A DNA stretch of 56,010 nucleotides from a virus (Duplodnaviria; Caudoviricetes): positions 1 to 56,010 of the IMG/VR virus record IMGVR_UViG_3300045282_000096. The stretch is one strand, 5' to 3'. Made by a program: the position numbers and the translations under genes. Below, in pieces: positions 1 through 56,010 of the stretch (its first letter is position 1; each line of letters opens with the position of its first letter). The notes beneath the pieces were generated by a model, which worked only from the letters and a program-made list of their open reading frames with translations, was not told where the DNA came from and did no database searches.

Positions 1-127
1 AGCATCAAGCGAGTGAAGCTCACAACCTACGTTAAGTCCTTTGGCGTGTGGCTTAAAGACCCAGAAGGAATGATTTGCAAAGTGGCCGAAGCTCAGAATG
101 TGCGTGACAGCTTCCCGACACTTATCG
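1..127. repeat. Terminal direct repeat, copy 1 (circular assembly overlap)
   Basis: Bases 1-127 are identical to 55884-56010, and the reading frame runs through the join. Confidence 0.97.
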
Positions 128-663
128 GCGGAATGTATCTACGTGAGGAAATTGAGAGCGATGATTTCCAGCGGTTGGTAAATCAAGAGGTGAAGCGCCC
201 CGCATTCAATGGTCCCACACCTCCAAGAACTGAGGTTGCGGCTCCTGCCGAAGCTGTCACGCGAACAGCAGAAGGTGTGAGAACGCCCCGCAAACGCCCC
301 ACGATGGTGGAACAACCCCTTGACCCTCTCCCGTCTGTGCCTCAAGATGCACAGGCAAACCCCACGGCGGCACCGCTCGTCTCTGATTCTTCGACGGTGC
401 CGCCAACTCCTCCCGCAAACGAAACTCCCGGCGAAAAGGAATTGCGCGAGTTGAATGACGCGCTCACGAAGCTGTGCGCGGATGGGGGAGTGACCGAGGA
501 GCAAGTAATGGCGCACATGCGGTCAGAGAAATATGTGAAGCCCCACCACAAGCGACCCCCTGATCTTTCCACCACCATGCTCAAAGGATACGTAAGGTCT
601 TGGCAGGCGAATATGGCAGAGATGACGGCGAGGATTAAGAAAGTGAACGAGGTGAAGGCGTGA
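1..663 (+). CDS. bet: Bet/RecT-family ssDNA-annealing recombinase, 3' part (gene starts at 55356 and crosses the join; about 396 aa in total)
   Basis: In frame with ATG 55356. It carries the annealase motif W..DPEGMICKVAEAQNVRDSFP..IGGMY..EE followed by a Pro-rich linker. Confidence 0.85.
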   Translation, partial: SIKRVKLTTYVKSFGVWLKDPEGMICKVAEAQNVRDSFPTLIGGMYLREEIESDDFQRLVNQEVKRPAFNGPTPPRTEVAAPAEAVTRTAEGVRTPRKRPTMVEQPLDPLPSVPQDAQANPTAAPLVSDSSTVPPTPPANETPGEKELRELNDALTKLCADGGVTEEQVMAHMRSEKYVKPHHKRPPDLSTTMLKGYVRSWQANMAEMTARIKKVNEVKA

Positions 664-1064
664 ACCAACAAGAACAATCCAACTTTTACGGCAAGGACGC
701 GGCGGAATGGTTGCGTCGTTGGGATGAGGGTAAAATAGTTCACACAATCGAAATGGGTGGACTTGGGCCGGGATACGAGCAGTGCATTGCGATCCTGACT
801 GCCGAAATCCTTCGAATCTATTTAGACAAGAAATACGATTTTGAGGCATTGGAAAAAGACGAAGCGGGTTGGGAGAAGGTCAGGAAAGAGCGGGATGACA
901 TTTTATTTTCAAACAAAACCATTTCAAACCTTGGTGTAAGTGGCGCTCAAATGGATGCTGCGGCAAACATCGCTGGCCATTTATATCGACACGGACCAGT
1001 TGGAGTGATGAATGACGAAGCGGTTAAAGACCGTCACATTCAAGTATCCAAAACGTTTCCATGA
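660..1064 (+). CDS. Hypothetical phage protein
   Basis: 134-aa ORF, GTGA/ATGA-coupled to both neighbours. Confidence 0.7.
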   Translation: MNQQEQSNFYGKDAAEWLRRWDEGKIVHTIEMGGLGPGYEQCIAILTAEILRIYLDKKYDFEALEKDEAGWEKVRKERDDILFSNKTISNLGVSGAQMDAAANIAGHLYRHGPVGVMNDEAVKDRHIQVSKTFP

Positions 1065-2185
1065 ACGACGAGCGTTTGGGCAAGCCCTCTGCGTCCAGTT
1101 TTTCATTAACCGCCCTTTGCCCCGGCAGAGAAGAATTGCTTCGCTCCCTTCCCGACATTCCAGAGCCAGTTGATGAGGATGCAACACGTGGGGTACGTTT
1201 ACACAAAGCGTGGGAGAAAGAAGACCCAAGTGGATTGGATGCAGAAGACGTTGAGATTTATGAACGGGGGTTGAAGCTGGTTGAACAAGTTAAAGGCGAG
1301 TGGTGGCCGGAAGAAAAACAACCAGAAGTTACGGAGGGCACTCGTGAAGAACGATTTTACCTGCACAACTCAAACGGAATCGTTGCCGCCAGCGGTCAGG
1401 CGGATCGCCACTACATTTCTGGAAAGTGCATTCTCTGCATTGACTTCAAATCGCTATGGTGCCGCTCACTCGCCCCCGCCGAACTGAATTACCAAGCTCG
1501 CCTACTCTCTGTGTTGGTTGCCCGAGAATATGGCGCAACTCACGTTCGATTTGCCTTCCTTAAGGCACTATTTGGCAAAGCCGACATTGTTGACTACACC
1601 GCCGAAGACCTTGAACGGGCACAGTATGGTATACATCAGGTGCTTTGGGAGAGCCGCCAGAACGGGGCGCAGCGCCGCGCTGGCGCTCACTGTAGGCATT
1701 GTAAGGCGTCGGCAGGGTGTCCAGAGGCCGCAGCGTGGCAAATGCTCCCCTCAGTGCAAGCCAGAACGCAAGGCGATGGCATTACGCCCAAGGTTGCAAC
1801 TGAATTAGTCGAAAATATCAGTCTTTTGGACTGCGTTAAGATTTGGTCCAGTTCTACCGCGAGACACAACATCGAAGATGCGTGCAAGGCTCGTCTCAAA
1901 TCGCTGCCATCCGGCGAACTAGCCGAACTGGGTTTGATGTTTGGCAAGCCTAAAATTCTGCGCCATATCGTGAAGGTGGACAAGGCGTTTGAATTCTTGT
2001 TATCGTTAGGCATCCCCGTTGATAAACTTTGGGCTGCAACCAAGATGAGTAACGGCGAGCTAACGACCGTCATCCAGGAGTCGTTGGGATTGAAGTCTCA
2101 AAAGGAGGCGCAAGCGTGGGTGCGGGAAAAACTCAGCGCATTCATAACCGAGCAACCGACTGAGAAGCCGCTGGAGAAGATATGA
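1061..2185 (+). CDS. PD-(D/E)XK Cas4-like exonuclease (DUF2800-like), likely partner of the annealase
   Basis: Motifs PSASS..CPG, RG..LH, GQAD, IDFKS, Q and a C-terminal G.HCRHC....CP; located next to bet. Confidence 0.8.
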   Translation: MNDERLGKPSASSFSLTALCPGREELLRSLPDIPEPVDEDATRGVRLHKAWEKEDPSGLDAEDVEIYERGLKLVEQVKGEWWPEEKQPEVTEGTREERFYLHNSNGIVAASGQADRHYISGKCILCIDFKSLWCRSLAPAELNYQARLLSVLVAREYGATHVRFAFLKALFGKADIVDYTAEDLERAQYGIHQVLWESRQNGAQRRAGAHCRHCKASAGCPEAAAWQMLPSVQARTQGDGITPKVATELVENISLLDCVKIWSSSTARHNIEDACKARLKSLPSGELAELGLMFGKPKILRHIVKVDKAFEFLLSLGIPVDKLWAATKMSNGELTTVIQESLGLKSQKEAQAWVREKLSAFITEQPTEKPLEKI

Positions 2186-2598
2186 GCCAACCCACAACCT
2201 CCCCAACCCTCGTCCAACGCTTGCGAAACATCCGGCAGGCTACGACTGATGAAGCGGCTACAAGGATCGGTGAGCTTGAGGATGAGAACACCAAAGCTCA
2301 CGCCTGCATTAAGTCGTTGACGGAACAGCTTTTCTCCGCGTCAACGAATATCACGGCAAACGAATTTACTTGGAACATGACCCCCAACATCGAACACACT
2401 ATTGAGGCATTAACTGCCGATTTACTGGGGCACACCCTTCATTCAACCATAAGGGGCATTGTCGCCCGCCACCTCAAAGACCTTGAGGAAGAGAACAAGA
2501 AGCTGAGGGAGGCGTTGAATCAGGCCGTGAACGAATTTGTCCCGGCACGCTCTGAGTTATACGAAGAAGTCCAAACACTCCTCACCAAACCCACATGA
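2182..2598 (+). CDS. Hypothetical coiled-coil protein
   Basis: 138-aa ORF, ATGA-coupled. Confidence 0.6.
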   Translation: MSQPTTSPTLVQRLRNIRQATTDEAATRIGELEDENTKAHACIKSLTEQLFSASTNITANEFTWNMTPNIEHTIEALTADLLGHTLHSTIRGIVARHLKDLEEENKKLREALNQAVNEFVPARSELYEEVQTLLTKPT

Positions 2599-2837
2599 AC
2601 TCACTCGAACCTAAATTAAGACTGTTCTGTTCCGTATGCGAAAAGGAATGGGAAAAGGATTTTATCAAAGATGGTGACTGTCCTTGCTGCGACTCACCGG
2701 CATATATCGGATGCACCTCTTGCGGATTGCGGCTTGTGCAGCTTGACCACGTTGTTCTCAATGACCCGCAAAAAGGATTGTTCTGTTACTCATGCTGCAA
2801 ATGTTCAATGGATTACTGCAAAAGGTGCTTACGATGA
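2595..2837 (+). CDS. Small Cys-rich (zinc-binding) hypothetical protein
   Basis: Several CxxC motifs; starts with the ATGAACTCACTCGA repeat. Confidence 0.6.
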   Translation: MNSLEPKLRLFCSVCEKEWEKDFIKDGDCPCCDSPAYIGCTSCGLRLVQLDHVVLNDPQKGLFCYSCCKCSMDYCKRCLR

Positions 2838-3121
2838 ACTCACTCGATCAGGCTAAAGCTCTTTACCTAGCCCTTCCACGACTGGGGCACCGCGACACGA
2901 TGATTGCCATCATCCAAAAGCATCTAGATGAGTTTGACAGGGATCGGAAACAATCGCTCAAAGTTGCCATCAAAGTTTATATTCGGGAACAGGCCAAGAC
3001 CGCCGACGCCAACTCGCACGAGTGGCAACCAAATCAAGCAAGCGGCATCACCGACACAAATGCAGCTTACCGTGCTGGAATGTGGTATGCCTACAACGAT
3101 ATTCTTAATCGATTACCATGA
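2834..3121 (+). CDS. Hypothetical protein (MNSLDQAKAL...)
   Basis: ATG 2834 overlaps the previous stop; its N-terminus is paralogous to the gene at 3978. Confidence 0.6.
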   Translation: MNSLDQAKALYLALPRLGHRDTMIAIIQKHLDEFDRDRKQSLKVAIKVYIREQAKTADANSHEWQPNQASGITDTNAAYRAGMWYAYNDILNRLP

Positions 3122-3279
3122 ACGCTTTAACGAGAGACGACTTAAAAGACTTTATTCAAGAGCTTTTGAACTTTGCTTATGCGTGTAGTTCTATTTCTGG
3201 CACAACCGCATTGGTGGAACTCTTTGAGAAAGGCGAACGGATAATTGAGCAACTCGATTCAGACCCAACTATTTTATGA
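3118..3279 (+). CDS. 53-aa hypothetical protein (MNALTRDDLKDF...)
   Basis: Read manually; ATGA-coupled at both ends. Confidence 0.55.
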   Translation: MNALTRDDLKDFIQELLNFAYACSSISGTTALVELFEKGERIIEQLDSDPTIL

Positions 3280-3315
3280 CAACCAACGAAATTATCACAT
3301 GAACTCACTCGAATT

Positions 3316-3501
3316 ATGACAGTAAACGAATTGATTCTGCAATTGATGGAACTGCCGCCAGATGATGAGGTTTACGCGGTAGATTCGGAAGGGGACGCAT
3401 ATCAGGCTTTCAGCGTGGAGGCAGCGTCAGAACTCCGACTCGCCAATAAGGAAACCGATATTCACGGCTGGGTTGGCATTTGCATAGACACAACCTCTTA
3501 A
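3316..3501 (+). CDS. Small acidic phage protein (MTVNELILQLMELPPD)
   Basis: Common phage N-terminal pattern MTV.ELI..L..LP.D.EV. Confidence 0.65.
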   Translation: MTVNELILQLMELPPDDEVYAVDSEGDAYQAFSVEAASELRLANKETDIHGWVGICIDTTS

Positions 3502-3502
3502 C

Positions 3503-3976
3503 ATGAACTCAAACATTATAACAACTAATGAAATGATTCTCGAACTCCGGGCCATGCAAAAGCAAATCATTCATGGCACTGACTTCTTTGGCAAGACCGC
3601 TGACCGCATCGAAGAACTTCAAGAACTCTTGCGATCTGCTCATGCCATAGCGGACAGGAAAGGTGAGGAGACACACTGGGAGCGATTTGCGGCAGGCATC
3701 GCCAAGGTTGGTATTGGACCAGTGACAGCGAGGACTTATCGAATTCTTCCTTCTGATAGAAGAGACATCTATTGGTTCACACTGAACGATATGTCCTATG
3801 TCCAACACACGCCGATTTTGGGGGCTAATGTTCGCGCACAGCTCCCATCCAATTGTTCGAACTACAGTCTCGCCTTAATCAGGGACAACATTACCTCCCA
3901 TTACGTGGACGACTTAGAGGGTATAGAAAGTGGCTCCGAATTGTGGGCAATTCCTCCTTGCGGGTTTTCAAAATAA
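3503..3976 (+). CDS. Two-domain hypothetical protein; C-terminal part is ubiquitin-like (multiubiquitin-type)
   Basis: The C-terminal pattern YWFTLN...ILGANVRAQL...YSL...VDD...WAIPPCGF resembles bacterial multiubiquitin domains (by eye). Confidence 0.5.
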   Translation: MNSNIITTNEMILELRAMQKQIIHGTDFFGKTADRIEELQELLRSAHAIADRKGEETHWERFAAGIAKVGIGPVTARTYRILPSDRRDIYWFTLNDMSYVQHTPILGANVRAQLPSNCSNYSLALIRDNITSHYVDDLEGIESGSELWAIPPCGFSK

Positions 3977-3977
3977 C

Positions 3978-4616
3978 ATGAACTCACTCGAACAGGCAGC
4001 GAAGGCGTTGGCGTTAAAGGTTGGTAATTTGCTTTGCATAACTTCCCACAGCAGGGTCGTCTATGAGAGCGAGCTTGAAACCATCATCGCAAAGCACCTG
4101 GAGGCGTTTGCGAGGGAGCAGAACCCGCGTAACGGAAGCTGGACAGACAAATGGCTCACTTGCGTTTGCTGTGGTGGTGAAATACCTGCTGGTCATACTA
4201 ACAACTGTGGTGTTTACAAGCTGGAGCAACAGATCGCCCAACTCAAAGAGCAAAACCGCGAGTTGCTGAAGGATAAGGAGCAGTTAACGCGGGCGTGCGT
4301 TGCTGCGCGTGAGTGGCTGGGTAGATTCGGGGAGCACGCGCCAATAGTATTTGGTGGAGAACAGCAGTTAGACGACACGTTGAGGGAAGCCCTCGACAAA
4401 GCCGCCCTCGCAAAAGGGGATGAATCGGAAGGCATTGCGGAAAAAATCGCAGCTATGGGTTGGGAGCTTGTTAAGACTGCGAACATGACCTGTGACACCT
4501 ATTGGGCACATTGTCACGGTCGCCATCAAACGCCACAGAGAGCCACTCCCGCCGAAGTGCTCCAAGATGTTATGGGTCGCAAGGCATGGCTCGCAAAAGG
4601 GGAGAGGGGGGAATAA
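3978..4616 (+). CDS. Mosaic hypothetical protein (MNSLEQAAKAL...)
   Basis: Start at the ATGAACTCACTCGA repeat; contains CxxCGG..P.GH...C and a coiled coil. Confidence 0.6.
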   Translation: MNSLEQAAKALALKVGNLLCITSHSRVVYESELETIIAKHLEAFAREQNPRNGSWTDKWLTCVCCGGEIPAGHTNNCGVYKLEQQIAQLKEQNRELLKDKEQLTRACVAAREWLGRFGEHAPIVFGGEQQLDDTLREALDKAALAKGDESEGIAEKIAAMGWELVKTANMTCDTYWAHCHGRHQTPQRATPAEVLQDVMGRKAWLAKGERGE

Positions 4617-4758
4617 AAGCTAAAACGAGCGAAGATAACTATTTTGAGGACTTTACTGGGCTACCTCTTAGAGAGTGGCTAGGCGTAAAAGAAAATCCAA
4701 AACCGAAGTCCAAACAGCAACGTAAGAAAAAACAACGCAAAAGCTGAAAGGTGATGAG

Positions 4759-4992
4759 ATGAAAGAAATAGAACCTCCACGACTAAAATGTTCCAACTGC
4801 GGCGGCAAGAAATGGTTTCCGAGCGCCGTTGGCGAAATAGCCTGCCAAGTATGCTACGGGACCGGCCTCGGAAGAATTGATATAGACGCTTTGGTTGCGG
4901 ACTGGCGAAGACTCAAAGCAAAAGAAGGTCGCGGTCAACCAGAATGGATTTCTGAGGCTTTGAACAGTGGCGATGGAACCTACAAGCCATAA
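4759..4992 (+). CDS. Small zinc-finger protein (DnaJ-type CxxCxGxG)
   Basis: CSNCGGK...CQVCYGTG. Confidence 0.6.
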   Translation: MKEIEPPRLKCSNCGGKKWFPSAVGEIACQVCYGTGLGRIDIDALVADWRRLKAKEGRGQPEWISEALNSGDGTYKP

Positions 4993-4995
4993 CCC

Positions 4996-5223
4996 ATGCA
5001 ACCCCAACAAGACGAAATGAAAATTATATTTTGGAAAGCATCTGCACTCATCCTTTCGTGGGCGCTACTTGGCTTTGCGCTTTATGTGATTCGCACCAAG
5101 ATTACGGAAATTAGCTATGCCGAATTCGCAACACTGCTCCTTGCATCTGCCAGCTATTTAATTGGAACCACTGCAATGTTAAACCCCATAACTAAAAAGA
5201 AAGATGAAAACAAAATGCCATAA
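4996..5223 (+). CDS. Small two-TM membrane protein (holin-like topology possible)
   Basis: Two hydrophobic segments and a basic C-terminus. Confidence 0.55.
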   Translation: MQPQQDEMKIIFWKASALILSWALLGFALYVIRTKITEISYAEFATLLLASASYLIGTTAMLNPITKKKDENKMP

Positions 5224-5965
5224 TCCAATTCATTGGGCCGTCACGCTATTCACAGTACTCTACTTCTGCCAGCCCGGTCTTCTCCTTCGCGCCTGTGTCT
5301 CCACCAATTATTGCTCAAAGGCTGTCTCTGTTGATAAGGCGATAATCGTCCAGCAGATTGACGAGTCCCAACCACCCGATCCACCACCGCAGAAAAAGGT
5401 GTTCGCGCCGGTTATATTTTTCATCATCATTCTCGCAGTGTTCAGTTGGATTATTTACCAACTCATTAAGTTACTGGACAAAGTAATCCCGCCGCCAGAT
5501 AAGCAGCCCGATCCGCCGCCGAATTCAGGCAATACGAATTATCCGCCTATTGTAATCAACCCAACAGAAGGTCCAGGGCCAGCAACGGCGAGCTTGAATA
5601 GCCTTAAGATTGACAGCAACACACCATCGTGGGGTCCAGTGCAGCGTTACGACATTCGAGATTTGAACTACGAAAACGATTGCGAGAAGTTTCCATCCCG
5701 CATGAATTACGATGCGTTCTGGTCAACAGGCATGACGACGACCACTGACATGCTCCATTGGGAGGATAGCCATTACCAGGTTGATTGCTACGTGTGTTCT
5801 GGAGTTGGCGCAGTGCGTTACGTCTATTATCATTACAACACGAATTGGGCAAATGTGTATTTCACAAGTGATTACGTTGCGTCCAATCACATAGCGCCTG
5901 CGTGGTTCAATTTGAGCGATGGACCACCGAAACCGAATCAGTTTTTTAGATTGGACCCGAGATGA
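5204..5965 (+). CDS. Membrane-anchored exported protein
   Basis: Hydrophobic N-terminus, a second TM, Pro-rich linkers, TTDMLHW and a C-terminal QFFRL. Confidence 0.65.
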   Translation: MKTKCHNPIHWAVTLFTVLYFCQPGLLLRACVSTNYCSKAVSVDKAIIVQQIDESQPPDPPPQKKVFAPVIFFIIILAVFSWIIYQLIKLLDKVIPPPDKQPDPPPNSGNTNYPPIVINPTEGPGPATASLNSLKIDSNTPSWGPVQRYDIRDLNYENDCEKFPSRMNYDAFWSTGMTTTTDMLHWEDSHYQVDCYVCSGVGAVRYVYYHYNTNWANVYFTSDYVASNHIAPAWFNLSDGPPKPNQFFRLDPR

Positions 5966-6141
5966 CCAACAAACAAAAAGAGATTATCACTCGGTGGGGA
6001 TATTGGGAAGAAGTAGAACCCGATATTTCCACAGAACAACTAATGGCTCGTGTTTGCGCGGACACCTTTTGCGATGCAGGCGAAGTTGCGGAAGCATTAG
6101 AGCAAGAAGCAATTGAGAAAAAGGATTTGGACCCAAGATGA
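5962..6141 (+). CDS. 59-aa acidic hypothetical protein (MTNKQKEIITRWGYW...LDPR)
   Basis: Read manually; ATGA-coupled at both ends. Confidence 0.6.
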   Translation: MTNKQKEIITRWGYWEEVEPDISTEQLMARVCADTFCDAGEVAEALEQEAIEKKDLDPR

Positions 6142-6278
6142 AGCAGCGAATCATCTGCCCTAAATGTGGTCGAGGAATTCACGCGAGTCCACACAAGCTA
6201 AAACTTCATTTGGATAAGCACACCAGAATCGAGGCAGGTGAAAAACCAAGACGAAAACTCAATGCCCATCACTCCTAA
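6138..6278 (+). CDS. 46-aa C2H2-like zinc-finger protein
   Basis: Read manually: CPKC-x13-HLDKH. Confidence 0.5.
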   Translation: MKQRIICPKCGRGIHASPHKLKLHLDKHTRIEAGEKPRRKLNAHHS

Positions 6279-6501
6279 TCGCTTCAAGCTATCCGTATTT
6301 AATGGCCGTTACAAAATCTATGTGGATGGCTTGCTGATGCTTTCCTTCAACCAGATTGATTTCAAAGGAGTGTATGCGTTCAAGGACGATCATTTGCTCT
6401 ACGGCATTGACTTCTATTTGGTCAACGGTGTAACTATCGAAACCGCATATAAGACGAAAGAAGTTTGGTTGGGTATACTCCAACTGTTAGACACCATATA
6501 A
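6262..6501 (+). CDS. Hypothetical phage protein
   Basis: ORF from ATG 6262 within the ORF-track 6238..6501. Confidence 0.6.
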   Translation: MPITPNRFKLSVFNGRYKIYVDGLLMLSFNQIDFKGVYAFKDDHLLYGIDFYLVNGVTIETAYKTKEVWLGILQLLDTI

Positions 6502-6520
6502 ACAACAAACGAAAGGAAAA

Positions 6521-6961
6521 ATGAAAACACTAATCGCAGCAGCAGTTCTGTTAATGGCAGCAGAAGCGTTCGCCATTCCAGGTTGTTTAACCAATCTGGA
6601 CATTTACTGCACTGGCAACAATCAAACCAGTGTCAGCACGAACGGAAGCAGCAGTGCCCCAACCAACGAAGTGCATGGGATGATCCTGTTAAATCCCACA
6701 GGAGACCAGAGCGGAGTTTACATAAATTTCTACTCGACTGGCTGTTCTCCAGCGGACGAAGTTGTTGCTGTGATAGTTTATTCATGCAGCGACAATTTTT
6801 GTGGATTTGGAGGACGTTGTGCTGCCGGATCGCATGAACTGAATATAACCATGCCAGCAGGATGCGACATAGTGAGTGGATACATCTCAATGCGTTATGG
6901 TGATTGTTGTGCTGTAACTTGGAATCCTCATTCGTGTCATCCATGCACGGTCGAACCATAG
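6521..6961 (+). CDS. Secreted Cys-rich protein
   Basis: AAGGA RBS, Sec signal MKTLIAAAVLLMAAEAFA and many Cys in the mature region. Confidence 0.75.
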   Translation: MKTLIAAAVLLMAAEAFAIPGCLTNLDIYCTGNNQTSVSTNGSSSAPTNEVHGMILLNPTGDQSGVYINFYSTGCSPADEVVAVIVYSCSDNFCGFGGRCAAGSHELNITMPAGCDIVSGYISMRYGDCCAVTWNPHSCHPCTVEP

Positions 6962-7025
6962 CAATGAGGGGATTCCCCCAAACTGATTGGTTGCTACACC
7001 CCATTGCACCGATTAAAGTTTTGAT

Positions 7026-7463
7026 GTGAGCAGTCATCATCCAGCAACCAAACACGACCTAGACCAAATGGAGCGGCGTCTCACAGCTTTAATCAAAGGC
7101 AAACCAGCGGACCTGTCTGGTCTGGTGGAAAGAGGCAACGCGCTTTCGGCGGAAAACGATGCCTTGCAAGCTGCCATTGACAAAAACAAACCACGCCGAT
7201 TATCAAGAGAACAAAGTATGGCTACAGCACAGGAACAAATCGCAACATTAACCACGCAGGTCACGACCGCCACAACGGTCGAGAAATCTGCTCAAACACT
7301 CATTGAAGGCATTCAGGCCCGTATAGATGCCGCCGTAACGGCTGCAATCGCAAATGGGGCGACTGCCGAACAACTCCAACCCGTGAGCGATCTGAGCGCG
7401 GTGCTGGACGCTGAATCAACGGCATTGGCTGCGGCAGTGCAGGCTAACACTCCAGCGGCGTAG
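7026..7463 (+). CDS. Ala/Thr-rich helical protein
   Basis: 145 aa (possible internal ATG at 7218); followed by a terminator. Confidence 0.65.
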   Translation: MSSHHPATKHDLDQMERRLTALIKGKPADLSGLVERGNALSAENDALQAAIDKNKPRRLSREQSMATAQEQIATLTTQVTTATTVEKSAQTLIEGIQARIDAAVTAAIANGATAEQLQPVSDLSAVLDAESTALAAAVQANTPAA

Positions 7464-7485
7464 TAAACTTCTCCTGTAACAACCC

Positions 7486-7521
7486 AAACCTCTCGTTCTA
7501 AGGAGCGAGGGGTTTTTATTT
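7486..7521. terminator. Intrinsic terminator at the convergence point
   Basis: CCTCTCGTTC-TAAG-GAGCGAGGGG-TTTTTATTT. Confidence 0.8.
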
Positions 7522-7695
7522 CACGTCAACAGTTCCAAGTCTCCCATCAGCGTCCATTACAAAACGGTGCTTCACTTTTGGGGAAGTTGTGGACTCAACC
7601 CTCGTGATCTTTACGGTCGCGCCGTTGGGAACAACGATGTTGATGGTTGAACAACCCACACACGCAATGAGTAAAACGAAGATGATCCTTTTCAT
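7516..7695 (-). CDS. 59-aa lipoprotein
   Basis: Read manually: MKRIIFVLLIACVG-CSTINIVV... with a lipobox. Confidence 0.6.
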   Translation of the reverse strand: MKRIIFVLLIACVGCSTINIVVPNGATVKITRVESTTSPKVKHRFVMDADGRLGTVDVK

Positions 7696-7820
7696 AATTC
7701 AGTGTCCTCGCATCTCCAGCAACAAGTCAAGCGCCAGCTTGAGGTGCTTCTCGATTTTGGTGAGACGCTTGTTTATTGCCCAAAGTTTATTCATGGGCTT
7801 TCGCCGTGTAGTTTTAGATT

Positions 7821-8099
7821 TCACACAATCCCGTCGTCCCTGGCTATGAGAGCGATTTTAAAATGACTCTTTGTTCCAAACCTTTTAACGATCTGCTTCC
7901 AGTAATAATTAAACGACATTGGATTCTCGAAGTGAAGCGCCGAAGTAATTTGTTTACGAGTTAATCCTTGGGCCATGTGCTTTAAAATTGAATCCTGAAC
8001 CCTGAACTTAAGACCACGGCGACAGCGAATACACATAGTGGCAATGTTCCTTTTCCGAGCGCCACATGCACACTTATCATGCTGATTTTTCAATATCAC
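7821..8099 (-). CDS. LuxR-type HTH regulator with N-terminal Cys motif
   Basis: ILKHMAQGLTRKQITSAL...IVKRFG...IALIA..G; N-terminal CxC...CxxC. Confidence 0.6.
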   Translation of the reverse strand: MILKNQHDKCACGARKRNIATMCIRCRRGLKFRVQDSILKHMAQGLTRKQITSALHFENPMSFNYYWKQIVKRFGTKSHFKIALIARDDGIV

Positions 8100-8438
8100 T
8101 CATGGCCATATAAAGCCCGCTCGGTAAAACCAACTTGGACCTTGATGATCAACAATCACGGCAACATTTCCATTAGCTACCACAGTGCCATTGGTGAGGA
8201 CTTGCCACACAGGATTAGTGGCGCTCTTTGTTGACTCAATCACCCATCGCTGACTGTTGGTATTTGGATTGTCGAACGAGAGAGTAAGTGTGATTGCCTT
8301 GGCTGGCGTAGGAGCCACTGATGCTTTTCTCTGCACAACTAAAGGCTCAGGCGGAAGTTCTACACGATGCTTGGAAACGTGATTGGCTACATCTCGCGGC
8401 GATCCGACTAATAATGCGATGAGTAGAAAACGAGTCAC
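8100..8438 (-). CDS. Small exported protein with Verrucomicrobia-type C-terminus
   Basis: Hydrophobic N-terminus; WVIEST...WQVLTN...WFYRAG. Confidence 0.6.
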   Translation of the reverse strand: MTRFLLIALLVGSPRDVANHVSKHRVELPPEPLVVQRKASVAPTPAKAITLTLSFDNPNTNSQRWVIESTKSATNPVWQVLTNGTVVANGNVAVIVDHQGPSWFYRAGFIWP

Positions 8439-8446
8439 AAGTCTAA

Positions 8447-11011
8447 TCAGAACACTCTCACCGCAACAATTTCCGCGCTATCGGTTTGCACACTTCCAGC
8501 AGAAGGCGTAGCACTTATGCTGCCAAAAATCTGAACTATATCGCCCGCAGTAGCAGTGTAGATTATCTCTGGAGTGGTCATCACATCTCCACCCGTAAAC
8601 GTCGTGAGGACTGGAAGTTCAACGGTTCTGCCGCCGTTCGTTAAATCTGCTGGAGTATTATTTGTTCTGCGGAGTTTCAGCGTGATCGTTTGTGCTCCAG
8701 CATAAGTTGCCGATACATACTTCACTCCGATACCCGCTCTGATTGTGTAGGTGCCAGCATTTTGAATCGTGATTGAAGGAGATGTTGTGCCAAATGCAAG
8801 CTGTGCCGGGGTTATTGTCAGCGTGTAAGCTGTGCCCGACGCGTAACTGGTAAAGTTTGTGTTAATAGGACAATTCGGAGCATAGAATATTCCATTCGTA
8901 GCAGTCAAAGCTCCCCCTACTCCTAATGGCGTTTTGAATCCAGATCCAACATTTCCAAAATAACCGCTAAACACACTTAAAGCCTGAAACCAAAATTGTA
9001 ACTCGGTTGAGTTGGCTGCGTTGCCGAAATTGGCAGACCTTCCCTCATCAAGTATAGCGTCTGCGCCCAATCCAAACGTTTTGAATCCCAATCCAACAAC
9101 ATTCCCAAAAGGTGCTGTCGTTTGTTCAAGGAGTGCGCCGGGACCGCTTCCGGTGTTTTGAACATGGAATGTAGATGCGCCACCACCCGCACCGGTTTGC
9201 CCTAAGAATGCCTCAGACATGGGAGAAATGGTGTCATTGGTCATGGAGAATGGCGGTTTTACGAAAAGGTAAAAAGCGGTATCATTGGCAGCAATGGAAG
9301 GCGTGACGAAGGCGTTGGTGGCCATACCAACAAAGGTCAGAGCCGGTGTGGCACTCCACACGTCATAGACTGCAATGGGCGTATTGGTGGGGATACCTAC
9401 CTGCCCCCATGTAACGGTGATGGTATGGCCGGAGGAATCGAAGTTGAAGACGCCAATAGCATTTGAAAGAGCACTTCCGAAAGTGGTATAGCCGTTCGTA
9501 TAGCCGATGATTCCAGACGACGCATTGCCACCCCCATTGAACCCGTTAGCGGTTGTCGGCGTGCCATTGAGCGGCCCCAACGGCCTTGCCCACGTAGCTG
9601 TTTTGTTCGCGGCATTCGTGGCGACAACATATCCAGGGAGGACAAGGGGATGCTGAAGGACACCTTGATTCACAATCGGATTCGTGAAGTAAGGCGAAAC
9701 TGCGGCATTGCCGATTACGTTAGTGCCGTTCCACACGCTGCAAGGCCCCAAGGCGGCAAGGGTCATGTAGCCTTTTGCCTCATTAGCCGTCGTGCCGCCG
9801 AAGGCTTGCAACCTGTGATAGTGGCCAGGGCGAGTCTCATGGAAATTCGGCATCTCGAAAACAATATTGGTAAACGTGCCCTTCCATGTGGTGTTCGCTC
9901 CGGGCGGACTTCCATTTTCGTAAGCATTATAACCGGCTAAAGTGTTCCACTTGTGCCATGCCGCCTCCCCAGATGAGAACACCTCAGTTGTCTCCATGTA
10001 GAGAGGCTTGCGACCAAGCCGGAAAGACATGTTATAATTCGCCTCTGGGAATAGTGAATAGTGGCGCGGCAACATCGTCCCACCCGGATCGTAGACTAAG
10101 CCTTGATACGTGCCGCTCCCGCAATAATCCACCTTCAGCAGGTCGAAACCCATCAGTCCAATGTCGTAAATGTCTTGAAAAACCAAGTCGTCAGTAGTGG
10201 GTAATCCTGGATTACCTGCGCAAAATTGATTGGCGTGCGCGACGTATGCTCCGATATTGAATCCATGCGAATGCGCATAGTTCACTATCCCGGCTACGCC
10301 CTGCGGGAACGCAGCCCCATTATTCGTGAGGTGGCCATTGATTCGGTTTGTTAATTGGCCGCAATCAATTATAATATTGATCCACCCACTCTTGAACCAG
10401 TTCGGGGCCACAGTATCGAGCAGTGCGATAGTGTTCGTTGGCCATGCTCCGTTCGGCGTGCAACCCATATCGGAATAGGTATCGAACGCAAGAATAGGGA
10501 CAGGATAAAGATGAGCAACTTCGTCGTAGTAAGGATTGATGTTCGTCATCATTCCGGCACTCATCGAAGCGTAAGGAGAGGTGAAATAATTGCTTCCCCT
10601 AGTTGGCCCGCCCCAATCAAAATTGCCAACATTGTCTATACCTCCATAAGCAACGGTGTTTGCCAGATTGTTCCATTGATAAGCGGTTGCTCTTTCCGTC
10701 CAAATTCCAGCGAAAACATACGGACCCGCCGCTCCCGAATTAGCGCCAAACGCAATCGGGTCAAGTCCACCGCCTGGAGTAAGCGTCAATTTCTCCGCGA
10801 GGGCAGCGCCTCCCGCCCGCGCATCGTTATTCGTCAGCGCGTTGGGATAGGCAACTCCGAGGGCAGGGAGCGAGCTTGCACTCAAATTTATCAATGTGGA
10901 TCCATCAATAAGGACCCCATCAGCGTTTGTCGTAAACCGATTGTACTGGTAGAACGCGGCATTTGCCGACAGGCACACGAACGAGAAAATGATGAGTATA
11001 AATGTTTTCAT
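8447..11011 (-). CDS. Fibre/spike-like protein with central GH27 (alpha-galactosidase-like) domain and N-terminal signal peptide
   Basis: IIIDCG, FPQGVAGIVNYAHSHGFNIGAY, GFDLLKVDYC and a C-terminal beta domain (GVFNF...VTW..VG...VYDVW); signal MKTFILIIFSFVCLSANA. Confidence 0.75.
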   Translation of the reverse strand: MKTFILIIFSFVCLSANAAFYQYNRFTTNADGVLIDGSTLINLSASSLPALGVAYPNALTNNDARAGGAALAEKLTLTPGGGLDPIAFGANSGAAGPYVFAGIWTERATAYQWNNLANTVAYGGIDNVGNFDWGGPTRGSNYFTSPYASMSAGMMTNINPYYDEVAHLYPVPILAFDTYSDMGCTPNGAWPTNTIALLDTVAPNWFKSGWINIIIDCGQLTNRINGHLTNNGAAFPQGVAGIVNYAHSHGFNIGAYVAHANQFCAGNPGLPTTDDLVFQDIYDIGLMGFDLLKVDYCGSGTYQGLVYDPGGTMLPRHYSLFPEANYNMSFRLGRKPLYMETTEVFSSGEAAWHKWNTLAGYNAYENGSPPGANTTWKGTFTNIVFEMPNFHETRPGHYHRLQAFGGTTANEAKGYMTLAALGPCSVWNGTNVIGNAAVSPYFTNPIVNQGVLQHPLVLPGYVVATNAANKTATWARPLGPLNGTPTTANGFNGGGNASSGIIGYTNGYTTFGSALSNAIGVFNFDSSGHTITVTWGQVGIPTNTPIAVYDVWSATPALTFVGMATNAFVTPSIAANDTAFYLFVKPPFSMTNDTISPMSEAFLGQTGAGGGASTFHVQNTGSGPGALLEQTTAPFGNVVGLGFKTFGLGADAILDEGRSANFGNAANSTELQFWFQALSVFSGYFGNVGSGFKTPLGVGGALTATNGIFYAPNCPINTNFTSYASGTAYTLTITPAQLAFGTTSPSITIQNAGTYTIRAGIGVKYVSATYAGAQTITLKLRRTNNTPADLTNGGRTVELPVLTTFTGGDVMTTPEIIYTATAGDIVQIFGSISATPSAGSVQTDSAEIVAVRVF

Positions 11012-11436
11012 GCAGGTTCAGTTCCAATTTGACCAGCGTCATCAAAAATTAGCCGGTATCGAATAGCTGATGGTCGAGAGCGGAGAATAAGCCCTTTATT
11101 TTGGTTGGTAATTTCAATATCGTTGCCAGAGCCAACCTGACCTGAAAATTGAGCATTGCCCACCGCATTGATAATAAAATTTCCGTTTGCAAATGAAGCA
11201 GATCCGTCGTTATTAATGAATGTCAATGCGGGTCCTACATTGATACCTGTGTTTGCAACTAAAATCGCACTATTGGAAAACTGAACTGGATTTGTGGTGT
11301 TGAGCGTTGCCGCAATGAGATTGTAAACCTGCTGACCTGTAATCTTAAGAGAGAGTGTGCCAGTATCAATCTCCAGTAAGTCCGTGAGTGCAAACGACCC
11401 CGCCGCCGTCAAATCTATGATTCTCTTGTTGGCCAT
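11008..11436 (-). CDS. Short tail/head fibre adaptor-like protein
   Basis: MANKRIIDL N-terminus; C-terminal GLILRS..RYRL.FDD.G, typical of fibre trimer modules. Confidence 0.6.
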   Translation of the reverse strand: MANKRIIDLTAAGSFALTDLLEIDTGTLSLKITGQQVYNLIAATLNTTNPVQFSNSAILVANTGINVGPALTFINNDGSASFANGNFIINAVGNAQFSGQVGSGNDIEITNQNKGLILRSRPSAIRYRLIFDDAGQIGTEPA

Positions 11437-11639
11437 TATTCAACAATCCTTAAATCTCCAGCCTCAGTGCTGCGAATCTCTAATAGTTCCGTGATGCGAA
11501 AATTACCCACTGGCACAACACTCCCCGCCAGATTCGCCCATTGACACAATAGGTACGTCCTTACCTGTATTAACTGCGCATCGGTCAGGCACCGAAGACA
11601 GGACGAAAGGCGAGAGATAGTTTGAGGATCGCATGTCAC
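11436..11639 (-). CDS. Small virion protein with Cys module
   Basis: MTCDPQTI..LSSCLRC...TYLLCQWANLAG followed by RITE..RSTEAGDLR. Confidence 0.65.
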   Translation of the reverse strand: MTCDPQTISRLSSCLRCLTDAQLIQVRTYLLCQWANLAGSVVPVGNFRITELLEIRSTEAGDLRIVE

Positions 11640-11640
11640 A

Positions 11641-12177
11641 TTAAATAACGACTATGTAACCCTCCCAACGAACGCTTTGTGGTGGCGTAACCCAAGCAGG
11701 TGTAGCTAACTTAAAAGCTACGGTATCGCCCGCTACCACAGCTTGATTCAACACCAGATTGCTTACATCAAGCACAGTCGAGTTGTAGGCCCCAGTTGCA
11801 ACGAGCACGTCAGTGGCATCGTTGATGCGTAAGGAGTGAGTGGCTAGCTCTGCTGTTCCGGGAGTTGTGATGCGGGCCTTTAAGAATGCGGCCCTGATTG
11901 TTCCCGACCTCAAGACTATCACCGATGCCATTGCATAGACGGTTTGAATGGATGAAATTGGATCGGCTCCAAAATAGTAAGTCGTGCTGGCTATTGGCTG
12001 GCCAGCCGCAACTGAGACAATTGGAATTGAGTATCCCACATCAACAACGGGAACTATTGTTCCCGCCAAATTCGCCCACTGGCACATCAAATACGTTCGA
12101 GCGTAAAGCAACTGTGCATCGCTCAAACAGCGTAAGCACGAAGTGAGTTGGCTGAGAGTTTGAGGGTCGCATGTCAT
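11641..12177 (-). CDS. Virion protein: Cys module plus beta-sandwich domain
   Basis: N-terminus is paralogous to the 11436 gene. Confidence 0.65.
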   Translation of the reverse strand: MTCDPQTLSQLTSCLRCLSDAQLLYARTYLMCQWANLAGTIVPVVDVGYSIPIVSVAAGQPIASTTYYFGADPISSIQTVYAMASVIVLRSGTIRAAFLKARITTPGTAELATHSLRINDATDVLVATGAYNSTVLDVSNLVLNQAVVAGDTVAFKLATPAWVTPPQSVRWEGYIVVI

Positions 12178-12422
12178 CCGCCAAGGGCCGTTACTATGTT
12201 ACAAAGCAGTAGCGTCTGCATTGCGGGTTCGTTTCCATAGGCACAGTCAAAGCAACGCGCTTCGTTGGCAATCACACTCGGGTCTGTCGAAGCCCCAGGA
12301 ACCAATGCAGCACGAATTTGAGCAAGCAAATAGGTTTGAGCAGCCAAGTGCATTCCGTCAGGGAAGCAGCACTCAAATTGCTGAGAGGCAGTTGCAAGAG
12401 CTTGCGGCGTGCAATCGGCCAT
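12174..12422 (-). CDS. Virion protein with two copies of the Cys module
   Basis: CTPQAL..QFECC..QTYLLA and TDPSVI..RCFDC..QTLLLC. Confidence 0.65.
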   Translation of the reverse strand: MADCTPQALATASQQFECCFPDGMHLAAQTYLLAQIRAALVPGASTDPSVIANEARCFDCAYGNEPAMQTLLLCNIVTALGG

Positions 12423-12688
12423 TAGTAACCCCCCTCACTGTCAGAACTCATTGCGTCCAGTTTTGAGTTGGCGTCACTTTCGTCGCTCTTGGACTTGGCC
12501 AACTTAATCTCTGCTTCATCTTCGTATTCACGAACGACTTCGACAGTGTACTTGTCTCCCGGTTTGCAATCGCCGCCAAGAAACTCTTTGGACACAAGAG
12601 CGGTATCGCTTTCGTCCTTTTCCTGTTTGTCGGTTTCGGGAGCTTCGGAGGATTCGTCTTCAGCGCCGGGATAGTTTTTGTCATCCAT
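12422..12688 (-). CDS. Small acidic hypothetical protein
   Basis: ATG 12688 lies just after the capsid terminator. Confidence 0.6.
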   Translation of the reverse strand: MDDKNYPGAEDESSEAPETDKQEKDESDTALVSKEFLGGDCKPGDKYTVEVVREYEDEAEIKLAKSKSDESDANSKLDAMSSDSEGGY

Positions 12689-12700
12689 AAATTGCCTTAG

Positions 12701-12736
12701 AGAAAGCTTGGCACCGAAACCACTCGATGCCAAGCG
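12701..12736 (-). terminator. Hairpin terminator downstream of the capsid gene
   Basis: GCTTGGCATCGA-GTGGTT-TCGGTGCCAAGC-TTTCT on the minus strand. Confidence 0.6.
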
Positions 12737-12863
12737 TTGTATTTAGCCCACACCAGACACCGAATGAGGTTGATTGTGAAGTGAGATTTGGTAGAATCGC
12801 AGGAACTTCGGTTGTCGCCGAAGCCCTGCTAATCACAGCATTGAAATCAAACGCGAGAATGCC

Positions 12864-13592
12864 ATGACTAAAACGATCATAGTCCTCGGAGAGAGAATTG
12901 GAAAGCTCACAGTTATTGAAGAAGCCAAAGCTCGCTACATGAGCGGTGTTAGGTGTCGGTTCTGGCTTTGTGTATGCGAGTGTGGAACCCCCAAAATAGT
13001 CGCACAGGCCAAACTGTCCCGAGCCATCAGATATGACTTTAGAATCTCGTGCGGATGCTGGAAGAATCAGTTGAGTTCCGAAAGGCTCAAGGCATCCAAT
13101 CCGATTTTGAAAAGGACCCACGGACACAGGGCGGGGGAAATGAGAAAACGTAATTGGGCATACTCCAGTTGGCGTCTCGCTAAAAAGAGATGCTATGATA
13201 CCAAACATGAAAAATACTATTACTACGGAGCGCGTGGGGTGTTTATGTGTGATGGATGGAGAGAATCTTTTTCGAAATTCCTTTCCGATATGGGAGAATG
13301 TCCTGCGAATAAATCCATCGACCGAATTAACACGAAGGGTAGCTATACCTGTGGTACATGTGAGCAATGTGTCGCAAACAGTTGGCCGATGAATTGCAAA
13401 TGGTCCACCGCCAAAGAGCAGGCCAGAAATAGAACCAGCAATCGAATTCTTACGGTTCATGGATTTACCGCGTGCCTTTCAGCAATTGCTGAACGTTATG
13501 GCGTTATTGCCGAAACAATTGCAGAGCGTCTTCGACGGGATTGGACCATCGAAGACGCCGTTACAAAGCCTAGATTTGGAAGGGTAGGCTGA
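12864..13592 (+). CDS. HNH-like homing endonuclease, antisense to the structural operon
   Basis: G.RIGKLTVI, WLCVCECG, SCGC, YGARGV.MC..W..SF..F..DMG, SIDRIN..G.Y, NCKWST..EQARN. Confidence 0.85.
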   Translation: MTKTIIVLGERIGKLTVIEEAKARYMSGVRCRFWLCVCECGTPKIVAQAKLSRAIRYDFRISCGCWKNQLSSERLKASNPILKRTHGHRAGEMRKRNWAYSSWRLAKKRCYDTKHEKYYYYGARGVFMCDGWRESFSKFLSDMGECPANKSIDRINTKGSYTCGTCEQCVANSWPMNCKWSTAKEQARNRTSNRILTVHGFTACLSAIAERYGVIAETIAERLRRDWTIEDAVTKPRFGRVG

Positions 13593-15219
13593 CGGTTGCA
13601 CAAGGTCCCGTCACCGTTATCGTTGTGGCCGATGCTACGGCCCAAACGCCTAATTCTGGTAATTGGGCATTGAGTTGAACAACGAGCGCGGCAAGGGTTG
13701 TCGAGCCGCTGATTTGAGAGTTGGCCACCGGACCCCCATCGCACAAAACGCTGAACGCCGGAATCTCATAATCCCCATTGAGCACGTTCTTCGTCGGCGT
13801 GAACGTGGTGGTGATGTTGATCGGAATCGGACTCGTCCCGCTGTGCTCATCCGGGCACTGCGTGTTGGCCGAATTGTAAACCTGAGCAGGATAGCCAGGA
13901 TCGGCATTGCAGGTATTGATTTCAATCACACAGAACGGCTCTGCCTTATGGAAGATCGCCACAAGGAATTCTGTGTAACGCGGCTTGGTAGCCAGTTCAT
14001 GGCTGGACACCCACAGACCTTTGTTGCGGTCGATGTTTTCAATCACGCAACCGTTTACATCGGCTCCGAGATTGTCCATCGCAAAGCGCCATTTGCCGCC
14101 GAAGTTGCGGTTCAGGAACGGCATTTCACTGTTGATTTGCTCGCTCTCCAATGTCTGGAATTCCAATCCCATCGGATGCCAGACGAATGAGACTCGGAAT
14201 TGGGCGTTGTCGAAATCAGGATTGCGCTGGCTCTTGAGTCCTGCCGCGCTGCCCGCGCCCGACGACGGCACATTCTTATACGGTTGAACCACCTGATAAC
14301 GGAACAAACCACCAACAACACCCACGAAGTTGAATCGCAGGCCGTTTACATCGGTGCGAATGGTATAATTTCCCATCTGCCCGGAGAAGCCGTATTTCCA
14401 ATACTTGCTGGCAGCATCCCATTCGGTAAAGCGCCAGTTGCCGGTGACAGACGGCACGCCCCCAACGCCGGTAAATCCACTGAGACGGTCCAGTTCCCAG
14501 GTCGTCTGCGTATCGGTAACAAGCTCCAACATTGGCGGGAATTTGTCAGACCACGGGTTTTTACCGCCGTAACCGACTGACATGAGCGGTTCAACAAGGC
14601 GCTGCAACATCTGCGGCGTCAGTTTGAACACCTGTGCCGGATTGATATTCGTGTCGATGTATTGTTCTTCGTCACCATTGACGATGACCCAATTGAAGAT
14701 GAAGCTTCCAGCGGGATTGGCCGTCGCAAAAAAGCGGTTGGCGATGAACTTGTTGTCGGCATACTGCATCCCGCGTTTGCGCATGTAATTCGACAACACC
14801 CAAACGGTGGTCGGTCGCAGAATGTCCGAGATGATGTAGCTCCATTGTTCCTTGGCCTTTGTGACCGTGAACATATTGTCGAAGCAGAGCAGTTGCGTGC
14901 GCCAGTGCTGTTCCTCAAGGAAGTAAGTCAGCCGCGTGCTGCCGAACCCGATTTCATGGCGATTCTTATCGCACGGCGTCCCAAGACAGTTGCCGGTAGC
15001 AACCTGCGTCCACGTCTTGGTGGTATTTGGAAAGACGCTGTTAAAACGGTCAAGGGTATGTTGGGTGCCAGTGAAAGGATCGAATACCCCCATACTGACG
15101 TGACCGAGCCAGTTAGCGGGATCTTCGGGACGAATGTCCTTGAGGATTTCCTTGTCATAAACCGGCTGTTGATCGGTGAGGAAGCTTGTGAACTGACTGC
15201 ACGAAATTATTCTGGCCAT
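13570..15219 (-). CDS. Major capsid protein
   Basis: About 549 aa (start at MARIISC), downstream of portal and scaffold, with its own promoter, structured leader and terminator. Confidence 0.75.
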   Translation of the reverse strand: MARIISCSQFTSFLTDQQPVYDKEILKDIRPEDPANWLGHVSMGVFDPFTGTQHTLDRFNSVFPNTTKTWTQVATGNCLGTPCDKNRHEIGFGSTRLTYFLEEQHWRTQLLCFDNMFTVTKAKEQWSYIISDILRPTTVWVLSNYMRKRGMQYADNKFIANRFFATANPAGSFIFNWVIVNGDEEQYIDTNINPAQVFKLTPQMLQRLVEPLMSVGYGGKNPWSDKFPPMLELVTDTQTTWELDRLSGFTGVGGVPSVTGNWRFTEWDAASKYWKYGFSGQMGNYTIRTDVNGLRFNFVGVVGGLFRYQVVQPYKNVPSSGAGSAAGLKSQRNPDFDNAQFRVSFVWHPMGLEFQTLESEQINSEMPFLNRNFGGKWRFAMDNLGADVNGCVIENIDRNKGLWVSSHELATKPRYTEFLVAIFHKAEPFCVIEINTCNADPGYPAQVYNSANTQCPDEHSGTSPIPINITTTFTPTKNVLNGDYEIPAFSVLCDGGPVANSQISGSTTLAALVVQLNAQLPELGVWAVASATTITVTGPCATVSLPFQI

Positions 15220-15403
15220 ACTCGCTAAAAGTTTTGCGTTTATTGCTCGCTGCACACCATGTGCGCGATGCTACTTTTAGGAGTGCCTCTCCCTCTTTGA
15301 AGGCTACGCCGTGTCAATAGGCGTCTAACAAGACTGTCCAGCGGCCTACTGGACGACTGCGGGCCAATGATTGAGGACTAATCGACTATTGGAAAGAAGT
15401 CAA
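15220..15403 (-). promoter_or_regulatory. Capsid promoter (TTGACT at 15403) and multi-hairpin 5' leader
   Basis: Hairpins GTCCAGT/GCTGGAC, ACGCC/GGCGT and ACTCCTAAAAGT/ACTTTTAGCGAGT, the last closing immediately before the ATG. Confidence 0.55.
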
Positions 15404-15411
15404 AGGAAATT

Positions 15412-15597
15412 TTATCTTGATTCTATTTCATCTGCGTAAAGCCATGTATTTTTACGGTCACTATTATCCCAATAAGCGATTCTGTATTGCATTCCAACGC
15501 TATCAATTTGAATCATATCGACTCGTCCGGGGCGTTGAATTTCCCTTACAAGAACCTTTTGACCAATCTCAAAATCAATTTTGATATTTTTTTCCAT
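15412..15597 (-). CDS. Small SH3-like beta protein
   Basis: FEIGQKV...YRIAYW...W.YADEI. Confidence 0.6.
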   Translation of the reverse strand: MEKNIKIDFEIGQKVLVREIQRPGRVDMIQIDSVGMQYRIAYWDNSDRKNTWLYADEIESR

Positions 15598-15604
15598 TAA
15601 AAAC

Positions 15605-15747
15605 TGGCAGGGAAGGCAGGAATCGAACCTGCGGTGATTGCGGCGTCCGTTCGGCGGGCCTATCGCATAGGGAATTACCCGTTTCGTTTGCCCCGCCGCG
15701 TCGGAAAACGCTGTCTAACGCTGAGTCCACCATTTCTCTACTTCCCT
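15605..15747 (-). ncRNA. tRNA-like RNA (143 nt) with expanded central domain in place of the anticodon arm
   Basis: Acceptor AGGGAAG/CTTCCCT-G-CCA, D arm GAG..TGG..CTC, T arm GCAGG-TTCGATT-CCTGC. Confidence 0.75.
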
Positions 15748-15769
15748 GAAAATCAAGCCTCTGCGATGG

Positions 15770-15988
15770 TCATGGAGCTAATCCCATTTGATTAGCTGCC
15801 ATTTCAATACACTGACAACAAGCATCTCCACCCATTAAGTGGTGGTGGTGAATGTCGTCAGCCTTAGTCTTAAGTTCGGGGTTAGAGTTGTAAAGGTCAC
15901 GCCACTTTTTATATTCAGCACGCTGCAATTCACGACCCTTAGAACAATCTTCACACTTGCATCCGTCTGGATGAATGACTGCTCTCAC
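15770..15988 (-). CDS. Small Cys/His-rich hypothetical protein
   Basis: HPDGCKCEDC; GTGA-coupled to the scaffold gene. Confidence 0.55.
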   Translation of the reverse strand: MRAVIHPDGCKCEDCSKGRELQRAEYKKWRDLYNSNPELKTKADDIHHHHLMGGDACCQCIEMAANQMGLAP

Positions 15989-17250
15989 GCTTCTCTCCCC
16001 ATCTTATCAATCAATGACATTGGATCTTCCGGTTCTGCCGCCGCCGTGCGTCCGTTGCCATTGCCGTTCGCGGGTTTGCTAGCCTTGAATTGCTCCAGTT
16101 CCTTCTCAAGCTCTTTGATGCGCTTGCCGCGTGTTGAAGCCAGATAAGCCACTCGGTCAAAGCCCATGGCCTTGTTGCGAACAGCGGCCACAGCAATCGC
16201 ATATTCTTCACCCGACATTTGTTGCTCTCCGTCTGCTACCGGAGCGCCGTTCTTTAGCACTCGCTCAAGAAGATGCGAACCTTTTGCGAGCAACTCATTT
16301 CCCTTTGGATCGGAATCGTCGGGTTTGAACAATGCCGGATATTTCTCTACTGCCGCCTTTTGAAACTTGTCCACCATTGAGGTGTATTCCTTGGATTGTT
16401 TCTCAACCTGCTCCCGATTTGTCTTCTCCCACTCAGTGCCCTTCTGCCGATATTCTTCAATGGCAGCATCCGCACGAGATTGAATGTCCCGAATCTTTTC
16501 GCGGTGATGCAGGATGATGGACGCCTTGTTACCAAACAATTCAGTTGCCTTCTCAGCAGCAAGATCATCCTCTGCGATGGACATGATTGAATCAAAATCA
16601 GCGACGGTTCCTTGACGCGCCTGCTGAATTACCGAACCATCTTCTTCGTTCTTGCGCTCAATCACCTTCATGGAAGCCGCACGCGATTGGCCGGTCTTCC
16701 AGCTTTCAACGTAGGGCTTTTCAAAGGTGTCCTTGTAATGCTGAGACTTCGTGAAATTAGTGAACTGCAACGTCTGCTCATAATCAGCAACGCGCTTGTT
16801 ATACTCCTCAATCTTCTTCTCGCGTTCAGCCAACCGTTCTTCGTAAGTCTTTTTCTCAGGCCATTCGGGAGGAGTTTTGAGTTTCTTTTCATAGTCCTCT
16901 TTGGCCTTGAGCCATTCCTTTTGTTCGGCCTTGAGTTTGTGGTAGTGCTTGGCCAACTCACTCGTCTTAAGCTTCGTTGGGTCAATGTCATCGTCAGGCT
17001 TCGGAGGTTCAGCTTTCGCTGGTTCGGCCTTCGGTGCTGACTTCTCAACAGCCTTGTCCTTTGGAATGAACTTGCCGTCAGCACCGCGCACACGGCCATC
17101 TCCAGGTGGTGGTTGCCCTGGTGGAGTTGGCGTGCCTTCTTCTCTGCCAAGCGCGTCTATCGCGCCAAAGGCTTCTTCGTAACCCTTCGGCGGTTCAACG
17201 TCCATTACGGGCGCTGCGGGAGGGGCTTCTACTGCGGTTGCATCAGCCAT
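15985..17250 (-). CDS. Capsid scaffolding protein
   Basis: Charged, helical, Pro-rich N-terminus with RGADGKF; lies between portal and capsid. Confidence 0.7.
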   Translation of the reverse strand: MADATAVEAPPAAPVMDVEPPKGYEEAFGAIDALGREEGTPTPPGQPPPGDGRVRGADGKFIPKDKAVEKSAPKAEPAKAEPPKPDDDIDPTKLKTSELAKHYHKLKAEQKEWLKAKEDYEKKLKTPPEWPEKKTYEERLAEREKKIEEYNKRVADYEQTLQFTNFTKSQHYKDTFEKPYVESWKTGQSRAASMKVIERKNEEDGSVIQQARQGTVADFDSIMSIAEDDLAAEKATELFGNKASIILHHREKIRDIQSRADAAIEEYRQKGTEWEKTNREQVEKQSKEYTSMVDKFQKAAVEKYPALFKPDDSDPKGNELLAKGSHLLERVLKNGAPVADGEQQMSGEEYAIAVAAVRNKAMGFDRVAYLASTRGKRIKELEKELEQFKASKPANGNGNGRTAAAEPEDPMSLIDKMGREA

Positions 17251-17515
17251 GGATTAAGTTGTCGTTTGTTTCTCGCTTCGGCGTCTCAGTAGGAGGAGTC
17301 GTAAGATTCATCAGGATTGACAGAAAGATGCGAGCGCCTTCCATCTTGAAATTGTTGGCGGCGGCATCATTGAAATTTGATACAAAACCGCTTCTGGCCT
17401 GCATCTCCAGCATCGCAGCGCCAGCAGATTCACGAAGCAACGCAGACGAGGCAATCTCAGTCCACGCGGCGGCGGATGGGCCTTTGGCGAAGTTAGACTT
17501 GGGGGAAAATTCCAT
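17243..17515 (-). CDS. Small head-assembly-region protein
   Basis: Probable start MEFSPK; GARIFLSILMNL; adjacent to the scaffold gene. Confidence 0.55.
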   Translation of the reverse strand: MEFSPKSNFAKGPSAAAWTEIASSALLRESAGAAMLEMQARSGFVSNFNDAAANNFKMEGARIFLSILMNLTTPPTETPKRETNDNLIHG

Positions 17516-17780
17516 TTGCTCGTTCGTAGGTGGCTTCGAAAATATCAGGCTTGCATGGGTAGAACTCGCCTTTAATACCTTTGATAACAAAGTCTCCCAA
17601 GGTCGCGTACATATTCCCATCTTTGGTGCGGATTAGCAACCCATCCCGTTCTGCTGGAGAAATAATTACATTAGCTTCTGGTGGGTATCCTTCGTGTGCC
17701 CATTGAATTATTTCAAAGGCATTCTCCTTGGTAAGCTGAAACGCCTCAATTACCACTGGCTTCTTTCGGTACTTTGGCAT
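17493..17780 (-). CDS. Conserved phage protein (YRKKPVVIEA...GEFYPCKPDIFEATY family)
   Basis: Highly recognisable widespread phage family motif. Confidence 0.8.
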   Translation of the reverse strand: MPKYRKKPVVIEAFQLTKENAFEIIQWAHEGYPPEANVIISPAERDGLLIRTKDGNMYATLGDFVIKGIKGEFYPCKPDIFEATYERANGIFPQV

Positions 17781-17781
17781 A

Positions 17782-18162
17782 TCACTTCACCTCCGCAAGT
17801 TCAGGTGCATCGCCAATGATTTCAGCGATGGTTTTGGGGGTAACTTTTTCCCCATCGACAATTGCTTCAACAGTTTTGTCTGTGCCGGGAATGGCCATAT
17901 CAACACCGATGGTTTTCATCCCTTTCGCCACTGTCACTTTCAAAGGCGCTGTTTCCAAACCACGAATCGCCATTGCTGAATTGCCGTATCTCACAGCGAG
18001 AGCACCCGCTTGATCGTGATTCACTTTGCCGACTGCGAGTTGCCATTTGACGATTTCGCGCAAGGCGGCGGCGATGAAACTGTCACGAGCATTGGAGTCA
18101 GAAAGAGATGCTTTTACTTCGGGAGGTTTGGCGACAGGTGTGGACTTATCAGTTATTGCCAT
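17782..18162 (-). CDS. Hypothetical protein
   Basis: 126-aa ORF. Confidence 0.55.
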   Translation of the reverse strand: MAITDKSTPVAKPPEVKASLSDSNARDSFIAAALREIVKWQLAVGKVNHDQAGALAVRYGNSAMAIRGLETAPLKVTVAKGMKTIGVDMAIPGTDKTVEAIVDGEKVTPKTIAEIIGDAPELAEVK

Positions 18163-18232
18163 AAGAATGGACGGCGAGTTGTGACTGGTGGTTCAGCCAT
18201 TAAGTTACGTTATCGTTACCGAAGCGAAAATG

Positions 18233-20542
18233 TCAAGCGGATTCAGGATTTGGCGTGGGTTTCAACCGAAGCTTCTCAAGTTCAATCTGCGCCATTTGCA
18301 ATTGTTGCTGCAAGTCGGCAGCATGTTTCTCCGCGTCCTGACGCTGCTTTTGCTCGAACTGTAACTGGCGTTGAGCGGTTTTTTGTGCATGACTTTCGCT
18401 CGCCAATTGAGCCTTGGTCTGAGCGAGAATAACCGTCGCCTGTGCCTTGGCTGCATCCTGCGGATCGCCGCCCTGTTGTTGAGCAGCTTGTTCTGCTGCC
18501 TGCTGTTGACGTTGGGAAAACCCTTTGATTTCGTTCTCAGCTTTACCAAGTATATCTCCAGCCTCTTTAACAAGAGCCTTTTGGGATTTGTCTTGAGCGA
18601 GTTGCTGAATGAAAGCGTTCGTGTATTGCGCCGCCGCCTCAAGACCCTTTACTTCCTGAGGTGTGCCCATGCCGTTGGTTTGAAGTATCTCCTGCACCTT
18701 GCCTTCGATTTGTCTCAGCATCGTGCCAATAACTTCAATCGGATTAAGTCCCGGACGTGGAGTGACAGAACCACCAGCAAGGAATACTCCAAAAGTCTTT
18801 TCAGCATCATTCACCGAATCACTGACCACTGGCATTTCAGGCACCCAACTATTTGCCAGCTTCCAATCGCCAGTAATGCTTCCAGCGTAGAGCCGTAGAA
18901 TTTCATTCTGAGCCTCGGGCGGATAAGCGACACGAGCAGCCATCATCTTGTCAGCAATTTGTGCCTGCAACATTTGATTCCCGCCACCCATGATACGGTT
19001 CACTTGAATATCCCAACGGTCGGAATTCAATGCTTCTTCTGGCACACCTTGCTTGAGCACCTCGACACGAAATTCCCGCACATCGGCGTCCTTGGAATCT
19101 TTGATGCAGAAGCGGCGGCAGATTTCACGATACCTCGATTCCTCCCGATAGTAGATCGTGTTCATCATGCTACTGACGAGTGATGCCTGACTGTTGACCT
19201 TGGCCATCGTGCGGGTGGCCGTCTCGCCTTCACCGCTTTGTTCATCGTAATCCTGAGAGAATGACGTGCTCTTATCGGCCATGCTCTGGCGATTCATGCC
19301 GATGGCTTCGCTTACAAGGGCTTGATCAATCTTCCATCGCTCCTCGGGTTTAACGAACTGCAATCCTTCTGGAAGGATTCCCATGTGAACAAGATCAATC
19401 TTTTGCAATCGGTCACGGTCGGATGGATCGTTGACTCGGAAGTATTGCATCAACGCCTCAAATACAGCGTCGTTGAATTTGCACTTGAGGCGATTTTGTA
19501 GGTGGCAGACGGAATAAGTGAGAAAGCCCAAAGAACGTATTGACTTATAACGAGCGGGTCGAACTGCGCTAGCATCTCCGAACTGGAAGTGGATAAACTT
19601 GTCCAGCTTATCGGCGTATATACGATCCCCACTCGTGTAGAGGAATTTACCTTTGGAGAAATCAAGATGCTTCTTTCGTTCGAAGGTTCTGCTTTTGAGA
19701 CTGTTTGCCGGAACGCCACCAACCCCAGGTTGACCCCATGCGTCTATGATGATGCGCCGTTTCCATCCCTGTTGCTCATCATCATCGTCCCAATAGAAAA
19801 GATCGTAGGCGTCAACAGTCGGCAGCAGGTCTGAACAATACATTCCGCCATCTTCTTTGAATCGCTCTGTCCACTTTTCTGGAAACCATTGGTCTTTCCA
19901 ATTGTCGGAGTAAAGGCGCGTCGTTTCTTTGTCCACCCATTCAAGAGCGCCGTCAACAACCTCCATGTTCCAACCGGGGTCCGTTCTTGGGCCATGCGTC
20001 ATCTTCCAAAGTTGATTAACGCTGTAACTGCGATAGATGGCAAATGCCGGAAGGTTGCGAAGTGAGCGCAGTGTGTTTGACGGCATCAGCACGTCTTCGA
20101 TACCAAGCTCAGTTTGCAGCCAGCGTTGATCGTCTTCCCACACCGATGGACCCACACCGTGGAGCACGATACTGCCAGCAATGCCCTCACGCAGATCGTA
20201 AAACTCCGAAGACTTGATGAGGCATTTGTTAATCGCCTTCTCAATCGCCTTACCCCATGTCATGCGCTTGTGAGCTGGCCCGTAATCGAGATTTACGCTG
20301 AATAGGGGATTGGCCGAACAGATGGCATTGGACACATGGCGGCGGGCGTCCAGAAGCAACTCGGTGGTATCGAGGAAGTTAGTGTTGGTAGCAATGTGAT
20401 TGGTCGCGGCTTCCTCAGCAGTCCATGGTGGAGCACCATTGGCCTGCGCGTTAATTAGTGCGCGATTCTCCGAAGTGATTTGGGCGTTAAGTAATAAATT
20501 CCAAACGAACGCCTCGACAGAAGTTGGAGTTGCAAAATTTAT
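18233..20542 (-). CDS. Portal protein (true start probably ATA at 20542; track start 20359)
   Basis: More than 700 aa with a Gln-rich coiled-coil C-terminus, upstream of scaffold and capsid. The frame stays open upstream with RALIN..ANG.PPW...NTNF. Confidence 0.75.
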   Translation of the reverse strand: MNFATPTSVEAFVWNLLLNAQITSENRALINAQANGAPPWTAEEAATNHIATNTNFLDTTELLLDARRHVSNAICSANPLFSVNLDYGPAHKRMTWGKAIEKAINKCLIKSSEFYDLREGIAGSIVLHGVGPSVWEDDQRWLQTELGIEDVLMPSNTLRSLRNLPAFAIYRSYSVNQLWKMTHGPRTDPGWNMEVVDGALEWVDKETTRLYSDNWKDQWFPEKWTERFKEDGGMYCSDLLPTVDAYDLFYWDDDDEQQGWKRRIIIDAWGQPGVGGVPANSLKSRTFERKKHLDFSKGKFLYTSGDRIYADKLDKFIHFQFGDASAVRPARYKSIRSLGFLTYSVCHLQNRLKCKFNDAVFEALMQYFRVNDPSDRDRLQKIDLVHMGILPEGLQFVKPEERWKIDQALVSEAIGMNRQSMADKSTSFSQDYDEQSGEGETATRTMAKVNSQASLVSSMMNTIYYREESRYREICRRFCIKDSKDADVREFRVEVLKQGVPEEALNSDRWDIQVNRIMGGGNQMLQAQIADKMMAARVAYPPEAQNEILRLYAGSITGDWKLANSWVPEMPVVSDSVNDAEKTFGVFLAGGSVTPRPGLNPIEVIGTMLRQIEGKVQEILQTNGMGTPQEVKGLEAAAQYTNAFIQQLAQDKSQKALVKEAGDILGKAENEIKGFSQRQQQAAEQAAQQQGGDPQDAAKAQATVILAQTKAQLASESHAQKTAQRQLQFEQKQRQDAEKHAADLQQQLQMAQIELEKLRLKPTPNPESA

Positions 20543-20562
20543 ACCCCTGATGTATCGGGGAT

Positions 20563-20805
20563 TTAACGCTTGCGGTCAAGGCTTGAGAACGTCTTACCGT
20601 TTCGGTGCCACATCCACCGCAATCCTAATTTACGGAAATCACTCCAATAAAATCCAATGTGAATAGGGTTTTCAAGCTGACCTCCCCAATTGTTTGAAAG
20701 TGAAATACCGACTTTGTTGGCATACAGATACAATCGCGTGTGAGCCTTTGATTTCCAATCAATCACGAATAGATGCCGCCGCGTCGGATACAATTGAAAG
20801 TTCAT
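20563..20805 (-). CDS. Hypothetical Trp-rich protein
   Basis: 80-aa ORF, ATGA-coupled. Confidence 0.45.
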   Translation of the reverse strand: MNFQLYPTRRHLFVIDWKSKAHTRLYLYANKVGISLSNNWGGQLENPIHIGFYWSDFRKLGLRWMWHRNGKTFSSLDRKR

Positions 20806-21182
20806 ACAAACAACATATCAAACTCCTCCATCGATCTAATGACATGTACGGTATGTCCATTGCGGGCTGCGTGAGCTATAAACCCTTGCTGCTCTACGGT
20901 AAGCTTGCCAGTCTTGGTTTTGCACTCCACGAGGAAGCTTCGACCACCATTGGCAAGGATATTGAAATCCATTTCGCCCTCGGTTCGAAAAGTTTTATGC
21001 GCCATGCTCCCATGCAAATACTGCCACCCCTTCGATTTGCAGTAGTCGATGATTTGATTGTGCAGATCGCATTCATCATCAACCAAAATGTTTCGAAGCT
21101 GCTCGGGGCCTAGGTTGGGCGTTACGCCTTGCATCTGACGCGCTTGAAAGGCTCTATACTGTTCTGGAGTTATGTTCGGCAT
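20802..21182 (-). CDS. VRR-NUC nuclease
   Basis: E.DLH.QI..Y, GEMD, VECKT..GKLT.EQ..F...G..V.VIRS. Confidence 0.85.
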   Translation of the reverse strand: MPNITPEQYRAFQARQMQGVTPNLGPEQLRNILVDDECDLHNQIIDYCKSKGWQYLHGSMAHKTFRTEGEMDFNILANGGRSFLVECKTKTGKLTVEQQGFIAHAARNGHTVHVIRSMEEFDMLFV

Positions 21183-21183
21183 A

Positions 21184-21768
21184 TCACTTCTTCCTTATCA
21201 CGCACAACTCGCGGGCAAAGTAAATGGAATCGGCAGTGCTGGTTCCTGCAATGATTCCATTTGCCCACGCCTGTATGTGCTTTGCCGCCTCTGGTGCTGA
21301 GTTAAGGTCTTCAATCTCGTAGATGCCTCCAGACTTGATGTGCGGCCACATGCAACTGATTGTTGTCATTATGTCATCGCTCTGGTGAGAGCCATCGTCA
21401 ATGAACACATCGAAGTCACCGTAAGTTTGAACGAACTTGCTCCAGAACTTTGGATCTGACTGATTGCCGCAGGAGAAAGTGTACCGCTCGTGAGTTGGAA
21501 TGCCGGGTGTGTTCCACTCGTTGGTTCCAGAAACTAAGTCGATCCCAAAGATTTTGGCTCTTGGGAAGTATTCCAGCCAGCCACGAATGGACTCCCCGCC
21601 TCCAACCCCAACTTCCACGAGCTTGATTGGATTGCTTCGCCAAAGCTCAAAGAATCTCTCAAGATGAACGCAGTAATTGTGAGGGCGTGCATACGTTCGT
21701 GAGAATTGGGAGGCTTTGTCACTTTCAACTGCTACCATAATCTCATCAAGAGTCTTCATGGCTCCCAC
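21184..21768 (-). CDS. Class I SAM-dependent (sugar O-)methyltransferase
   Basis: LVEVGVGGG.S...W..YFP.A.IFGID, FDVFIDDGSH, GGIYEIED. Confidence 0.8.
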   Translation of the reverse strand: MGAMKTLDEIMVAVESDKASQFSRTYARPHNYCVHLERFFELWRSNPIKLVEVGVGGGESIRGWLEYFPRAKIFGIDLVSGTNEWNTPGIPTHERYTFSCGNQSDPKFWSKFVQTYGDFDVFIDDGSHQSDDIMTTISCMWPHIKSGGIYEIEDLNSAPEAAKHIQAWANGIIAGTSTADSIYFARELCVIRKK

Positions 21769-22862
21769 TTCTCCCTGTCAACCAAATGAAAATACATATT
21801 CAATTTCCTACTCTTGCACTCTTTGCAAAAACTGTGATTCACCCGCTGTTCAATGAATTGCTCTGGCGTCGTGTCTAGATAATCCGTGAGCTTCAATCGC
21901 CTGTCAGCCGTGCAAGCGCACAGCGAAGTCTGTCCATCGTGACGGATGAAAGTAAAAAGGCCACCAGCGCCAACTGGACAAATCTCTGACTCTGGAATGT
22001 CAGCATACATCTCACGCGCCTTCGTCGGTGGTATCTTCAAGCGAGCCATTGCCTTTTCGTAAGTCTCACCAGATGGAGGCAATATCCAATTCAGATTAGG
22101 CTCTCCTTTGTATACCTCAAATGGTTCTGATTTTGGATCGTGGGCGCGACAATACTGAACGGCATTCTCCATTGAAATCGCACGCGCCATTGACGTGAAG
22201 AAACCAAGACCGAGATTCTGAGCATACTCCCGCATTGGTTCAATCTCGTGTTCGTTATCGTTATAGACGTGGTAGTTGACTGAGATTCGAACGCGCTTTT
22301 CTTCTGGAATGCGATTGTTGGTTTCGGCCAACGTTCGCATGTTCTCTTTGACTCGTTCGATATTCCCGCCAGCGTGACCGCGCACGTAAATGTCTTGGGT
22401 GAATCCTGAGAGCGAGATGATTATGAAGTCGGGTTTCGCCGCTAGCAGGTCATCAATGCGATTGAGCACATTTAGATTGGTGGACATTTCGGGGTGCAGT
22501 CCGTAACGATGAATGGCCAATATGCACTCGGGTAATTTTGGGTGTAGCAGGGGTTCAGAATTACCGTAACACATGACCATTGCATTTGGATTTTCGTGCG
22601 AAATCTTTTCAAGAATGGCATCCATCAACATCGGGTCCATGAATCCACTCTTGTGCTCATAACGAAGCCCTTGGATTGGACGTTGGTTGCCCTTCGTGCA
22701 CGTTGGGCAGAACAAATTACACGCGGAATTTATTTCGAGGAATACCCGCCACGGTTTCAGCTTCACCGTCTCCGCACTGATAGCGCCGTCGATGAACGGG
22801 AGGCAAGAGTCAGTGTAGGCTTGTTGGAGAGCGGGGGTCATTAAACGTGCCATCCTCCCCAC
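21756..22862 (-). CDS. Radical SAM enzyme with C-terminal Cys cluster (twitch/SPASM-like)
   Basis: CNLFCPTC, EPLLHP, STN and C-terminal CP...CAC...CKEC. Confidence 0.85.
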   Translation of the reverse strand: MGRMARLMTPALQQAYTDSCLPFIDGAISAETVKLKPWRVFLEINSACNLFCPTCTKGNQRPIQGLRYEHKSGFMDPMLMDAILEKISHENPNAMVMCYGNSEPLLHPKLPECILAIHRYGLHPEMSTNLNVLNRIDDLLAAKPDFIIISLSGFTQDIYVRGHAGGNIERVKENMRTLAETNNRIPEEKRVRISVNYHVYNDNEHEIEPMREYAQNLGLGFFTSMARAISMENAVQYCRAHDPKSEPFEVYKGEPNLNWILPPSGETYEKAMARLKIPPTKAREMYADIPESEICPVGAGGLFTFIRHDGQTSLCACTADRRLKLTDYLDTTPEQFIEQRVNHSFCKECKSRKLNMYFHLVDREKWEP

Positions 22863-23194
22863 TGTCGGTCAAAATGAATTCGGATCGGAAGGCATGGAAT
22901 TAAACAAACCCAAATCTCCAAATCGGAAGTTGAGCTTTCGTCCATTGGCAGAGTTTGTCGTCTCCAAAAAATACCAATCCATAAATCAGCAAGCTTCCAT
23001 TCTATCGCAACACTTGTTTTCCACGACCACCCATCAGTTCCGATACCAGGACCAAGGCCATGAATTCCCATTATTCTAAAAAGCCTCAATCGTTTCTCAT
23101 ACTTACTAAATCTTCCAACCCATTTGAACCTCCGCCAACCGCTTGGGCGTTTTGATGATGGGCGATGCTGATGCTGCGTCGTTTCTGTTTTCAT
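22841..23194 (-). CDS. Hypothetical Trp-rich protein
   Basis: DLWIGIFW...IWVCLIPCLPI pattern. Confidence 0.5.
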   Translation of the reverse strand: MKTETTQHQHRPSSKRPSGWRRFKWVGRFSKYEKRLRLFRIMGIHGLGPGIGTDGWSWKTSVAIEWKLADLWIGIFWRRQTLPMDESSTSDLEIWVCLIPCLPIRIHFDRQWGGWHV

Positions 23195-23197
23195 AAA

Positions 23198-23911
23198 TTA
23201 AGTTCCAATCCCTCCCGCATAATAATTCTTCACTTTCGGCAACCGTGGACCAATGCTCAAAATGACTTCCGCCTCATAGCGACTGTCAATTGAATCAATA
23301 CCAGAGTCTTTGATACGCTGCCGCGTCATCACACTTGGAAGCGTTCTCAGAAACGAAGCGCGGACCCAGTAACAGGTGCCAGCGAAATAGAACTGGCTCT
23401 TGTCCCAACCTTGGTGTTCCAGCCAATGGCAACCCACCGCTTCATGGCCATTTCGTAAGTCCTTTACACACTGCCTCCAATCTTCAACGCAATGCTTCAT
23501 CATTCTTCGACGCCATGGAGTTGATGTATTTTTTCCGTAATCAGAATCGGGGCCGTGAGAAGCTCCTTTTGAGTGGAGCAGTAAAATGTAAGCCTCTCCA
23601 GCATGGGTTTTGCACCAGTCTTCGACCATCAGCAGCGTGCGAAGCTCATTACGGCACTGAGAGCCGTGATAAACAATTTTGGTCACTGGTGGAATTATTC
23701 CGGCAGCGTGTATGCTGTCGCTTTCATCTCCATTGATGCCAACGTGTATCTCGTAGGCGGCATCATACAGTCCACTCTCTTTCAATGCCTTCATTTGCTC
23801 GTGAACGATGGGACGAGAAGAAGGCAAATGCTTGCCGTCTATGTTGAACACCGCATGATAAAAAATTACGATAGGGTGACTCATCACGAACAATGAAAAT
23901 AAGGCACGCAA
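23198..23911 (-). CDS. Putative glycosyltransferase
   Basis: IVIFYH, E..TL, LLLHSKG, WR..M, FAGT.YW.RASF...LP, RY.AE; a GT-like family seen in phages and large viruses. Confidence 0.6.
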   Translation of the reverse strand: MRALFSLFVMSHPIVIFYHAVFNIDGKHLPSSRPIVHEQMKALKESGLYDAAYEIHVGINGDESDSIHAAGIIPPVTKIVYHGSQCRNELRTLLMVEDWCKTHAGEAYILLLHSKGASHGPDSDYGKNTSTPWRRRMMKHCVEDWRQCVKDLRNGHEAVGCHWLEHQGWDKSQFYFAGTCYWVRASFLRTLPSVMTRQRIKDSGIDSIDSRYEAEVILSIGPRLPKVKNYYAGGIGT

Positions 23912-24585
23912 GATAATGTGTCGCCCACAATGAGTTGTTCTTGATTTGCATTATGGAACCCGCCAACAAGCGAATCACACTGATTGAGTGGCTTCACGTC
24001 ATTGAACGTTGCCACCCATGCGGACCTTCCAGTGTTAAGCACCCACGTCGTCAATCCCTCAGCACCGTGTTCGTAAGGATACCTTTGCGAGTTATCCGTG
24101 ACCCGAAACGGATGTTCGTTGATTAGTTTTGGCGAGCACCAAAAGCCAGTGGTTCTGATGTGAGGCCAAACCCTGACTTTTCCATCTCCCTGATTTCCGC
24201 TGGCCCCATAAAGCCCATCTCCAAGGCTCTGATAGACTTCAACCATTCGCCGCAACCATCCTGGTCCGCGAAAGTAAGTGCCTCCACCAAAGAACACCAT
24301 CAGATCACAGATCACATTCTGAGCCGCGTATTGGTAGCTGCCAATATCCATGCCAACGTTTTCACGAAAGAGAAACTTCGTGGGTTTGATTGGCGCGAAG
24401 ATTTTGTAAGCCTCTCCATTCGGACGACCGCCGTTGCTGACGACAATCATCATGTGATCCATCAGCGGCGGATTGGCCACATACGTGGACACGAAGCGTT
24501 CAGCAAGGCGTGCGTGTTGGGGGCCGAAGATAGGAACGGGATAATTATATATAACTGCGATCTTCATTTTAATTCGACCGCGCAA
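23884..24585 (-). CDS. Putative glycosyltransferase (RgpF/GT2-like)
   Basis: IVVSNG, RENVGMDIGSY, PHIRTTGFW, YEHG. Confidence 0.6.
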   Translation of the reverse strand: MRGRIKMKIAVIYNYPVPIFGPQHARLAERFVSTYVANPPLMDHMMIVVSNGGRPNGEAYKIFAPIKPTKFLFRENVGMDIGSYQYAAQNVICDLMVFFGGGTYFRGPGWLRRMVEVYQSLGDGLYGASGNQGDGKVRVWPHIRTTGFWCSPKLINEHPFRVTDNSQRYPYEHGAEGLTTWVLNTGRSAWVATFNDVKPLNQCDSLVGGFHNANQEQLIVGDTLSCVPYFHCS

Positions 24586-25018
24586 AATCTCCGTGATATT
24601 TCAAAACGGCTTCATTCCGAGCAGTTTTAGCCTCCTCAGGTGTTTTGAATGTTCCAAGATGGATGGTCTTCCCTTCGTGCCCAATATCTGCAACGTATTT
24701 ATTTCGCTTCTTCCAAAACCACACTCCTTTTACACCGAGTTTGTTCCTTTTTGTGACTGCTGTATTCCGAAGATTTTGTTTGTGGGTAACAATTCTCAAA
24801 TTGCATTTTCGGTTATCTAATCGGTTTCCATTGATGTGGTCCGTATCAAAACCATCGGGCGTGTTCATCACCACCCTGTGCATGTAAACAGATTTTCCGT
24901 TCGCGTTTCTATGGGCATATCCCTTGCCGACATAAGTCCAATGATACTGAGCAATTTTCTCAAAATCCTCATCATCAACGATTGCGACGTGACCCTTATT
25001 AAGTTCAATAACTTTCAT
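24569..25018 (-). CDS. HNH endonuclease with AP2 domain
   Basis: AIVDDED, MHR, DHINGNRLDNRKCNLR, GVKGV...HLG.F...EEA. Confidence 0.92.
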   Translation of the reverse strand: MKVIELNKGHVAIVDDEDFEKIAQYHWTYVGKGYAHRNANGKSVYMHRVVMNTPDGFDTDHINGNRLDNRKCNLRIVTHKQNLRNTAVTKRNKLGVKGVWFWKKRNKYVADIGHEGKTIHLGTFKTPEEAKTARNEAVLKYHGDFARSN

Positions 25019-25209
25019 CGCACAGTCCTTATCAAAAGCTTAATGATGCAGTAGATTGAGATAGCAGCGCATATCCCCGCACACACAATGTAAAACGATT
25101 CGCTTTTCCAAGCGCGTTCGATTTTTAACGAGCACCACACGTAGGCGGCATAGACAATCAACACGAGTTGCTTGAAGATGCCGCGTTCTTCGTATTCGTC
25201 GTTGTTCAT
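25015..25209 (-). CDS. Small membrane protein
   Basis: Hydrophobic segments; probable start MNNDE. Confidence 0.45.
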   Translation of the reverse strand: MNNDEYEERGIFKQLVLIVYAAYVWCSLKIERAWKSESFYIVCAGICAAISIYCIIKLLIRTVR

Positions 25210-25409
25210 CAGTATCTCACCTTCCTCACCCCCGGCATTTTGAAATCGGAGATGACCGCTGTTCGACACTGAGACCCCCAATCAATCGTCGCATATTCAA
25301 GAGCCTGATGTGCGGTATCGGCAGCGACTTCACCAATAAGCTTCCAGTCCTTGTCACGCACGGCATAGACCTTCGTTGGGAATGCGGGGTTAACGAGTCG
25401 GGCGGTCAT
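25209..25409 (-). CDS. Hypothetical protein
   Basis: 66 aa, coupled to its neighbours. Confidence 0.45.
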   Translation of the reverse strand: MTARLVNPAFPTKVYAVRDKDWKLIGEVAADTAHQALEYATIDWGSQCRTAVISDFKMPGVRKVRY

Positions 25410-25693
25410 GGAATAGGGCGATTCTTTCGAATTAAGTATTGAACGCTTTTTAGCTGCTCGGAAACATCATCTGGTAACACCCAAAAATCCGATATGGATG
25501 GGATTACTGGTATGATGTTAGAATTAAATATCAGGATTTCTCCACACTTCGCGCAACAAGAAAAGTCTCCCTCTCTGGGTCTGTGATCCCCGTCGGCGCA
25601 CGTTGCCGCATCCATGGCATATCCACACGTTGGACACGGTGTCTCTTTTATCACCGAACCATCCGCTGCCGTTCTGCACTTTTGAACACTCAC
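25406..25693 (-). CDS. Zinc-finger hypothetical protein
   Basis: CPTCG...P.EGD.S.C.KCG. Confidence 0.6.
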   Translation of the reverse strand: MSVQKCRTAADGSVIKETPCPTCGYAMDAATCADGDHRPREGDFSCCAKCGEILIFNSNIIPVIPSISDFWVLPDDVSEQLKSVQYLIRKNRPIP

Positions 25694-25898
25694 GGCTTTT
25701 GCGCTCCAATCTTCGCAAGTATCTGCCTGCCGATTTTAGAGTTTATGTAAACCTCTTGGTATTTCTTCATCACACAAAATATCTGCGCGGATTTCAGTAA
25801 GTTGAAAGTGGCCACATCTCCATTATCCCAATTGACACGACCGTACGGTGAGAAGACTCGATACACTTCAAACACATGGTCCCAAAGTATGATGACAT

Positions 25899-27284
25899 TC
25901 ATGCCAGCATTTCCCCTGTCAATTCGTAGAAGGCTCCCGGTCGATGCAGTCTCGTGTTGGGATTTGCGGTCCATTCTTCGACTATCACATTTTTGTGAAG
26001 CCCATGGGCGATTGCCAGCGGCAAGCTTTGGTTTCCAATAAACAGTTTGCAGCCAGCAATTGCTTGAGCCAAATGCAGCGCGTTGTCTGTTTTCCAATAA
26101 GGCACTTTGCAATGTGGCGCTAATCCGCAAAACAGTCCATGCTCTAACTCGGTCCCAACAAACACCATATCATTGTGGTGCTTTTCAATCAGTCTTGGCC
26201 AGTTGAAATCGTGATTCAAATATCTCTGAGTCCGGTTGACCACGATGGGTCTTCCGCCAAACGGAATCGACTTTGGAACTGTCAACCACGGTTCCGTTGG
26301 CATCGGCAGGTTGAACGCATCCATGTGCAGCTTGAGGATTGAATCGTTGTCCTTGGCGCTGCGTTGCTTCCACGGAATGCGGAAGCGGTTAAGGTCGTAA
26401 TCTGTGCTAAAGGGAAAACCATGTGTGTATTGGACCTTCCAAATATATGGCTGCGCTTCGAATAGTGGCCGCAGATTGTCCATAAATTCAGGCGATCCGC
26501 CCGTCCGTGTCCATCGTGAGTCGAGTGGGTGGGGATAACGATTAAACGGCGTCAGGAATAGAACACCTTCGCCAAGAGCCTTGATGACTGGAAGTGCGTA
26601 CACGCAATCCCCCGCGTCCCCAGAATGGCAATAGACTTTGCACGGTTTCTTTTCTCGTGGAATAACCGAGAGCATCGAATGAAACCCGAAAGAATTGCTC
26701 CACTTGTTCGGTATGCCTTGCCATTCCTTCCCGTCATAAGCGCGTCCCTCAAACGACAAGCGACGAGCCAACGGAGCGGGCATGAACTTCATGCCTTGAG
26801 ATTCAAGGTCTTTTCTAAACCTCACCGATATTGCGGCGTCTTCAGCGTGGTCCTCGCCCTCGGGAAGCTTTGAGCAGGCCTCCATCAAACGCTTCGATCT
26901 AATTCCAAAACCGCCATTCCCCACCGTGTCACTTGGCTGGAATGGTGCCCCACCAAAGTCATACCGCAAGAATTCATCAGTCCACGATTCGGCATGAATC
27001 GGGAAACCGTCCCACTGGACAATCAATGCGTGAGATGTGCCCACATACTTATGAAGCTCTCGCATCATAAATTTGCTGTATCCATCAAGCCCTGTGATGC
27101 GTGGAATCTTTACCGCAAACGGTTGGGATAAATCGTGAGTGAGTAATTTAACAGCGGGAAACTCGCATTGCTCCAACGTCCTTTTAATTGCACGGCTCGC
27201 CAGATTCACTTTGTCAGTGCAATCAACCGAAATCAGAGTTGTGTCAAAAATATGAGTCACAAAGACAGGAGTAATTGTCCGCAA
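25899..27284 (-). CDS. Bifunctional glycosyltransferase-like protein (DUF5672 + GT9-like)
   Basis: HALIVQWDG..W..EFL.YD..GAP..VGNGGF.IRSK and HSGDAGD...LP...IAGCKLFIGNQS.P.AIA.GL. Confidence 0.75.
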   Translation of the reverse strand: MRTITPVFVTHIFDTTLISVDCTDKVNLASRAIKRTLEQCEFPAVKLLTHDLSQPFAVKIPRITGLDGYSKFMMRELHKYVGTSHALIVQWDGFPIHAESWTDEFLRYDFGGAPFQPSDTVGNGGFGIRSKRLMEACSKLPEGEDHAEDAAISVRFRKDLESQGMKFMPAPLARRLSFEGRAYDGKEWQGIPNKWSNSFGFHSMLSVIPREKKPCKVYCHSGDAGDCVYALPVIKALGEGVLFLTPFNRYPHPLDSRWTRTGGSPEFMDNLRPLFEAQPYIWKVQYTHGFPFSTDYDLNRFRIPWKQRSAKDNDSILKLHMDAFNLPMPTEPWLTVPKSIPFGGRPIVVNRTQRYLNHDFNWPRLIEKHHNDMVFVGTELEHGLFCGLAPHCKVPYWKTDNALHLAQAIAGCKLFIGNQSLPLAIAHGLHKNVIVEEWTANPNTRLHRPGAFYELTGEMLA

Positions 27285-27781
27285 AATACCAATTCACTCA
27301 GAGATAATTCGCCTTTAGGTTCATTACATTTGGAACAAGCCTTGCAAACATTATCCGTGGTGTGATTTCCGCCTTTTGAGTAAGGAACAATGTGGTCAAC
27401 TTGAAGTTCCTGTGTCGGAAATTGCTTCTGGCAGTAGTAGCAATAAAAAGATGACTCATGCCTCCATTGAGTGATGATTCTGTTAAGTCTTTTGTCTCCA
27501 AATTTCTTTTTGTTGGCTCTAAGGTCATTTCTTTCTTTAGTTCTAGCCTTGTAAAGTTCTGGATTCTTTTTCTTGTATTCCCGTTCCCAATTTACCGAGT
27601 ATCCTGGATTTTTGTCCCGCCACCGTTTCTTTGCGGCCCTTCTTAAACGGATTCTTTCCGACACTGCCTTTGGGCCTGCCGCCAAGTTGTCCATTCTTTC
27701 TAACAGCGGCTCTCTTGGCAGCAGACGTGGAACTTCCACCCTTCCGGCCAATTCTGGACAGATAGGCTGAAATTGTTCCAT
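27257..27781 (-). CDS. HNH endonuclease
   Basis: CYYC...VDHIVP.SKGG.H...N...AC..CN..K; ATG lies 8 nt after a TAATAT -10 box. Confidence 0.8.
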   Translation of the reverse strand: MEQFQPICPELAGRVEVPRLLPREPLLERMDNLAAGPKAVSERIRLRRAAKKRWRDKNPGYSVNWEREYKKKNPELYKARTKERNDLRANKKKFGDKRLNRIITQWRHESSFYCYYCQKQFPTQELQVDHIVPYSKGGNHTTDNVCKACSKCNEPKGELSLSELVFCGQLLLSL

Positions 27782-27791
27782 TCGTGCTCAT
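27543..27791 (-). CDS. Small basic KGG-type DNA-binding protein overlapping the HNH gene
   Basis: ISAYLSRIGRKGG.STS.AK.AA.R.NG.LGGRPK. Confidence 0.6.
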   Translation of the reverse strand: MSTNGTISAYLSRIGRKGGSSTSAAKRAAVRKNGQLGGRPKGSVGKNPFKKGRKETVAGQKSRILGKLGTGIQEKESRTLQG

Positions 27792-27822
27792 ATTACCTAA
27801 CCCGATTTGGTTGTCAAGCATT

Positions 27823-28209
27823 TCATTTCACTGCCATGGATTTATATTCCCCCAACACCTCACTAAACGTCCCTGTCCTGAACGCGCTGAGAACTTTAAC
27901 CAACCTTGGAAGTGTTGAATTGATTGCGCGGTGGTAGGCAGCAGCATACGCATCAGCTTTGTCCTTTTCCTTCGCCGCTGTAATTTCAGCAGAGCGAATC
28001 TTGCCCTCAAAGGACTCGCGTTGATAGCCAGTCAGTTTCGACTGCATTAGCTCAAACCGAAGTGCCTCACATCTTCCGAACTTCTCTTTGACCTTTTCCG
28101 CAAGCTCCTGCGACTTCTTTAGCTTCCGTTCAGCCATGCGCTTCGTGCGGTCGATGGCGGCGATGATTTCATCCTCAGTGCGCCACACCTTTGGCCTGCG
28201 AGAATTCAT
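27823..28209 (-). CDS. Hypothetical basic coiled-coil protein
   Basis: 128-aa ORF. Confidence 0.55.
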   Translation of the reverse strand: MNSRRPKVWRTEDEIIAAIDRTKRMAERKLKKSQELAEKVKEKFGRCEALRFELMQSKLTGYQRESFEGKIRSAEITAAKEKDKADAYAAAYHRAINSTLPRLVKVLSAFRTGTFSEVLGEYKSMAVK

Positions 28210-28517
28210 TTCTTCAACCTTTCAAGCAGTGCATCAGCCATCTGGCAACATCTTGCAGCGAGGTCTTCCTGTTCGGCATCCAATGGAAACTGTCTATTAT
28301 CGCCATACGAGGCTAACCAACCCTGCATTGCAGCCATTGCGAATCGTTCACGTTTCGTCATGCCCATTGAGAACCAAATCGTAGGTTCTCCGCTTTCAGT
28401 TTTACCAACCTCCACTTGCATTGGATGAGCGGGGCCACCTCCGTATGTAGCCATCTTCTGAAACATATCAGCCATCGCTTTGCTCTGCTCTGATGGGGTG
28501 GGGGTTTCGTTTGTCAT
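28206..28517 (-). CDS. Conserved phage protein (GMTKRE.FA..AMQG family)
   Basis: GMTKRERFAMAAMQG...MADALLE.L. Confidence 0.7.
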   Translation of the reverse strand: MTNETPTPSEQSKAMADMFQKMATYGGGPAHPMQVEVGKTESGEPTIWFSMGMTKRERFAMAAMQGWLASYGDNRQFPLDAEQEDLAARCCQMADALLERLKK

Positions 28518-29203
28518 ATAGCCTCCTTCGTTATCCAGCACCGTTGGTCCAACTTCGCCTTAACTTCCTCACTCATGTGAGCCAAGATAAACTTAATTGG
28601 AAAAAAAATCTTGAGCTTCAAAGGACAAAAACAGGCTGAACATACGTTGAGTTGATTATCCAGCGCCGTCGTCAGCTTCATCTCATGCGCTCGCTCCAGT
28701 TGCTTCTTAATAAGCTCTGACGCGGGTATGGTGAAGAAGCGAGACAACCCGCCAGTTTCATTCTTTGGGCAAGTAACGCAAATCTCCGCACGTTTGGTTG
28801 CTTGTTCATTGGATACTGGAGGTTCTCCAGATTCTTCGAAGTCCAAAATTGTTCGCGCCCCGGCATTAAGGCTTTTTACCGCAGCAGGCAGCAGCAAGCT
28901 TGGTGTCGGGGCTTGGTGAAAAGACGCCGATCCTCCCACGTCCATCAAATACACGTCGCTGGCCCCTGGAATCGCAGCGATGCGAGCAACGTTCACGCGC
29001 TCAAGTTCCTCCTCTATGGCTGGCATACTCGTGCTCAACTTAAACTGCGGATTCGCCATGCGATGCTGACGAATGGCCTGTGCCACAGCGTAGAAGTCGT
29101 TGTTCGTGTAAGGCATCACCTTGGATATGTCGAAACCTGTCTCGCGCTGAACGTATAAGTAGCCATTCGGGACATTGGCTCGCTTGTTTTTAATTCTCAA
29201 CAT
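28514..29203 (-). CDS. Cys-rich phage protein
   Basis: R.EIC..CP.N...C..C.C.L..K...CW; leaderless promoter upstream. Confidence 0.65.
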   Translation of the reverse strand: MLRIKNKRANVPNGYLYVQRETGFDISKVMPYTNNDFYAVAQAIRQHRMANPQFKLSTSMPAIEEELERVNVARIAAIPGASDVYLMDVGGSASFHQAPTPSLLLPAAVKSLNAGARTILDFEESGEPPVSNEQATKRAEICVTCPKNETGGLSRFFTIPASELIKKQLERAHEMKLTTALDNQLNVCSACFCPLKLKIFFPIKFILAHMSEEVKAKLDQRCWITKEAI

Positions 29204-29281
29204 TCCGATGGTTTACACCAACCGTAATTCTCTGTCAATATAATTGTTGACTTTATTGCGCAAGGTGATACGGTTGCGTTC
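29204..29281. promoter_or_regulatory. Divergent sigma70-type promoters with inverted operator CAACCGTA/TACGGTTG
   Basis: Minus strand TTGACA-N17-TAAACC-N6-ATG; plus strand TTGACT-N16-TACGGT-N7-ATG. Confidence 0.7.
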
Positions 29282-29422
29282 ATGGCAAAAACCTACAAAC
29301 AAATTCGAGTTAAGATTCCCGCCGAAGTTCACAAGAAAATCAAGCTCAGTGCCGTCCAATCAGGCAAGACACTGGCAGAGAGAATTGTGGACATTTTGAC
29401 AGCGAGAGTTGAACGGGAATGA
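29282..29422 (+). CDS. 46-aa ribbon-helix-helix (Arc/CopG-like) regulator
   Basis: Read manually: MAKTYKQIRVKIPAEVHKKIKLSAVQSGKTLAERIVDIL. Confidence 0.7.
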   Translation: MAKTYKQIRVKIPAEVHKKIKLSAVQSGKTLAERIVDILTARVERE

Positions 29423-29904
29423 ATGCCGTCCACTATAGTTCCAACAAAGACGAGTGGGAGACACCTCCTGAGATATTCGATCCATTGGATGCGGAGTTTG
29501 ATTTTGACATTGACGTGTGCGCCTCAAATGAGAACAGGAAGTGTCAGATTTATATTTCTGAACGAGTGGATGGGTTGATCGAAGAATGGACCACTGCTGG
29601 CTACAAGTCATCTTGGTGCAACCCGCCATATTCAAACCTCAAGGCGTGGATTGCAAAGAACGCTACCGAAGCCAAGAAAGGCATGACCTGCGTCATGCTC
29701 ATCCCCTCGCGCACTGACACCAAAGCTTGGCACACGTACATCTACGACGCCAAGTTGTGGAGATTCAGGCCGGGTGTTGAAGTGCGGTTCATTCCGGGCA
29801 GGGTAACATTTTGGGAGAATGGCAAACCGGCAGTGTCAAAGAAGACCGGGAAGCCTCAATGCGCTCCATTTCCGTCGTGTATCGCGATTTTTAGACCTGT
29901 ATGA
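29419..29904 (+). CDS. dam: Phage DNA N6-adenine methyltransferase (Dam family)
   Basis: DEWETP..IF..LD.EF.F..DVCA...WCNPPYS...LIPSRTDT..WH. Confidence 0.9.
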   Translation: MNAVHYSSNKDEWETPPEIFDPLDAEFDFDIDVCASNENRKCQIYISERVDGLIEEWTTAGYKSSWCNPPYSNLKAWIAKNATEAKKGMTCVMLIPSRTDTKAWHTYIYDAKLWRFRPGVEVRFIPGRVTFWENGKPAVSKKTGKPQCAPFPSCIAIFRPV

Positions 29905-30107
29905 GCGACTCCACTTCCACCATACGGTTGTGGTTTGTAAGCGACACCGATAAGGCTCGCCTCTATTCGCGTGTGCCTCCTGAGCGCAATCCGCAACGTG
30001 AAGACATGCTTTGGATACCCCTATCGGTAATCGAACATACGACGCGCCGTCAAAATGAGCACATGGTAACGATTCCAGAATGGTTTGTTCAGGCGAGGGG
30101 ATTATGA
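29901..30107 (+). CDS. Hypothetical phage protein
   Basis: TDKA.L...WIPLS.I...IPEW. Confidence 0.6.
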   Translation: MSDSTSTIRLWFVSDTDKARLYSRVPPERNPQREDMLWIPLSVIEHTTRRQNEHMVTIPEWFVQARGL

Positions 30108-30322
30108 GAGCAAGTGAGGCTATAAAAAAGCTTGAAGAAGCTATTAAAAAATACGGCGATCTCCACATTTGGGCTGATAGTGGAATGACCTATTATCAAG
30201 AGGCTGACGATGCCAGTGCGCTAATCTTTGAAGATGGAAGATTGCGGTTCAGCAGCCAACATGATGATGATTCTACGCCACCTGCTTCAACTGATGCGCC
30301 TCCCTCAACTTCTGGCTCTTAG
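30104..30322 (+). CDS. Hypothetical phage protein
   Basis: MRASEAIKKL...YGDL pattern. Confidence 0.5.
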   Translation: MRASEAIKKLEEAIKKYGDLHIWADSGMTYYQEADDASALIFEDGRLRFSSQHDDDSTPPASTDAPPSTSGS

Positions 30323-32126
30323 CCGCAAGGTCGTCAAGCCATCTCATATCCCTTCGAATCAGCGTCTTGTTGGCTAGTGTGCCGATGACAAATCCACGTC
30401 GTCGTGCGCCTTCAATTCCAATTGCAGCCATATCCGCCAAGTCGGGGCTGCAACCCGTTCGTTTCTTCATCACGTCCTTTGGCTCAATCTCCATTCTGTC
30501 GCCAGCAACTTTATACCACTCACGCGGATGAGCGTCGGCCACAATGTCACGCTGCATACCGCGAATCTGGTCGGCTTGTGTTGCGTAAAGCCAACTAAAC
30601 CACAATTCGGATACAAACTTTGAGTAGTGCTCGTTGCACAATTTCAACCGCTTTTGTTTACTCTCTTTATCAATCGTGTAAATGTCGCCACCAACAGGGC
30701 GATTAGTAGCTGGCCCACCAAACTCAACGGCATTCACCCTGGGACTCCAGACTGCGGCCATGGCCATTGCAAAACTTCCGCGACCGTCAAAAAAGAAATT
30801 CTCTGGAGGCACTCCAACTTCTTCCATCTTGGCCTTGGTAAACATCGCGATCTGATATTCTGGTGATACCTCGGGGTTGACGATGATTGGCACCAACCAA
30901 TACTGGTTGAATTTGATTCTTATTTTCCCGTCAACGCATTTTCCAAATTCCAGCCAACCGACAGGACAACGATCACCACCTCCGTAAGAAGCGTCCACCA
31001 TTCCGATCTTGGTTGTTGGTGCCCCTTCCCAAATTAAATCCTGAAATGCACTGAACTGTTCGCAGATTTCAGGTGTGATAATTTTGAATGCCGCCAGTCC
31101 GAACTTGAAAGACCCACGACCTTGTGACCAATACGATTCAGATCCTTCGGTGTATGCGCCAAGTTTGTTTGGACCGGCAAGATGAGGCCACCGTGGATTA
31201 TCAACCGGATACGGAGTATTTGGAGAATCCATGGCGTCCAAATTGATACACACGCATTGAACGGGATGGTTTATGAGCTTCTTGCACTTCCAAACCTTCG
31301 TCTTGCCGTCTTCTTTGATGGAACCCCAACCATGCTCCGGTTCGGAAACAACATCGGTGGGATTGCCTGGTCGAGATGGATTGGTATTAGCAATGAAAAT
31401 ACACTTGTAACCACGTAGCGGCTTTCCAACTTCGGGACTATCCTTGTCAGTGATAACTCCGGGAACCAAATTTGGCCCGTTGCTGATGAGATTGTCTTGT
31501 GCGTTTAATATCGCCAACTCCATGAACTGAAATTCATCGGCAATACACCACAGACGACGGTTTTTGCGTCCAGAATAAGCGCCCATACCCACAAACTTTC
31601 CAGTGGAGGCTTTGCACGGAACGCCAACAATTGAATCACGAAGGTCGCGTGCAAGTTCTTCTGCAATGTTTCCATTAGTGATGACGCACTTGCTGTCGAT
31701 GGGATTACCGGGAAACCATGGGTGCAGCATTTTTGCCGAATGCCACATCTTGGTTGTCTCAGCGTAAATGCGCTGCCGAAGCTCGTTCATTGTGGTTGAG
31801 CTTTGCAGGACGGTTGTGCATTCAGGGAAACACGACCAATCCATGAGTGCGATACGTGAGACAGTTCCAGTCTTCCAACTTGAGGCTGGCCCAACCAACG
31901 ACACGAATTGATTTTCAAGAATGGTTTTGAGAATTAAATCCGTCCACCACGTCTGAGAATCATCTGGCCAAAGCAGTTTCCAGTATTCCTTGAAATGAAA
32001 CATCAATCCGTTGCCAACCTTAACCCCTTTGTATTCAAAAAAACCTCCATCTTGGATTAAAGTTCTTTCGATCTGAGCGTCAGTAACCTCATCGCTCCAA
32101 TTTACGCCATACTTTTCACGCGGCAT
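30273..32126 (-). CDS. terL: Terminase large subunit
   Basis: Walker A GPASSWKT, Walker B CIADE, RNase H-like VDASYGGGD and SPDLAD; probable start MPREKYG. Confidence 0.85.
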   Translation of the reverse strand: MPREKYGVNWSDEVTDAQIERTLIQDGGFFEYKGVKVGNGLMFHFKEYWKLLWPDDSQTWWTDLILKTILENQFVSLVGPASSWKTGTVSRIALMDWSCFPECTTVLQSSTTMNELRQRIYAETTKMWHSAKMLHPWFPGNPIDSKCVITNGNIAEELARDLRDSIVGVPCKASTGKFVGMGAYSGRKNRRLWCIADEFQFMELAILNAQDNLISNGPNLVPGVITDKDSPEVGKPLRGYKCIFIANTNPSRPGNPTDVVSEPEHGWGSIKEDGKTKVWKCKKLINHPVQCVCINLDAMDSPNTPYPVDNPRWPHLAGPNKLGAYTEGSESYWSQGRGSFKFGLAAFKIITPEICEQFSAFQDLIWEGAPTTKIGMVDASYGGGDRCPVGWLEFGKCVDGKIRIKFNQYWLVPIIVNPEVSPEYQIAMFTKAKMEEVGVPPENFFFDGRGSFAMAMAAVWSPRVNAVEFGGPATNRPVGGDIYTIDKESKQKRLKLCNEHYSKFVSELWFSWLYATQADQIRGMQRDIVADAHPREWYKVAGDRMEIEPKDVMKKRTGCSPDLADMAAIGIEGARRRGFVIGTLANKTLIRRDMRWLDDLAAKSQKLREAHQLKQVA

Positions 32127-32166
32127 TGAAGTTGACGATACCTCCTGACAGGTCCACAGTCGAGAT
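32127..32166. promoter_or_regulatory. Overlapping divergent leaderless promoters
   Basis: Plus strand TTGACG-N17-CACAGT-N6-ATG; minus strand TCGACT-N17-TATCGT-N8-ATG. Confidence 0.55.
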
Positions 32167-33060
32167 ATGTCCGACTTAGCTGGATGCTGCCCGGTTTGCC
32201 AATCACAGATAGCCCCCTTATCCATACCGGGGCCGCAAGGTCCAGCGGGAAGTAATGGTGCTGCTGGGACTAATGGAACTTCCGCAACAACTATAACCAC
32301 CGCTCAGTTCGGACCGACTCCCGGTGACACGACTACGGCCTTTAGTATTTCAGTGGCAAGCTCCGTCATGTTCGTCGTAGGCACTGACATTATCGTTGGT
32401 CAAGGGCCGGGTGCGGTGCTCGCAAATCCGGGTCCATGGTCGGGCATCATCACAGCGATACCATCTCCGAATACAATCACGGTCAAGAATCTCAGAACAG
32501 TTGACCAAGGATTGACGGTAAGCAGCGGCGCGTTGGTTGCGCCGATTGGGTTTCTGCCAGCAGTGCCGTTGACAATCGCGCAAGGCGGCACCAATGCAAT
32601 TACGAAGGCTGCGGCTCAAATCAGTTTAGCATTGGGGCAAGATTCAGTGGTGTCCAGTGGTGCTGCACTTGCTCAGGCAATCACTGCGGCAAGTCTTCAG
32701 GTTGGAGCAATAGATGTTCAATTGCCAGCGGGTCTTCTTGGAACTGGCGCTTTGCAATTGCGTGGGTTTGTTTCTATAGACATGGCCGCAGTTACTTTCG
32801 CGGCAGCACCAAGAACAATTACTGTCACTATTCGAAATATCACTCAAGCTTTGAACATTGTGAGCGGAGTTCTCCACACACAAAACACAGCAGCAGGAAG
32901 TTTTCCAACTCATTTCTTAGTCATACCACCATTCAAATACACTGCTGGCGTTGCCGGGGACCATCTACAACTTTTCATTTTGGTCGATGTTGCGATCACT
33001 GGAGGCGCGTTGACGGTCGATGCGGGTAGCCTTGAGGCAGTGCCACTTCGGTTGAGTTAA
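32167..33060 (+). CDS. Virion fibre-like protein with short collagen repeat
   Basis: CCPVC N-terminus, GPQGPAGSNGAAGTNG, LTIAQGGT.A motif. Confidence 0.7.
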   Translation: MSDLAGCCPVCQSQIAPLSIPGPQGPAGSNGAAGTNGTSATTITTAQFGPTPGDTTTAFSISVASSVMFVVGTDIIVGQGPGAVLANPGPWSGIITAIPSPNTITVKNLRTVDQGLTVSSGALVAPIGFLPAVPLTIAQGGTNAITKAAAQISLALGQDSVVSSGAALAQAITAASLQVGAIDVQLPAGLLGTGALQLRGFVSIDMAAVTFAAAPRTITVTIRNITQALNIVSGVLHTQNTAAGSFPTHFLVIPPFKYTAGVAGDHLQLFILVDVAITGGALTVDAGSLEAVPLRLS

Positions 33061-33677
33061 TGAGTGCCAGAAAGATAAATCCAAATAGAGATAATCGAAA
33101 AGTCTTTCCGCATTGTTTGATTCCCAAATCTGGAAAATGCGGTGTCTACGGAATTATATGCAATTCTGACGGCAGACTTTACGTAGGCGGTGCTAAAGAT
33201 TTATATGACCGCTATTCCACCCATAAGTATAAGCTGAATAAAAAAGAGCACTGCAATCGGTATCTTCAACAATTGCATAATGAAAATCCCGAGTGTTTGG
33301 AGTTTTTCGTCATTGAGGAAATACGCGACGCTTCAACACTTAGAGAGCGGGAACAATTCTGGATGGATTTCTACCAATCTTACCAGATTGAACATGGCTT
33401 CAATATCAATCCAAATTCCAAATCTCCGTTGGGATTTAAGATGACAGAAGAAGGAAAGGCAAAAATTGGAGCCGCTCATCGAGGCGTGCCAAATGTCAAA
33501 TGCTCTAAGCCCGTAACGCAGTGGTCGTTGGACGGTAAAGAATTGAAAACTTTTCCATCTTCATCCGAGGCAGGCAGGCAATTAGGAATGCCCATATCGG
33601 CAGTCAGTCATTGCCTTCAAGGAAAGTCCAAAATAACACACGGATTCAAATGGACTTATGCCGCCCCCACAATCTAG
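33060..33677 (+). CDS. GIY-YIG homing endonuclease with NUMOD-type C-terminus
   Basis: GVYGI..YVG..R..H..H.N..LQ, REQFW, KPV.QW.LDG...F.S..EA.R.LG...GFKW.Y. Confidence 0.88.
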   Translation: MSARKINPNRDNRKVFPHCLIPKSGKCGVYGIICNSDGRLYVGGAKDLYDRYSTHKYKLNKKEHCNRYLQQLHNENPECLEFFVIEEIRDASTLREREQFWMDFYQSYQIEHGFNINPNSKSPLGFKMTEEGKAKIGAAHRGVPNVKCSKPVTQWSLDGKELKTFPSSSEAGRQLGMPISAVSHCLQGKSKITHGFKWTYAAPTI

Positions 33678-35748
33678 CCAGTTTTCGGCAAACACAATTT
33701 TTGATAGTCTAAGCGGCTTCGATGCGGGAATGAACGCAGGCATCTCGCCGCTTTTACTTCCGCGCAATCAACTCGCATGGGGGTCCAATCTCACCACTCG
33801 CGGTTCGTTAATTCACCCCCGACCACCACGACGGATTCTCACGCTCAATTTTCCAAGTCAGGCGATTCAAACGGCAGTCACTAAAGGACTGTATCAGGGC
33901 AGCACATATTATAAGCCCGACGCAGGTAGTGAAACACTCGTAGCTTCAATTGCGGGGCGATTGTATCAGTTTACGCCCATCGGCACCGTCGCCACTGTCA
34001 CCGACATTACTGGGGGCAATCCACAGAGTGCTACAGCCCTTCAAGCGTGGTTGATTCAGGCAGAGAACTATGTGATTTGGAATGATGGGATTAACCTTCC
34101 GGTGTTTTTTAATGGGACGACGACTGCTCGTTCAAACGGCACTCCTGCGCCTTCTCCAACTTTCACAACTTTGACTAAGTTTTTCATTCCGGGAGGTTAC
34201 AATATCCTTTCCAATCCGCCTCCACCCCCACCGAACATCACAATAAATCTCACCAGCAATTTCACTGGAGCAAATGGCGATCTATTCGTTATCAACGGAG
34301 GAAGCACGTTGGCAATCTCTGGAACCGTGCTCAATGGGGCCGGGACTCCAAACATTCAAGTTACTCTCAACATAATCACCCCTCTCGCCATTCCGGTTGC
34401 GGCGGGATCGATATTAACCTCTCCACCAACAGTAGCCGTTCGCCAATTCCCCATTGGCCGAATGATGGCCTACGGTCGTGGTCGTGTTTGGATGGTGTTG
34501 GCCAATGGCAAAGACTTCATCGCTGGCGATATTGTCCACGGACCAAGCGGAACCAAAGCTCTTGATTATCGGGATTCGATTCTGAACGTCACCGAGAATG
34601 ATTACCTTGTCGGAGGTGGGATATTCACCGTGCCGGGTTCCATTGGTGACATTAAGGCAATCATCTTCACCGCTCAATTGGACGTTGCTCTTGGCCAAGG
34701 GCCGTTGATGATTTACACGCCAACCCACGTCTTTAGCTGTAATGCACCGATAGACCGACTGACATGGCAATCGCTGACCAATCCCATTCTCACTGAGGCA
34801 GCAATCGGCAACGGTGGCCTTGGTCAGAACAACACTTACATCGTCAACAGTGACACTCATTCGCGTTCGATGGATGGGATTCGTTCGTTGATTCTTTCAA
34901 CTCAAGATTTCAACAGTTGGATTAGAACCCCAATCAGTCATGAAGTTGAGCGCGTGTTGAGCCGCGACAATCAGGCGTTGCTGCAATATGGCAGCGGAGT
35001 TTTCTTCGACAATCGCACGCTGATGACCGCCAGCCCGATTTCAACTCCTCAAGGTGTTTATTTTCAGGCGTTAATTGCACTCAACACGGATTTGATAACG
35101 ACAGTGAGGGACAAGCATCCACCCGCTTACGATGGGGTTTGGCCGGGGATGAACATTTTCCAAATTCTCATCGGGCAATTCTCACTGGTGGAGCGTTGTT
35201 ATCAATTTGTGTATAACTCAGTGCTGGCCACAACCGAGCTTTGGGAATTGATGCCATCGGCAGCCGCAGATGTTCAGAATCAAAATAACCTGCCAATCAT
35301 CGGAGACAACGGTGTGCAGGCAATAGAATGGTGGTTTGAGTCCCCAACTATTTTCAGAGAAACCGATCCGGCACGCAGGACGTTCAAAAGTTTGGTCAAT
35401 GGCGAAATCATGGTGGATAACTTGATTGGGAGAGTTGATTTTCAGGCGTTTTACAAACCCGATCAATATCCGTGTTGGATACCATGGCTCAATTGGAGTG
35501 AATGTGCTGTGAAGAATGCGGGTACTTCGACTGACATAAATAAACCCCAGTTTCGTCCGAGGATGGGCATGGGTTCACCCTCATCAACGCCCTGCGATCC
35601 GTCCACTAACAGGCCGCTCAATCAAGGCTACTCGTACCAGTTCAAGTTGGTGGTGACAGGTCAATGTGAATTTATAGGAGCACGGTTTGCGGCGGTAATT
35701 ATTCCTGAGGCTACGTTCGCAAAGCCTGCGTGCGATCCAATTTGTTGA
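33658..35748 (+). CDS. Tail nozzle / DNA-stabilisation protein (podovirus tail tubular B / P22 gp10-like)
   Basis: 696-aa beta-rich protein starting F.AGMN..ISP.LL, in the tail operon. Confidence 0.6.
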   Translation: MPPPQSSQFSANTIFDSLSGFDAGMNAGISPLLLPRNQLAWGSNLTTRGSLIHPRPPRRILTLNFPSQAIQTAVTKGLYQGSTYYKPDAGSETLVASIAGRLYQFTPIGTVATVTDITGGNPQSATALQAWLIQAENYVIWNDGINLPVFFNGTTTARSNGTPAPSPTFTTLTKFFIPGGYNILSNPPPPPPNITINLTSNFTGANGDLFVINGGSTLAISGTVLNGAGTPNIQVTLNIITPLAIPVAAGSILTSPPTVAVRQFPIGRMMAYGRGRVWMVLANGKDFIAGDIVHGPSGTKALDYRDSILNVTENDYLVGGGIFTVPGSIGDIKAIIFTAQLDVALGQGPLMIYTPTHVFSCNAPIDRLTWQSLTNPILTEAAIGNGGLGQNNTYIVNSDTHSRSMDGIRSLILSTQDFNSWIRTPISHEVERVLSRDNQALLQYGSGVFFDNRTLMTASPISTPQGVYFQALIALNTDLITTVRDKHPPAYDGVWPGMNIFQILIGQFSLVERCYQFVYNSVLATTELWELMPSAAADVQNQNNLPIIGDNGVQAIEWWFESPTIFRETDPARRTFKSLVNGEIMVDNLIGRVDFQAFYKPDQYPCWIPWLNWSECAVKNAGTSTDINKPQFRPRMGMGSPSSTPCDPSTNRPLNQGYSYQFKLVVTGQCEFIGARFAAVIIPEATFAKPACDPIC

Positions 35749-36417
35749 TTAAGTTTTTAACATCTGTTTTGCGAGTTTCCAATTAAGCTTACGCGACTCC
35801 AGCTCCTCTTTGGGATATTTTCTAAACCCGTTCTTATCCCTTTTCAAAACAGGAACAAGCCCCCTCCTTCTTCTTGATTCGTAATGCGCTTTGCAATAGC
35901 CACGAATAACCCTTGTTTCACTGCCGCATACTTTGCATTTTCCAAGACCCCTTTCCGGCACTCCTCTGTTTTTTCTCCACTCATCTTGGTAGTGCTTTGG
36001 GCACAATCCCTTGCAAATGTAAAATCCCTGATTCGCCTTAACTCCACATACCTTGCATTCCAATTGAGTTCGGTGGAGAAACATATGAGTACGACGACTA
36101 GTTAAAACTAAATTTTCAATCCGGTTGTCGTTTTTAACTCCGTTTACATGATGCACCACTTCTTCTGGCAATAGGTGTCGTCCAATTTTTTTCTCCATTA
36201 TCAAGCGGTGTTCCGCGACATATCCCCTTCCATCGGAATATGGATGAAGTGAATCTCTAACGTATATGTAGCCACCGTTGAGCCAAATTCCGGTTTTGAA
36301 ACATGGATGGTTTTTGCCTCGATTCCATTTATGGTAACAATCCCTGCATCTAATAGCTCGCCTTTGACGAATAGATTTGCCGCAGTCGGTGCATTTAGAG
36401 TAGTGTTTATATGACAT
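35749..36417 (-). CDS. HNH endonuclease, antisense within the tail operon
   Basis: YVAEHRLIME..IGR.L...EVVHH.NG.K.DNR.ENL; own promoter TTGCAC-N16-TAGCAT-N8-ATG. Confidence 0.9.
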   Translation of the reverse strand: MSYKHYSKCTDCGKSIRQRRAIRCRDCYHKWNRGKNHPCFKTGIWLNGGYIYVRDSLHPYSDGRGYVAEHRLIMEKKIGRHLLPEEVVHHVNGVKNDNRIENLVLTSRRTHMFLHRTQLECKVCGVKANQGFYICKGLCPKHYQDEWRKNRGVPERGLGKCKVCGSETRVIRGYCKAHYESRRRRGLVPVLKRDKNGFRKYPKEELESRKLNWKLAKQMLKT

Positions 36418-36460
36418 ACATCACAATGCTACACAAAACATTGCGTTGTGCAAGATAAAT

Positions 36461-37366
36461 ATGATTTGTAGGCCGTGTATTGGACTCGGGTGTGAAAACC
36501 CAGACGATTTGGAGACTGGGATCGATTCGGCTTTATATTCGCAATTGGACTACAGCTTCCAAGTTACTTGCCCCCCGCTGTGTTTTTGCCCCGTCGGTAC
36601 ATTCCCTCGCACCATCTCTATCCTCGCATCGACCATTCCGCCAGTCGTGCCTCCAATTCCCGAACCCGGTGCTCCAATCATCCTTCGCCTTCAAGGGTGC
36701 TCTGCGCTCATCACGCGCACACTAGACGCCACTGCCACTCAATCGCAAATCGCTGCCGCCGCGCAATCAATGCAAGCGGAGTGGGCAGGCCAACAAGCTC
36801 TGTGCAACGCCCTCTTGGTGCCGGGAGTCAACTGCAACACTGGCTCCGATTCAATTTCAGTTTGCAACGATGGCCAGACAATTTGCTGTCCAGGATTTGG
36901 TCCAGTCACAATCGCCGCCAATCAGTTTTGCCAAGACCTGAACATCACTGGACTTAATCAAGGGCAGATTGATTCTGCGACCGCCGCTCTCAAGGCGAAT
37001 CTCAACGCTCAGGCCATTGATGTGATTTGTCCGGCGTTTAAAATTTCCTGTTCGATAACACACACAACTCAAGATCCGGGCAGTTTAATTTTGGTTCAGG
37101 TTCACAACCAATCGGCCATCATTACTTTTGACTCATCTACCTTTCAGCTTTGCAGTAGTGCTGGAGTTGCTTACCAAAATTCCATATTCGCCACAATCGC
37201 TCCATTGGCTCAGGCTCCGTGCTTAAACGCCCTTGGTCCTCCGACTGTGCTTCCGTTCAAAGTAAAGTATCAAGGATATGTCATATACACCGATCCGAAT
37301 CCCAATGCTGGATTCGACAGACGGGTTGATGTGTTCGTAGGTTGCGGGTTTCCAGCACCATGTTAA
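36461..37366 (+). CDS. Very Cys-rich virion protein with internal duplication
   Basis: About 20 Cys; repeat QSQIAAAAQS..A.WA.Q.A / QGQIDSATAAL.A..NAQA. Confidence 0.6.
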   Translation: MICRPCIGLGCENPDDLETGIDSALYSQLDYSFQVTCPPLCFCPVGTFPRTISILASTIPPVVPPIPEPGAPIILRLQGCSALITRTLDATATQSQIAAAAQSMQAEWAGQQALCNALLVPGVNCNTGSDSISVCNDGQTICCPGFGPVTIAANQFCQDLNITGLNQGQIDSATAALKANLNAQAIDVICPAFKISCSITHTTQDPGSLILVQVHNQSAIITFDSSTFQLCSSAGVAYQNSIFATIAPLAQAPCLNALGPPTVLPFKVKYQGYVIYTDPNPNAGFDRRVDVFVGCGFPAPC

Positions 37367-37409
37367 TTAGATTGACCAACCGAACAATCAGGACTATTGA
37401 GGCTTTGCC

Positions 37410-38411
37410 ATGCTGACATTAGGTGCCGCCAAAAATTCACGTTTGAAACGCATCTCAGGTGTCTGCACAAGCTCTCCTGAATTTGTTGATCTTTTGAACG
37501 ACGGAGTTAACGAGTTAATGGATGCTGGTAATTGGTGGGGAACCGTGAAGGTGATGCGTGGTTGCATTTATAATCAATGCCTGACTTTTCCAAGACAAGT
37601 CGGAACAGTGCTTGCCCTTAACCACTGTGGCGGTTCTATTCCACCCAAGAATCAATGGTTCTCATTCGGCAGCGTTTTGCCAGAGCACGTTGGCCTGTGG
37701 AACAGGACTGGTAGTTTTTCATGTGCTAGCGACTTGGCATTGGCTGATACAGGAACGTCTCCAGTCTTCAATCAAATCCCCTGCCTTTTGCCGCGCTTTC
37801 TGAGATTCTATATAACCCAACCAAGCGATGCTGGAAAAACGATCACGATTTTCGGAAAAAGTGCGGGTGTTGAAGTATTAACCACAAGAGCGGATGGCAC
37901 TATTCAACCGGGCCTTGTTGTCACACTCGCCATACCGTTCGTTACAACCACAATTGCTTTCGACAACGTTGATAGAGTGATTAAAGACCCCACAGATGGG
38001 GTGACGTACGGTTATCAGTGGGACGGTCTTCATCTCTATCCATTGGCAACATATTCCCCATCCGAAACCTCTCCTGAATATCGAACATCAAGAATTATTC
38101 AGTCTGGCTGCGGAACCAACTGCGATAATTGGCCTACTCAAATCTCAGCGTTCGTAAAAATCCAATTCATACCAGTCGTTCACGATGACGATGAGGTTCA
38201 GATTGATAGCATCGAAGCGTTGGCTTTGGCGATTCAGTCAATAAAATTGGGAGACGCGTTCGACAGCATTGGAGCGCAGACGATGATGGCAAGGGCGATT
38301 CGCGCACTTAATCTGCAACTTCGAAACAAGCTCCCCATCGACACGATCCCGGTGCGGTTTGCGCCCTTTGGGACTGCCCGCCTCGAACGCAGACGCATTT
38401 CTATGCAATAG
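37410..38411 (+). CDS. Head-tail adaptor / tail tubular A-like protein
   Basis: MLTLG..K..., LLN....LM..GNWWG; precedes the ejection genes; promoter TTGACC at 37372. Confidence 0.5.
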   Translation: MLTLGAAKNSRLKRISGVCTSSPEFVDLLNDGVNELMDAGNWWGTVKVMRGCIYNQCLTFPRQVGTVLALNHCGGSIPPKNQWFSFGSVLPEHVGLWNRTGSFSCASDLALADTGTSPVFNQIPCLLPRFLRFYITQPSDAGKTITIFGKSAGVEVLTTRADGTIQPGLVVTLAIPFVTTTIAFDNVDRVIKDPTDGVTYGYQWDGLHLYPLATYSPSETSPEYRTSRIIQSGCGTNCDNWPTQISAFVKIQFIPVVHDDDEVQIDSIEALALAIQSIKLGDAFDSIGAQTMMARAIRALNLQLRNKLPIDTIPVRFAPFGTARLERRRISMQ

Positions 38412-38417
38412 TGATTT

Positions 38418-39239
38418 ATGCCATTCGGAATTTCAACAAGCGGCGGTGGTCGAACGGGTTTTGGAACCGTCCCAAGTCCCATAAATCTTCCTCCAAACCT
38501 GTTCACACAATTGGGTCAGGTGCCGGGTTTCTCAGGCAACACCACAGGCACAGGCAATGTCATCAGTAGCCAGCTTGCGGGCACTGTTTCTCCAATGACG
38601 CTGAATGCGCTCAAGACTGGCGCTGCTCAATTCGGTGTCGCCAGTGGTATGCCGGGGTCTGGGCTTGAGACAAATCAACTATTTGGAAACATCGCCGGTT
38701 TCAGTGAAGGTCAACAACAGAAAGGCGTTCAGAATTATCTTGCCCAAGTCGGCGCATTAGGCCCAACGATGACCTCACCTGGATTAGCCGCTGAGATTGC
38801 TGCTCACAATGCGGACCTTGCGGCGGCACCAGATCCAAAGCTCGCGGCACAAGAGCAGTTCAATCAATGGCTCAAGGGATTTCAATATACTTCGGGCGCT
38901 GGTGGCTATGGCAATGTCGGACGTTGGCCGGGAGGTGGGACGCTTGGCCCCGCTCCCTACGGAGCCACTATTGGAAGAACTTACGCCGGTGCCGGTGGGG
39001 TGTTGCCGGGAACAGACGCACTTGGATTTCCATCATACGACATGAGTAGTCAGCAAGGTTACGGCACGGCTGTAGCCACAGCCTCTCCACCACCAGGGGG
39101 TTGGCCGGGAGCATCAGCGCCATGGAACGCTGGTTTCGCCACTGGACCACGCTCGAATCTATTCAGCGGATTCCCTGACCTTGGTGGCTTCTATCCCGGC
39201 ATCAGTGATGAGGAAGCAATCGCCGCAGGAGGTGGATGA
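38418..39239 (+). CDS. Gly-rich internal virion (ejection) protein
   Basis: Composition and position. Confidence 0.55.
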   Translation: MPFGISTSGGGRTGFGTVPSPINLPPNLFTQLGQVPGFSGNTTGTGNVISSQLAGTVSPMTLNALKTGAAQFGVASGMPGSGLETNQLFGNIAGFSEGQQQKGVQNYLAQVGALGPTMTSPGLAAEIAAHNADLAAAPDPKLAAQEQFNQWLKGFQYTSGAGGYGNVGRWPGGGTLGPAPYGATIGRTYAGAGGVLPGTDALGFPSYDMSSQQGYGTAVATASPPPGGWPGASAPWNAGFATGPRSNLFSGFPDLGGFYPGISDEEAIAAGGG

Positions 39240-39430
39240 TGCCACCTGATTACACTTTTGAGATTGTTGGAGGGCCGGATTGCGGTTCTGAATATCAATG
39301 CTTTTTCACAGGTACTTGCATCACTGAATTAAAGAAACGCCAAGGGCAGAAGCCAATGAAGTTTAAAAACCATCATTACAAAGTTCAAAGAATAAACAAA
39401 ACGAAGAAAACAATGAAGTTTGTTTACTAA
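39236..39430 (+). CDS. Small hypothetical protein
   Basis: GGPDCG motif; coupled to both neighbours. Confidence 0.45.
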   Translation: MMPPDYTFEIVGGPDCGSEYQCFFTGTCITELKKRQGQKPMKFKNHHYKVQRINKTKKTMKFVY

Positions 39431-40335
39431 TGCCACTTGGTTCATTACCTCCATGGGTTCGCGGTGTTGATGCCGAAGCTGGCATATCATCCGGAGCTTC
39501 TGCGGGTCTTGGCGTGGCTCGACTCCAACAGGAACAACAGAGTGATGCTGCACGTCAGGGCATGGAGGCAATGCGCCTCAAACAAGCTGCTGGATTGGAG
39601 CAAGCGCGATTGCAGCAGGCAGCAGAGCAATCTCAAATGGAGTTTCAGGCTCGCCAAGAGGTTGCCAAACAACAGCAGTTGCGCCAACAGCAGGCGATGA
39701 ACATTGATGCGGCCTACAAGACTGCCACACTTGGCCTTGCTCAAGGACGATTGGAAGAAGTTCAAAAAGCTGCGGATGAAAAAGCTCGCAATGCTGCTTT
39801 GCAATTTCAGCGCGAACAAGGTTTTGCTCGTGACGTTGCTGCTGGTGTGCCTGTGATGGAGGCGTATCAGCGCAATCCAGTGGCAGCGAGTGTGTTGAGT
39901 GCTGTTGGACGCACACAACTGAAAGAAGGCACGGAAGCAAAGCCTCTTATCCGAGAAGGAAAATTCCCACTCATCGAATACGATCCGAAAACTGGCACAA
40001 CTCGACAGGTTTATACGCCTCCCGCGCCAGTTGGACTCAGCAAGTCCGACACCGAGGATTTGAAAGACCTTCGACATGAGCGGGATTTGCTAACCAAAGG
40101 CATGGGCGACCGATTGATGAATCAAATTTCCCCCATGAAGCCCGAGGAGCAGAAGGCTCAACAGGATAAGCTGAATGAAATCAATCAGCGCATTGAAGCC
40201 ATCAAGCGACCGAAATTGCAGCCGCCTCCAACCAACAGCACGGACAAAATTACTCGCGCTCACGCATTGGGAATAGCTCATCCAGATTGGACTAAAGAAC
40301 AAATCATTGATGCGGTGATGAAGGAAATGCAGTAA
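39430..40335 (+). CDS. Gln/Ala-rich helical ejection protein
   Basis: Coiled-coil, located just before the giant gene. Confidence 0.6.
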   Translation: MPLGSLPPWVRGVDAEAGISSGASAGLGVARLQQEQQSDAARQGMEAMRLKQAAGLEQARLQQAAEQSQMEFQARQEVAKQQQLRQQQAMNIDAAYKTATLGLAQGRLEEVQKAADEKARNAALQFQREQGFARDVAAGVPVMEAYQRNPVAASVLSAVGRTQLKEGTEAKPLIREGKFPLIEYDPKTGTTRQVYTPPAPVGLSKSDTEDLKDLRHERDLLTKGMGDRLMNQISPMKPEEQKAQQDKLNEINQRIEAIKRPKLQPPPTNSTDKITRAHALGIAHPDWTKEQIIDAVMKEMQ

Positions 40336-40344
40336 TGGTGTTCC

Positions 40345-43300
40345 GTGGCATTCAATTTCACAGAAGAAGACTTCGCGCCGAAAAGTAAGTTCGATTTCAC
40401 TGAGGAGGATTTCAAACCAAGTGGGTTGCCTAAGTTTTCGTCAGACCTTGCCTTAATTCCACCCACTGAACAGGACACTCAGGAAGCTCTAGCGCAGTCA
40501 CATCCACTCACCGCACTCAGTAAACCGATAGTTAATCTCATTCCCAAAATCGGTCAGGAAACAATGGGAAGGATTTTGTCTCTGCCTGCTGCATTGGCCC
40601 GTCAGCGCATTGAGGAAACTCCAGACGAAATAATTGAGACTCCAGAAGGTTCAACAGCAGTCGCTCCAAAACAGCCCGCCCTTGAAGCTGTGGCCAAGGC
40701 TGTTCCATCAGACAAGGCTGTAGCTGTTGCAACAGGCGTTCAGCACGCAGCAGCGGACACTGCTAACTTTTTCACCTCACCAATCGGAATAGCCACACTT
40801 GGAATTGGATCGCTTCCTGCGGCAGTGGGAAGAACGGTTGCATTAGGATTTGCCGCACAAATGGCTAAAGATGTTCCAGAAATTGCCAAACAATTGGGGG
40901 AAGAACTTGGCAAACCAGAAGACCAACGCGATTACGAAAAGATTTCAGAACTGACAGCCAATGCCGTGGCTAACACCACGTTTGTGGGATTGGGTGTTAA
41001 GCACGGACTGGCTGAACCCGTTGCTGGAAAATTAGGAGCGTTACCAAGTGAACAAACCGCAGTTATACCGACTGCACAACCAAAGGAAGAAAATGCCAGC
41101 ACTCAGCAAAAAGCAGCAGAAATTTATGGCGATGTGTTACCACAACCCCGGCAGGGCGAAGGGGAAGTGCCCATCAAAGAAGGTGAGTCACGAGTTCAGT
41201 TACAAACCGAAGGGGGGATACAAAAAGAAGTAACACCTGCCACCACTCTCGAAAATGTAATCCGCGATCCAAATGCAAAGGCCAACAACCATAACTCGAC
41301 TGAGGCTGGAATGGCCGTTAAGTCAGTCGATGACTTGGAGAAATTAGCTGCACTTCGTGAACAGCTTTACAAAGAACGCCAAGACCTTTTGGAACAGGTG
41401 AGGACTGAAACCGATCCTGCCAAAAAAGAGTCGCTGATGAATCAGGCGTTGATTCTGTCCAACAAGCTACAGCTACCACGCGAGGCGATTGAAGTCGCAA
41501 CCAATACTGGAGGATGGGCGGAAGAAGCTGGCAAGACAGAACTTGGCGAGCGTCCTCTTGATTGGAAGAAAAATCCCGAAGTTGCTAATTGGTTGGAGAA
41601 GAATTCAAAACGCATTGGCACTTCCTTTGAACGACCAAAAGAAGCCGCTCCCACTGAAACAGTTCTCGCATCCCAAACAACACCCACTCACGGCCTTCCC
41701 GTTGGAGTCCCTGACCGTGGACCGACTTTCGCCGCTGATTTGATGGAGGCATCTCGTCAACTTGGCGCTCTCGTCCGTAGTCGCGCCACACTTCGTCCGG
41801 GTGTTCTTGGCCAATTCGTTCGCACCAAACTCGCTGGCATCAAACAGGCCGACAAAATTGAAGTTGGTGACATTCGAAATCAAAACACCGTCGCCCACGA
41901 GATTGGTCATAGCCTTGATGGAATTTTGTGGCCGCAAATTAACTTCGGTGAGAGCCAAAAGAGTTTGGCTGCGCGGGTTGGCACCGGCACGCCAAAAGAA
42001 ATCACCTCAGAACTTACCAAAGTAAGTGAGTTGATGCGTGGACCAATGACCGGCAGCAAAGGACACGTTGCCTATCGCAAACGTGCTACCGAATTGATTG
42101 CCGATTACTTCTCACTCTACGCGCACGACCGCGACCGTGCTGCGGCCATGGCTCCGAAGTTCACTAAAGGGTTTGAAGCGTCATTGGCAAAAGACCAAAA
42201 CACTGCTGATGTGGTGAAAGGTGTCGTCAGTGGTAATGTCATTCCCAAACCACCAGACCCCACGCTCAAGAAGCAACTGGCGGGTATCACTGGCACTCCA
42301 CCACAACCTGGAACGGCCTTGCCCGGACAAGTTCCAGCAGCGCCAGTCCTTCCACCTCCAGCGCGAGAGCGTGTAGCGGCAGTTGCCGCCGAAGGATTGG
42401 TGAAAGATGCGGTCAGAACATTCGAGTCCAAAGTTCAAAAGGCACGCATCGTTGGCGATAACTGGAGAAAGTTGGTTGGAAGCCAATCAGACCGTAATGA
42501 CGTTGGCGCTTTTGTTGAAGGCATCGGCAATTTGGAGAAACCCGGTGACACCATCGACCGCGTTCGAACAAGAATGACTCCAGACAAGGAACGATTGGCC
42601 AAAGACTACCGTTTTCGTCAGGAGTTGGAGCGTCAGGAGATTAACAAATATCTCAAGGACAGTGAGGAAGGTGAGTACCTTAAATTCCTTGAAGATTATC
42701 TTGGCCACTTCTATGTGGACAACGCGGCCAAACGTCAGGCCGCAGTATCACGTTGGGCTAAAGAATCTCCGCACGCAAAGCAACGCAAGTTGCCCACGTT
42801 GAAAGAGGCGGTTGACATGGGACTCACCCCCATCACTCAAGACCCTGCCGTGACTTACGAATTGAATTCACGAATCAACTGGCAGGTGGCTACAAACCGT
42901 AAATTCGTTGCGAAGCTCAAGGACATTAAGACTGGCGCTGGTCAGGACGTTGTTGTTCCGGCGAAGGACGCTCCTGCTGGATGGGAAGTCACCAACAATC
43001 CACTCATCCAACGAGTGTATGCCCGACAAACTCCCAGTGGTTTGATGCTGTGGCGGGGTGGCGCGGCAATTCACCCTGACATTTGGCGTTCTGCCCGTCA
43101 GATTTTGGAAGCTCCACAATCAGGCGACTTGGGAAAAGCTTATGATGCTATCAATGGGTTCACACGAGCAAATGCGTTTGCCTTCTCACTATTCCACGAC
43201 CTTACACTCAGAAGTGCCGCCGTTGGATCGCAATCGACCTTGGCTAATCCACTGCGAGGATTGGTTCGTTTATTCGAACGTCACCCAATCACCGGAGAAC

Positions 43301-44715
43301 GCCAAGTGTTTGTTTCAACCCGTGGACTTGGAAAAGAGCTTTTACAAAATGAAGAAGCTGTTTCTGACGCCGCCGAACACGGATTGAAATTCTCCTACAC
43401 CGATAGCGAAGCCTATCAACACAACGCCCGCACATTTCTTGAGAAGAACGCCGCACGATTACGCGATGTTCCCGTTCTTGGAAAAGCAACACGGCTCGCA
43501 CGCGACATTCAGCAATGGCGTCAGGAAGGGTTGTGGAAAAACACTCACGATGCGTTCAAAATTATCACCTACAACGATATGGTTTCCAAAGCATTGGATG
43601 GCGCACCACCCGGAACTGATGTAAAGGCTGTCAAAGAGAACATCGCATCATTTTTGAACGACGCTTATGGCGGTCAGGAATGGCAAACCAAGTTTTGGTT
43701 GGACCCCGGCACGAGAAAAGTGCTGTCGAGATTCTTCCTTGCTCCCGACTGGACGCTTTCCACCCTTCGCAGCGTCCCTGGATTATCTGATGTTGCCTCG
43801 ACCGTGCGAGAGCAGGCACCTCGCATTGCCGGTAGAGAATCGTTTCCAACACCAAAGGAAGGTCTTGCTGGCGCTGGCAAACGACTCCGCTTTTGGGGCA
43901 CCGAAGTTGCAGCCTTGGCAATGGCTACTGCCGCCGCTCAATACGCAATCTACAAAGCGTTTGGCGACGACAAGAAAGGAGACAAGGCTTTTCCATGGGA
44001 CAATGAGTTGAATCAGAAGATGCGTGTCGATGTGACGCCGCTGATGAGGAAACTTCCATGGGCCGATCCTAAAGACCCAACACGTCACTATGTCAACCTT
44101 GGCAAGCGACCACAGGAGATTCTCAATTGGTTCACCGAACCCGACAAGCAAGTGTTGTCCAAAGCGTCTCGTCCAGTTGCCATGATATTCGAGCAGGTGA
44201 CGGGCAGCGAGGGCGATTTCAAAGCGCCGTGGAAACAAGACCACGAAAGTTTTATGGAGAGCCTCCCATCACGCGCCAAGGCCATTGGCACTGAGGCGTT
44301 GCCGTTTACCTTTCGTGGAAATCAATTCGCGCTCTCTGCCCCCGTTCGCAAGGGCATGACCAAATACAAAGCACAGCAGGCTTATGAAAGCGTGTTCGAA
44401 CTGGCGACCAATCCCAATCGGATTAAATCTCTGTTGCGTGGCCAGCAACCGTCAGAAGGCACGTTGTCTGAAATGACCAGTCAGATCACCGACGCCGCCA
44501 AACGCAACGGTGTGCCTGCCGAAGAAGTGTTAAAGCGTTCGCTGTCGGTTGTTCGCGGTCATCATTATGACGAATTTTTCAAGGCGTTCAGTAAAGGCGA
44601 CCGCAAGAAGATGGATGAGGAAGCGAAAGCACTCATCACACTTGGCGCAACCGGGCGTGGAATTGAAGAATCAGTTAAGCGCCGGTTGGAGTTGCAGCCG
44701 GTGGCACCTGAGTGA
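40345..44715 (+). CDS. Giant internal virion / polyvalent ejection protein with zincin (HExxH) domain
   Basis: 1456 aa; repeated FTEEDF N-terminus; AHEIGH...ELIADYF. Confidence 0.7.
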   Translation: MAFNFTEEDFAPKSKFDFTEEDFKPSGLPKFSSDLALIPPTEQDTQEALAQSHPLTALSKPIVNLIPKIGQETMGRILSLPAALARQRIEETPDEIIETPEGSTAVAPKQPALEAVAKAVPSDKAVAVATGVQHAAADTANFFTSPIGIATLGIGSLPAAVGRTVALGFAAQMAKDVPEIAKQLGEELGKPEDQRDYEKISELTANAVANTTFVGLGVKHGLAEPVAGKLGALPSEQTAVIPTAQPKEENASTQQKAAEIYGDVLPQPRQGEGEVPIKEGESRVQLQTEGGIQKEVTPATTLENVIRDPNAKANNHNSTEAGMAVKSVDDLEKLAALREQLYKERQDLLEQVRTETDPAKKESLMNQALILSNKLQLPREAIEVATNTGGWAEEAGKTELGERPLDWKKNPEVANWLEKNSKRIGTSFERPKEAAPTETVLASQTTPTHGLPVGVPDRGPTFAADLMEASRQLGALVRSRATLRPGVLGQFVRTKLAGIKQADKIEVGDIRNQNTVAHEIGHSLDGILWPQINFGESQKSLAARVGTGTPKEITSELTKVSELMRGPMTGSKGHVAYRKRATELIADYFSLYAHDRDRAAAMAPKFTKGFEASLAKDQNTADVVKGVVSGNVIPKPPDPTLKKQLAGITGTPPQPGTALPGQVPAAPVLPPPARERVAAVAAEGLVKDAVRTFESKVQKARIVGDNWRKLVGSQSDRNDVGAFVEGIGNLEKPGDTIDRVRTRMTPDKERLAKDYRFRQELERQEINKYLKDSEEGEYLKFLEDYLGHFYVDNAAKRQAAVSRWAKESPHAKQRKLPTLKEAVDMGLTPITQDPAVTYELNSRINWQVATNRKFVAKLKDIKTGAGQDVVVPAKDAPAGWEVTNNPLIQRVYARQTPSGLMLWRGGAAIHPDIWRSARQILEAPQSGDLGKAYDAINGFTRANAFAFSLFHDLTLRSAAVGSQSTLANPLRGLVRLFERHPITGERQVFVSTRGLGKELLQNEEAVSDAAEHGLKFSYTDSEAYQHNARTFLEKNAARLRDVPVLGKATRLARDIQQWRQEGLWKNTHDAFKIITYNDMVSKALDGAPPGTDVKAVKENIASFLNDAYGGQEWQTKFWLDPGTRKVLSRFFLAPDWTLSTLRSVPGLSDVASTVREQAPRIAGRESFPTPKEGLAGAGKRLRFWGTEVAALAMATAAAQYAIYKAFGDDKKGDKAFPWDNELNQKMRVDVTPLMRKLPWADPKDPTRHYVNLGKRPQEILNWFTEPDKQVLSKASRPVAMIFEQVTGSEGDFKAPWKQDHESFMESLPSRAKAIGTEALPFTFRGNQFALSAPVRKGMTKYKAQQAYESVFELATNPNRIKSLLRGQQPSEGTLSEMTSQITDAAKRNGVPAEEVLKRSLSVVRGHHYDEFFKAFSKGDRKKMDEEAKALITLGATGRGIEESVKRRLELQPVAPE
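41093..41233 (+). CDS. Overprinted 46-aa basic protein (MPALSKKQQKFMAM..., DUF3008-like)
   Basis: AAGGAAG RBS before the ATG; N-terminus matches the MP.KS..QQ.FM phage small-protein pattern. Confidence 0.55.
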   Translation: MPALSKKQQKFMAMCYHNPGRAKGKCPSKKVSHEFSYKPKGGYKKK

Positions 44716-44845
44716 TGATTTCCTTAGGAGGGGTTTTACCAAACTCAATTCTGTCGGCCACAGTCCTAAGAAACGCTGAATCTCTTGGATCTTTTAAGCA
44801 CCACGCAAGCCCCCGAAGTCGGTCGATAATCTCTTGGTCGTTCAT
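44675..44845 (-). CDS. 56-aa hypothetical protein (MNDQEIIDRLR...ADRIE)
   Basis: Read manually. Confidence 0.45.
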   Translation of the reverse strand: MNDQEIIDRLRGLAWCLKDPRDSAFLRTVADRIEFGKTPPKEIITQVPPAATPTGA

Positions 44846-44847
44846 AT

Positions 44848-44878
44848 AAAAACCGCGCTACCACTCAGTAGCGCGGAC
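44848..44878 (-). terminator. Intrinsic terminator
   Basis: CCGCGCTAC-TGAGTG-GTAGCGCGG-TTTTT. Confidence 0.75.
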
Positions 44879-45007
44879 TGTTGCTTTCCCTCTATGCACA
44901 CCGTTCTTCTATGACTAGACGGTTGGAGACTCTCAAATAAATCCTCGCCTATCAAGCATTTTGTTCTTGCAATTTGCGCCATGATTTTGTAACAATTCGT
45001 TGCAGTG

Positions 45008-45110
45008 ATTCCGGCCATTCACAAAATCACTTTTACCGAGCACCGTATCTTGCGGGGGCGCTACTTCGATTGCGCTTTCTCCCTTGGCCGGGATAGATGC
45101 GGTGTCTCGG
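45008..45110 (+). ncRNA. Crossing-helix structured RNA leader
   Basis: P1 45009-17/45085-93, P2 45036-50/45095-110, inner hairpin GGGGGCGC/GCGCTTTC. Confidence 0.55.
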
Positions 45111-45119
45111 GAATTTTAT

Positions 45120-45219
45120 GGGCGAGTAGCTTAATTGGTAGAGCGCAGCGGTACTTAATGCGGGAGAAATCCGCAAGATTCCGGTGCGGTTACGGGTTCG
45201 AATCCCGCCTCGTCCACCA
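45120..45219 (+). ncRNA. tRNA-like RNA (100 nt) with extended hairpin instead of an anticodon loop
   Basis: GGGCGAG/CTCGTCC-A-CCA, TAGCTTAATTGGTAGAGC, CGGG-TTCGAAT-CCCG. Confidence 0.8.
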
Positions 45220-45237
45220 TTTACAGAAAGGACCACC

Positions 45238-45513
45238 GTGACCCTCGCTGAACGCGACCGCAAACTCAAATGCCTCGAAGACATTCTCGAACAACCTCGC
45301 AACGATCAAAACGTAGTAGCCGTCGCGCTGTTCAAAATCTGGCACGACGCGCTGTGGGAAGTGTCCGACGACAGCTTTGATGAATTCACACAGAACGAAT
45401 TCGAGATGAGCGAGGTTGATGCGTTCATCATTATGAAAGCTGCGGCAAGCGCCGGTCAATTTCCTGAGTATGAAGCGGAGAAGATTAACGCGGAATTTGA
45501 AAGGTTGGGATGA
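45238..45513 (+). CDS. Small helical DNA-binding-type protein (paralog 1)
   Basis: LW....SFDEF...EF.MS. Confidence 0.55.
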   Translation: MTLAERDRKLKCLEDILEQPRNDQNVVAVALFKIWHDALWEVSDDSFDEFTQNEFEMSEVDAFIIMKAAASAGQFPEYEAEKINAEFERLG

Positions 45514-45785
45514 GCAACGAAGAACGACACAAAGAACTTACTGAAAAATTGAAAAAGGCGGCAGATGGATTTGTTTCATCAACCATCAAGATGGGAGACG
45601 CCTTAAAAGAGTTGGAAGACGACGGTCATTGGAAAGACACTCACTCATCGTTCGACTCTTTCTGTAGAGACACTTTTGGATTTGATGAACAAAAAGCTAG
45701 AATCATTATGCACGATGCGGCGATTCTGAAACACGATCCATCAAGAATTTTGGACTGCATCGGATTTCAAGAACCCACCAACTGA
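45510..45785 (+). CDS. Small helical DNA-binding-type protein (paralog 2)
   Basis: G.AL..L...GHWK..H.SF..FC...FG. Confidence 0.6.
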   Translation: MSNEERHKELTEKLKKAADGFVSSTIKMGDALKELEDDGHWKDTHSSFDSFCRDTFGFDEQKARIIMHDAAILKHDPSRILDCIGFQEPTN

Positions 45786-45786
45786 T

Positions 45787-46653
45787 GTGAAGTCACTAAC
45801 AGCTTTTTCAGAACGAGTTGCGTCCAAGCTCGACCGTCAAATAAGGTCCAAATGGAAAGATTTCGAAAACTGCTCGATAGAACTTGGAAACCTTCTCACT
45901 GAATATCGGGACAAGGGTTATTGGAAAAAACATCACTCCACGTTTAGAGACTACTGTGAGTCGATTGGAATTAGCAAAACTCATGTTTATCGGCTTCTTC
46001 AATGTTCAGGGATGGTTGAAGCTCTGCCAGATAATCTGAAAGAAAAAATTATCCAGCAGGCCCAAGCCAGAGTGCTGATCGATGTTCCAGAAAAAGATCG
46101 TCCAGAGGTTATACAAAGAGCGGAAAAGAACGGGGATCTTACTCCCAAAAACCTCACGCTGGCGCGTCAACAATTAGAGCAAAGTCATCACACCGAAAGT
46201 GTCCCCAAAGGGGACAAACGAGTTTCGGTAAAACCAGAGCCTAAAACACTCAAAAAGGTGTATTATGATGAAATTGGAATCCCCCTTCCCGACGACGCAA
46301 TTCCTTATTGGGAACGCCGCCAAGAGGTGCAAGATGTTTTGACCCAAATCAGCAAACTAAAATCCATCGTCGTCACTGGTCGTGAAGCGCAGGACCACCA
46401 GTGGTTAAAGGTGAGCAATTCCATTGCTGACACCTTTGATTCATTGCGCTCTTTAATTAGTGAAGCTAAACCATATGCGGTCTGCACGACATGCCAAGGT
46501 GTTCCATCAATGAGCGAAACTGGATGCAATTTCTGTCGTTCAACCGGCCTAATTTCCAAGTGGCAATGGGACACCCAGAGCCGCAAAGAGATAAAAGACA
46601 TGATGCTGATGCGTGCTGCCGATCTTAAAAAGGAGAGAGAAAATGTTCATTGA
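45787..46653 (+). CDS. DNA-binding protein with the same N-terminal domain and a C-terminal Zn finger
   Basis: G..L...R..GYWK..H.TF..YC..IGIS...YRL; PYAVCTTC.G..GC.FC..TG. Confidence 0.65.
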   Translation: MKSLTAFSERVASKLDRQIRSKWKDFENCSIELGNLLTEYRDKGYWKKHHSTFRDYCESIGISKTHVYRLLQCSGMVEALPDNLKEKIIQQAQARVLIDVPEKDRPEVIQRAEKNGDLTPKNLTLARQQLEQSHHTESVPKGDKRVSVKPEPKTLKKVYYDEIGIPLPDDAIPYWERRQEVQDVLTQISKLKSIVVTGREAQDHQWLKVSNSIADTFDSLRSLISEAKPYAVCTTCQGVPSMSETGCNFCRSTGLISKWQWDTQSRKEIKDMMLMRAADLKKERENVH

Positions 46654-48274
46654 GCGAGAGTACCAAACGAAGTGTGAGAACGCCATTTTCGAAGCGTGGA
46701 AAAAGTTTCAATCTACACTTGTCGAGATGGCCACTGGCTGCGGCAAGACCATTATATTCGCCAAGGTCATCAAGACAATGGCCCCGCGCCGCGCACTGGT
46801 GCTCGCCCATCGCAATGAGCTAATCGTTCAGGCAAAGGAGAAGATCGAGGCTGTCACCGGACTAAGTTGCCAGATTGAAAAGGCCGAACAATACGCGAGC
46901 ACCAACATCTTCGACCGCAGCCCGGTCGTCGTGTCCTCCATTCAAAGCCAGATTTCGGGTGATGCACTTCACCGCCGTTACATGCGATTCAAGCGTGATG
47001 AATTTGGCGTGGTGATTGCCGACGAATGTCACCACAGCACCTCCGCATCATGGAAAGAAGTCATCGGCTATTATCTCAGCAACAAGGAAACGAAGTTGCT
47101 TGGTGTCACTGCGACAGCAGATCGTTCGGATGGCGCTGCCCTTGGCCAGATGTTTCAATCGTGCGCATTCAAATACGGAATTCTGGACGCGATCAACGAC
47201 GGCTGGCTGGTGGACATTACCCAGCAGTTCGTGTCGGTAAAGTCGCTGGACTTCTCTCACATCAGGACGACGTGCGGGGATCTTAACGAAGGCGATCTGG
47301 CGAAGGTCATGGAAGCAGAGGAAAACATTCAAGGCGTTTGCCAGCCGACGCTGGAGGCAATTTTTGGCCTTGCGCCAAAGACTTTGAGCACGGTGCCTGT
47401 TCCTCAGTGGCGTGAGTATTTGAAGGCACTCAACAAAGTTCCACGTAGAACCATCGTGTTCACCGTGTCGGTGGCTCAAGCTGAGATGTGCGCGAACATC
47501 TTCCTACGTGCCATGGACGGCGTTGAGTGGGTGTGCGGTGAAACCAACAAACGGAAACGCGCCGACATTTTGAAACGATTTCTCATTGGAGAAACGTCGG
47601 TGGTCGTCAACTGCGGCGTGCTCACCGAGGGCTACGACAATCCTCAAGTGGAATTGATTTCAGTCGCTCGCCCCACCAAGAGCCGCTCTCTCTACTGCCA
47701 AATCATTGGGCGAAGCACACGCACATTGCCGGGGATCGTGGATGGTATTCCAACAGCAGATGATCGGCGCAAGGCGATTGCTGACAGCGCAAAACCCTTT
47801 TGCCGCATCCTGGATTTCGTTGGCAACAGTGGTCGTCACAAGATGGTGTCGTGCGTTGATGCTCTTGGCGGTCACGTCAGTGAAGCTGCTGCCGAAGCTG
47901 CGAAGAAAAAAGCGATGGATGGTGGCAAGCCGGTTCGCATTATGATCACGATGACTAATGCGGAGATTGAATTGGAGCGCAAGCGAGCAGAGGCAGCAGA
48001 GCGTGCGCGATTGGAGAAGGAAGCGCGGCGAAGTCACTTGGTTGCACGTTCAAATTACTCAACTCAGGACGTTGATCCATTCGGAAACACCTCAAAGATT
48101 CCATTCACCTCCAGAGTGTCACGCGATGGCCGCGCATTCTCCGACAAGCAGTGCAAGGTGCTACGCATCGCTGGCTGCGACCCAAACAAAGTCGCGTACC
48201 GACAGGGACAGGCAATCATCGCCAAACAAATTGCGAAGTGGCAGGCGGATAAAGATGCGAGGACGGCAGCATGA
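46643..48274 (+). CDS. Superfamily 2 DEXH helicase
   Basis: ATGCGKT, DECHH, GVTAT, LTEGYD.P, QIIGRSTR; AGGAG RBS. Confidence 0.92.
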   Translation: MFIEREYQTKCENAIFEAWKKFQSTLVEMATGCGKTIIFAKVIKTMAPRRALVLAHRNELIVQAKEKIEAVTGLSCQIEKAEQYASTNIFDRSPVVVSSIQSQISGDALHRRYMRFKRDEFGVVIADECHHSTSASWKEVIGYYLSNKETKLLGVTATADRSDGAALGQMFQSCAFKYGILDAINDGWLVDITQQFVSVKSLDFSHIRTTCGDLNEGDLAKVMEAEENIQGVCQPTLEAIFGLAPKTLSTVPVPQWREYLKALNKVPRRTIVFTVSVAQAEMCANIFLRAMDGVEWVCGETNKRKRADILKRFLIGETSVVVNCGVLTEGYDNPQVELISVARPTKSRSLYCQIIGRSTRTLPGIVDGIPTADDRRKAIADSAKPFCRILDFVGNSGRHKMVSCVDALGGHVSEAAAEAAKKKAMDGGKPVRIMITMTNAEIELERKRAEAAERARLEKEARRSHLVARSNYSTQDVDPFGNTSKIPFTSRVSRDGRAFSDKQCKVLRIAGCDPNKVAYRQGQAIIAKQIAKWQADKDARTAA

Positions 48275-48777
48275 CTTGGGTTCGAGTTACCAAACAGTTC
48301 CCTTGTGGGATTTGCAAGCGTCCCGACTGGTGCACTTACTGCCCTGACTCCAAATCGTGGTGCTGCATGAGGGTCCATTCTGCGCGCCCGGCAAAAAATG
48401 GGGGATTTTGGCATAGTTTGGGAGAAAAACCCACGTTTATACCTCGCCCCGCGCCCGCCGCGCCTGAAATCGACGCTGGTGCCCTCATGCAACGCTTTCG
48501 GTCGAACACCCGGCCTGAACACCTCGACCGACTATCGAGAAACTTGGGTGTCTCGACCGACTCTTTAACCCGCACGGGTTGCGCGTGGGCGGGTTGCCAT
48601 AACGCTTTTGCGTTTCCCATGTTCAACAGTGCTGGTCATGTGGTTGGAATACGCCTTCGAAATGATCGTGGTGAAAAATGGGCCGTGCGTGGTGGACATG
48701 AGGGGCTTTTCATTCCCGACTATTTGGTTTCACGATTGACAAACGGTCACTTAAAATGGGAGAGTTGTTCAGGCTAA
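48271..48777 (+). CDS. DnaG-type primase, N-terminal half (zinc-binding and N-terminal catalytic part)
   Basis: CGIC..PDWC...C.R, FPM....G.VVGIRLR...G.K...G...GLF. Confidence 0.75.
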   Translation: MTWVRVTKQFPCGICKRPDWCTYCPDSKSWCCMRVHSARPAKNGGFWHSLGEKPTFIPRPAPAAPEIDAGALMQRFRSNTRPEHLDRLSRNLGVSTDSLTRTGCAWAGCHNAFAFPMFNSAGHVVGIRLRNDRGEKWAVRGGHEGLFIPDYLVSRLTNGHLKWESCSG

Positions 48778-48862
48778 GAATGAGTGCTAGAAGTTTCAGA
48801 ACTGTCAACGGCGCAATCTTCACCGATTGCTCATTCTTAGCCGAATCCGTTGGCAGTTTTGA
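48772..48862 (+). ncRNA. Crossing-helix RNA leader of the endonuclease
   Basis: 14-bp P1 48772-85/48829-42 and 16-bp P2 48796-811/48847-62, with G-U pairs. Confidence 0.65.
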
Positions 48863-48884
48863 GGTTTCAATTCAAAGGAATCCA

Positions 48885-49394
48885 ATGTCAAAATTTATTG
48901 ACCTTAGCGGTCAAACTTTTGATTGTCTCAAGGTAATTAAAAGAGGTTACAACACCCGAAAGGGAGCGGCTCAGTTTTGGTGTTTGTGCTCGTGCGGAAT
49001 TGGGGAATTAAAAACTTCTCGTGGTTTGTTAAAAAAAGATTCGAAGCGCTGCTTGTTCTGTAATGGTAAAGAGCACTCCATCAGAACAAAAACAAGGAGC
49101 ACTCGTCATGGGCATTGCACCCACACCAATCAATCCCGTGAATATAAATCGTGGGCGAGCATGAAAAAACGGTGCTTGAATCCCAACGATTCCAAATTTG
49201 ATGACTATGGTGGGAGGGGAATAACTATCTGCGAGAGTTGGTTGAAGTTTGAGAACTTTTTTGCCGACATGGGAAATAGGCCAGCAGGTCTTACGTTGGA
49301 TAGAATAGATAACGATGGAAATTACGAACCCGGAAACTGCAAGTGGAGCACATGGAGCGAGCAACAGAAAAATAAAAGAGCCGCGAAGTTATGA
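48885..49394 (+). CDS. HNH-like homing endonuclease inserted into the primase
   Basis: AAGGA RBS; MSKFIDLSGQTF, W.C.C.CG, YGGRGI.IC, LDRIDNDGNYEPGNCKW. Confidence 0.88.
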   Translation: MSKFIDLSGQTFDCLKVIKRGYNTRKGAAQFWCLCSCGIGELKTSRGLLKKDSKRCLFCNGKEHSIRTKTRSTRHGHCTHTNQSREYKSWASMKKRCLNPNDSKFDDYGGRGITICESWLKFENFFADMGNRPAGLTLDRIDNDGNYEPGNCKWSTWSEQQKNKRAAKL

Positions 49395-49723
49395 TTCAAA
49401 CAATTTACATTGTGGAGGGCTGCACAGATCTAGCCGCTGCACTTACATTAGGATTAAATGCTATTGGCCGTCCGAGTTGTCGCGGGAGCGTGTCGCATAC
49501 GCAAGTGGCTATCAATCGCCTTCACATTCAACGAGCCATCCTCATCAGCGACAACGATGGTCCGGGGATTGAGGGGGCCAAAGCCCTCACCGGTGAGTTA
49601 CAGATCCCCGTCGCGGCGATGCTGTTACCGGCGAAAGATTTGAGACAGTTCCTGGCCTATGGAGGGACGAGGATGCTGCTGGATAGTTTGGAGCGGCAGT
49701 TGGTGTGGAGGCAACCTGCTTGA
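49391..49723 (+). CDS. Primase TOPRIM half
   Basis: YIVEG.TD, ISDND..G..GA, P.KDLR. Confidence 0.8.
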   Translation: MIQTIYIVEGCTDLAAALTLGLNAIGRPSCRGSVSHTQVAINRLHIQRAILISDNDGPGIEGAKALTGELQIPVAAMLLPAKDLRQFLAYGGTRMLLDSLERQLVWRQPA

Positions 49724-49749
49724 CAATGAGATTTGGTTTGATAAATTCA

Positions 49750-50071
49750 GTGTGTTCAATTGGCACTACGCCGCGAACACATGAAAAACAATTTAGAGAC
49801 GATGGATCAGTCGCCGCAAGGCCGATTGAACACCTACCTAAACATGCGCTCGCGTGGTGGCGACTTCCGTCGAATCTTCCCCGTTGCTTAACCGCTTCGG
49901 GGGTTCTTTGCCGTTTGAACCGTGAGACAGCCTCACGGTATACGGTCGCTGAAACATGCGTGGCCCCGCTTCGGCGGGTGCTGCGGTTAGGGTACGCGAG
50001 GACATACCGACTCACCGGCCAACGAAAGGGAAAAGTTGTGGCTCTTGAACGGGCTACACCTTTTCTTTTTT
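49750..50071 (+). ncRNA. Large structured non-coding RNA or origin-associated element
   Basis: Promoter TTGACA 49721 / TGATAAAT, many helices, a UUCG hairpin and a terminator-like end. Confidence 0.5.
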
Positions 50072-50225
50072 GGCTCTCACTTTATGGATGGCGCATAGCA
50101 GTGTCCCCACAAACCCATTGCCGTGCTTTCAACTCAGGAACACCTGACCAATTGGAAACCATCCTGGTTCTTTCTGGGGGGTCTTTCTGTTTTCTGCTCT
50201 GTCTTTTCTCTTTTACATTCTTCTT

Positions 50226-50522
50226 ATGAGAGGCCTTCGTCACGGTCCTTGGCTCCAATTCGTTCCCATGCACAACGAGATTACGAACATCAATGTGTAT
50301 CCGCACACGCCGGAAGAAATCGAAGCTGAACGTCGGTATCGCATTGAAGAACGCCTTGGAATTATGTGCGGTGCTGATGCTCCGACTGATGAGCAGTTGG
50401 AGATTGCTGTGCGTGAGGCTGATGAGTGGGTGAGAGATTATCTCACTCGCTGTCCTTCCACTCCCACTCGCAGCCAAGCTTCTCCAAGTCATTCTTCGCC
50501 TCAGACGGAGTTCGGCCCATGA
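50226..50522 (+). CDS. Hypothetical phage protein (YR.EERLGI.C family)
   Basis: ERRYRIEERLGIMCG...PT.EQ..IA..EAD. Confidence 0.55.
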   Translation: MRGLRHGPWLQFVPMHNEITNINVYPHTPEEIEAERRYRIEERLGIMCGADAPTDEQLEIAVREADEWVRDYLTRCPSTPTRSQASPSHSSPQTEFGP

Positions 50523-50636
50523 GGAAGCACAGTCGGCCTTTGGATGGTCCGACGCACGTCCAGCAGCCTTCGAATAGAATCCATTTGAAGACGCCACTCC
50601 AGTATTTGTTGGAGGCGTGAAGGTAGCGGGTTTTAC

Positions 50637-51434
50637 TCATCTCGCACACCACGAGCACATTGACGCTCGTTGTTTCCCATTCCGAGTATCCTTCGGCACT
50701 CGACCACGTTCAAATTCCAATCTCAAACCCTTCATGGAAGCAGGCCATGTGTCACGCTGGTCTGAACGAAATGTAAATCCAGTGAATGACTCGTAAGCCT
50801 CCCCTTCCTGCCATCGGTCAGGATGGTCCCGCCAAAGTTCGAACCACTCAATGAGTCGTTGGTAAAAGCAAATATCACAGTCGGTTCGCGGTGGAATCGT
50901 GACTCCTTTTTCTTTCAGATACGACTTCACCTTTTCCAGCCCCCAACCCCAACGAACCAAAGGAAAATCCTGAGTGATGCCATCAATACCTTTCCAGTCG
51001 GTGCCTTCTCGTGGGGCGTCACCAACCACCTCATCAGCACGAATTCCAATGCAGGTTGTGGCTGGAGACTGAGATGCCGCCCACGCCATGAATGGTTGAA
51101 TCTTGACCGTGCGGGTACACCACCTCATTTGGAAATTGGGCAGCGCACGCTGGCGAATTATCAAGTCGTTCAGCGTCGGAGCCGGAACCCGAATCAAGGG
51201 CGCGTTTAGTAAATCCTCCAATCGTTTCCAGTGGTCTATCATTACTGGCAACTCTCGTCCTGTTGGAGTAATCGCAAATGAATAATCGTGGCGAGGCTCC
51301 AGTTCTCGCAAGGCAATCGCCATGGCCGTGGAGTCTTTTCCGCCAGATACCCCAACCAGACGCTTGGTGGGCTGTTTGAATCCGCTCTCTGCCCAATCCA
51401 AGTAACCTTCGGGACTGTAATTCTCTGTTTTCAT
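50637..51434 (-). CDS. PAPS-reductase (PP-loop) family protein
   Basis: SGGKDS, TG.E.P, RWCT...KI.P, GIRADE, PL..WG, DC..C.YQ. Confidence 0.85.
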   Translation of the reverse strand: MKTENYSPEGYLDWAESGFKQPTKRLVGVSGGKDSTAMAIALRELEPRHDYSFAITPTGRELPVMIDHWKRLEDLLNAPLIRVPAPTLNDLIIRQRALPNFQMRWCTRTVKIQPFMAWAASQSPATTCIGIRADEVVGDAPREGTDWKGIDGITQDFPLVRWGWGLEKVKSYLKEKGVTIPPRTDCDICFYQRLIEWFELWRDHPDRWQEGEAYESFTGFTFRSDQRDTWPASMKGLRLEFERGRVPKDTRNGKQRASMCSWCAR

Positions 51435-51622
51435 CCCACCTGTTTCAAGATGCGTTCGAGGGTTTCGAGTGTTCTCTCGGTATCAACATCGCGTCGCTTA
51501 ATGTCGCGCTTCCAGAACCATGTTCGGTATTCATCCCTCAACAATTTCAGCGTGAGAATGTCGTCGGGGGTGAGGGAGACGAATGTGTGGGTTTGGATTT
51601 TGGTTGAGGGTGTGGGGTGCAT
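51431..51622 (-). CDS. Small hypothetical protein
   Basis: Coupled ORF. Confidence 0.4.
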   Translation of the reverse strand: MHPTPSTKIQTHTFVSLTPDDILTLKLLRDEYRTWFWKRDIKRRDVDTERTLETLERILKQVG

Positions 51623-51624
51623 GG

Positions 51625-51963
51625 TTATTTCATGTCTTCGATGACGTGTACGATTTGACAAGCCTGACATTCTTTTACCGGGAGTTCTTTTGAAACCTTA
51701 ATACTCGCTCCGTGATTCAGGCACCACGCCAACCACCATTCACGAGGAGTTCTCCTAACGCGCACCTCCCATGATGCTGTATCAAACAGAATTGAGATTG
51801 AGCCTTCCCATGGGTCCCAGTGTTCGGGGGGTTGGTAAATATCTTTCTTTCTGCGTTGTTCAAGTGGTTTGCTTTCGATGATGGCGTCAATGAGGCCAGT
51901 ATCTTTGAGGTGTTTTAGGATTTGTGAGAGTTGGTGCATGGTTAGTGGAATGTTTCGTCGCAA
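51625..51963 (-). CDS. Hypothetical protein
   Basis: R.PREWW...IVHV.E pattern. Confidence 0.5.
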   Translation of the reverse strand: MRRNIPLTMHQLSQILKHLKDTGLIDAIIESKPLEQRRKKDIYQPPEHWDPWEGSISILFDTASWEVRVRRTPREWWLAWCLNHGASIKVSKELPVKECQACQIVHVIEDMK

Positions 51964-52169
51964 TCGCAGCGTATGTGTGCCATCACTTCCATCATCCAGT
52001 CAAGGCACCACGATTCTTCTTTCTTTGAGGCGATCCCTTGTTCTCCAGTGTGAATGCCTTCCCGGTCGGCAATGACAATGTAGCGAAAATCTTTTTCACC
52101 GAACAACATGAACAAACGCTCGTAATCATCGGGGATTTTGAAATTCGGTTGGATGGTACGGAGGGGCAC
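51942..52169 (-). CDS. Hypothetical protein
   Basis: First gene after the leftward promoter. Confidence 0.45.
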   Translation of the reverse strand: MPLRTIQPNFKIPDDYERLFMLFGEKDFRYIVIADREGIHTGEQGIASKKEESWCLDWMMEVMAHIRCDCDETFH

Positions 52170-52184
52170 AATTCACGAAAGGTG

Positions 52185-52231
52185 TTGACACATAACGGCG
52201 TGATGATAAATACCTAGTAGTTATGTGTCAA
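52185..52231. promoter_or_regulatory. Face-to-face promoters bounded by the perfect inverted repeat TTGACACATAAC
   Basis: Plus strand TTGACA-N16-TAAATA; minus strand TTGACA-N17-TATCAT. Confidence 0.75.
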
Positions 52232-52700
52232 GACGTATTACAGTGCGTCAAAGCGTTCGCCGCTGTGCGAACCCGCCGTGAGGCGTCTTCAACACATAAC
52301 ACCCCGTCGCTCTCCAAGCCTCGGGGATTTTTCACTATGGCAAGGCCCTCAGAAGCTTATCCTGTGAACTTCGGCTGTCATGGAACGGGAGTGTCTTTCT
52401 GTCCTCCCCTAACCTTCCTCAAAGGCATTCGTGCCCTTGGAAACCGGAACATGCTCCAGTCTCAGCAACCCCGTCCTGTGGCCACCCGCTGCCGGTCGAG
52501 ATGCGAATCACCCCACACAAAAGGTCTGTCCGCACAGTGAAAACGTAGCCCAATCTCCGACGCCTGATTACCAGTCAGGCTTGTGCAAGGTTCGATTGGA
52601 ACCGGGTTCGGAAGCTCTCCGACAAAAACCCGGACTTCTTCTAACGTGTGGGGTGTATTCTGCTCCGATGACTTTCTGACTTCGAACGTCCCACTGTTCG
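52220..52700 (+). ncRNA. Extended structured non-coding region
   Basis: Multiple helices, e.g. GAATCACCCCACAC/GTGTGGGGTGTATTC; no convincing ORF. Confidence 0.45.
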
Positions 52701-52976
52701 GAATCGCATCTCCGTCGTTCGCTCACAACCGTGTTCGAGCCAGCGAAGAAATCTGTTCTCTCATTGTGGACTTCGGCAGCACCCTTCTCGGGTCGTGCGG
52801 TCGTGGTGAAAAGATCAGCCAGAAAAATGGGCTTGGGAAATTGTGGGGTATTTGACCACCCGCGCCGGCCCAACGTTTCGGGGGCCAGGGCCGGTATACA
52901 CCCCACGGTTACGGATTTACAAGAGATTCCTTAAGCATGCTTTCTCCGTGACAATGGGCAGGGTTTCTGACAGGGT

Positions 52977-53252
52977 GTGGGGATGGACTCAGAAACGATT
53001 GGCAACGATGACTTGTGTGCATGGCAGGTTGCGCGGGGTGTGACCTGGGTGCAGACTCGCAATCCAAAGCACGCCAATAGGCTGGCAAGGCGACAGGATT
53101 CAAGGCTGGTTGCTCATGGCGTGGCTGGCGGATACCTAAGAACCTTTGAGTTTATCCAACCCCTGTCATGGGCAAGGCGGTTAATCGACCGTTACACTTC
53201 CAATGTCCCAGTCACTAATGACGCGGGAAACTTAATAGAACCCCTCACGTAG
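52977..53252 (+). CDS. Hypothetical protein
   Basis: Protein-like 91-aa ORF (LCAWQV...WVQTR...GGYLRTFE). Confidence 0.55.
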   Translation: MGMDSETIGNDDLCAWQVARGVTWVQTRNPKHANRLARRQDSRLVAHGVAGGYLRTFEFIQPLSWARRLIDRYTSNVPVTNDAGNLIEPLT

Positions 53253-53838
53253 GCGATTTGACATCCTGAACGGGTAAAGGGGCACAAACACCACTTTCGG
53301 GTGAAATCATACCTTCTGCCTTGACCCCAGACGCACTTTGATCAACTGGGCTAACAGATTGTATGGTCGAAATTGGAGCGACTTTTGCCATGGGTGCGAC
53401 ATGGGCTAAGTGTGGTTTTTTCGTGGATTTATGACTTTTGGGATTGTGGCCGAGAAGGGATTGCCAACACTCGAATGCATCCTTGGCTGCACGTGCCCAT
53501 TGAGCAGCTTCTTTTCCGCTCGTGGAAGCAACGCAAGCAGCCATACATCTTCGGTATTGCCTCAGTGAAGCCGATATGAGAGCGGCAATCTCTACTGTTG
53601 CGCTAGGGATTTGACCTGCCTTTTGGAATTCCAGTGCAGAGCGTTGCCGGGCTTGGCGGTTTAGCTGTCGGGCAATGTGACCTTTAATTGATGCGGCCTT
53701 ACCCGTTTCAGAATTGAACGGTGGACGATAACCAGGGAGTATCGGGGGTAATGGCTTGGATGGTAGCGTGCCCTTTGTTTTGGCATTAGCTTGATCGCAC
53801 TTCTCCAATACTTGAAGTTGTCTGTCTCTCGTTTTCAT
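53245..53838 (-). CDS. Putative terminase small subunit-like protein
   Basis: PF.SET.KAA..KG..AR N-terminal motif seen in TerS-like proteins; own promoter TTGACA-N17-TTTAGT. Confidence 0.35.
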   Translation of the reverse strand: MKTRDRQLQVLEKCDQANAKTKGTLPSKPLPPILPGYRPPFNSETGKAASIKGHIARQLNRQARQRSALEFQKAGQIPSATVEIAALISASLRQYRRCMAACVASTSGKEAAQWARAAKDAFECWQSLLGHNPKSHKSTKKPHLAHVAPMAKVAPISTIQSVSPVDQSASGVKAEGMISPESGVCAPLPVQDVKSPT

Positions 53839-53976
53839 CTTCCACACACTAAACACCATTGTGCGAAATATGTCAAGAAAGTATTTGACACTTTTGTGCG
53901 GAGTGTGCTAAAGTGTCATTGTCATGCAAAACACTACTTCAAACGAGACGGCGAACACGGATACTGAGTGAGGATT

Positions 53977-54207
53977 ATGAAAACAAACGAATCAATTGGG
54001 AACATTTCAGCCGAAAAACTCAACCGGGCTTTGCGGCGATGTCACGAACGCCAATTTGCTGGCGAAGATTGGCAGGCCGTTGCAATTGATGCTTGGAACG
54101 AATTTGGGAGTCCCGATGGCGACGAGGTATTTAACTTTCTCACCAGCACGCCAGACCACGGCTGTGATTGCGGATTTTGTGCTCACGCAGCATGGCAAGA
54201 CTACTGA
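53977..54207 (+). CDS. Hypothetical protein
   Basis: GAGGA RBS; CDCGFC. Confidence 0.5.
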   Translation: MKTNESIGNISAEKLNRALRRCHERQFAGEDWQAVAIDAWNEFGSPDGDEVFNFLTSTPDHGCDCGFCAHAAWQDY

Positions 54208-54275
54208 CCTCCCCATTCCACCCCTCCCCAAATGGGGGTGGACTGAGGCGATCGTGCCTTAACGAAAGAATCAAT

Positions 54276-54633
54276 ATGACAACTACCGAACTAAGAAGGC
54301 TTCAACACTTTGTTGGAGCAATCGAACTACAGCCCGAAACAATGCTGGCCATTGCCAAACTCGATCCGAAGTGCGTTGACGCACATTCGACAAGGTTAGG
54401 CATTAACGATGCGGAACCACTGCTTGTCGCCATGGACGGCCTCTTGCGCTACGCCAAGGCATACGAGAAACGGTTTGAGGGCAAGCTGGCGGAGGATTAC
54501 GCCCTTGGTGATTATTGGGTTGATGCAATCAAAGGACTTCACGGCCTGCTTAAGTAATGGGGTAATTGAGGAGATATATCACGCTGCGTTGAAAACCGCC
54601 GGATTCAATGACCAAGGCGAAAGGGGCGACTAA
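54276..54633 (+). pseudogene. Hypothetical gene with apparent frameshift or internal deletion near 54550
   Basis: The frame stops at 54557, while a protein-like continuation (SNGVIEEIYHAALKTAGF) lies in another frame. Confidence 0.35.
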
Positions 54634-54735
54634 CCCAGGACCAGAAAGCGGTTGTCTAGCTCTCGGTAAAATCTTTCGTAGAAACTTCGTAGAAAATCAT
54701 TGACAGAAACTCTCAAATGTGATTTTATTATTCGC

Positions 54736-54897
54736 GTGAAGCTACAGGACAAAGTTAAGAGGCTTAAACCCGGTAGGAGTTTTTATGTAAAGAGCGATAC
54801 GGAGCGCAAAGAGGCGTTGAAGATCGCTGGCATACTGGACTTTAGAATCAGGACCGCTCTCGGGTTGAGGGGTTTCAAAGTAACAAGAGTTTTATGA
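54736..54897 (+). CDS. Small basic DNA-binding-like protein
   Basis: LKPG.SF.V...F.V.RV; TTGACA at 54700, preceded by the tandem repeat TTCGTAGAAA. Confidence 0.55.
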   Translation: MKLQDKVKRLKPGRSFYVKSDTERKEALKIAGILDFRIRTALGLRGFKVTRVL

Positions 54898-55054
54898 TTT
54901 GCTTGGGAGTAAATTCTGGTGACGACCGGCAAGTAAAGACTGCGATAAATACTCCAAAACGCAGTTTAGCGTGGGCCTGCGGGCTGGTTAATGGTCCCGG
55001 TAAAACACTGCGACTCCAGGCGAAGATCAGCACACGCTCTTTAATTTCAAGTGT

Positions 55055-55222
55055 ATGAAAATCTTCATCGTCATCTCCTCTGGCTGCGTCTCTGCCGTTT
55101 ACGCTGACTCAAACGCGGTTGAAGTGGAAATCATCGACCAGGATTCGCAAGAGGAAGGCGAGCGCGAAAGGCTGTTGACGCGAGAGGATGAAATTGCGGG
55201 GGAATTTGTTAAGGTCGCATGA
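55055..55222 (+). CDS. 55-aa acidic hypothetical protein
   Basis: Read manually: MKIFIVISSGCVSAVYAD..VEVEIID.D. Confidence 0.55.
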   Translation: MKIFIVISSGCVSAVYADSNAVEVEIIDQDSQEEGERERLLTREDEIAGEFVKVA

Positions 55223-55353
55223 AATCTCTAATACTTTACGGCTCACCAACGAAGCTGACCAACTCGCCTGTTGGCATCGACCAAGCCCTTGTGAAGGCTG
55301 GTCAAGGAATGATGGAAGGCGAAACCGTTCTTAATACCGTTCCTATAGAATAA
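55219..55353 (+). CDS. 44-aa hypothetical protein
   Basis: Coupled between neighbours. Confidence 0.35.
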   Translation: MKSLILYGSPTKLTNSPVGIDQALVKAGQGMMEGETVLNTVPIE

Positions 55354-55355
55354 TT

Positions 55356-56010
55356 ATGAACCCACAAACCACACCACAGGCACAGACTGCGCCCACTTCA
55401 AGGGGCATGTCCAAGAGCGACTTCGAAATGCTCTTGGAAAAGGACGTTAAAACAAGTGTTTGGATTGAGCCGTTCGGCGCTCAACCCGGCGACGAAATCA
55501 AAATGAGCGTCCCGCTCATTCGTCGCTACATCGCGGTACCAGCTTGGGACAAACAGAAGCAGGAGGAGATTCAACCAAGCGACGAGGAATGCGTAAAGTT
55601 CCTGATGCTGTGCAACGCTCGCAGGCTCAATCCGTTTGAGGGTGACGCCTACATGATTCCGTTTTACGACACGAGCAGCGGCAAGCACAAGTGGAGCCTA
55701 ATTACCGCACACAGTGCATTTCTCAAGCGAGCCGAATTGCATCCGTATTACGATGGAATGGAAAGTGGGATCATCGTTGAGCGCAAGGGCGACATTTTAG
55801 ACCTTCCCGGCGACTTCCGGTTGGATAACGACAAGCTGCTTGGAGGCTGGTCAATCGTTCACAACAAAAACCACACCCACCCAAGCATCAAGCGAGTGAA
55901 GCTCACAACCTACGTTAAGTCCTTTGGCGTGTGGCTTAAAGACCCAGAAGGAATGATTTGCAAAGTGGCCGAAGCTCAGAATGTGCGTGACAGCTTCCCG
56001 ACACTTATCG
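55356..56010 (+). CDS. bet: Bet/RecT recombinase, 5' part (continues at base 1)
   Basis: FLMLC.AR.LNPF..DAY.IPF...I.AHSAFLKRAE.HP.YDG..SG...L.GGW..V. Confidence 0.85.
   Translation, partial: MNPQTTPQAQTAPTSRGMSKSDFEMLLEKDVKTSVWIEPFGAQPGDEIKMSVPLIRRYIAVPAWDKQKQEEIQPSDEECVKFLMLCNARRLNPFEGDAYMIPFYDTSSGKHKWSLITAHSAFLKRAELHPYYDGMESGIIVERKGDILDLPGDFRLDNDKLLGGWSIVHNKNHTHPSIKRVKLTTYVKSFGVWLKDPEGMICKVAEAQNVRDSFPTLI
55884..56010. repeat. Terminal direct repeat, copy 2
   Basis: Identical to 1-127. Confidence 0.97.

Follow-up and report, generated by a model that had tools for sequence, protein, structure and literature searches.

A tRNA-shaped RNA gene of a soil phage carries a conserved junction domain in place of the anticodon loop

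The window analysed here is the complete 56,010-bp virus record IMGVR_UViG_3300045282_000096 (Caudoviricetes), which carries direct terminal repeats and has a G+C content of about 49.5%; near-identical DNA was found in soil metagenomes. Among RNA runs, none was found to contain the stretch 12000-20000. Few of its proteins match known families. Those recognised are RecT, a helicase, Dam, a radical-SAM enzyme, a PAPS-reductase-like protein and the endonucleases, three of the HNH and one of the GIY-YIG type. Matches in PHROGs were obtained for 2 of the 12 large window ORFs, neither of which adjoins the tRNA-shaped RNA described below, and a scan of the 87 window ORFs revealed no protein family that binds or processes RNA. 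The region 15300-16000 had no match by blastn in a phage GenBank collection.

The gene order on the minus strand runs from a 421-aa ORF and a 72-aa ORF (orf72) over a 22-nt spacer to the RNA, and from there over an 8-nt spacer to a 61-aa ORF (orf61) and a 561-aa ORF (Table 1). Neither a terminator-like nor a convincing promoter-like site was detected between orf72, the RNA and orf61. The 561-aa protein is probably the major capsid protein, an assignment held at the level of a lead: it falls into ESM Atlas clusters carrying phage capsid families (feature score 0.93-0.95, TM 0.45-0.47 by query), and searches of Pfam and PHROGs returned nothing. We would guess that the coiled-coil-rich 421-aa ORF upstream of orf72 encodes the scaffold protein, and refer to the two genes as capsid and scaffold gene below. 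The AT-rich orf61 has three homologues at 76-90% identity; at more distant homologues (32-65% identity; three IMG/VR and seven metagenome loci) no tRNA-like gene was found upstream.

Table 1. Genes and RNA features of the locus. Positions are those of the window; numbers in parentheses are positions within the RNA, and double-changed pairs refer to the three-copy alignment.
Feature	Position	Strand	Pairs changed on both sides	Basis and remarks
Probable major capsid protein gene (561 aa)	13570..15255	-		ESM Atlas lead; 30 relatives
orf61, 61-aa ORF	15412..15597	-		downstream of the RNA; ATG 8 nt past CCA
Whole tRNA-shaped RNA gene, 143 nt including encoded CCA	15605..15747	-		Rfam tRNA 34.3 bits; R1 185.4 bits
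Acceptor stem, 5' strand (1-7)	15741..15747	-	5/7	pairs with 15609-15615; all cells paired
D arm, 3-bp stem, 10-nt loop with GG	15723..15738	-	0/3	tRNA-model alignment; stem invariant in 3 homologues
P1, 5' strand (27-31), at the anticodon-stem position	15717..15721	-	2/5	pairs with 15643-15647; compensatory in G010, all cells paired
P2 hairpin (37-50), 4-bp stem, 6-nt loop	15698..15711	-	0/4	stem sequence invariant
P3, 5' strand (51-56)	15692..15697	-	3/14, plus 2 one-sided (P3 with inner helix)	pairs with 15653-15658; three G-C to C-G swaps in G010
Cargo core (58-88), A-rich irregular helix and apical P4 (68-78, loop UAAUU)	15660..15690	-		near-invariant compared with G010
P3, 3' strand (90-95)	15653..15658	-		covariation
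Junction strand J3/1 (96-100)	15648..15652	-		homologue alignment; GAAC conserved
P1, 3' strand (101-105)	15643..15647	-		covariation
Variable region, 10 nt (106-115)	15633..15642	-		homologue alignment; CAAUC conserved
T arm, 5-bp stem and loop UUCGAUU	15616..15632	-	1/5	tRNA-model alignment; 1 compensatory pair
Acceptor stem, 3' strand (133-139), discriminator G (140), encoded CCA (141-143)	15605..15615	-		sequence and covariation
orf72, 72-aa ORF	15770..15988	-		upstream of the RNA; stop 22 nt before it
Second tRNA-shaped gene	45120-45219	+		tRNA model 42.3 bits; G3:U70, A73, CCA

The RNA has the anatomy that an earlier note had read from the letters alone; the note left the strand unnamed, and we add here that it is the minus strand. 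The 7-bp acceptor with GCCA is a Watson-Crick stem (RNA positions 1-7 with 133-139) followed by G73 and an encoded CCA. U8 is present, the 3-bp D stem carries a GG-containing loop and aligns to the D arm of the tRNA model, and the T arm consists of a 5-bp stem with the loop UUCGAUU. A 7-nt anticodon loop is absent, as the note had stated; instead, the 5-bp helix P1 closes a 69-nt three-way junction, the cargo. The two long stems named in the note, GCGUU/GACGC and GGCGGG/CCCGCC, are real and show compensatory changes in homologues. Within the cargo, the long arm leads from P3 through an A-rich internal loop to the apical hairpin GGG-UAAUU-CCC (P4).

In a focused scan, the Rfam tRNA model RF00005 matched the RNA with 34.3 bits (cut-off 29, E 1.5e-5) over all model positions 1-71, with 76 nt standing where the model has 11. 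The earlier note had held that a match to a known Rfam family would speak against a mimic; such a match exists formally, but it covers the body only and so confirms the mimic without explaining it away. Neither the whole-window Rfam run at gathering thresholds nor an own-genome search lists the RNA at 15605-15747, which was presumably lost to filters. ARAGORN reported nothing at 15605-15747, with no introns allowed or with introns of 0-300 nt, and the cargo alone gave 0 matches in Rfam at E up to 10. The body features of a tRNA are present (7-bp acceptor, discriminator, CCA, D-arm GG and a T loop of the form UUCRANY); the 5-bp anticodon stem with a 7-nt loop, U33 and purine 37 is not. The RNA is predicted to be unable to read codons.

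A covariance model (R1) was built from the window copy and the copy in a related genome, G031, with the proposed structure. Three copies were found among 32 related genomes, scoring 185.4 bits (window), 185.8 bits (G031) and 98.3 bits (G010), compared with a background of 13.5-30.1 bits for eight T4 tRNAs and 11.5-33 bits for other odd tRNA-shaped genes. The G031 copy was detected by scanning IMG/VR for the core motif, and the G010 copy turned up in a search for a T-loop pattern over the contigs of capsid relatives. The combination of a tRNA body, the P1/P2/P3 junction, a conserved core and P4 sets these RNAs apart as a new, small family, known in three genomes and not previously described in the open-access literature, where no earlier account of it was found.

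Relatives of the 561-aa protein are encoded on 30 phage contigs (46-64% identity). No T-arm motif was found upstream of the capsid gene in any of these 30 relatives, and R1 had 0 matches over their capsid loci. RF00005, run over the whole contigs of the 30 relatives, gave one sub-threshold match only, in a lossy screen that missed insert-bearing genes later found by a T-loop pattern and is not evidence of absence. In IMG/VR, the exact 22-mer spanning T arm and acceptor had 0 matches, the D-arm pattern recovered only the two known other contigs, and a relaxed core pattern matched 11 loci, 9 of them by chance. A core pattern matched two loci in representative prokaryote genomes; both align only locally (8.4 and 4.9 bits) and were dismissed as chance.

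G031 is the closest full genome and is syntenic with the window, with protein identities of 66% for the capsid and 52% for the scaffold. Its copy of the RNA lies at the same site, with the capsid gene on one side and an unrelated gene upstream on the other. This copy and that of the window agree at 138 of 143 positions (96.5%), and four of the five differences make up two compensatory acceptor pairs. At the DNA level, the element is 97.8% identical over 138 nt, compared with 68% for the capsid gene and 65% for the scaffold gene, and its immediate flanks show no detectable similarity between the two genomes. Either strong constraint or a recent exchange would account for this; the near-identity with G031 may stem from lateral transfer not long ago instead of purifying selection. 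The G010 copy lies elsewhere: a gap of 217 nt separates it from a divergent HNH gene, and the first ORF of an operon follows after about 10 nt. The three copies have no neighbouring gene in common. At the 3' end the G031 copy keeps G-CCA, whereas the G010 copy has A and lacks CCA; the acceptor identity nucleotides differ among the copies (A1-U72 with G73 versus U1-A72 with A73).

The site was also compared on contigs from three DNA runs, two of which (X2 and X3) contain stretches without cover that are uninformative. The contig from run X2, which belongs to a different soil study, matches the window without a difference over 229 nt that take in the element and the beginning of orf61, and shows 8 differences in 89 nt of the next gene; in this related contig the orf72 region is swapped for 254 other bases. 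A minor variant in the source run has positions 15404-15984 replaced by 435 other bases. Among the 30 capsid relatives, the gap between scaffold and capsid genes ranges from about 156 to about 2590 nt, as measured between tblastn ends. The RNA is a discrete accessory gene in a variable hot spot. Since 0 of 30 capsid relatives have the element at this site, capsid expression does not need it.

The proposed structure was assessed in a model-guided alignment of the three copies. Only three sequences enter it, of which two are nearly the same; both partners are altered in 11 of the 38 pairs, and standard pairs fill 99.1% of cells, compared with 0-2 double-changed pairs and 43-51% pairing in slid controls; the alignment was fitted to the model, so that these counts are biased towards it. 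Four helices, namely the acceptor, P1, P3 and the T stem, contain compensatory pairs. P2 shows no covariation and is the least certain helix; its loop has 6 nt in the window copy versus about 15 nt in G010. A short pairing between the P2 loop and J3/1 (UCCG/CGGA, and CCUG/CAGG in G010) was considered and judged not significant, being a 4-nt match to a loop of about 15 nt.

Folding energy is not significant: the minimum free energy is -53.5 kcal/mol (z -1.9), 6 of 200 shuffles were as good, and the unconstrained minimum-energy fold destroys the D and T arms. The case against chance is carried by the covariance-model score and the conservation, not by folding energy. With the tRNA arms enforced, a rod-like fold of the insert reaches -50.4 kcal/mol compared with -45.0 kcal/mol for the junction fold. 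In the outer helix of the rod, however, no pair covaries and two of the five are disrupted in G010, and we prefer the junction.

The cargo core hardly changes from the window copy to the diverged one of G010, whereas covariation is seen in P1, P3 and the acceptor stem. Since it is the sequence of the core that is conserved, its function should lie there, most simply as a predicted binding site. Hammerhead, kink-turn, loop E, guanidine-II and anti-Shine-Dalgarno motifs were looked for by eye; they were either unmatched or not kept in G010. The P4 hairpin GGG-UAAUU-CCC recurs identically in a tRNA-shaped RNA of another related genome, G026, and in the seven genomes searched, the P4 sequence or its U-to-C variant was found only inside tRNA-shaped genes.

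Several other genes of this shape occur in the clade. The second tRNA-shaped gene of the window has 37 nt where the tRNA model has 13; it is absent from the syntenic site in G031, and its exact 3' end was found at three loci, none homologous to its insert. G026 and G015 encode G3:U70 RNAs with weak matches to tmRNA ends (27.2 and 14 bits; cut-off 47) and only 61-84 nt between these tmRNA-like ends. A pattern for such RNAs gave at least 120 matches, among which the one that passed a crude acceptor/T-arm filter was the known G015 copy. G013 has a tRNA-like gene of class II that ends in CCA and in which 56 nt replace 9; it reached the cut-off (34.2 bits) in a focused scan only. In G030 ARAGORN called a gene with a four-base anticodon. 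No canonical tRNA was found at the Rfam cut-off in the 30 relatives by the lossy screen. The clade seems to favour tRNA bodies without anticodon loops.

The RNA is not coding: copies of 143 and 156 nt differ by indels that are not multiples of three, and the G010 copy has stops in all frames. A short frame reads K-R-N-G-stop in the window and G031 and K-R-N-G-S-S-P-M-stop-stop in G010 (4-8 codons), as is expected from the hairpin sequence. Most likely, the locus is a functional non-decoding RNA gene derived from a tRNA. The readings that compete with an RNA acting in trans differ in what they make of the tRNA shape. The one that we take most seriously, while still considering it unlikely, is a cis-acting punctuation or stabilising element, in which the tRNA shape would serve only for cutting of the late transcript by RNase P and 3' processing, or for protecting the 3' end of the upstream mRNA, and the excised RNA would have no role. 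This is close to the mRNA processing site before the capsid gene that the earlier note had offered as one of three possible functions. The arrangement suits it, given the sense orientation, the tight fit between orf72 and the orf61 ATG and the stretch free of terminator or convincing promoter; the G031 copy likewise stands between an upstream gene and the capsid gene, and that in G010 about 10 nt before the first ORF of an operon. The positions nevertheless differ among genomes, and the capsid version of the idea is weakened by the element's absence in 30 of 30 relatives examined, whose gaps at this site vary from about 156 to 2590 nt, and by the placement of one homologue in an operon leader elsewhere. 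A cleavage signal would also leave unexplained why the cargo core is near-invariant, more conserved than such a signal calls for, while its stems covary, and why the P4 hairpin recurs in the different tRNA-shaped gene of G026.

Improbable in our view is a charged non-decoding RNA, either a mini tmRNA-like molecule or an amino-acid donor, with a very short frame ending in the P4 loop. The topology is that of tmRNA, with a tRNA body in which the loop of the anticodon-side helix is replaced, the short frame does stop in the P4 loop in the window and G031 (it is longer in G010), and the G3:U70 RNAs of G026 and G015 weakly match tmRNA ends, that of G026 carrying the P4 hairpin as well. Against this, all three copies have G3-C70 and not the G3:U70 of tmRNA, as the earlier note had observed for the window, and so lack alanine identity; acceptor identity is not conserved among them, no pseudoknots are predicted, and the Rfam tmRNA models matched only a 17-nt T-arm fragment (9.9 bits, cut-off 47). 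The short frames follow trivially from a GGG-UAA hairpin, and the 69-nt cargo is a compact junction; the known message domains of tmRNAs are all far larger than this. Very improbable is a tRNA gene with an intron, from which splicing of the insert would yield a normal tRNA, even though the body is a good tRNA and ARAGORN, if introns are permitted, reads the G010 copy as Ile(GAT) with an intron of 62 nt and the second element of the window as Ser(ACT) with one of 24 nt. The stem on which the G010 call depends cannot be formed by the window sequence, and with introns of 0-300 nt ARAGORN finds nothing in the window copy or in G031. Eight single excisions would leave a 7-nt loop in P1; in each of the three copies 0 of 8 has U33 and purine 37, so that none is legal, and excision of a protein-spliced (bulge-helix-bulge) intron would likewise restore no canonical loop. 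The 87 ORFs showed no family of splicing endonucleases or RNA ligases. Group I introns typically exceed 200 nt. At 69 nt the insert is far smaller, in keeping with the earlier note's rejection of such an intron, and no Rfam intron or ribozyme was matched in the 451-nt region (E up to 10). We give equally little weight to a decaying tRNA pseudogene with a chance insertion, disfavoured already in the earlier note. Phage tRNA genes do come and go, the element is absent from most relatives and its folding energy is no better than that of shuffles at the usual threshold; yet all elbow and processing determinants are intact, compensatory changes are seen in the acceptor stem, P1, P3 and T stem, and the element has 96.5% identity between genomes in which the flanking genes reach 65-68%.

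The reading that we favour, at a probability of roughly one half, is a trans-acting, tRNA-scaffolded RNA that is matured by RNase P and 3' trimming and whose cargo binds a partner. The maturation determinants are intact (a 7-bp acceptor stacked on the T arm, the D/T elbow and G73-CCA). The RNA would be transcribed within the late minus-strand operon, RNase P would cut its 5' end, and the 3' end would be trimmed back to the encoded CCA, the type of RNase P and the handling of CCA being assumed. The product may accumulate as a stable RNA of about 143 nt, like engineered tRNA scaffold chimeras; such excision and stability are expected from the intact determinants, from the processing of engineered scaffolds and from the cutting of YrlA by RNase P. 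The cargo domain would then act in trans, most likely by binding a host or phage protein through the conserved A-rich internal loop and hairpin. The distribution of the RNA, that of an accessory gene in a hot spot, suggests counter-defence or host manipulation, and an accessory role of the counter-defence or host-takeover kind is what we would predict. Of the three functions put forward in the earlier note, release of a stable cargo from a tRNA scaffold and a decoy for tRNA-targeting defences remain the best-fitting proposals.

A broader version of the trans-acting reading is put forward tentatively, with rather less confidence. The soil clade may possess a natural tRNA scaffold, making stable non-decoding RNAs with interchangeable cargo through the tRNA maturation of the host, with the conserved loop and hairpin of the window RNA capturing a host factor for counter-defence or takeover. 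If this is so, the tRNA body would provide stability or bring in a tRNA-binding enzyme, and the P4 hairpin in G026 would indicate one shared partner reached through different tRNA bodies.

Few non-decoding tRNA-shaped RNAs are known, among them tmRNA, YrlA, viral tRNA-like ends and the unexplained T4 RNAs C and D. Each of those that have been explained revealed a new use of the tRNA fold. The window RNA is a compact natural counterpart of the design by which engineers stabilise aptamers, with a conserved cargo and a place in an accessory hot spot; should its cargo have a protein target, phage RNA effectors would gain a new class, and a stable RNA module would be at hand ready-made. A gap in annotation also becomes visible here, in that standard tRNA finders and Rfam screens missed this RNA and most of the similar genes in related phages, and RNAs of such design may be under-counted in viral metagenomes.

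Among the known systems, each family other than the tRNA body has at least one defining test that the RNA does not pass. It resembles tmRNA (SsrA) in its acceptor/T module and in the anticodon-side helix closing a non-tRNA domain, tmRNA being likewise matured by RNase P and ending in CCA; it differs in having G3-C70, a full D arm and a 69-nt junction, whereas tmRNA has about 300 nt with pseudoknots and a tag frame. Three bacterial tRNA-mimic families described in a 2026 preprint differ from it in connectivity, to judge from the accessible part of that source. Ordinary phage tRNAs are similarly accessory, sporadic and co-oriented with phage operons (accessible text of PMC10264068), and include variants with altered anticodon loops that evade anticodon nucleases; they keep the 7-nt loop and decode, however, while the window RNA lacks the loop. 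The T4 RNAs C and D (species 1 and 2) are described in the accessible text of PMC3014915 and PMC9697503 as stable RNAs of about 120-140 nt, encoded beside tRNA genes, with unexplained roles. The 3' 95 nt of RNA C score 19.3 bits on R1, within the range of the eight T4 tRNAs (13.5-30.1 bits), but RNA C is without cargo homology and its acceptor-like pairing is internal, not at the 5' end; RNA D had no match to R1.

YrlA, the partner of Ro60/Rsr, joins a tRNA-like domain to a protein-binding helix and is present in some phages, and a YrlA member whose acceptor stem has 7 bp is cleaved by RNase P and acquires CCA, according to the accessible text of PMC4201824. The window RNA shares this modular plan of a tRNA-like domain joined to another helix. 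In YrlA, however, the ends lie in the Ro-binding stem and not in an acceptor stem, and the cargo of the window RNA has AACGAAAC and not the published GNCGAAN0-1G motif, which was unmatched by reading; a search for YrlA gave no Rfam match, and no TROVE/Ro60 protein was recognised among the 87 ORFs. The tRNA scaffold chimeras of Ponchon and Dardel are processed and stable in E. coli, where more than 50 constructs worked (accessible text of PMC3753655). Although these chimeras are artificial, whereas the window RNA is natural and carries a conserved cargo, the acceptor, T and D arms are retained in both, and a stem-closed, structured insert takes the place of the anticodon stem-loop.

Two tRNA-shaped RNAs that are homologous to each other and ~125-131 nt in size were identified in the related phage genomes G026 and G015. 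Their matches to the Rfam tmRNA model were weak and limited to the two ends, scoring 27.2 and 14 bits, respectively, against a cut-off of 47. Whereas a tmRNA has >300 nt between these ends, the G026 and G015 RNAs have only 61-84 nt there. The hairpin GGG-UAAUU-CCC, which caps the cargo domain of the 143-nt window element, is present in exactly the same form in the G026 RNA.

The window harbors a second tRNA-shaped gene, which encodes its CCA and has G3:U70 and A73. The Rfam alignment places 37 nt where the tRNA model has 13 positions, and the anticodon stem contains a G.G mismatch and leads via an 8x6 internal loop into a 5-bp hairpin. ARAGORN called this gene solely with introns permitted, and its assignment, Ser(ACT), is implausible. 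The gene follows a hairpin resembling a bidirectional terminator and ends 19 nt short of the ORF that opens the plus-strand block; at the syntenic site in G031, a phage genome with a homologue of the window element, it is absent. The tRNA-like gene of the related genome G013 ends with A73 and CCA and has a variable arm that is long; nine of its anticodon-loop positions are replaced by 56 nt of in part GU-rich, low-complexity sequence. The ARAGORN call of this gene as Asn(GTT) with an intron is not credible.

Likenesses were also observed in other viruses. In an unrelated viral contig, a 72-nt gene inside a tRNA cluster matches the second window element in its acceptor stem and T arm, including G3:U70; no anticodon arm was recognisable in this gene. 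In T4 RNA C, the 95 nt at the 3' end are tRNA-shaped according to our covariance model R1, built from the window and G031 copies, with a score of 19.3 bits that falls inside the range of the eight T4 tRNAs; on Rfam, RNA C reached 17.5 bits at most (tRNA-Sec). T4 RNA D gave no match.

Table. Positions of the RNA genes, tRNA-like sequences and ORFs, in the window or within each fetched locus (L-handles).
Feature	Location	Strand	Details
tRNA-shaped RNA, G026	L045 1487-1611	-	G3:U70, A73, D-like stem
tRNA-shaped RNA, G015	L055 1487-1617	-	G3:U70, A73, D-like stem
Second tRNA-shaped gene	window 45120-45219	+	Rfam tRNA 42.3 bits
Class-II tRNA-like gene, G013	L050 1487-1616	-	Rfam tRNA 34.2 bits
72-nt gene inside tRNA cluster	L034 355-426	+	unrelated 84-kb viral contig
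T4 rnaC	L091 2909-3047
Sub-threshold tRNA-like sequence	L021 2631-2702	-	26.9 bits
Homing-endonuclease-like gene	window 24569-25018	-	HNH_3+AP2
Homing-endonuclease-like gene	window 27257-27781	-	HNH
Homing-endonuclease-like gene	window 33060-33677	+	GIY-YIG with NUMOD
Homing-endonuclease-like gene	window 35749-36417	-	HNH_3
212-aa ORF	window 48756-49394	+	without Pfam family

Another relative carries a tRNA-like sequence with an oversized anticodon loop (locus L021) in its scaffold-capsid gap, where the window element is also located, but on the strand opposite to the capsid gene. On the minus strand of the G031 locus L060, a minihelix-like sequence of ~70 nt is located immediately 3' of the CCA of the homologue. 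It consists of a 6-bp acceptor-like stem and a T arm with the loop UUCAAAU, without a D or anticodon arm, and is separated from the capsid gene by ~390 nt of non-coding-looking sequence.

The homing-endonuclease-like genes of the window, four in number, are all free-standing. The homologue of the window element in the phage genome G010 adjoins an ORF with an HNH motif. Several scattered partial copies of the 212-aa ORF were detected by tblastn (four matches in G031 and two in G010), suggesting that this ORF is a mobile or repeated module.

Short reading frames end within hairpin loops in several of the tRNA-shaped RNAs. In the window element (RNA positions 59-73) and at the equivalent place in G031, one frame reads K-R-N-G, with the stop inside the P4 loop; the G010 equivalent reads K-R-N-G-S-S-P-M, followed by two stops. 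The G026 and G015 RNAs each contain a frame closing at a stop in the second hairpin loop. The hairpin sequence itself probably gives rise to these frames as a by-product. The placement of their stops in hairpin loops is comparable to that of the stop codons of tmRNA.

Follow-up and report, generated by a model that had tools for sequence, protein, structure and literature searches.

Positions 48772-48868 on the + strand of the window, the 56,010-nucleotide stretch of viral DNA (Caudoviricetes) analysed here, hold two long helices (P1 and P2) whose arms interleave in the order P1a-P2a-P1b-P2b ahead of an HNH endonuclease gene, and this element is real and not a product of chance. We tentatively read the crossing helices as a cis-acting leader that may serve as a ribosome-triggered translational switch for the HNH cassette, an account to which we give somewhat less than an even chance.

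An inverted-repeat search placed the P1 arms at 48772-48784 (5′) and 48830-48842 (3′), where all 13 of 13 nucleotides are complementary (100%), and the P2 core at 48796-48811 and 48847-48862 (16 nt, 88%). The two mismatches in P2 are both G-U on the + strand. With G-U pairs allowed, P1 comprises 15 pairs and P2 22 pairs (48790-48811/48847-48868); the 5′ arm of P2 then consists of the core and a G-U-rich extension (48790-48795), and its 3′ arm includes a U-run (48857-48860) followed by GAGG. P1 and P2 have no nucleotide in common. Between their arms lies a 6-bp inner hairpin (GCAATC/GATTGC, 6-nt loop; 48813-48830) that forms in both folding states described below with a pair probability of 1.00. 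The HNH Shine-Dalgarno sequence (SD; AAAGGA, 48874-48879) and canonical start codon (ATG, 48885-48887) follow downstream on the same strand (48874-48887). Two crossing helices with an inner hairpin before the endonuclease ribosome-binding site (RBS), and mismatches restricted to G-U and hence pointing to RNA, had already been reported in a preliminary description of this DNA; both observations stand. That description had missed that the TAA stop codon (48775-48777) of the gene half upstream lies inside the P1 5′ arm, as does an ATG in the HNH frame (48780-48782). By rough estimate, a stop would fall inside P1 by chance in 1 of 10 cases.

On either strand of the 56-kb genome no crossing pair scored higher than this one, with a weaker-helix score of 34 against 25 for the runner-up. 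None of 60 dinucleotide shuffles of the genome reached 34 (maxima 21-28) or contained a helix as good as P2, and of 2000 shuffled versions of the 180-nt leader none attained that score (maximum 24). The crossing score was 34 on the + strand and 16 on the − strand, and the predicted fold was more stable than shuffled sequence with z = -2.80 on the + strand (0/200 shuffles as good) and z = -2.18 on the − strand (5/200). The asymmetry between the strands (34 vs 16), with G-U as the only mismatches, argues for a structure formed as RNA. The Rfam search proposed earlier returned, at gathering thresholds over the whole window, one tRNA elsewhere and no described family, C4-type RNAs included, at the element; an E-value scan of 48600-49550 yielded OxyS only (14.2 bits, E 3.7).

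By sequence comparison the element belongs to an inserted, free-standing cassette of ~670 bp (48721-49393, + strand; boundaries from junction alignment, +/- 10 nt), a predicted HNH homing endonuclease that has split a zinc-finger/Toprim primase-like gene. The N-terminal half of the split gene (48271-48777, + strand; 168 aa with a Cys-rich zinc-binding motif) aligns over residues 1-150 to uninterrupted relatives, homology stops near 48720, and the final 18 codons and the stop come from the inserted DNA. The C-terminal (Toprim) half (49391-49723, + strand; Toprim_2, E 3.7e-4, just under cut-off) is 89% identical to the continuous gene of a relative and starts with a 3-aa head beyond the homology. 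In all 11 of 11 relatives a single ORF runs uninterrupted through the insertion site, a co-occurring contig without the insert has 235 nt in place of 902 nt, and the G+C content of the insert is 0.41-0.45 vs 0.53-0.57 in the flanks. The HNH ORF (48885-49394, + strand; 169 aa) matched phrog_374 'HNH endonuclease' (E 1.3e-51) along with five other PHROGs annotated as HNH/restriction; searches of Pfam and PDB gave no match, and its name is that of the PHROG annotation only. Such a protein would be predicted to cut the empty allele at a specific site and to home. Homologues align from residue 1 of the canonical start. Relative to the upstream half the HNH frame is -1; it stays open in the 5′ direction as far as 48702, sharing 75 nt with that half. 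A conserved N-terminal extension of the HNH protein was considered and rejected, as most homologues have stops a few codons before the shared Met. The 18-aa tail and 3-aa head of the host halves are too short for split inteins. The 3′ junction is also present in two other sequencing runs, as pieces of 151 nt with 0 and 3 differences, and the leader is in neither. That the element is part of a mobile cassette within a split primase-like gene had escaped the preliminary description.

A comparable crossing pair was found in one of 101 distinct leaders of HNH homologues. It belongs to the closest homologue (L094; 49% identity), which comes from another metagenome and has an unrelated leader sequence, and its score of 28 was reached by 0 of 2000 shuffles of that leader and 0 of 1010 pooled shuffles. 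Counted from the start codon, the P1 3′ arm lies at -54 to -44 in L094 vs -55 to -43 in the window, and the P2 3′ arm at -31 to -18 vs -38 to -17. Both leaders are A-rich ahead of the 5′ arm and have U4-5 and GAG directly after the P2 core, and in both P2 ends 5-6 nt before the SD. In L094, P2 is a GC-rich stem of 14 bp (-27.1 kcal/mol) that forms part of an imperfect 22-bp hairpin with U5 and a loop of 13 nt; it extends to an irregular hairpin of ~35 bp, and this extended form is predicted to pair both the SD and the AUG (p 0.89-0.98). The likeness, judged by eye and from the helix positions, is one of layout. In L094 the host stop is followed after 1 nt by an in-frame ATG with an open frame; this stop precedes the P1 5′ arm by 30 nt, and a stop inside P1 is not common to both leaders. 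The L094 HNH frame is +1 relative to the upstream gene, and the cassette sits near the 3′ end of that gene, between the copies of a duplicated tail of 14 codons (9/14 identical).

When either helix of the window was forced, the predicted energies were -41.7 kcal/mol for P1 and -41.9 kcal/mol for P2, with an ensemble difference of 2.1 kcal/mol; two alternative states within about 1-2 kcal/mol of each other are thus predicted. Because the folding programs used cannot score pseudoknots, P1 and P2 may also coexist. In folds of successively longer prefixes P1 formed first and P2 after 48862-48870 had been made. With P1 enforced, the probability of being unpaired was 0.07 for the AUG and 0.1-0.3 for the SD guanines, and the predicted partner of the P2 3′ arm was the HNH SD/AUG region (48877-48891); with P2 enforced, the corresponding values were 0.59 for the AUG and 1.0 for the A-run of the SD. 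Blocking the 5′ side up to 48785-48790, which mimics a terminating ribosome, gave a P2 probability of 1.00, and in a longer context (48700-48930) P2 was dominant (0.96). At equilibrium the RBS was no more paired in the window than behind a shuffled upstream region (AUG unpaired 0.46 vs 0.46), so that an OFF state rests on an assumed kinetic trap.

From these predicted folds we infer an order of folding, a role for the ribosome and an assignment of ON and OFF states as follows. During transcription P1 (48772-84 : 48830-42) would close first and mask both the upstream-half stop and the in-frame AUG next to it; the P2 3′ arm, left free, would then pair with the HNH Shine-Dalgarno sequence and AUG (OFF). 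A ribosome reading the upstream half to its stop would have to melt the P1 5′ arm, whereupon the freed P2 5′ arm could capture the P2 3′ arm over 16-22 bp and release the HNH RBS (ON); alternatively, at this step, the ribosome might restart at the AUG at 48780. Since the HNH stop and the Toprim-half ATG overlap (ATGA), translation could be relayed from the N-terminal half through the endonuclease to the Toprim half. A switch controlling a potentially toxic gene, as proposed in the preliminary description, is reasonable for 48772-48868, where the helices are real and strand-specific and the two predicted states nearly equal, and fails as the property of a phage family (see below).

Homing endonucleases that split essential genes must not kill their host. 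Restraint of the nuclease together with co-expression of the gene pieces is, to our knowledge, known for a few T4-type cases, all of them with single hairpins. The cassettes of the window and of L094, unrelated in leader sequence, each hold two long, non-overlapping, interlocked helices of near-equal stability in the same position. Should this layout be functional, split pieces would here be co-expressed and the nuclease restrained in a different way, and the leader would be a compact natural RNA switch for translation reset. Among the systems described in PMC2988022, RBS-sequestering hairpins are given for the homing-endonuclease genes of I-TevI, I-TevII, I-TevIII, T4 segB and Aeh1 mobE, which provides a phage precedent for such hairpins and for translational coupling. 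Like these, as far as that source describes them, the present element is a stable RNA structure ahead of an endonuclease start on a host read-through transcript, with predicted pairing of SD and AUG in L094 and in one of the two states of the window. The I-TevI/mobE-type hairpins are single and relieved by an internal late promoter, whereas here two long helices interleave and the window RBS is not sequestered at equilibrium. A search for an internal promoter beyond the 5′ arm found as the only nearby sigma-70-like site 48729-48757 (9/12), upstream of both helices; sites of this type, the only one covered by the tool, were as numerous as expected from shuffles.

The split gene itself has parallels in the genes-in-pieces described in PMC2988022, namely Aeh1 nrdA with mobE, T4 gene 39/60 with mobA, and phage 25 gene 43 with seg43(25). 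On that description, the likeness consists of an endonuclease gene (here HNH) at a conserved site, splitting a replication or nucleotide-metabolism gene that is continuous in relatives, and of stop/start overlaps suggesting coupling; the host gene differs, being zinc-finger/Toprim primase-like here. In repY-repZ and repB-repA, translation and termination of the upstream ORF open an inhibitory helix, and long-range pairing near the next RBS enables translation; the plasmid pseudoknots are short (few pairs), activating and opposed by antisense RNA, whereas the helices in the window span 13-22 bp and probably form as alternatives rather than as a stable knot. The window would resemble these plasmids, by prediction only and with L094 differing, in having a stop within the P1 5′ arm and in forming P2 once this arm is blocked. 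Pseudoknot-dependent translational coupling is discussed for IncI-alpha and IncB plasmids in PMC8053102.

The trp and ermC leaders are classical ribosome-sensing attenuators, and transcription attenuation, although rather unlikely, is the main rival to the translational switch. Here the part of the P2 core at 48802-48811 : 48847-48856 with its UUUU would be an intrinsic terminator that limits endonuclease read-through; the earlier P1 would tie the terminator loop into a rigid helix and so act as anti-terminator by topology, with a ribosome on the P1 5′ arm deciding the outcome. U4-5 and GAG do stand directly 3′ of the P2 core in the window and in L094, P1 precedes synthesis of the P2 3′ arm in prefix folding, and T4 mobE and segF are among the genes for which PMC2988022 describes intrinsic terminators in the 5′ region, with ~30% termination at mobE. 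The resemblance to these terminators, as far as they are described there, and to trp and ermC is that of a GC-rich stem with a U-run, where ribosome position could choose the folding. It is closer for the 14-bp GC-rich stem with U5 of L094 than for the window, where the 10-bp core with UUUU encloses a branched loop of 35 nt with substructure, and the U-run is itself base-paired in extended P2. The terminator scan did not call P2 and picked up only the weak inner hairpin, and the number of terminator-like sites was that expected from shuffles. Classical terminator/antiterminator pairs are alternative helices that share a strand; P1 and P2 share none. The promoter scan moreover found no promoter-like site in 48900-49391 from which the Toprim half could be re-supplied, so that efficient termination would cut off this apparently needed half.

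An unlikely variant of the switch is a topological ribosome reset, in which the helices exclude each other only by the need to interlock. It is equally doubtful that the first ribosome finishing the upstream half would, on this scheme, flip P1 to P2 and thereby license the endonuclease and, via ATGA, the downstream half. We give a similarly low probability to the selfish cassette carrying a portable 'gene-splitting kit' of stop, restart, switch, endonuclease and restart in at least two very different cassettes.

Somewhat less probable again is that the repeats have no RNA function and are relics, or act as DNA in the form of an endonuclease site or of cruciform-prone DNA at the cassette edge. 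A covariation alignment of the leader, which would speak for RNA, could not be made for want of usable relatives: HNH relatives above 50% protein identity were absent from viral, metagenome and genome collections and from the relatives of L094. A covariance model of the P2 state, built from the single window sequence, matched none of 82 loci under default filters and, with filters off, gave 14 matches in 32 of these loci (71,955 bases; E 0.32-8.4), none of them in L094. The exact P1 pattern was absent from viral contigs, and blastn-short and nhmmer searches of 92 loci with the leader returned 12-13-nt chance words only. The P2 5′ arm resembles the sequence of the 5′ junction (12/16), and a 7-nt stretch resembles the uninterrupted target of a relative (by eye; at chance level by estimate); I-TevI, according to the account in PMC2988022, binds an operator resembling its homing site. 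Against a role as DNA or relic stand the strand asymmetry, with G-U as the only kind of mismatch, and the recurrence of the layout in L094 with unrelated sequence. The P1 5′ arm also matches the 3′ coding end of another HNH homologue (L119) over 12 identical nt, estimated to be about chance for the size of the search.

It is very unlikely that P2, whose 22 bp in the window amount to the about two helical turns that an RNase III substrate needs, is an RNase III-type site or a 5′ stabilising hairpin, separating the mRNA of the upstream half from that of HNH/Toprim in the manner of phage intercistronic regions. The ~35-bp irregular hairpin of L094 and the ending of P2 shortly before the SD in both leaders would fit such processing, and so would two points in PMC2988022 as far as given there: seg43(25) has a very stable hairpin upstream of its RBS that does not cover it, and segB, segG and mobE transcripts are processed by RNase E. 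P1, however, would be left without a role.

Two further explanations have next to no weight. Recoding, with an H-type P1/P2 pseudoknot stimulating a -1 frameshift or hop that yields a zinc-finger-HNH fusion, would be in keeping with the open -1 frame and its 75-nt overlap and with an A_AAA site (48753-48756) 10 nt before extended P1, but the 0/-1 overlap (48702-48774) contains 0 canonical X_XXY_YYZ heptamers, the L094 HNH frame is +1 and not -1, upstream frames open for at least 61 codons occur in 18 of the 101 homologue leaders so that the open frame of the window is not exceptional, and by geometric estimate the 4-nt P1b-P2b loop could probably not span a 13-bp stem. A self-splicing group I intron or other ribozyme, with the helices as a P3/P7-type pseudoknot, is just as remote: the HNH ORF does sit within a replication gene at a conserved position, which is true of many phage introns, and one possible U|...G| splice pair would give the exact linker length of the relative, but there was no ribozyme match, Intron_gpI (RF00028) included, at E up to 10 in 48600-49550 (whole genome for RF00028), the ~165 nt of non-coding sequence all lie 5′ of the ORF, the overlap of the ORF stop with the next ATG leaves no space for 3′ core elements, the helices are far longer than P3/P7 with no P4-P6 between them, and the L094 cassette is free-standing near a gene 3′ end with its duplicated 14-codon tail.

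The preliminary description had proposed the same crossing topology at three other sites, associated with -35 boxes and U-tracts, and from this a phage family of four switches or attenuators. Neither the shared topology nor the family was borne out. The crossing score of the site at 45008-45105 (25) was reached in 16 of 60 genome shuffles. A related phage keeps the P2 proposed there, with 4 compensatory pairs, but only 4 of 10 pairs of P1, which identifies the site as a nested covarying hairpin and not a crossing structure. At 52220-52332 the score (15-17) was below the best chance pair in every shuffle, and the site reads as three copies of a 9-nt DNA operator-like motif around two facing promoter-like sites. 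The pair at 54903-54968 (15-16) likewise scored below the best chance pair in every shuffle, is not conserved in the relative and is attributed to chance. Counts of promoter-like (9 vs 8.4 +/- 3.2) and terminator-like sites (15 vs 13.9 +/- 3.8) in 44500-56010 did not exceed shuffle expectation, nor did the association with -35 boxes and U-tracts. In place of a family of four elements the phage has, besides the HNH leader, a separate covarying structured RNA and a promoter/operator region. The recurrence that exists is that in the L094 cassette of another metagenome, not one within the phage.

In the HNH family at large, the commonest layout was one of coupling to the upstream gene, with the HNH start within -4 to +2 nt of the upstream stop (28/85 loci). 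Loci with long gaps showed a modest excess of in-frame starts beside the upstream stop (9/42 vs 3/42 in a control frame). Family-wide sequestration of the RBS was considered and rejected, the values across 102 leaders being 0.414 against 0.440 for shuffled upstream sequence (p 0.11, not significant), and so were family-wide crossing helices (score at least 22 in 2/101 leaders vs 0-3 per shuffle replicate). Strong single helices were enriched, with a score of at least 28 in 12 of the 101 leaders vs 0-4 per shuffle replicate.

The leader of the HNH endonuclease gene in the window carries two interleaved inverted repeats on the + strand. The first, P1 (48772-48784/48830-48842), is complementary at 13/13 positions; the second, P2 (48796-48811/48847-48862), is 16 nt long with two mismatches, each G-U on the + strand. 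With G-U permitted, P1 extends to 15 pairs and P2 to 22 pairs (48790-48811/48847-48868, five of them G-U). The P2 5' arm is separated from the P1 3' arm by a 6-bp inner hairpin (48813-48830, +), and the helices are followed on the same strand by the Shine-Dalgarno (SD) sequence AAAGGA (48874-79) and the ATG at 48885. The genome, a complete virus record of 56,010 bp with direct terminal repeats at its ends, was scanned on both strands for ungapped helix pairs in crossing order (GC 3, AU 2, GU 1; each crossing pair ranked by the score of its weaker helix). This leader gave the top pair on either strand (score 34; runner-up 25), a value reached in 0/60 dinucleotide-preserving genome shuffles, whose best crossing pairs scored 21-28. 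As a single helix P2 scored 47, against a maximum of 44 over 60 genome shuffles, and shuffling the 180-nt leader alone gave scores of at least 34 in 0/2000 cases (maximum 24). The reverse complement of the leader scored 16, and the fold was more exceptional relative to shuffles on the + strand (z -2.80, 0/200) than on the - strand (z -2.18, 5/200). These shuffle results and the strand bias confirm the interleaved helices reported in the preliminary description and, together with the G-U mismatches, point to + sense RNA, as it had proposed. The site is a real, unusual structured leader, so far undescribed, that is part of a mobile HNH cassette and belongs to a known kind, RNA structures controlling homing-endonuclease genes.

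The cassette splits a primase-like gene. Upstream of it lies a half gene of 168 aa with a Cys-rich N-terminus (48271-48777, +), and 3' of the endonuclease a second of 110 aa (49391-49723, +), whose Toprim domain scores slightly below the Pfam cut-off; the two form a single continuous ORF in 11/11 relatives examined. Across the site, the closest related phage (G001) reads ...GGHEGIFVPNGSARTAYVVEGPTD..., while the window reads ...GGHEGLFIPD followed by 18 foreign residues and a stop, and further on MIQ + TIYIVEGCTD.... The fused G001 protein matches primase/helicase and primase PHROGs weakly, and a helicase gene lies directly upstream of the split gene. Relative to G001 the insert measures about 670 bp (roughly 48721-49393), with a G+C content of 0.41-0.45 compared with 0.53-0.57 outside. 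It encodes a 169-aa protein that matches phrog_374 'HNH endonuclease' (E 1.3e-51) and had no match in Pfam or PDB. A same-sample contig of lower depth has 235 nt in place of 902 nt of the window, and thus represents a version without the insert. The ATG of the Toprim half overlaps the HNH stop (ATGA). The insert is a free-standing homing-endonuclease cassette producing a 'gene in pieces', a layout known from Aeh1 nrdA/mobE, T4 39/60/mobA and phage 25 gene 43 (PMC2988022).

In the same neighbourhood, DNA identity to G001 is just 67-69% over 47459-48621 (the helicase gene and upstream primase half), compared with 86-98% on either side (45253-45514, 49463-49725, 50238-50634, 51941-52700). This tract could have been carried in with the endonuclease by co-conversion, or could reflect ordinary mosaicism. 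On the opposite strand inside the replication module, a gene at 50637-51434 (-) matches phage PAPS-reductase-like proteins (phrog_424, E 4.1e-31).

The P1 5' arm contains the TAA (48775-77) that ends the upstream half and, two bases on, an ATG (48780) in the HNH frame, which is open from 48702. P1 and P2 have no nucleotides in common and are mutually exclusive in nested-structure models. Given that the P1 and P2 3' arms are linked by only 4 nt and that P2 exceeds one helical turn, we infer that the two helices cannot both form in full at the same time. The predicted energies of the alternatives are close (forced P1 -41.7, forced P2 -41.9 kcal/mol, 48740-48900), with an ensemble difference of 2.1 kcal/mol favouring P2 for 48760-48915 and a predicted P2 probability of 0.96 in the longer context 48700-48930. 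In prefix folds P1 forms earliest and P2 prevails once 48862-48870 has been made; by 48895, P1 with a downstream hairpin is again competitive. The free P2 3' arm of the P1 state is predicted to pair with the SD/AUG region, leaving the AUG unpaired at 0.07 and the SD guanines at 0.1-0.3; in the P2 state the predicted values are 0.59 for the AUG and 1.0 for the SD A-run. With the 5' side blocked to 48785-48790, mimicking a terminating ribosome, the predicted P2 probability is 1.00.

HNH relatives in the collections searched share at most about 50% identity over their full length, with no close cassette relative among them, and searches found no nucleotide relatives of the leader. Recurrence of the layout was therefore tested in place of a covariation alignment. 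Of 160 loci, 116 qualified, their match beginning no more than 12 residues from the N-terminus and their upstream DNA being long enough; removal of 15 duplicates left 101 distinct leaders (160 nt upstream and 20 nt downstream of the start). Crossing pairs scoring at least 22 occurred in 2/101, versus 0-3 per shuffle replicate. A score of 28 was reached by one leader only (0/1010 shuffles), that of the closest homologue (locus L094, 49%), and in 0/2000 shuffles of this leader alone. Its P1 (249-259/299-309) has 11 perfect pairs and its P2 (279-292/322-335) 14 pairs, two of them G-U on the sense strand. Counted from the start codon, its arms lie close to those of the window: -104..-94 versus -113..-101 for the P1 5' arm, -54..-44 versus -55..-43 for the P1 3' arm, and -31..-18 versus -38..-17 for the P2 3' arm. 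In both leaders U4-5 and then GAG directly follow the GC-rich P2 core, and an ATG in the HNH frame stands 1-2 nt after the host ORF stop, the frame being open to the canonical Met. Extended P2 is predicted to pair the SD and AUG of L094 (p 0.89-0.98). The L094 cassette is flanked on both sides by the final 14 codons of a resolvase-like gene (phrog_5702), present in two copies (163-216, 955-1000; 9/14 identical, 13/14 similar), one copy ending the host gene and the other fused to the HNH ORF end and overlapping the ATG of the next gene; the leader, lying between these tails, thus belongs to the mobile unit. A covariance model built on the window leader in its P2 state did not retrieve L094, so the likeness, which rests on two sequences, is one of architecture only, and this counts against homology.

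Leaders of the HNH family are enriched in strong single helices (scores of at least 28 in 12/101 leaders, 0-4 per shuffle replicate). One leader (L107) has a 16-bp hairpin with GGAGG and ATG in its 3' arm, and in two others (L103, L029) TTGACA comes after a hairpin.

The best-supported reading, which we hold tentatively, is translational control triggered by a ribosome finishing the upstream half. Such a ribosome would melt P1, allowing P2 to form, which would free the HNH ribosome-binding site (RBS) or permit restart at AUG 48780; translation might then be relayed from HNH into the Toprim half via ATGA. In the IncI-alpha/IncB replication genes, coupling is opened by the ribosome and is pseudoknot-dependent. 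The proposed switch resembles that coupling (PMC8053102) and fits known habits of phage homing endonucleases, namely RBS-sequestering hairpins and stop/start coupling (PMC2988022). At 28/85 HNH loci the start falls between -4 and +2 nt from the upstream stop, so the ribosome-triggered reading fits the family. Several results count against it. RBS pairing in the window at equilibrium is 0.46, the same as with shuffled upstream sequence (0.46), and family-wide RBS sequestration is not significant (0.414 vs 0.440, p 0.11). In L094 the stop precedes P1 by 30 nt, and an upstream frame open for at least 61 codons occurs in 18/101 homologue leaders, so that of the window is not unusual. We also list here the in-frame start beside the upstream stop, found at 9/42 long-gap loci versus 3/42 in the control frame.

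The main rival, which we consider possible yet rather doubtful, is that the leader acts as an attenuator, the P2 core and U-run terminating transcription and P1 preventing this. In its favour are the U-run, which is conserved, and the terminators known in mobE and segF (PMC2988022); against it, the P2 loop is branched and 35 nt long, P1 and P2 have no shared strand, and no promoter-like site lies downstream of the helices (48900-49391) to serve the Toprim half. A role at the DNA level, or a relic, is unlikely, and an RNase III-type or stability element more improbable still. Very little speaks for a frameshift stimulator, as a slippery heptamer was not found, and equally little for an intron; a group I intron in particular is unlikely, as intron and ribozyme models were unmatched even at E 10 and the non-coding sequence lies entirely 5' of the ORF, leaving no room for a 3' core.

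The crossing topology had also been claimed for 45008-45110, 52220-52332 and 54903-54968. At the first of these (45008-45105) the crossing score of 25 was reached in 16/60 genome shuffles, and alignment with G001 gave a nested consensus fold of 22 pairs, 7 with compensatory changes. The second helix originally proposed there (45040-45050/45095-45105) retains 10/11 pairs and shows 4 double changes; of the first, 4/10 are retained in the alignment's register. A nested stem-loop with inner helices (45040-45105, +) is common to the window and G001 within intergenic sequence that is otherwise poorly conserved; judged from this alignment, the site is a real structured RNA that is not crossing. At 52220-52332 the crossing score is 15-17, and three copies of ACACATAAC/GTTATGTGT (52188-96, 52220-28, 52292-300), 3/3 invariant in G001, surround two facing promoter-like sites, that on the - strand scoring 11/12; the region reads as putative DNA operators. 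The third site scores 15-16 and lies in a region without a match in G001. With one site nested, one operator-like and one scoring 15-16, the proposed 'phage family of switches' is unsupported.

Next to the nested stem-loop, a tRNA-like gene (45120-45216, +), absent from G001, matches the Rfam tRNA model at 42.3 bits and encodes its CCA end; in place of the model's 13-nt anticodon stem-loop it has 37 nt, a GCGG/CCGC hairpin included, and ARAGORN called no tRNA anywhere in the window. On the - strand, 44942-45042 matches the SAM-I riboswitch aptamer below threshold (27.1 bits, gathering score 44.4; E 4.9e-4 in a 401-nt search); about 66 nt beyond it on that strand, 44876-44853 forms a strong hairpin of terminator-like type with 10 bp and a T-run. 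G001 retains the central 68 nt of the match almost unchanged but not its P1 stem, which is weak; the match is probably spurious, overlying a conserved control region. Around the putative operators, 52182-52340 looks like a phage developmental-switch region: the two facing promoter-like sites have -35 boxes that make up an inverted repeat of 15 nt, the 9-nt motif occurs a third time, a hairpin at about 52254-52271 differs from G001 by one compensatory change, and directly before the ATG at 52338 stands a terminator-like hairpin with T5 (52311-52332).
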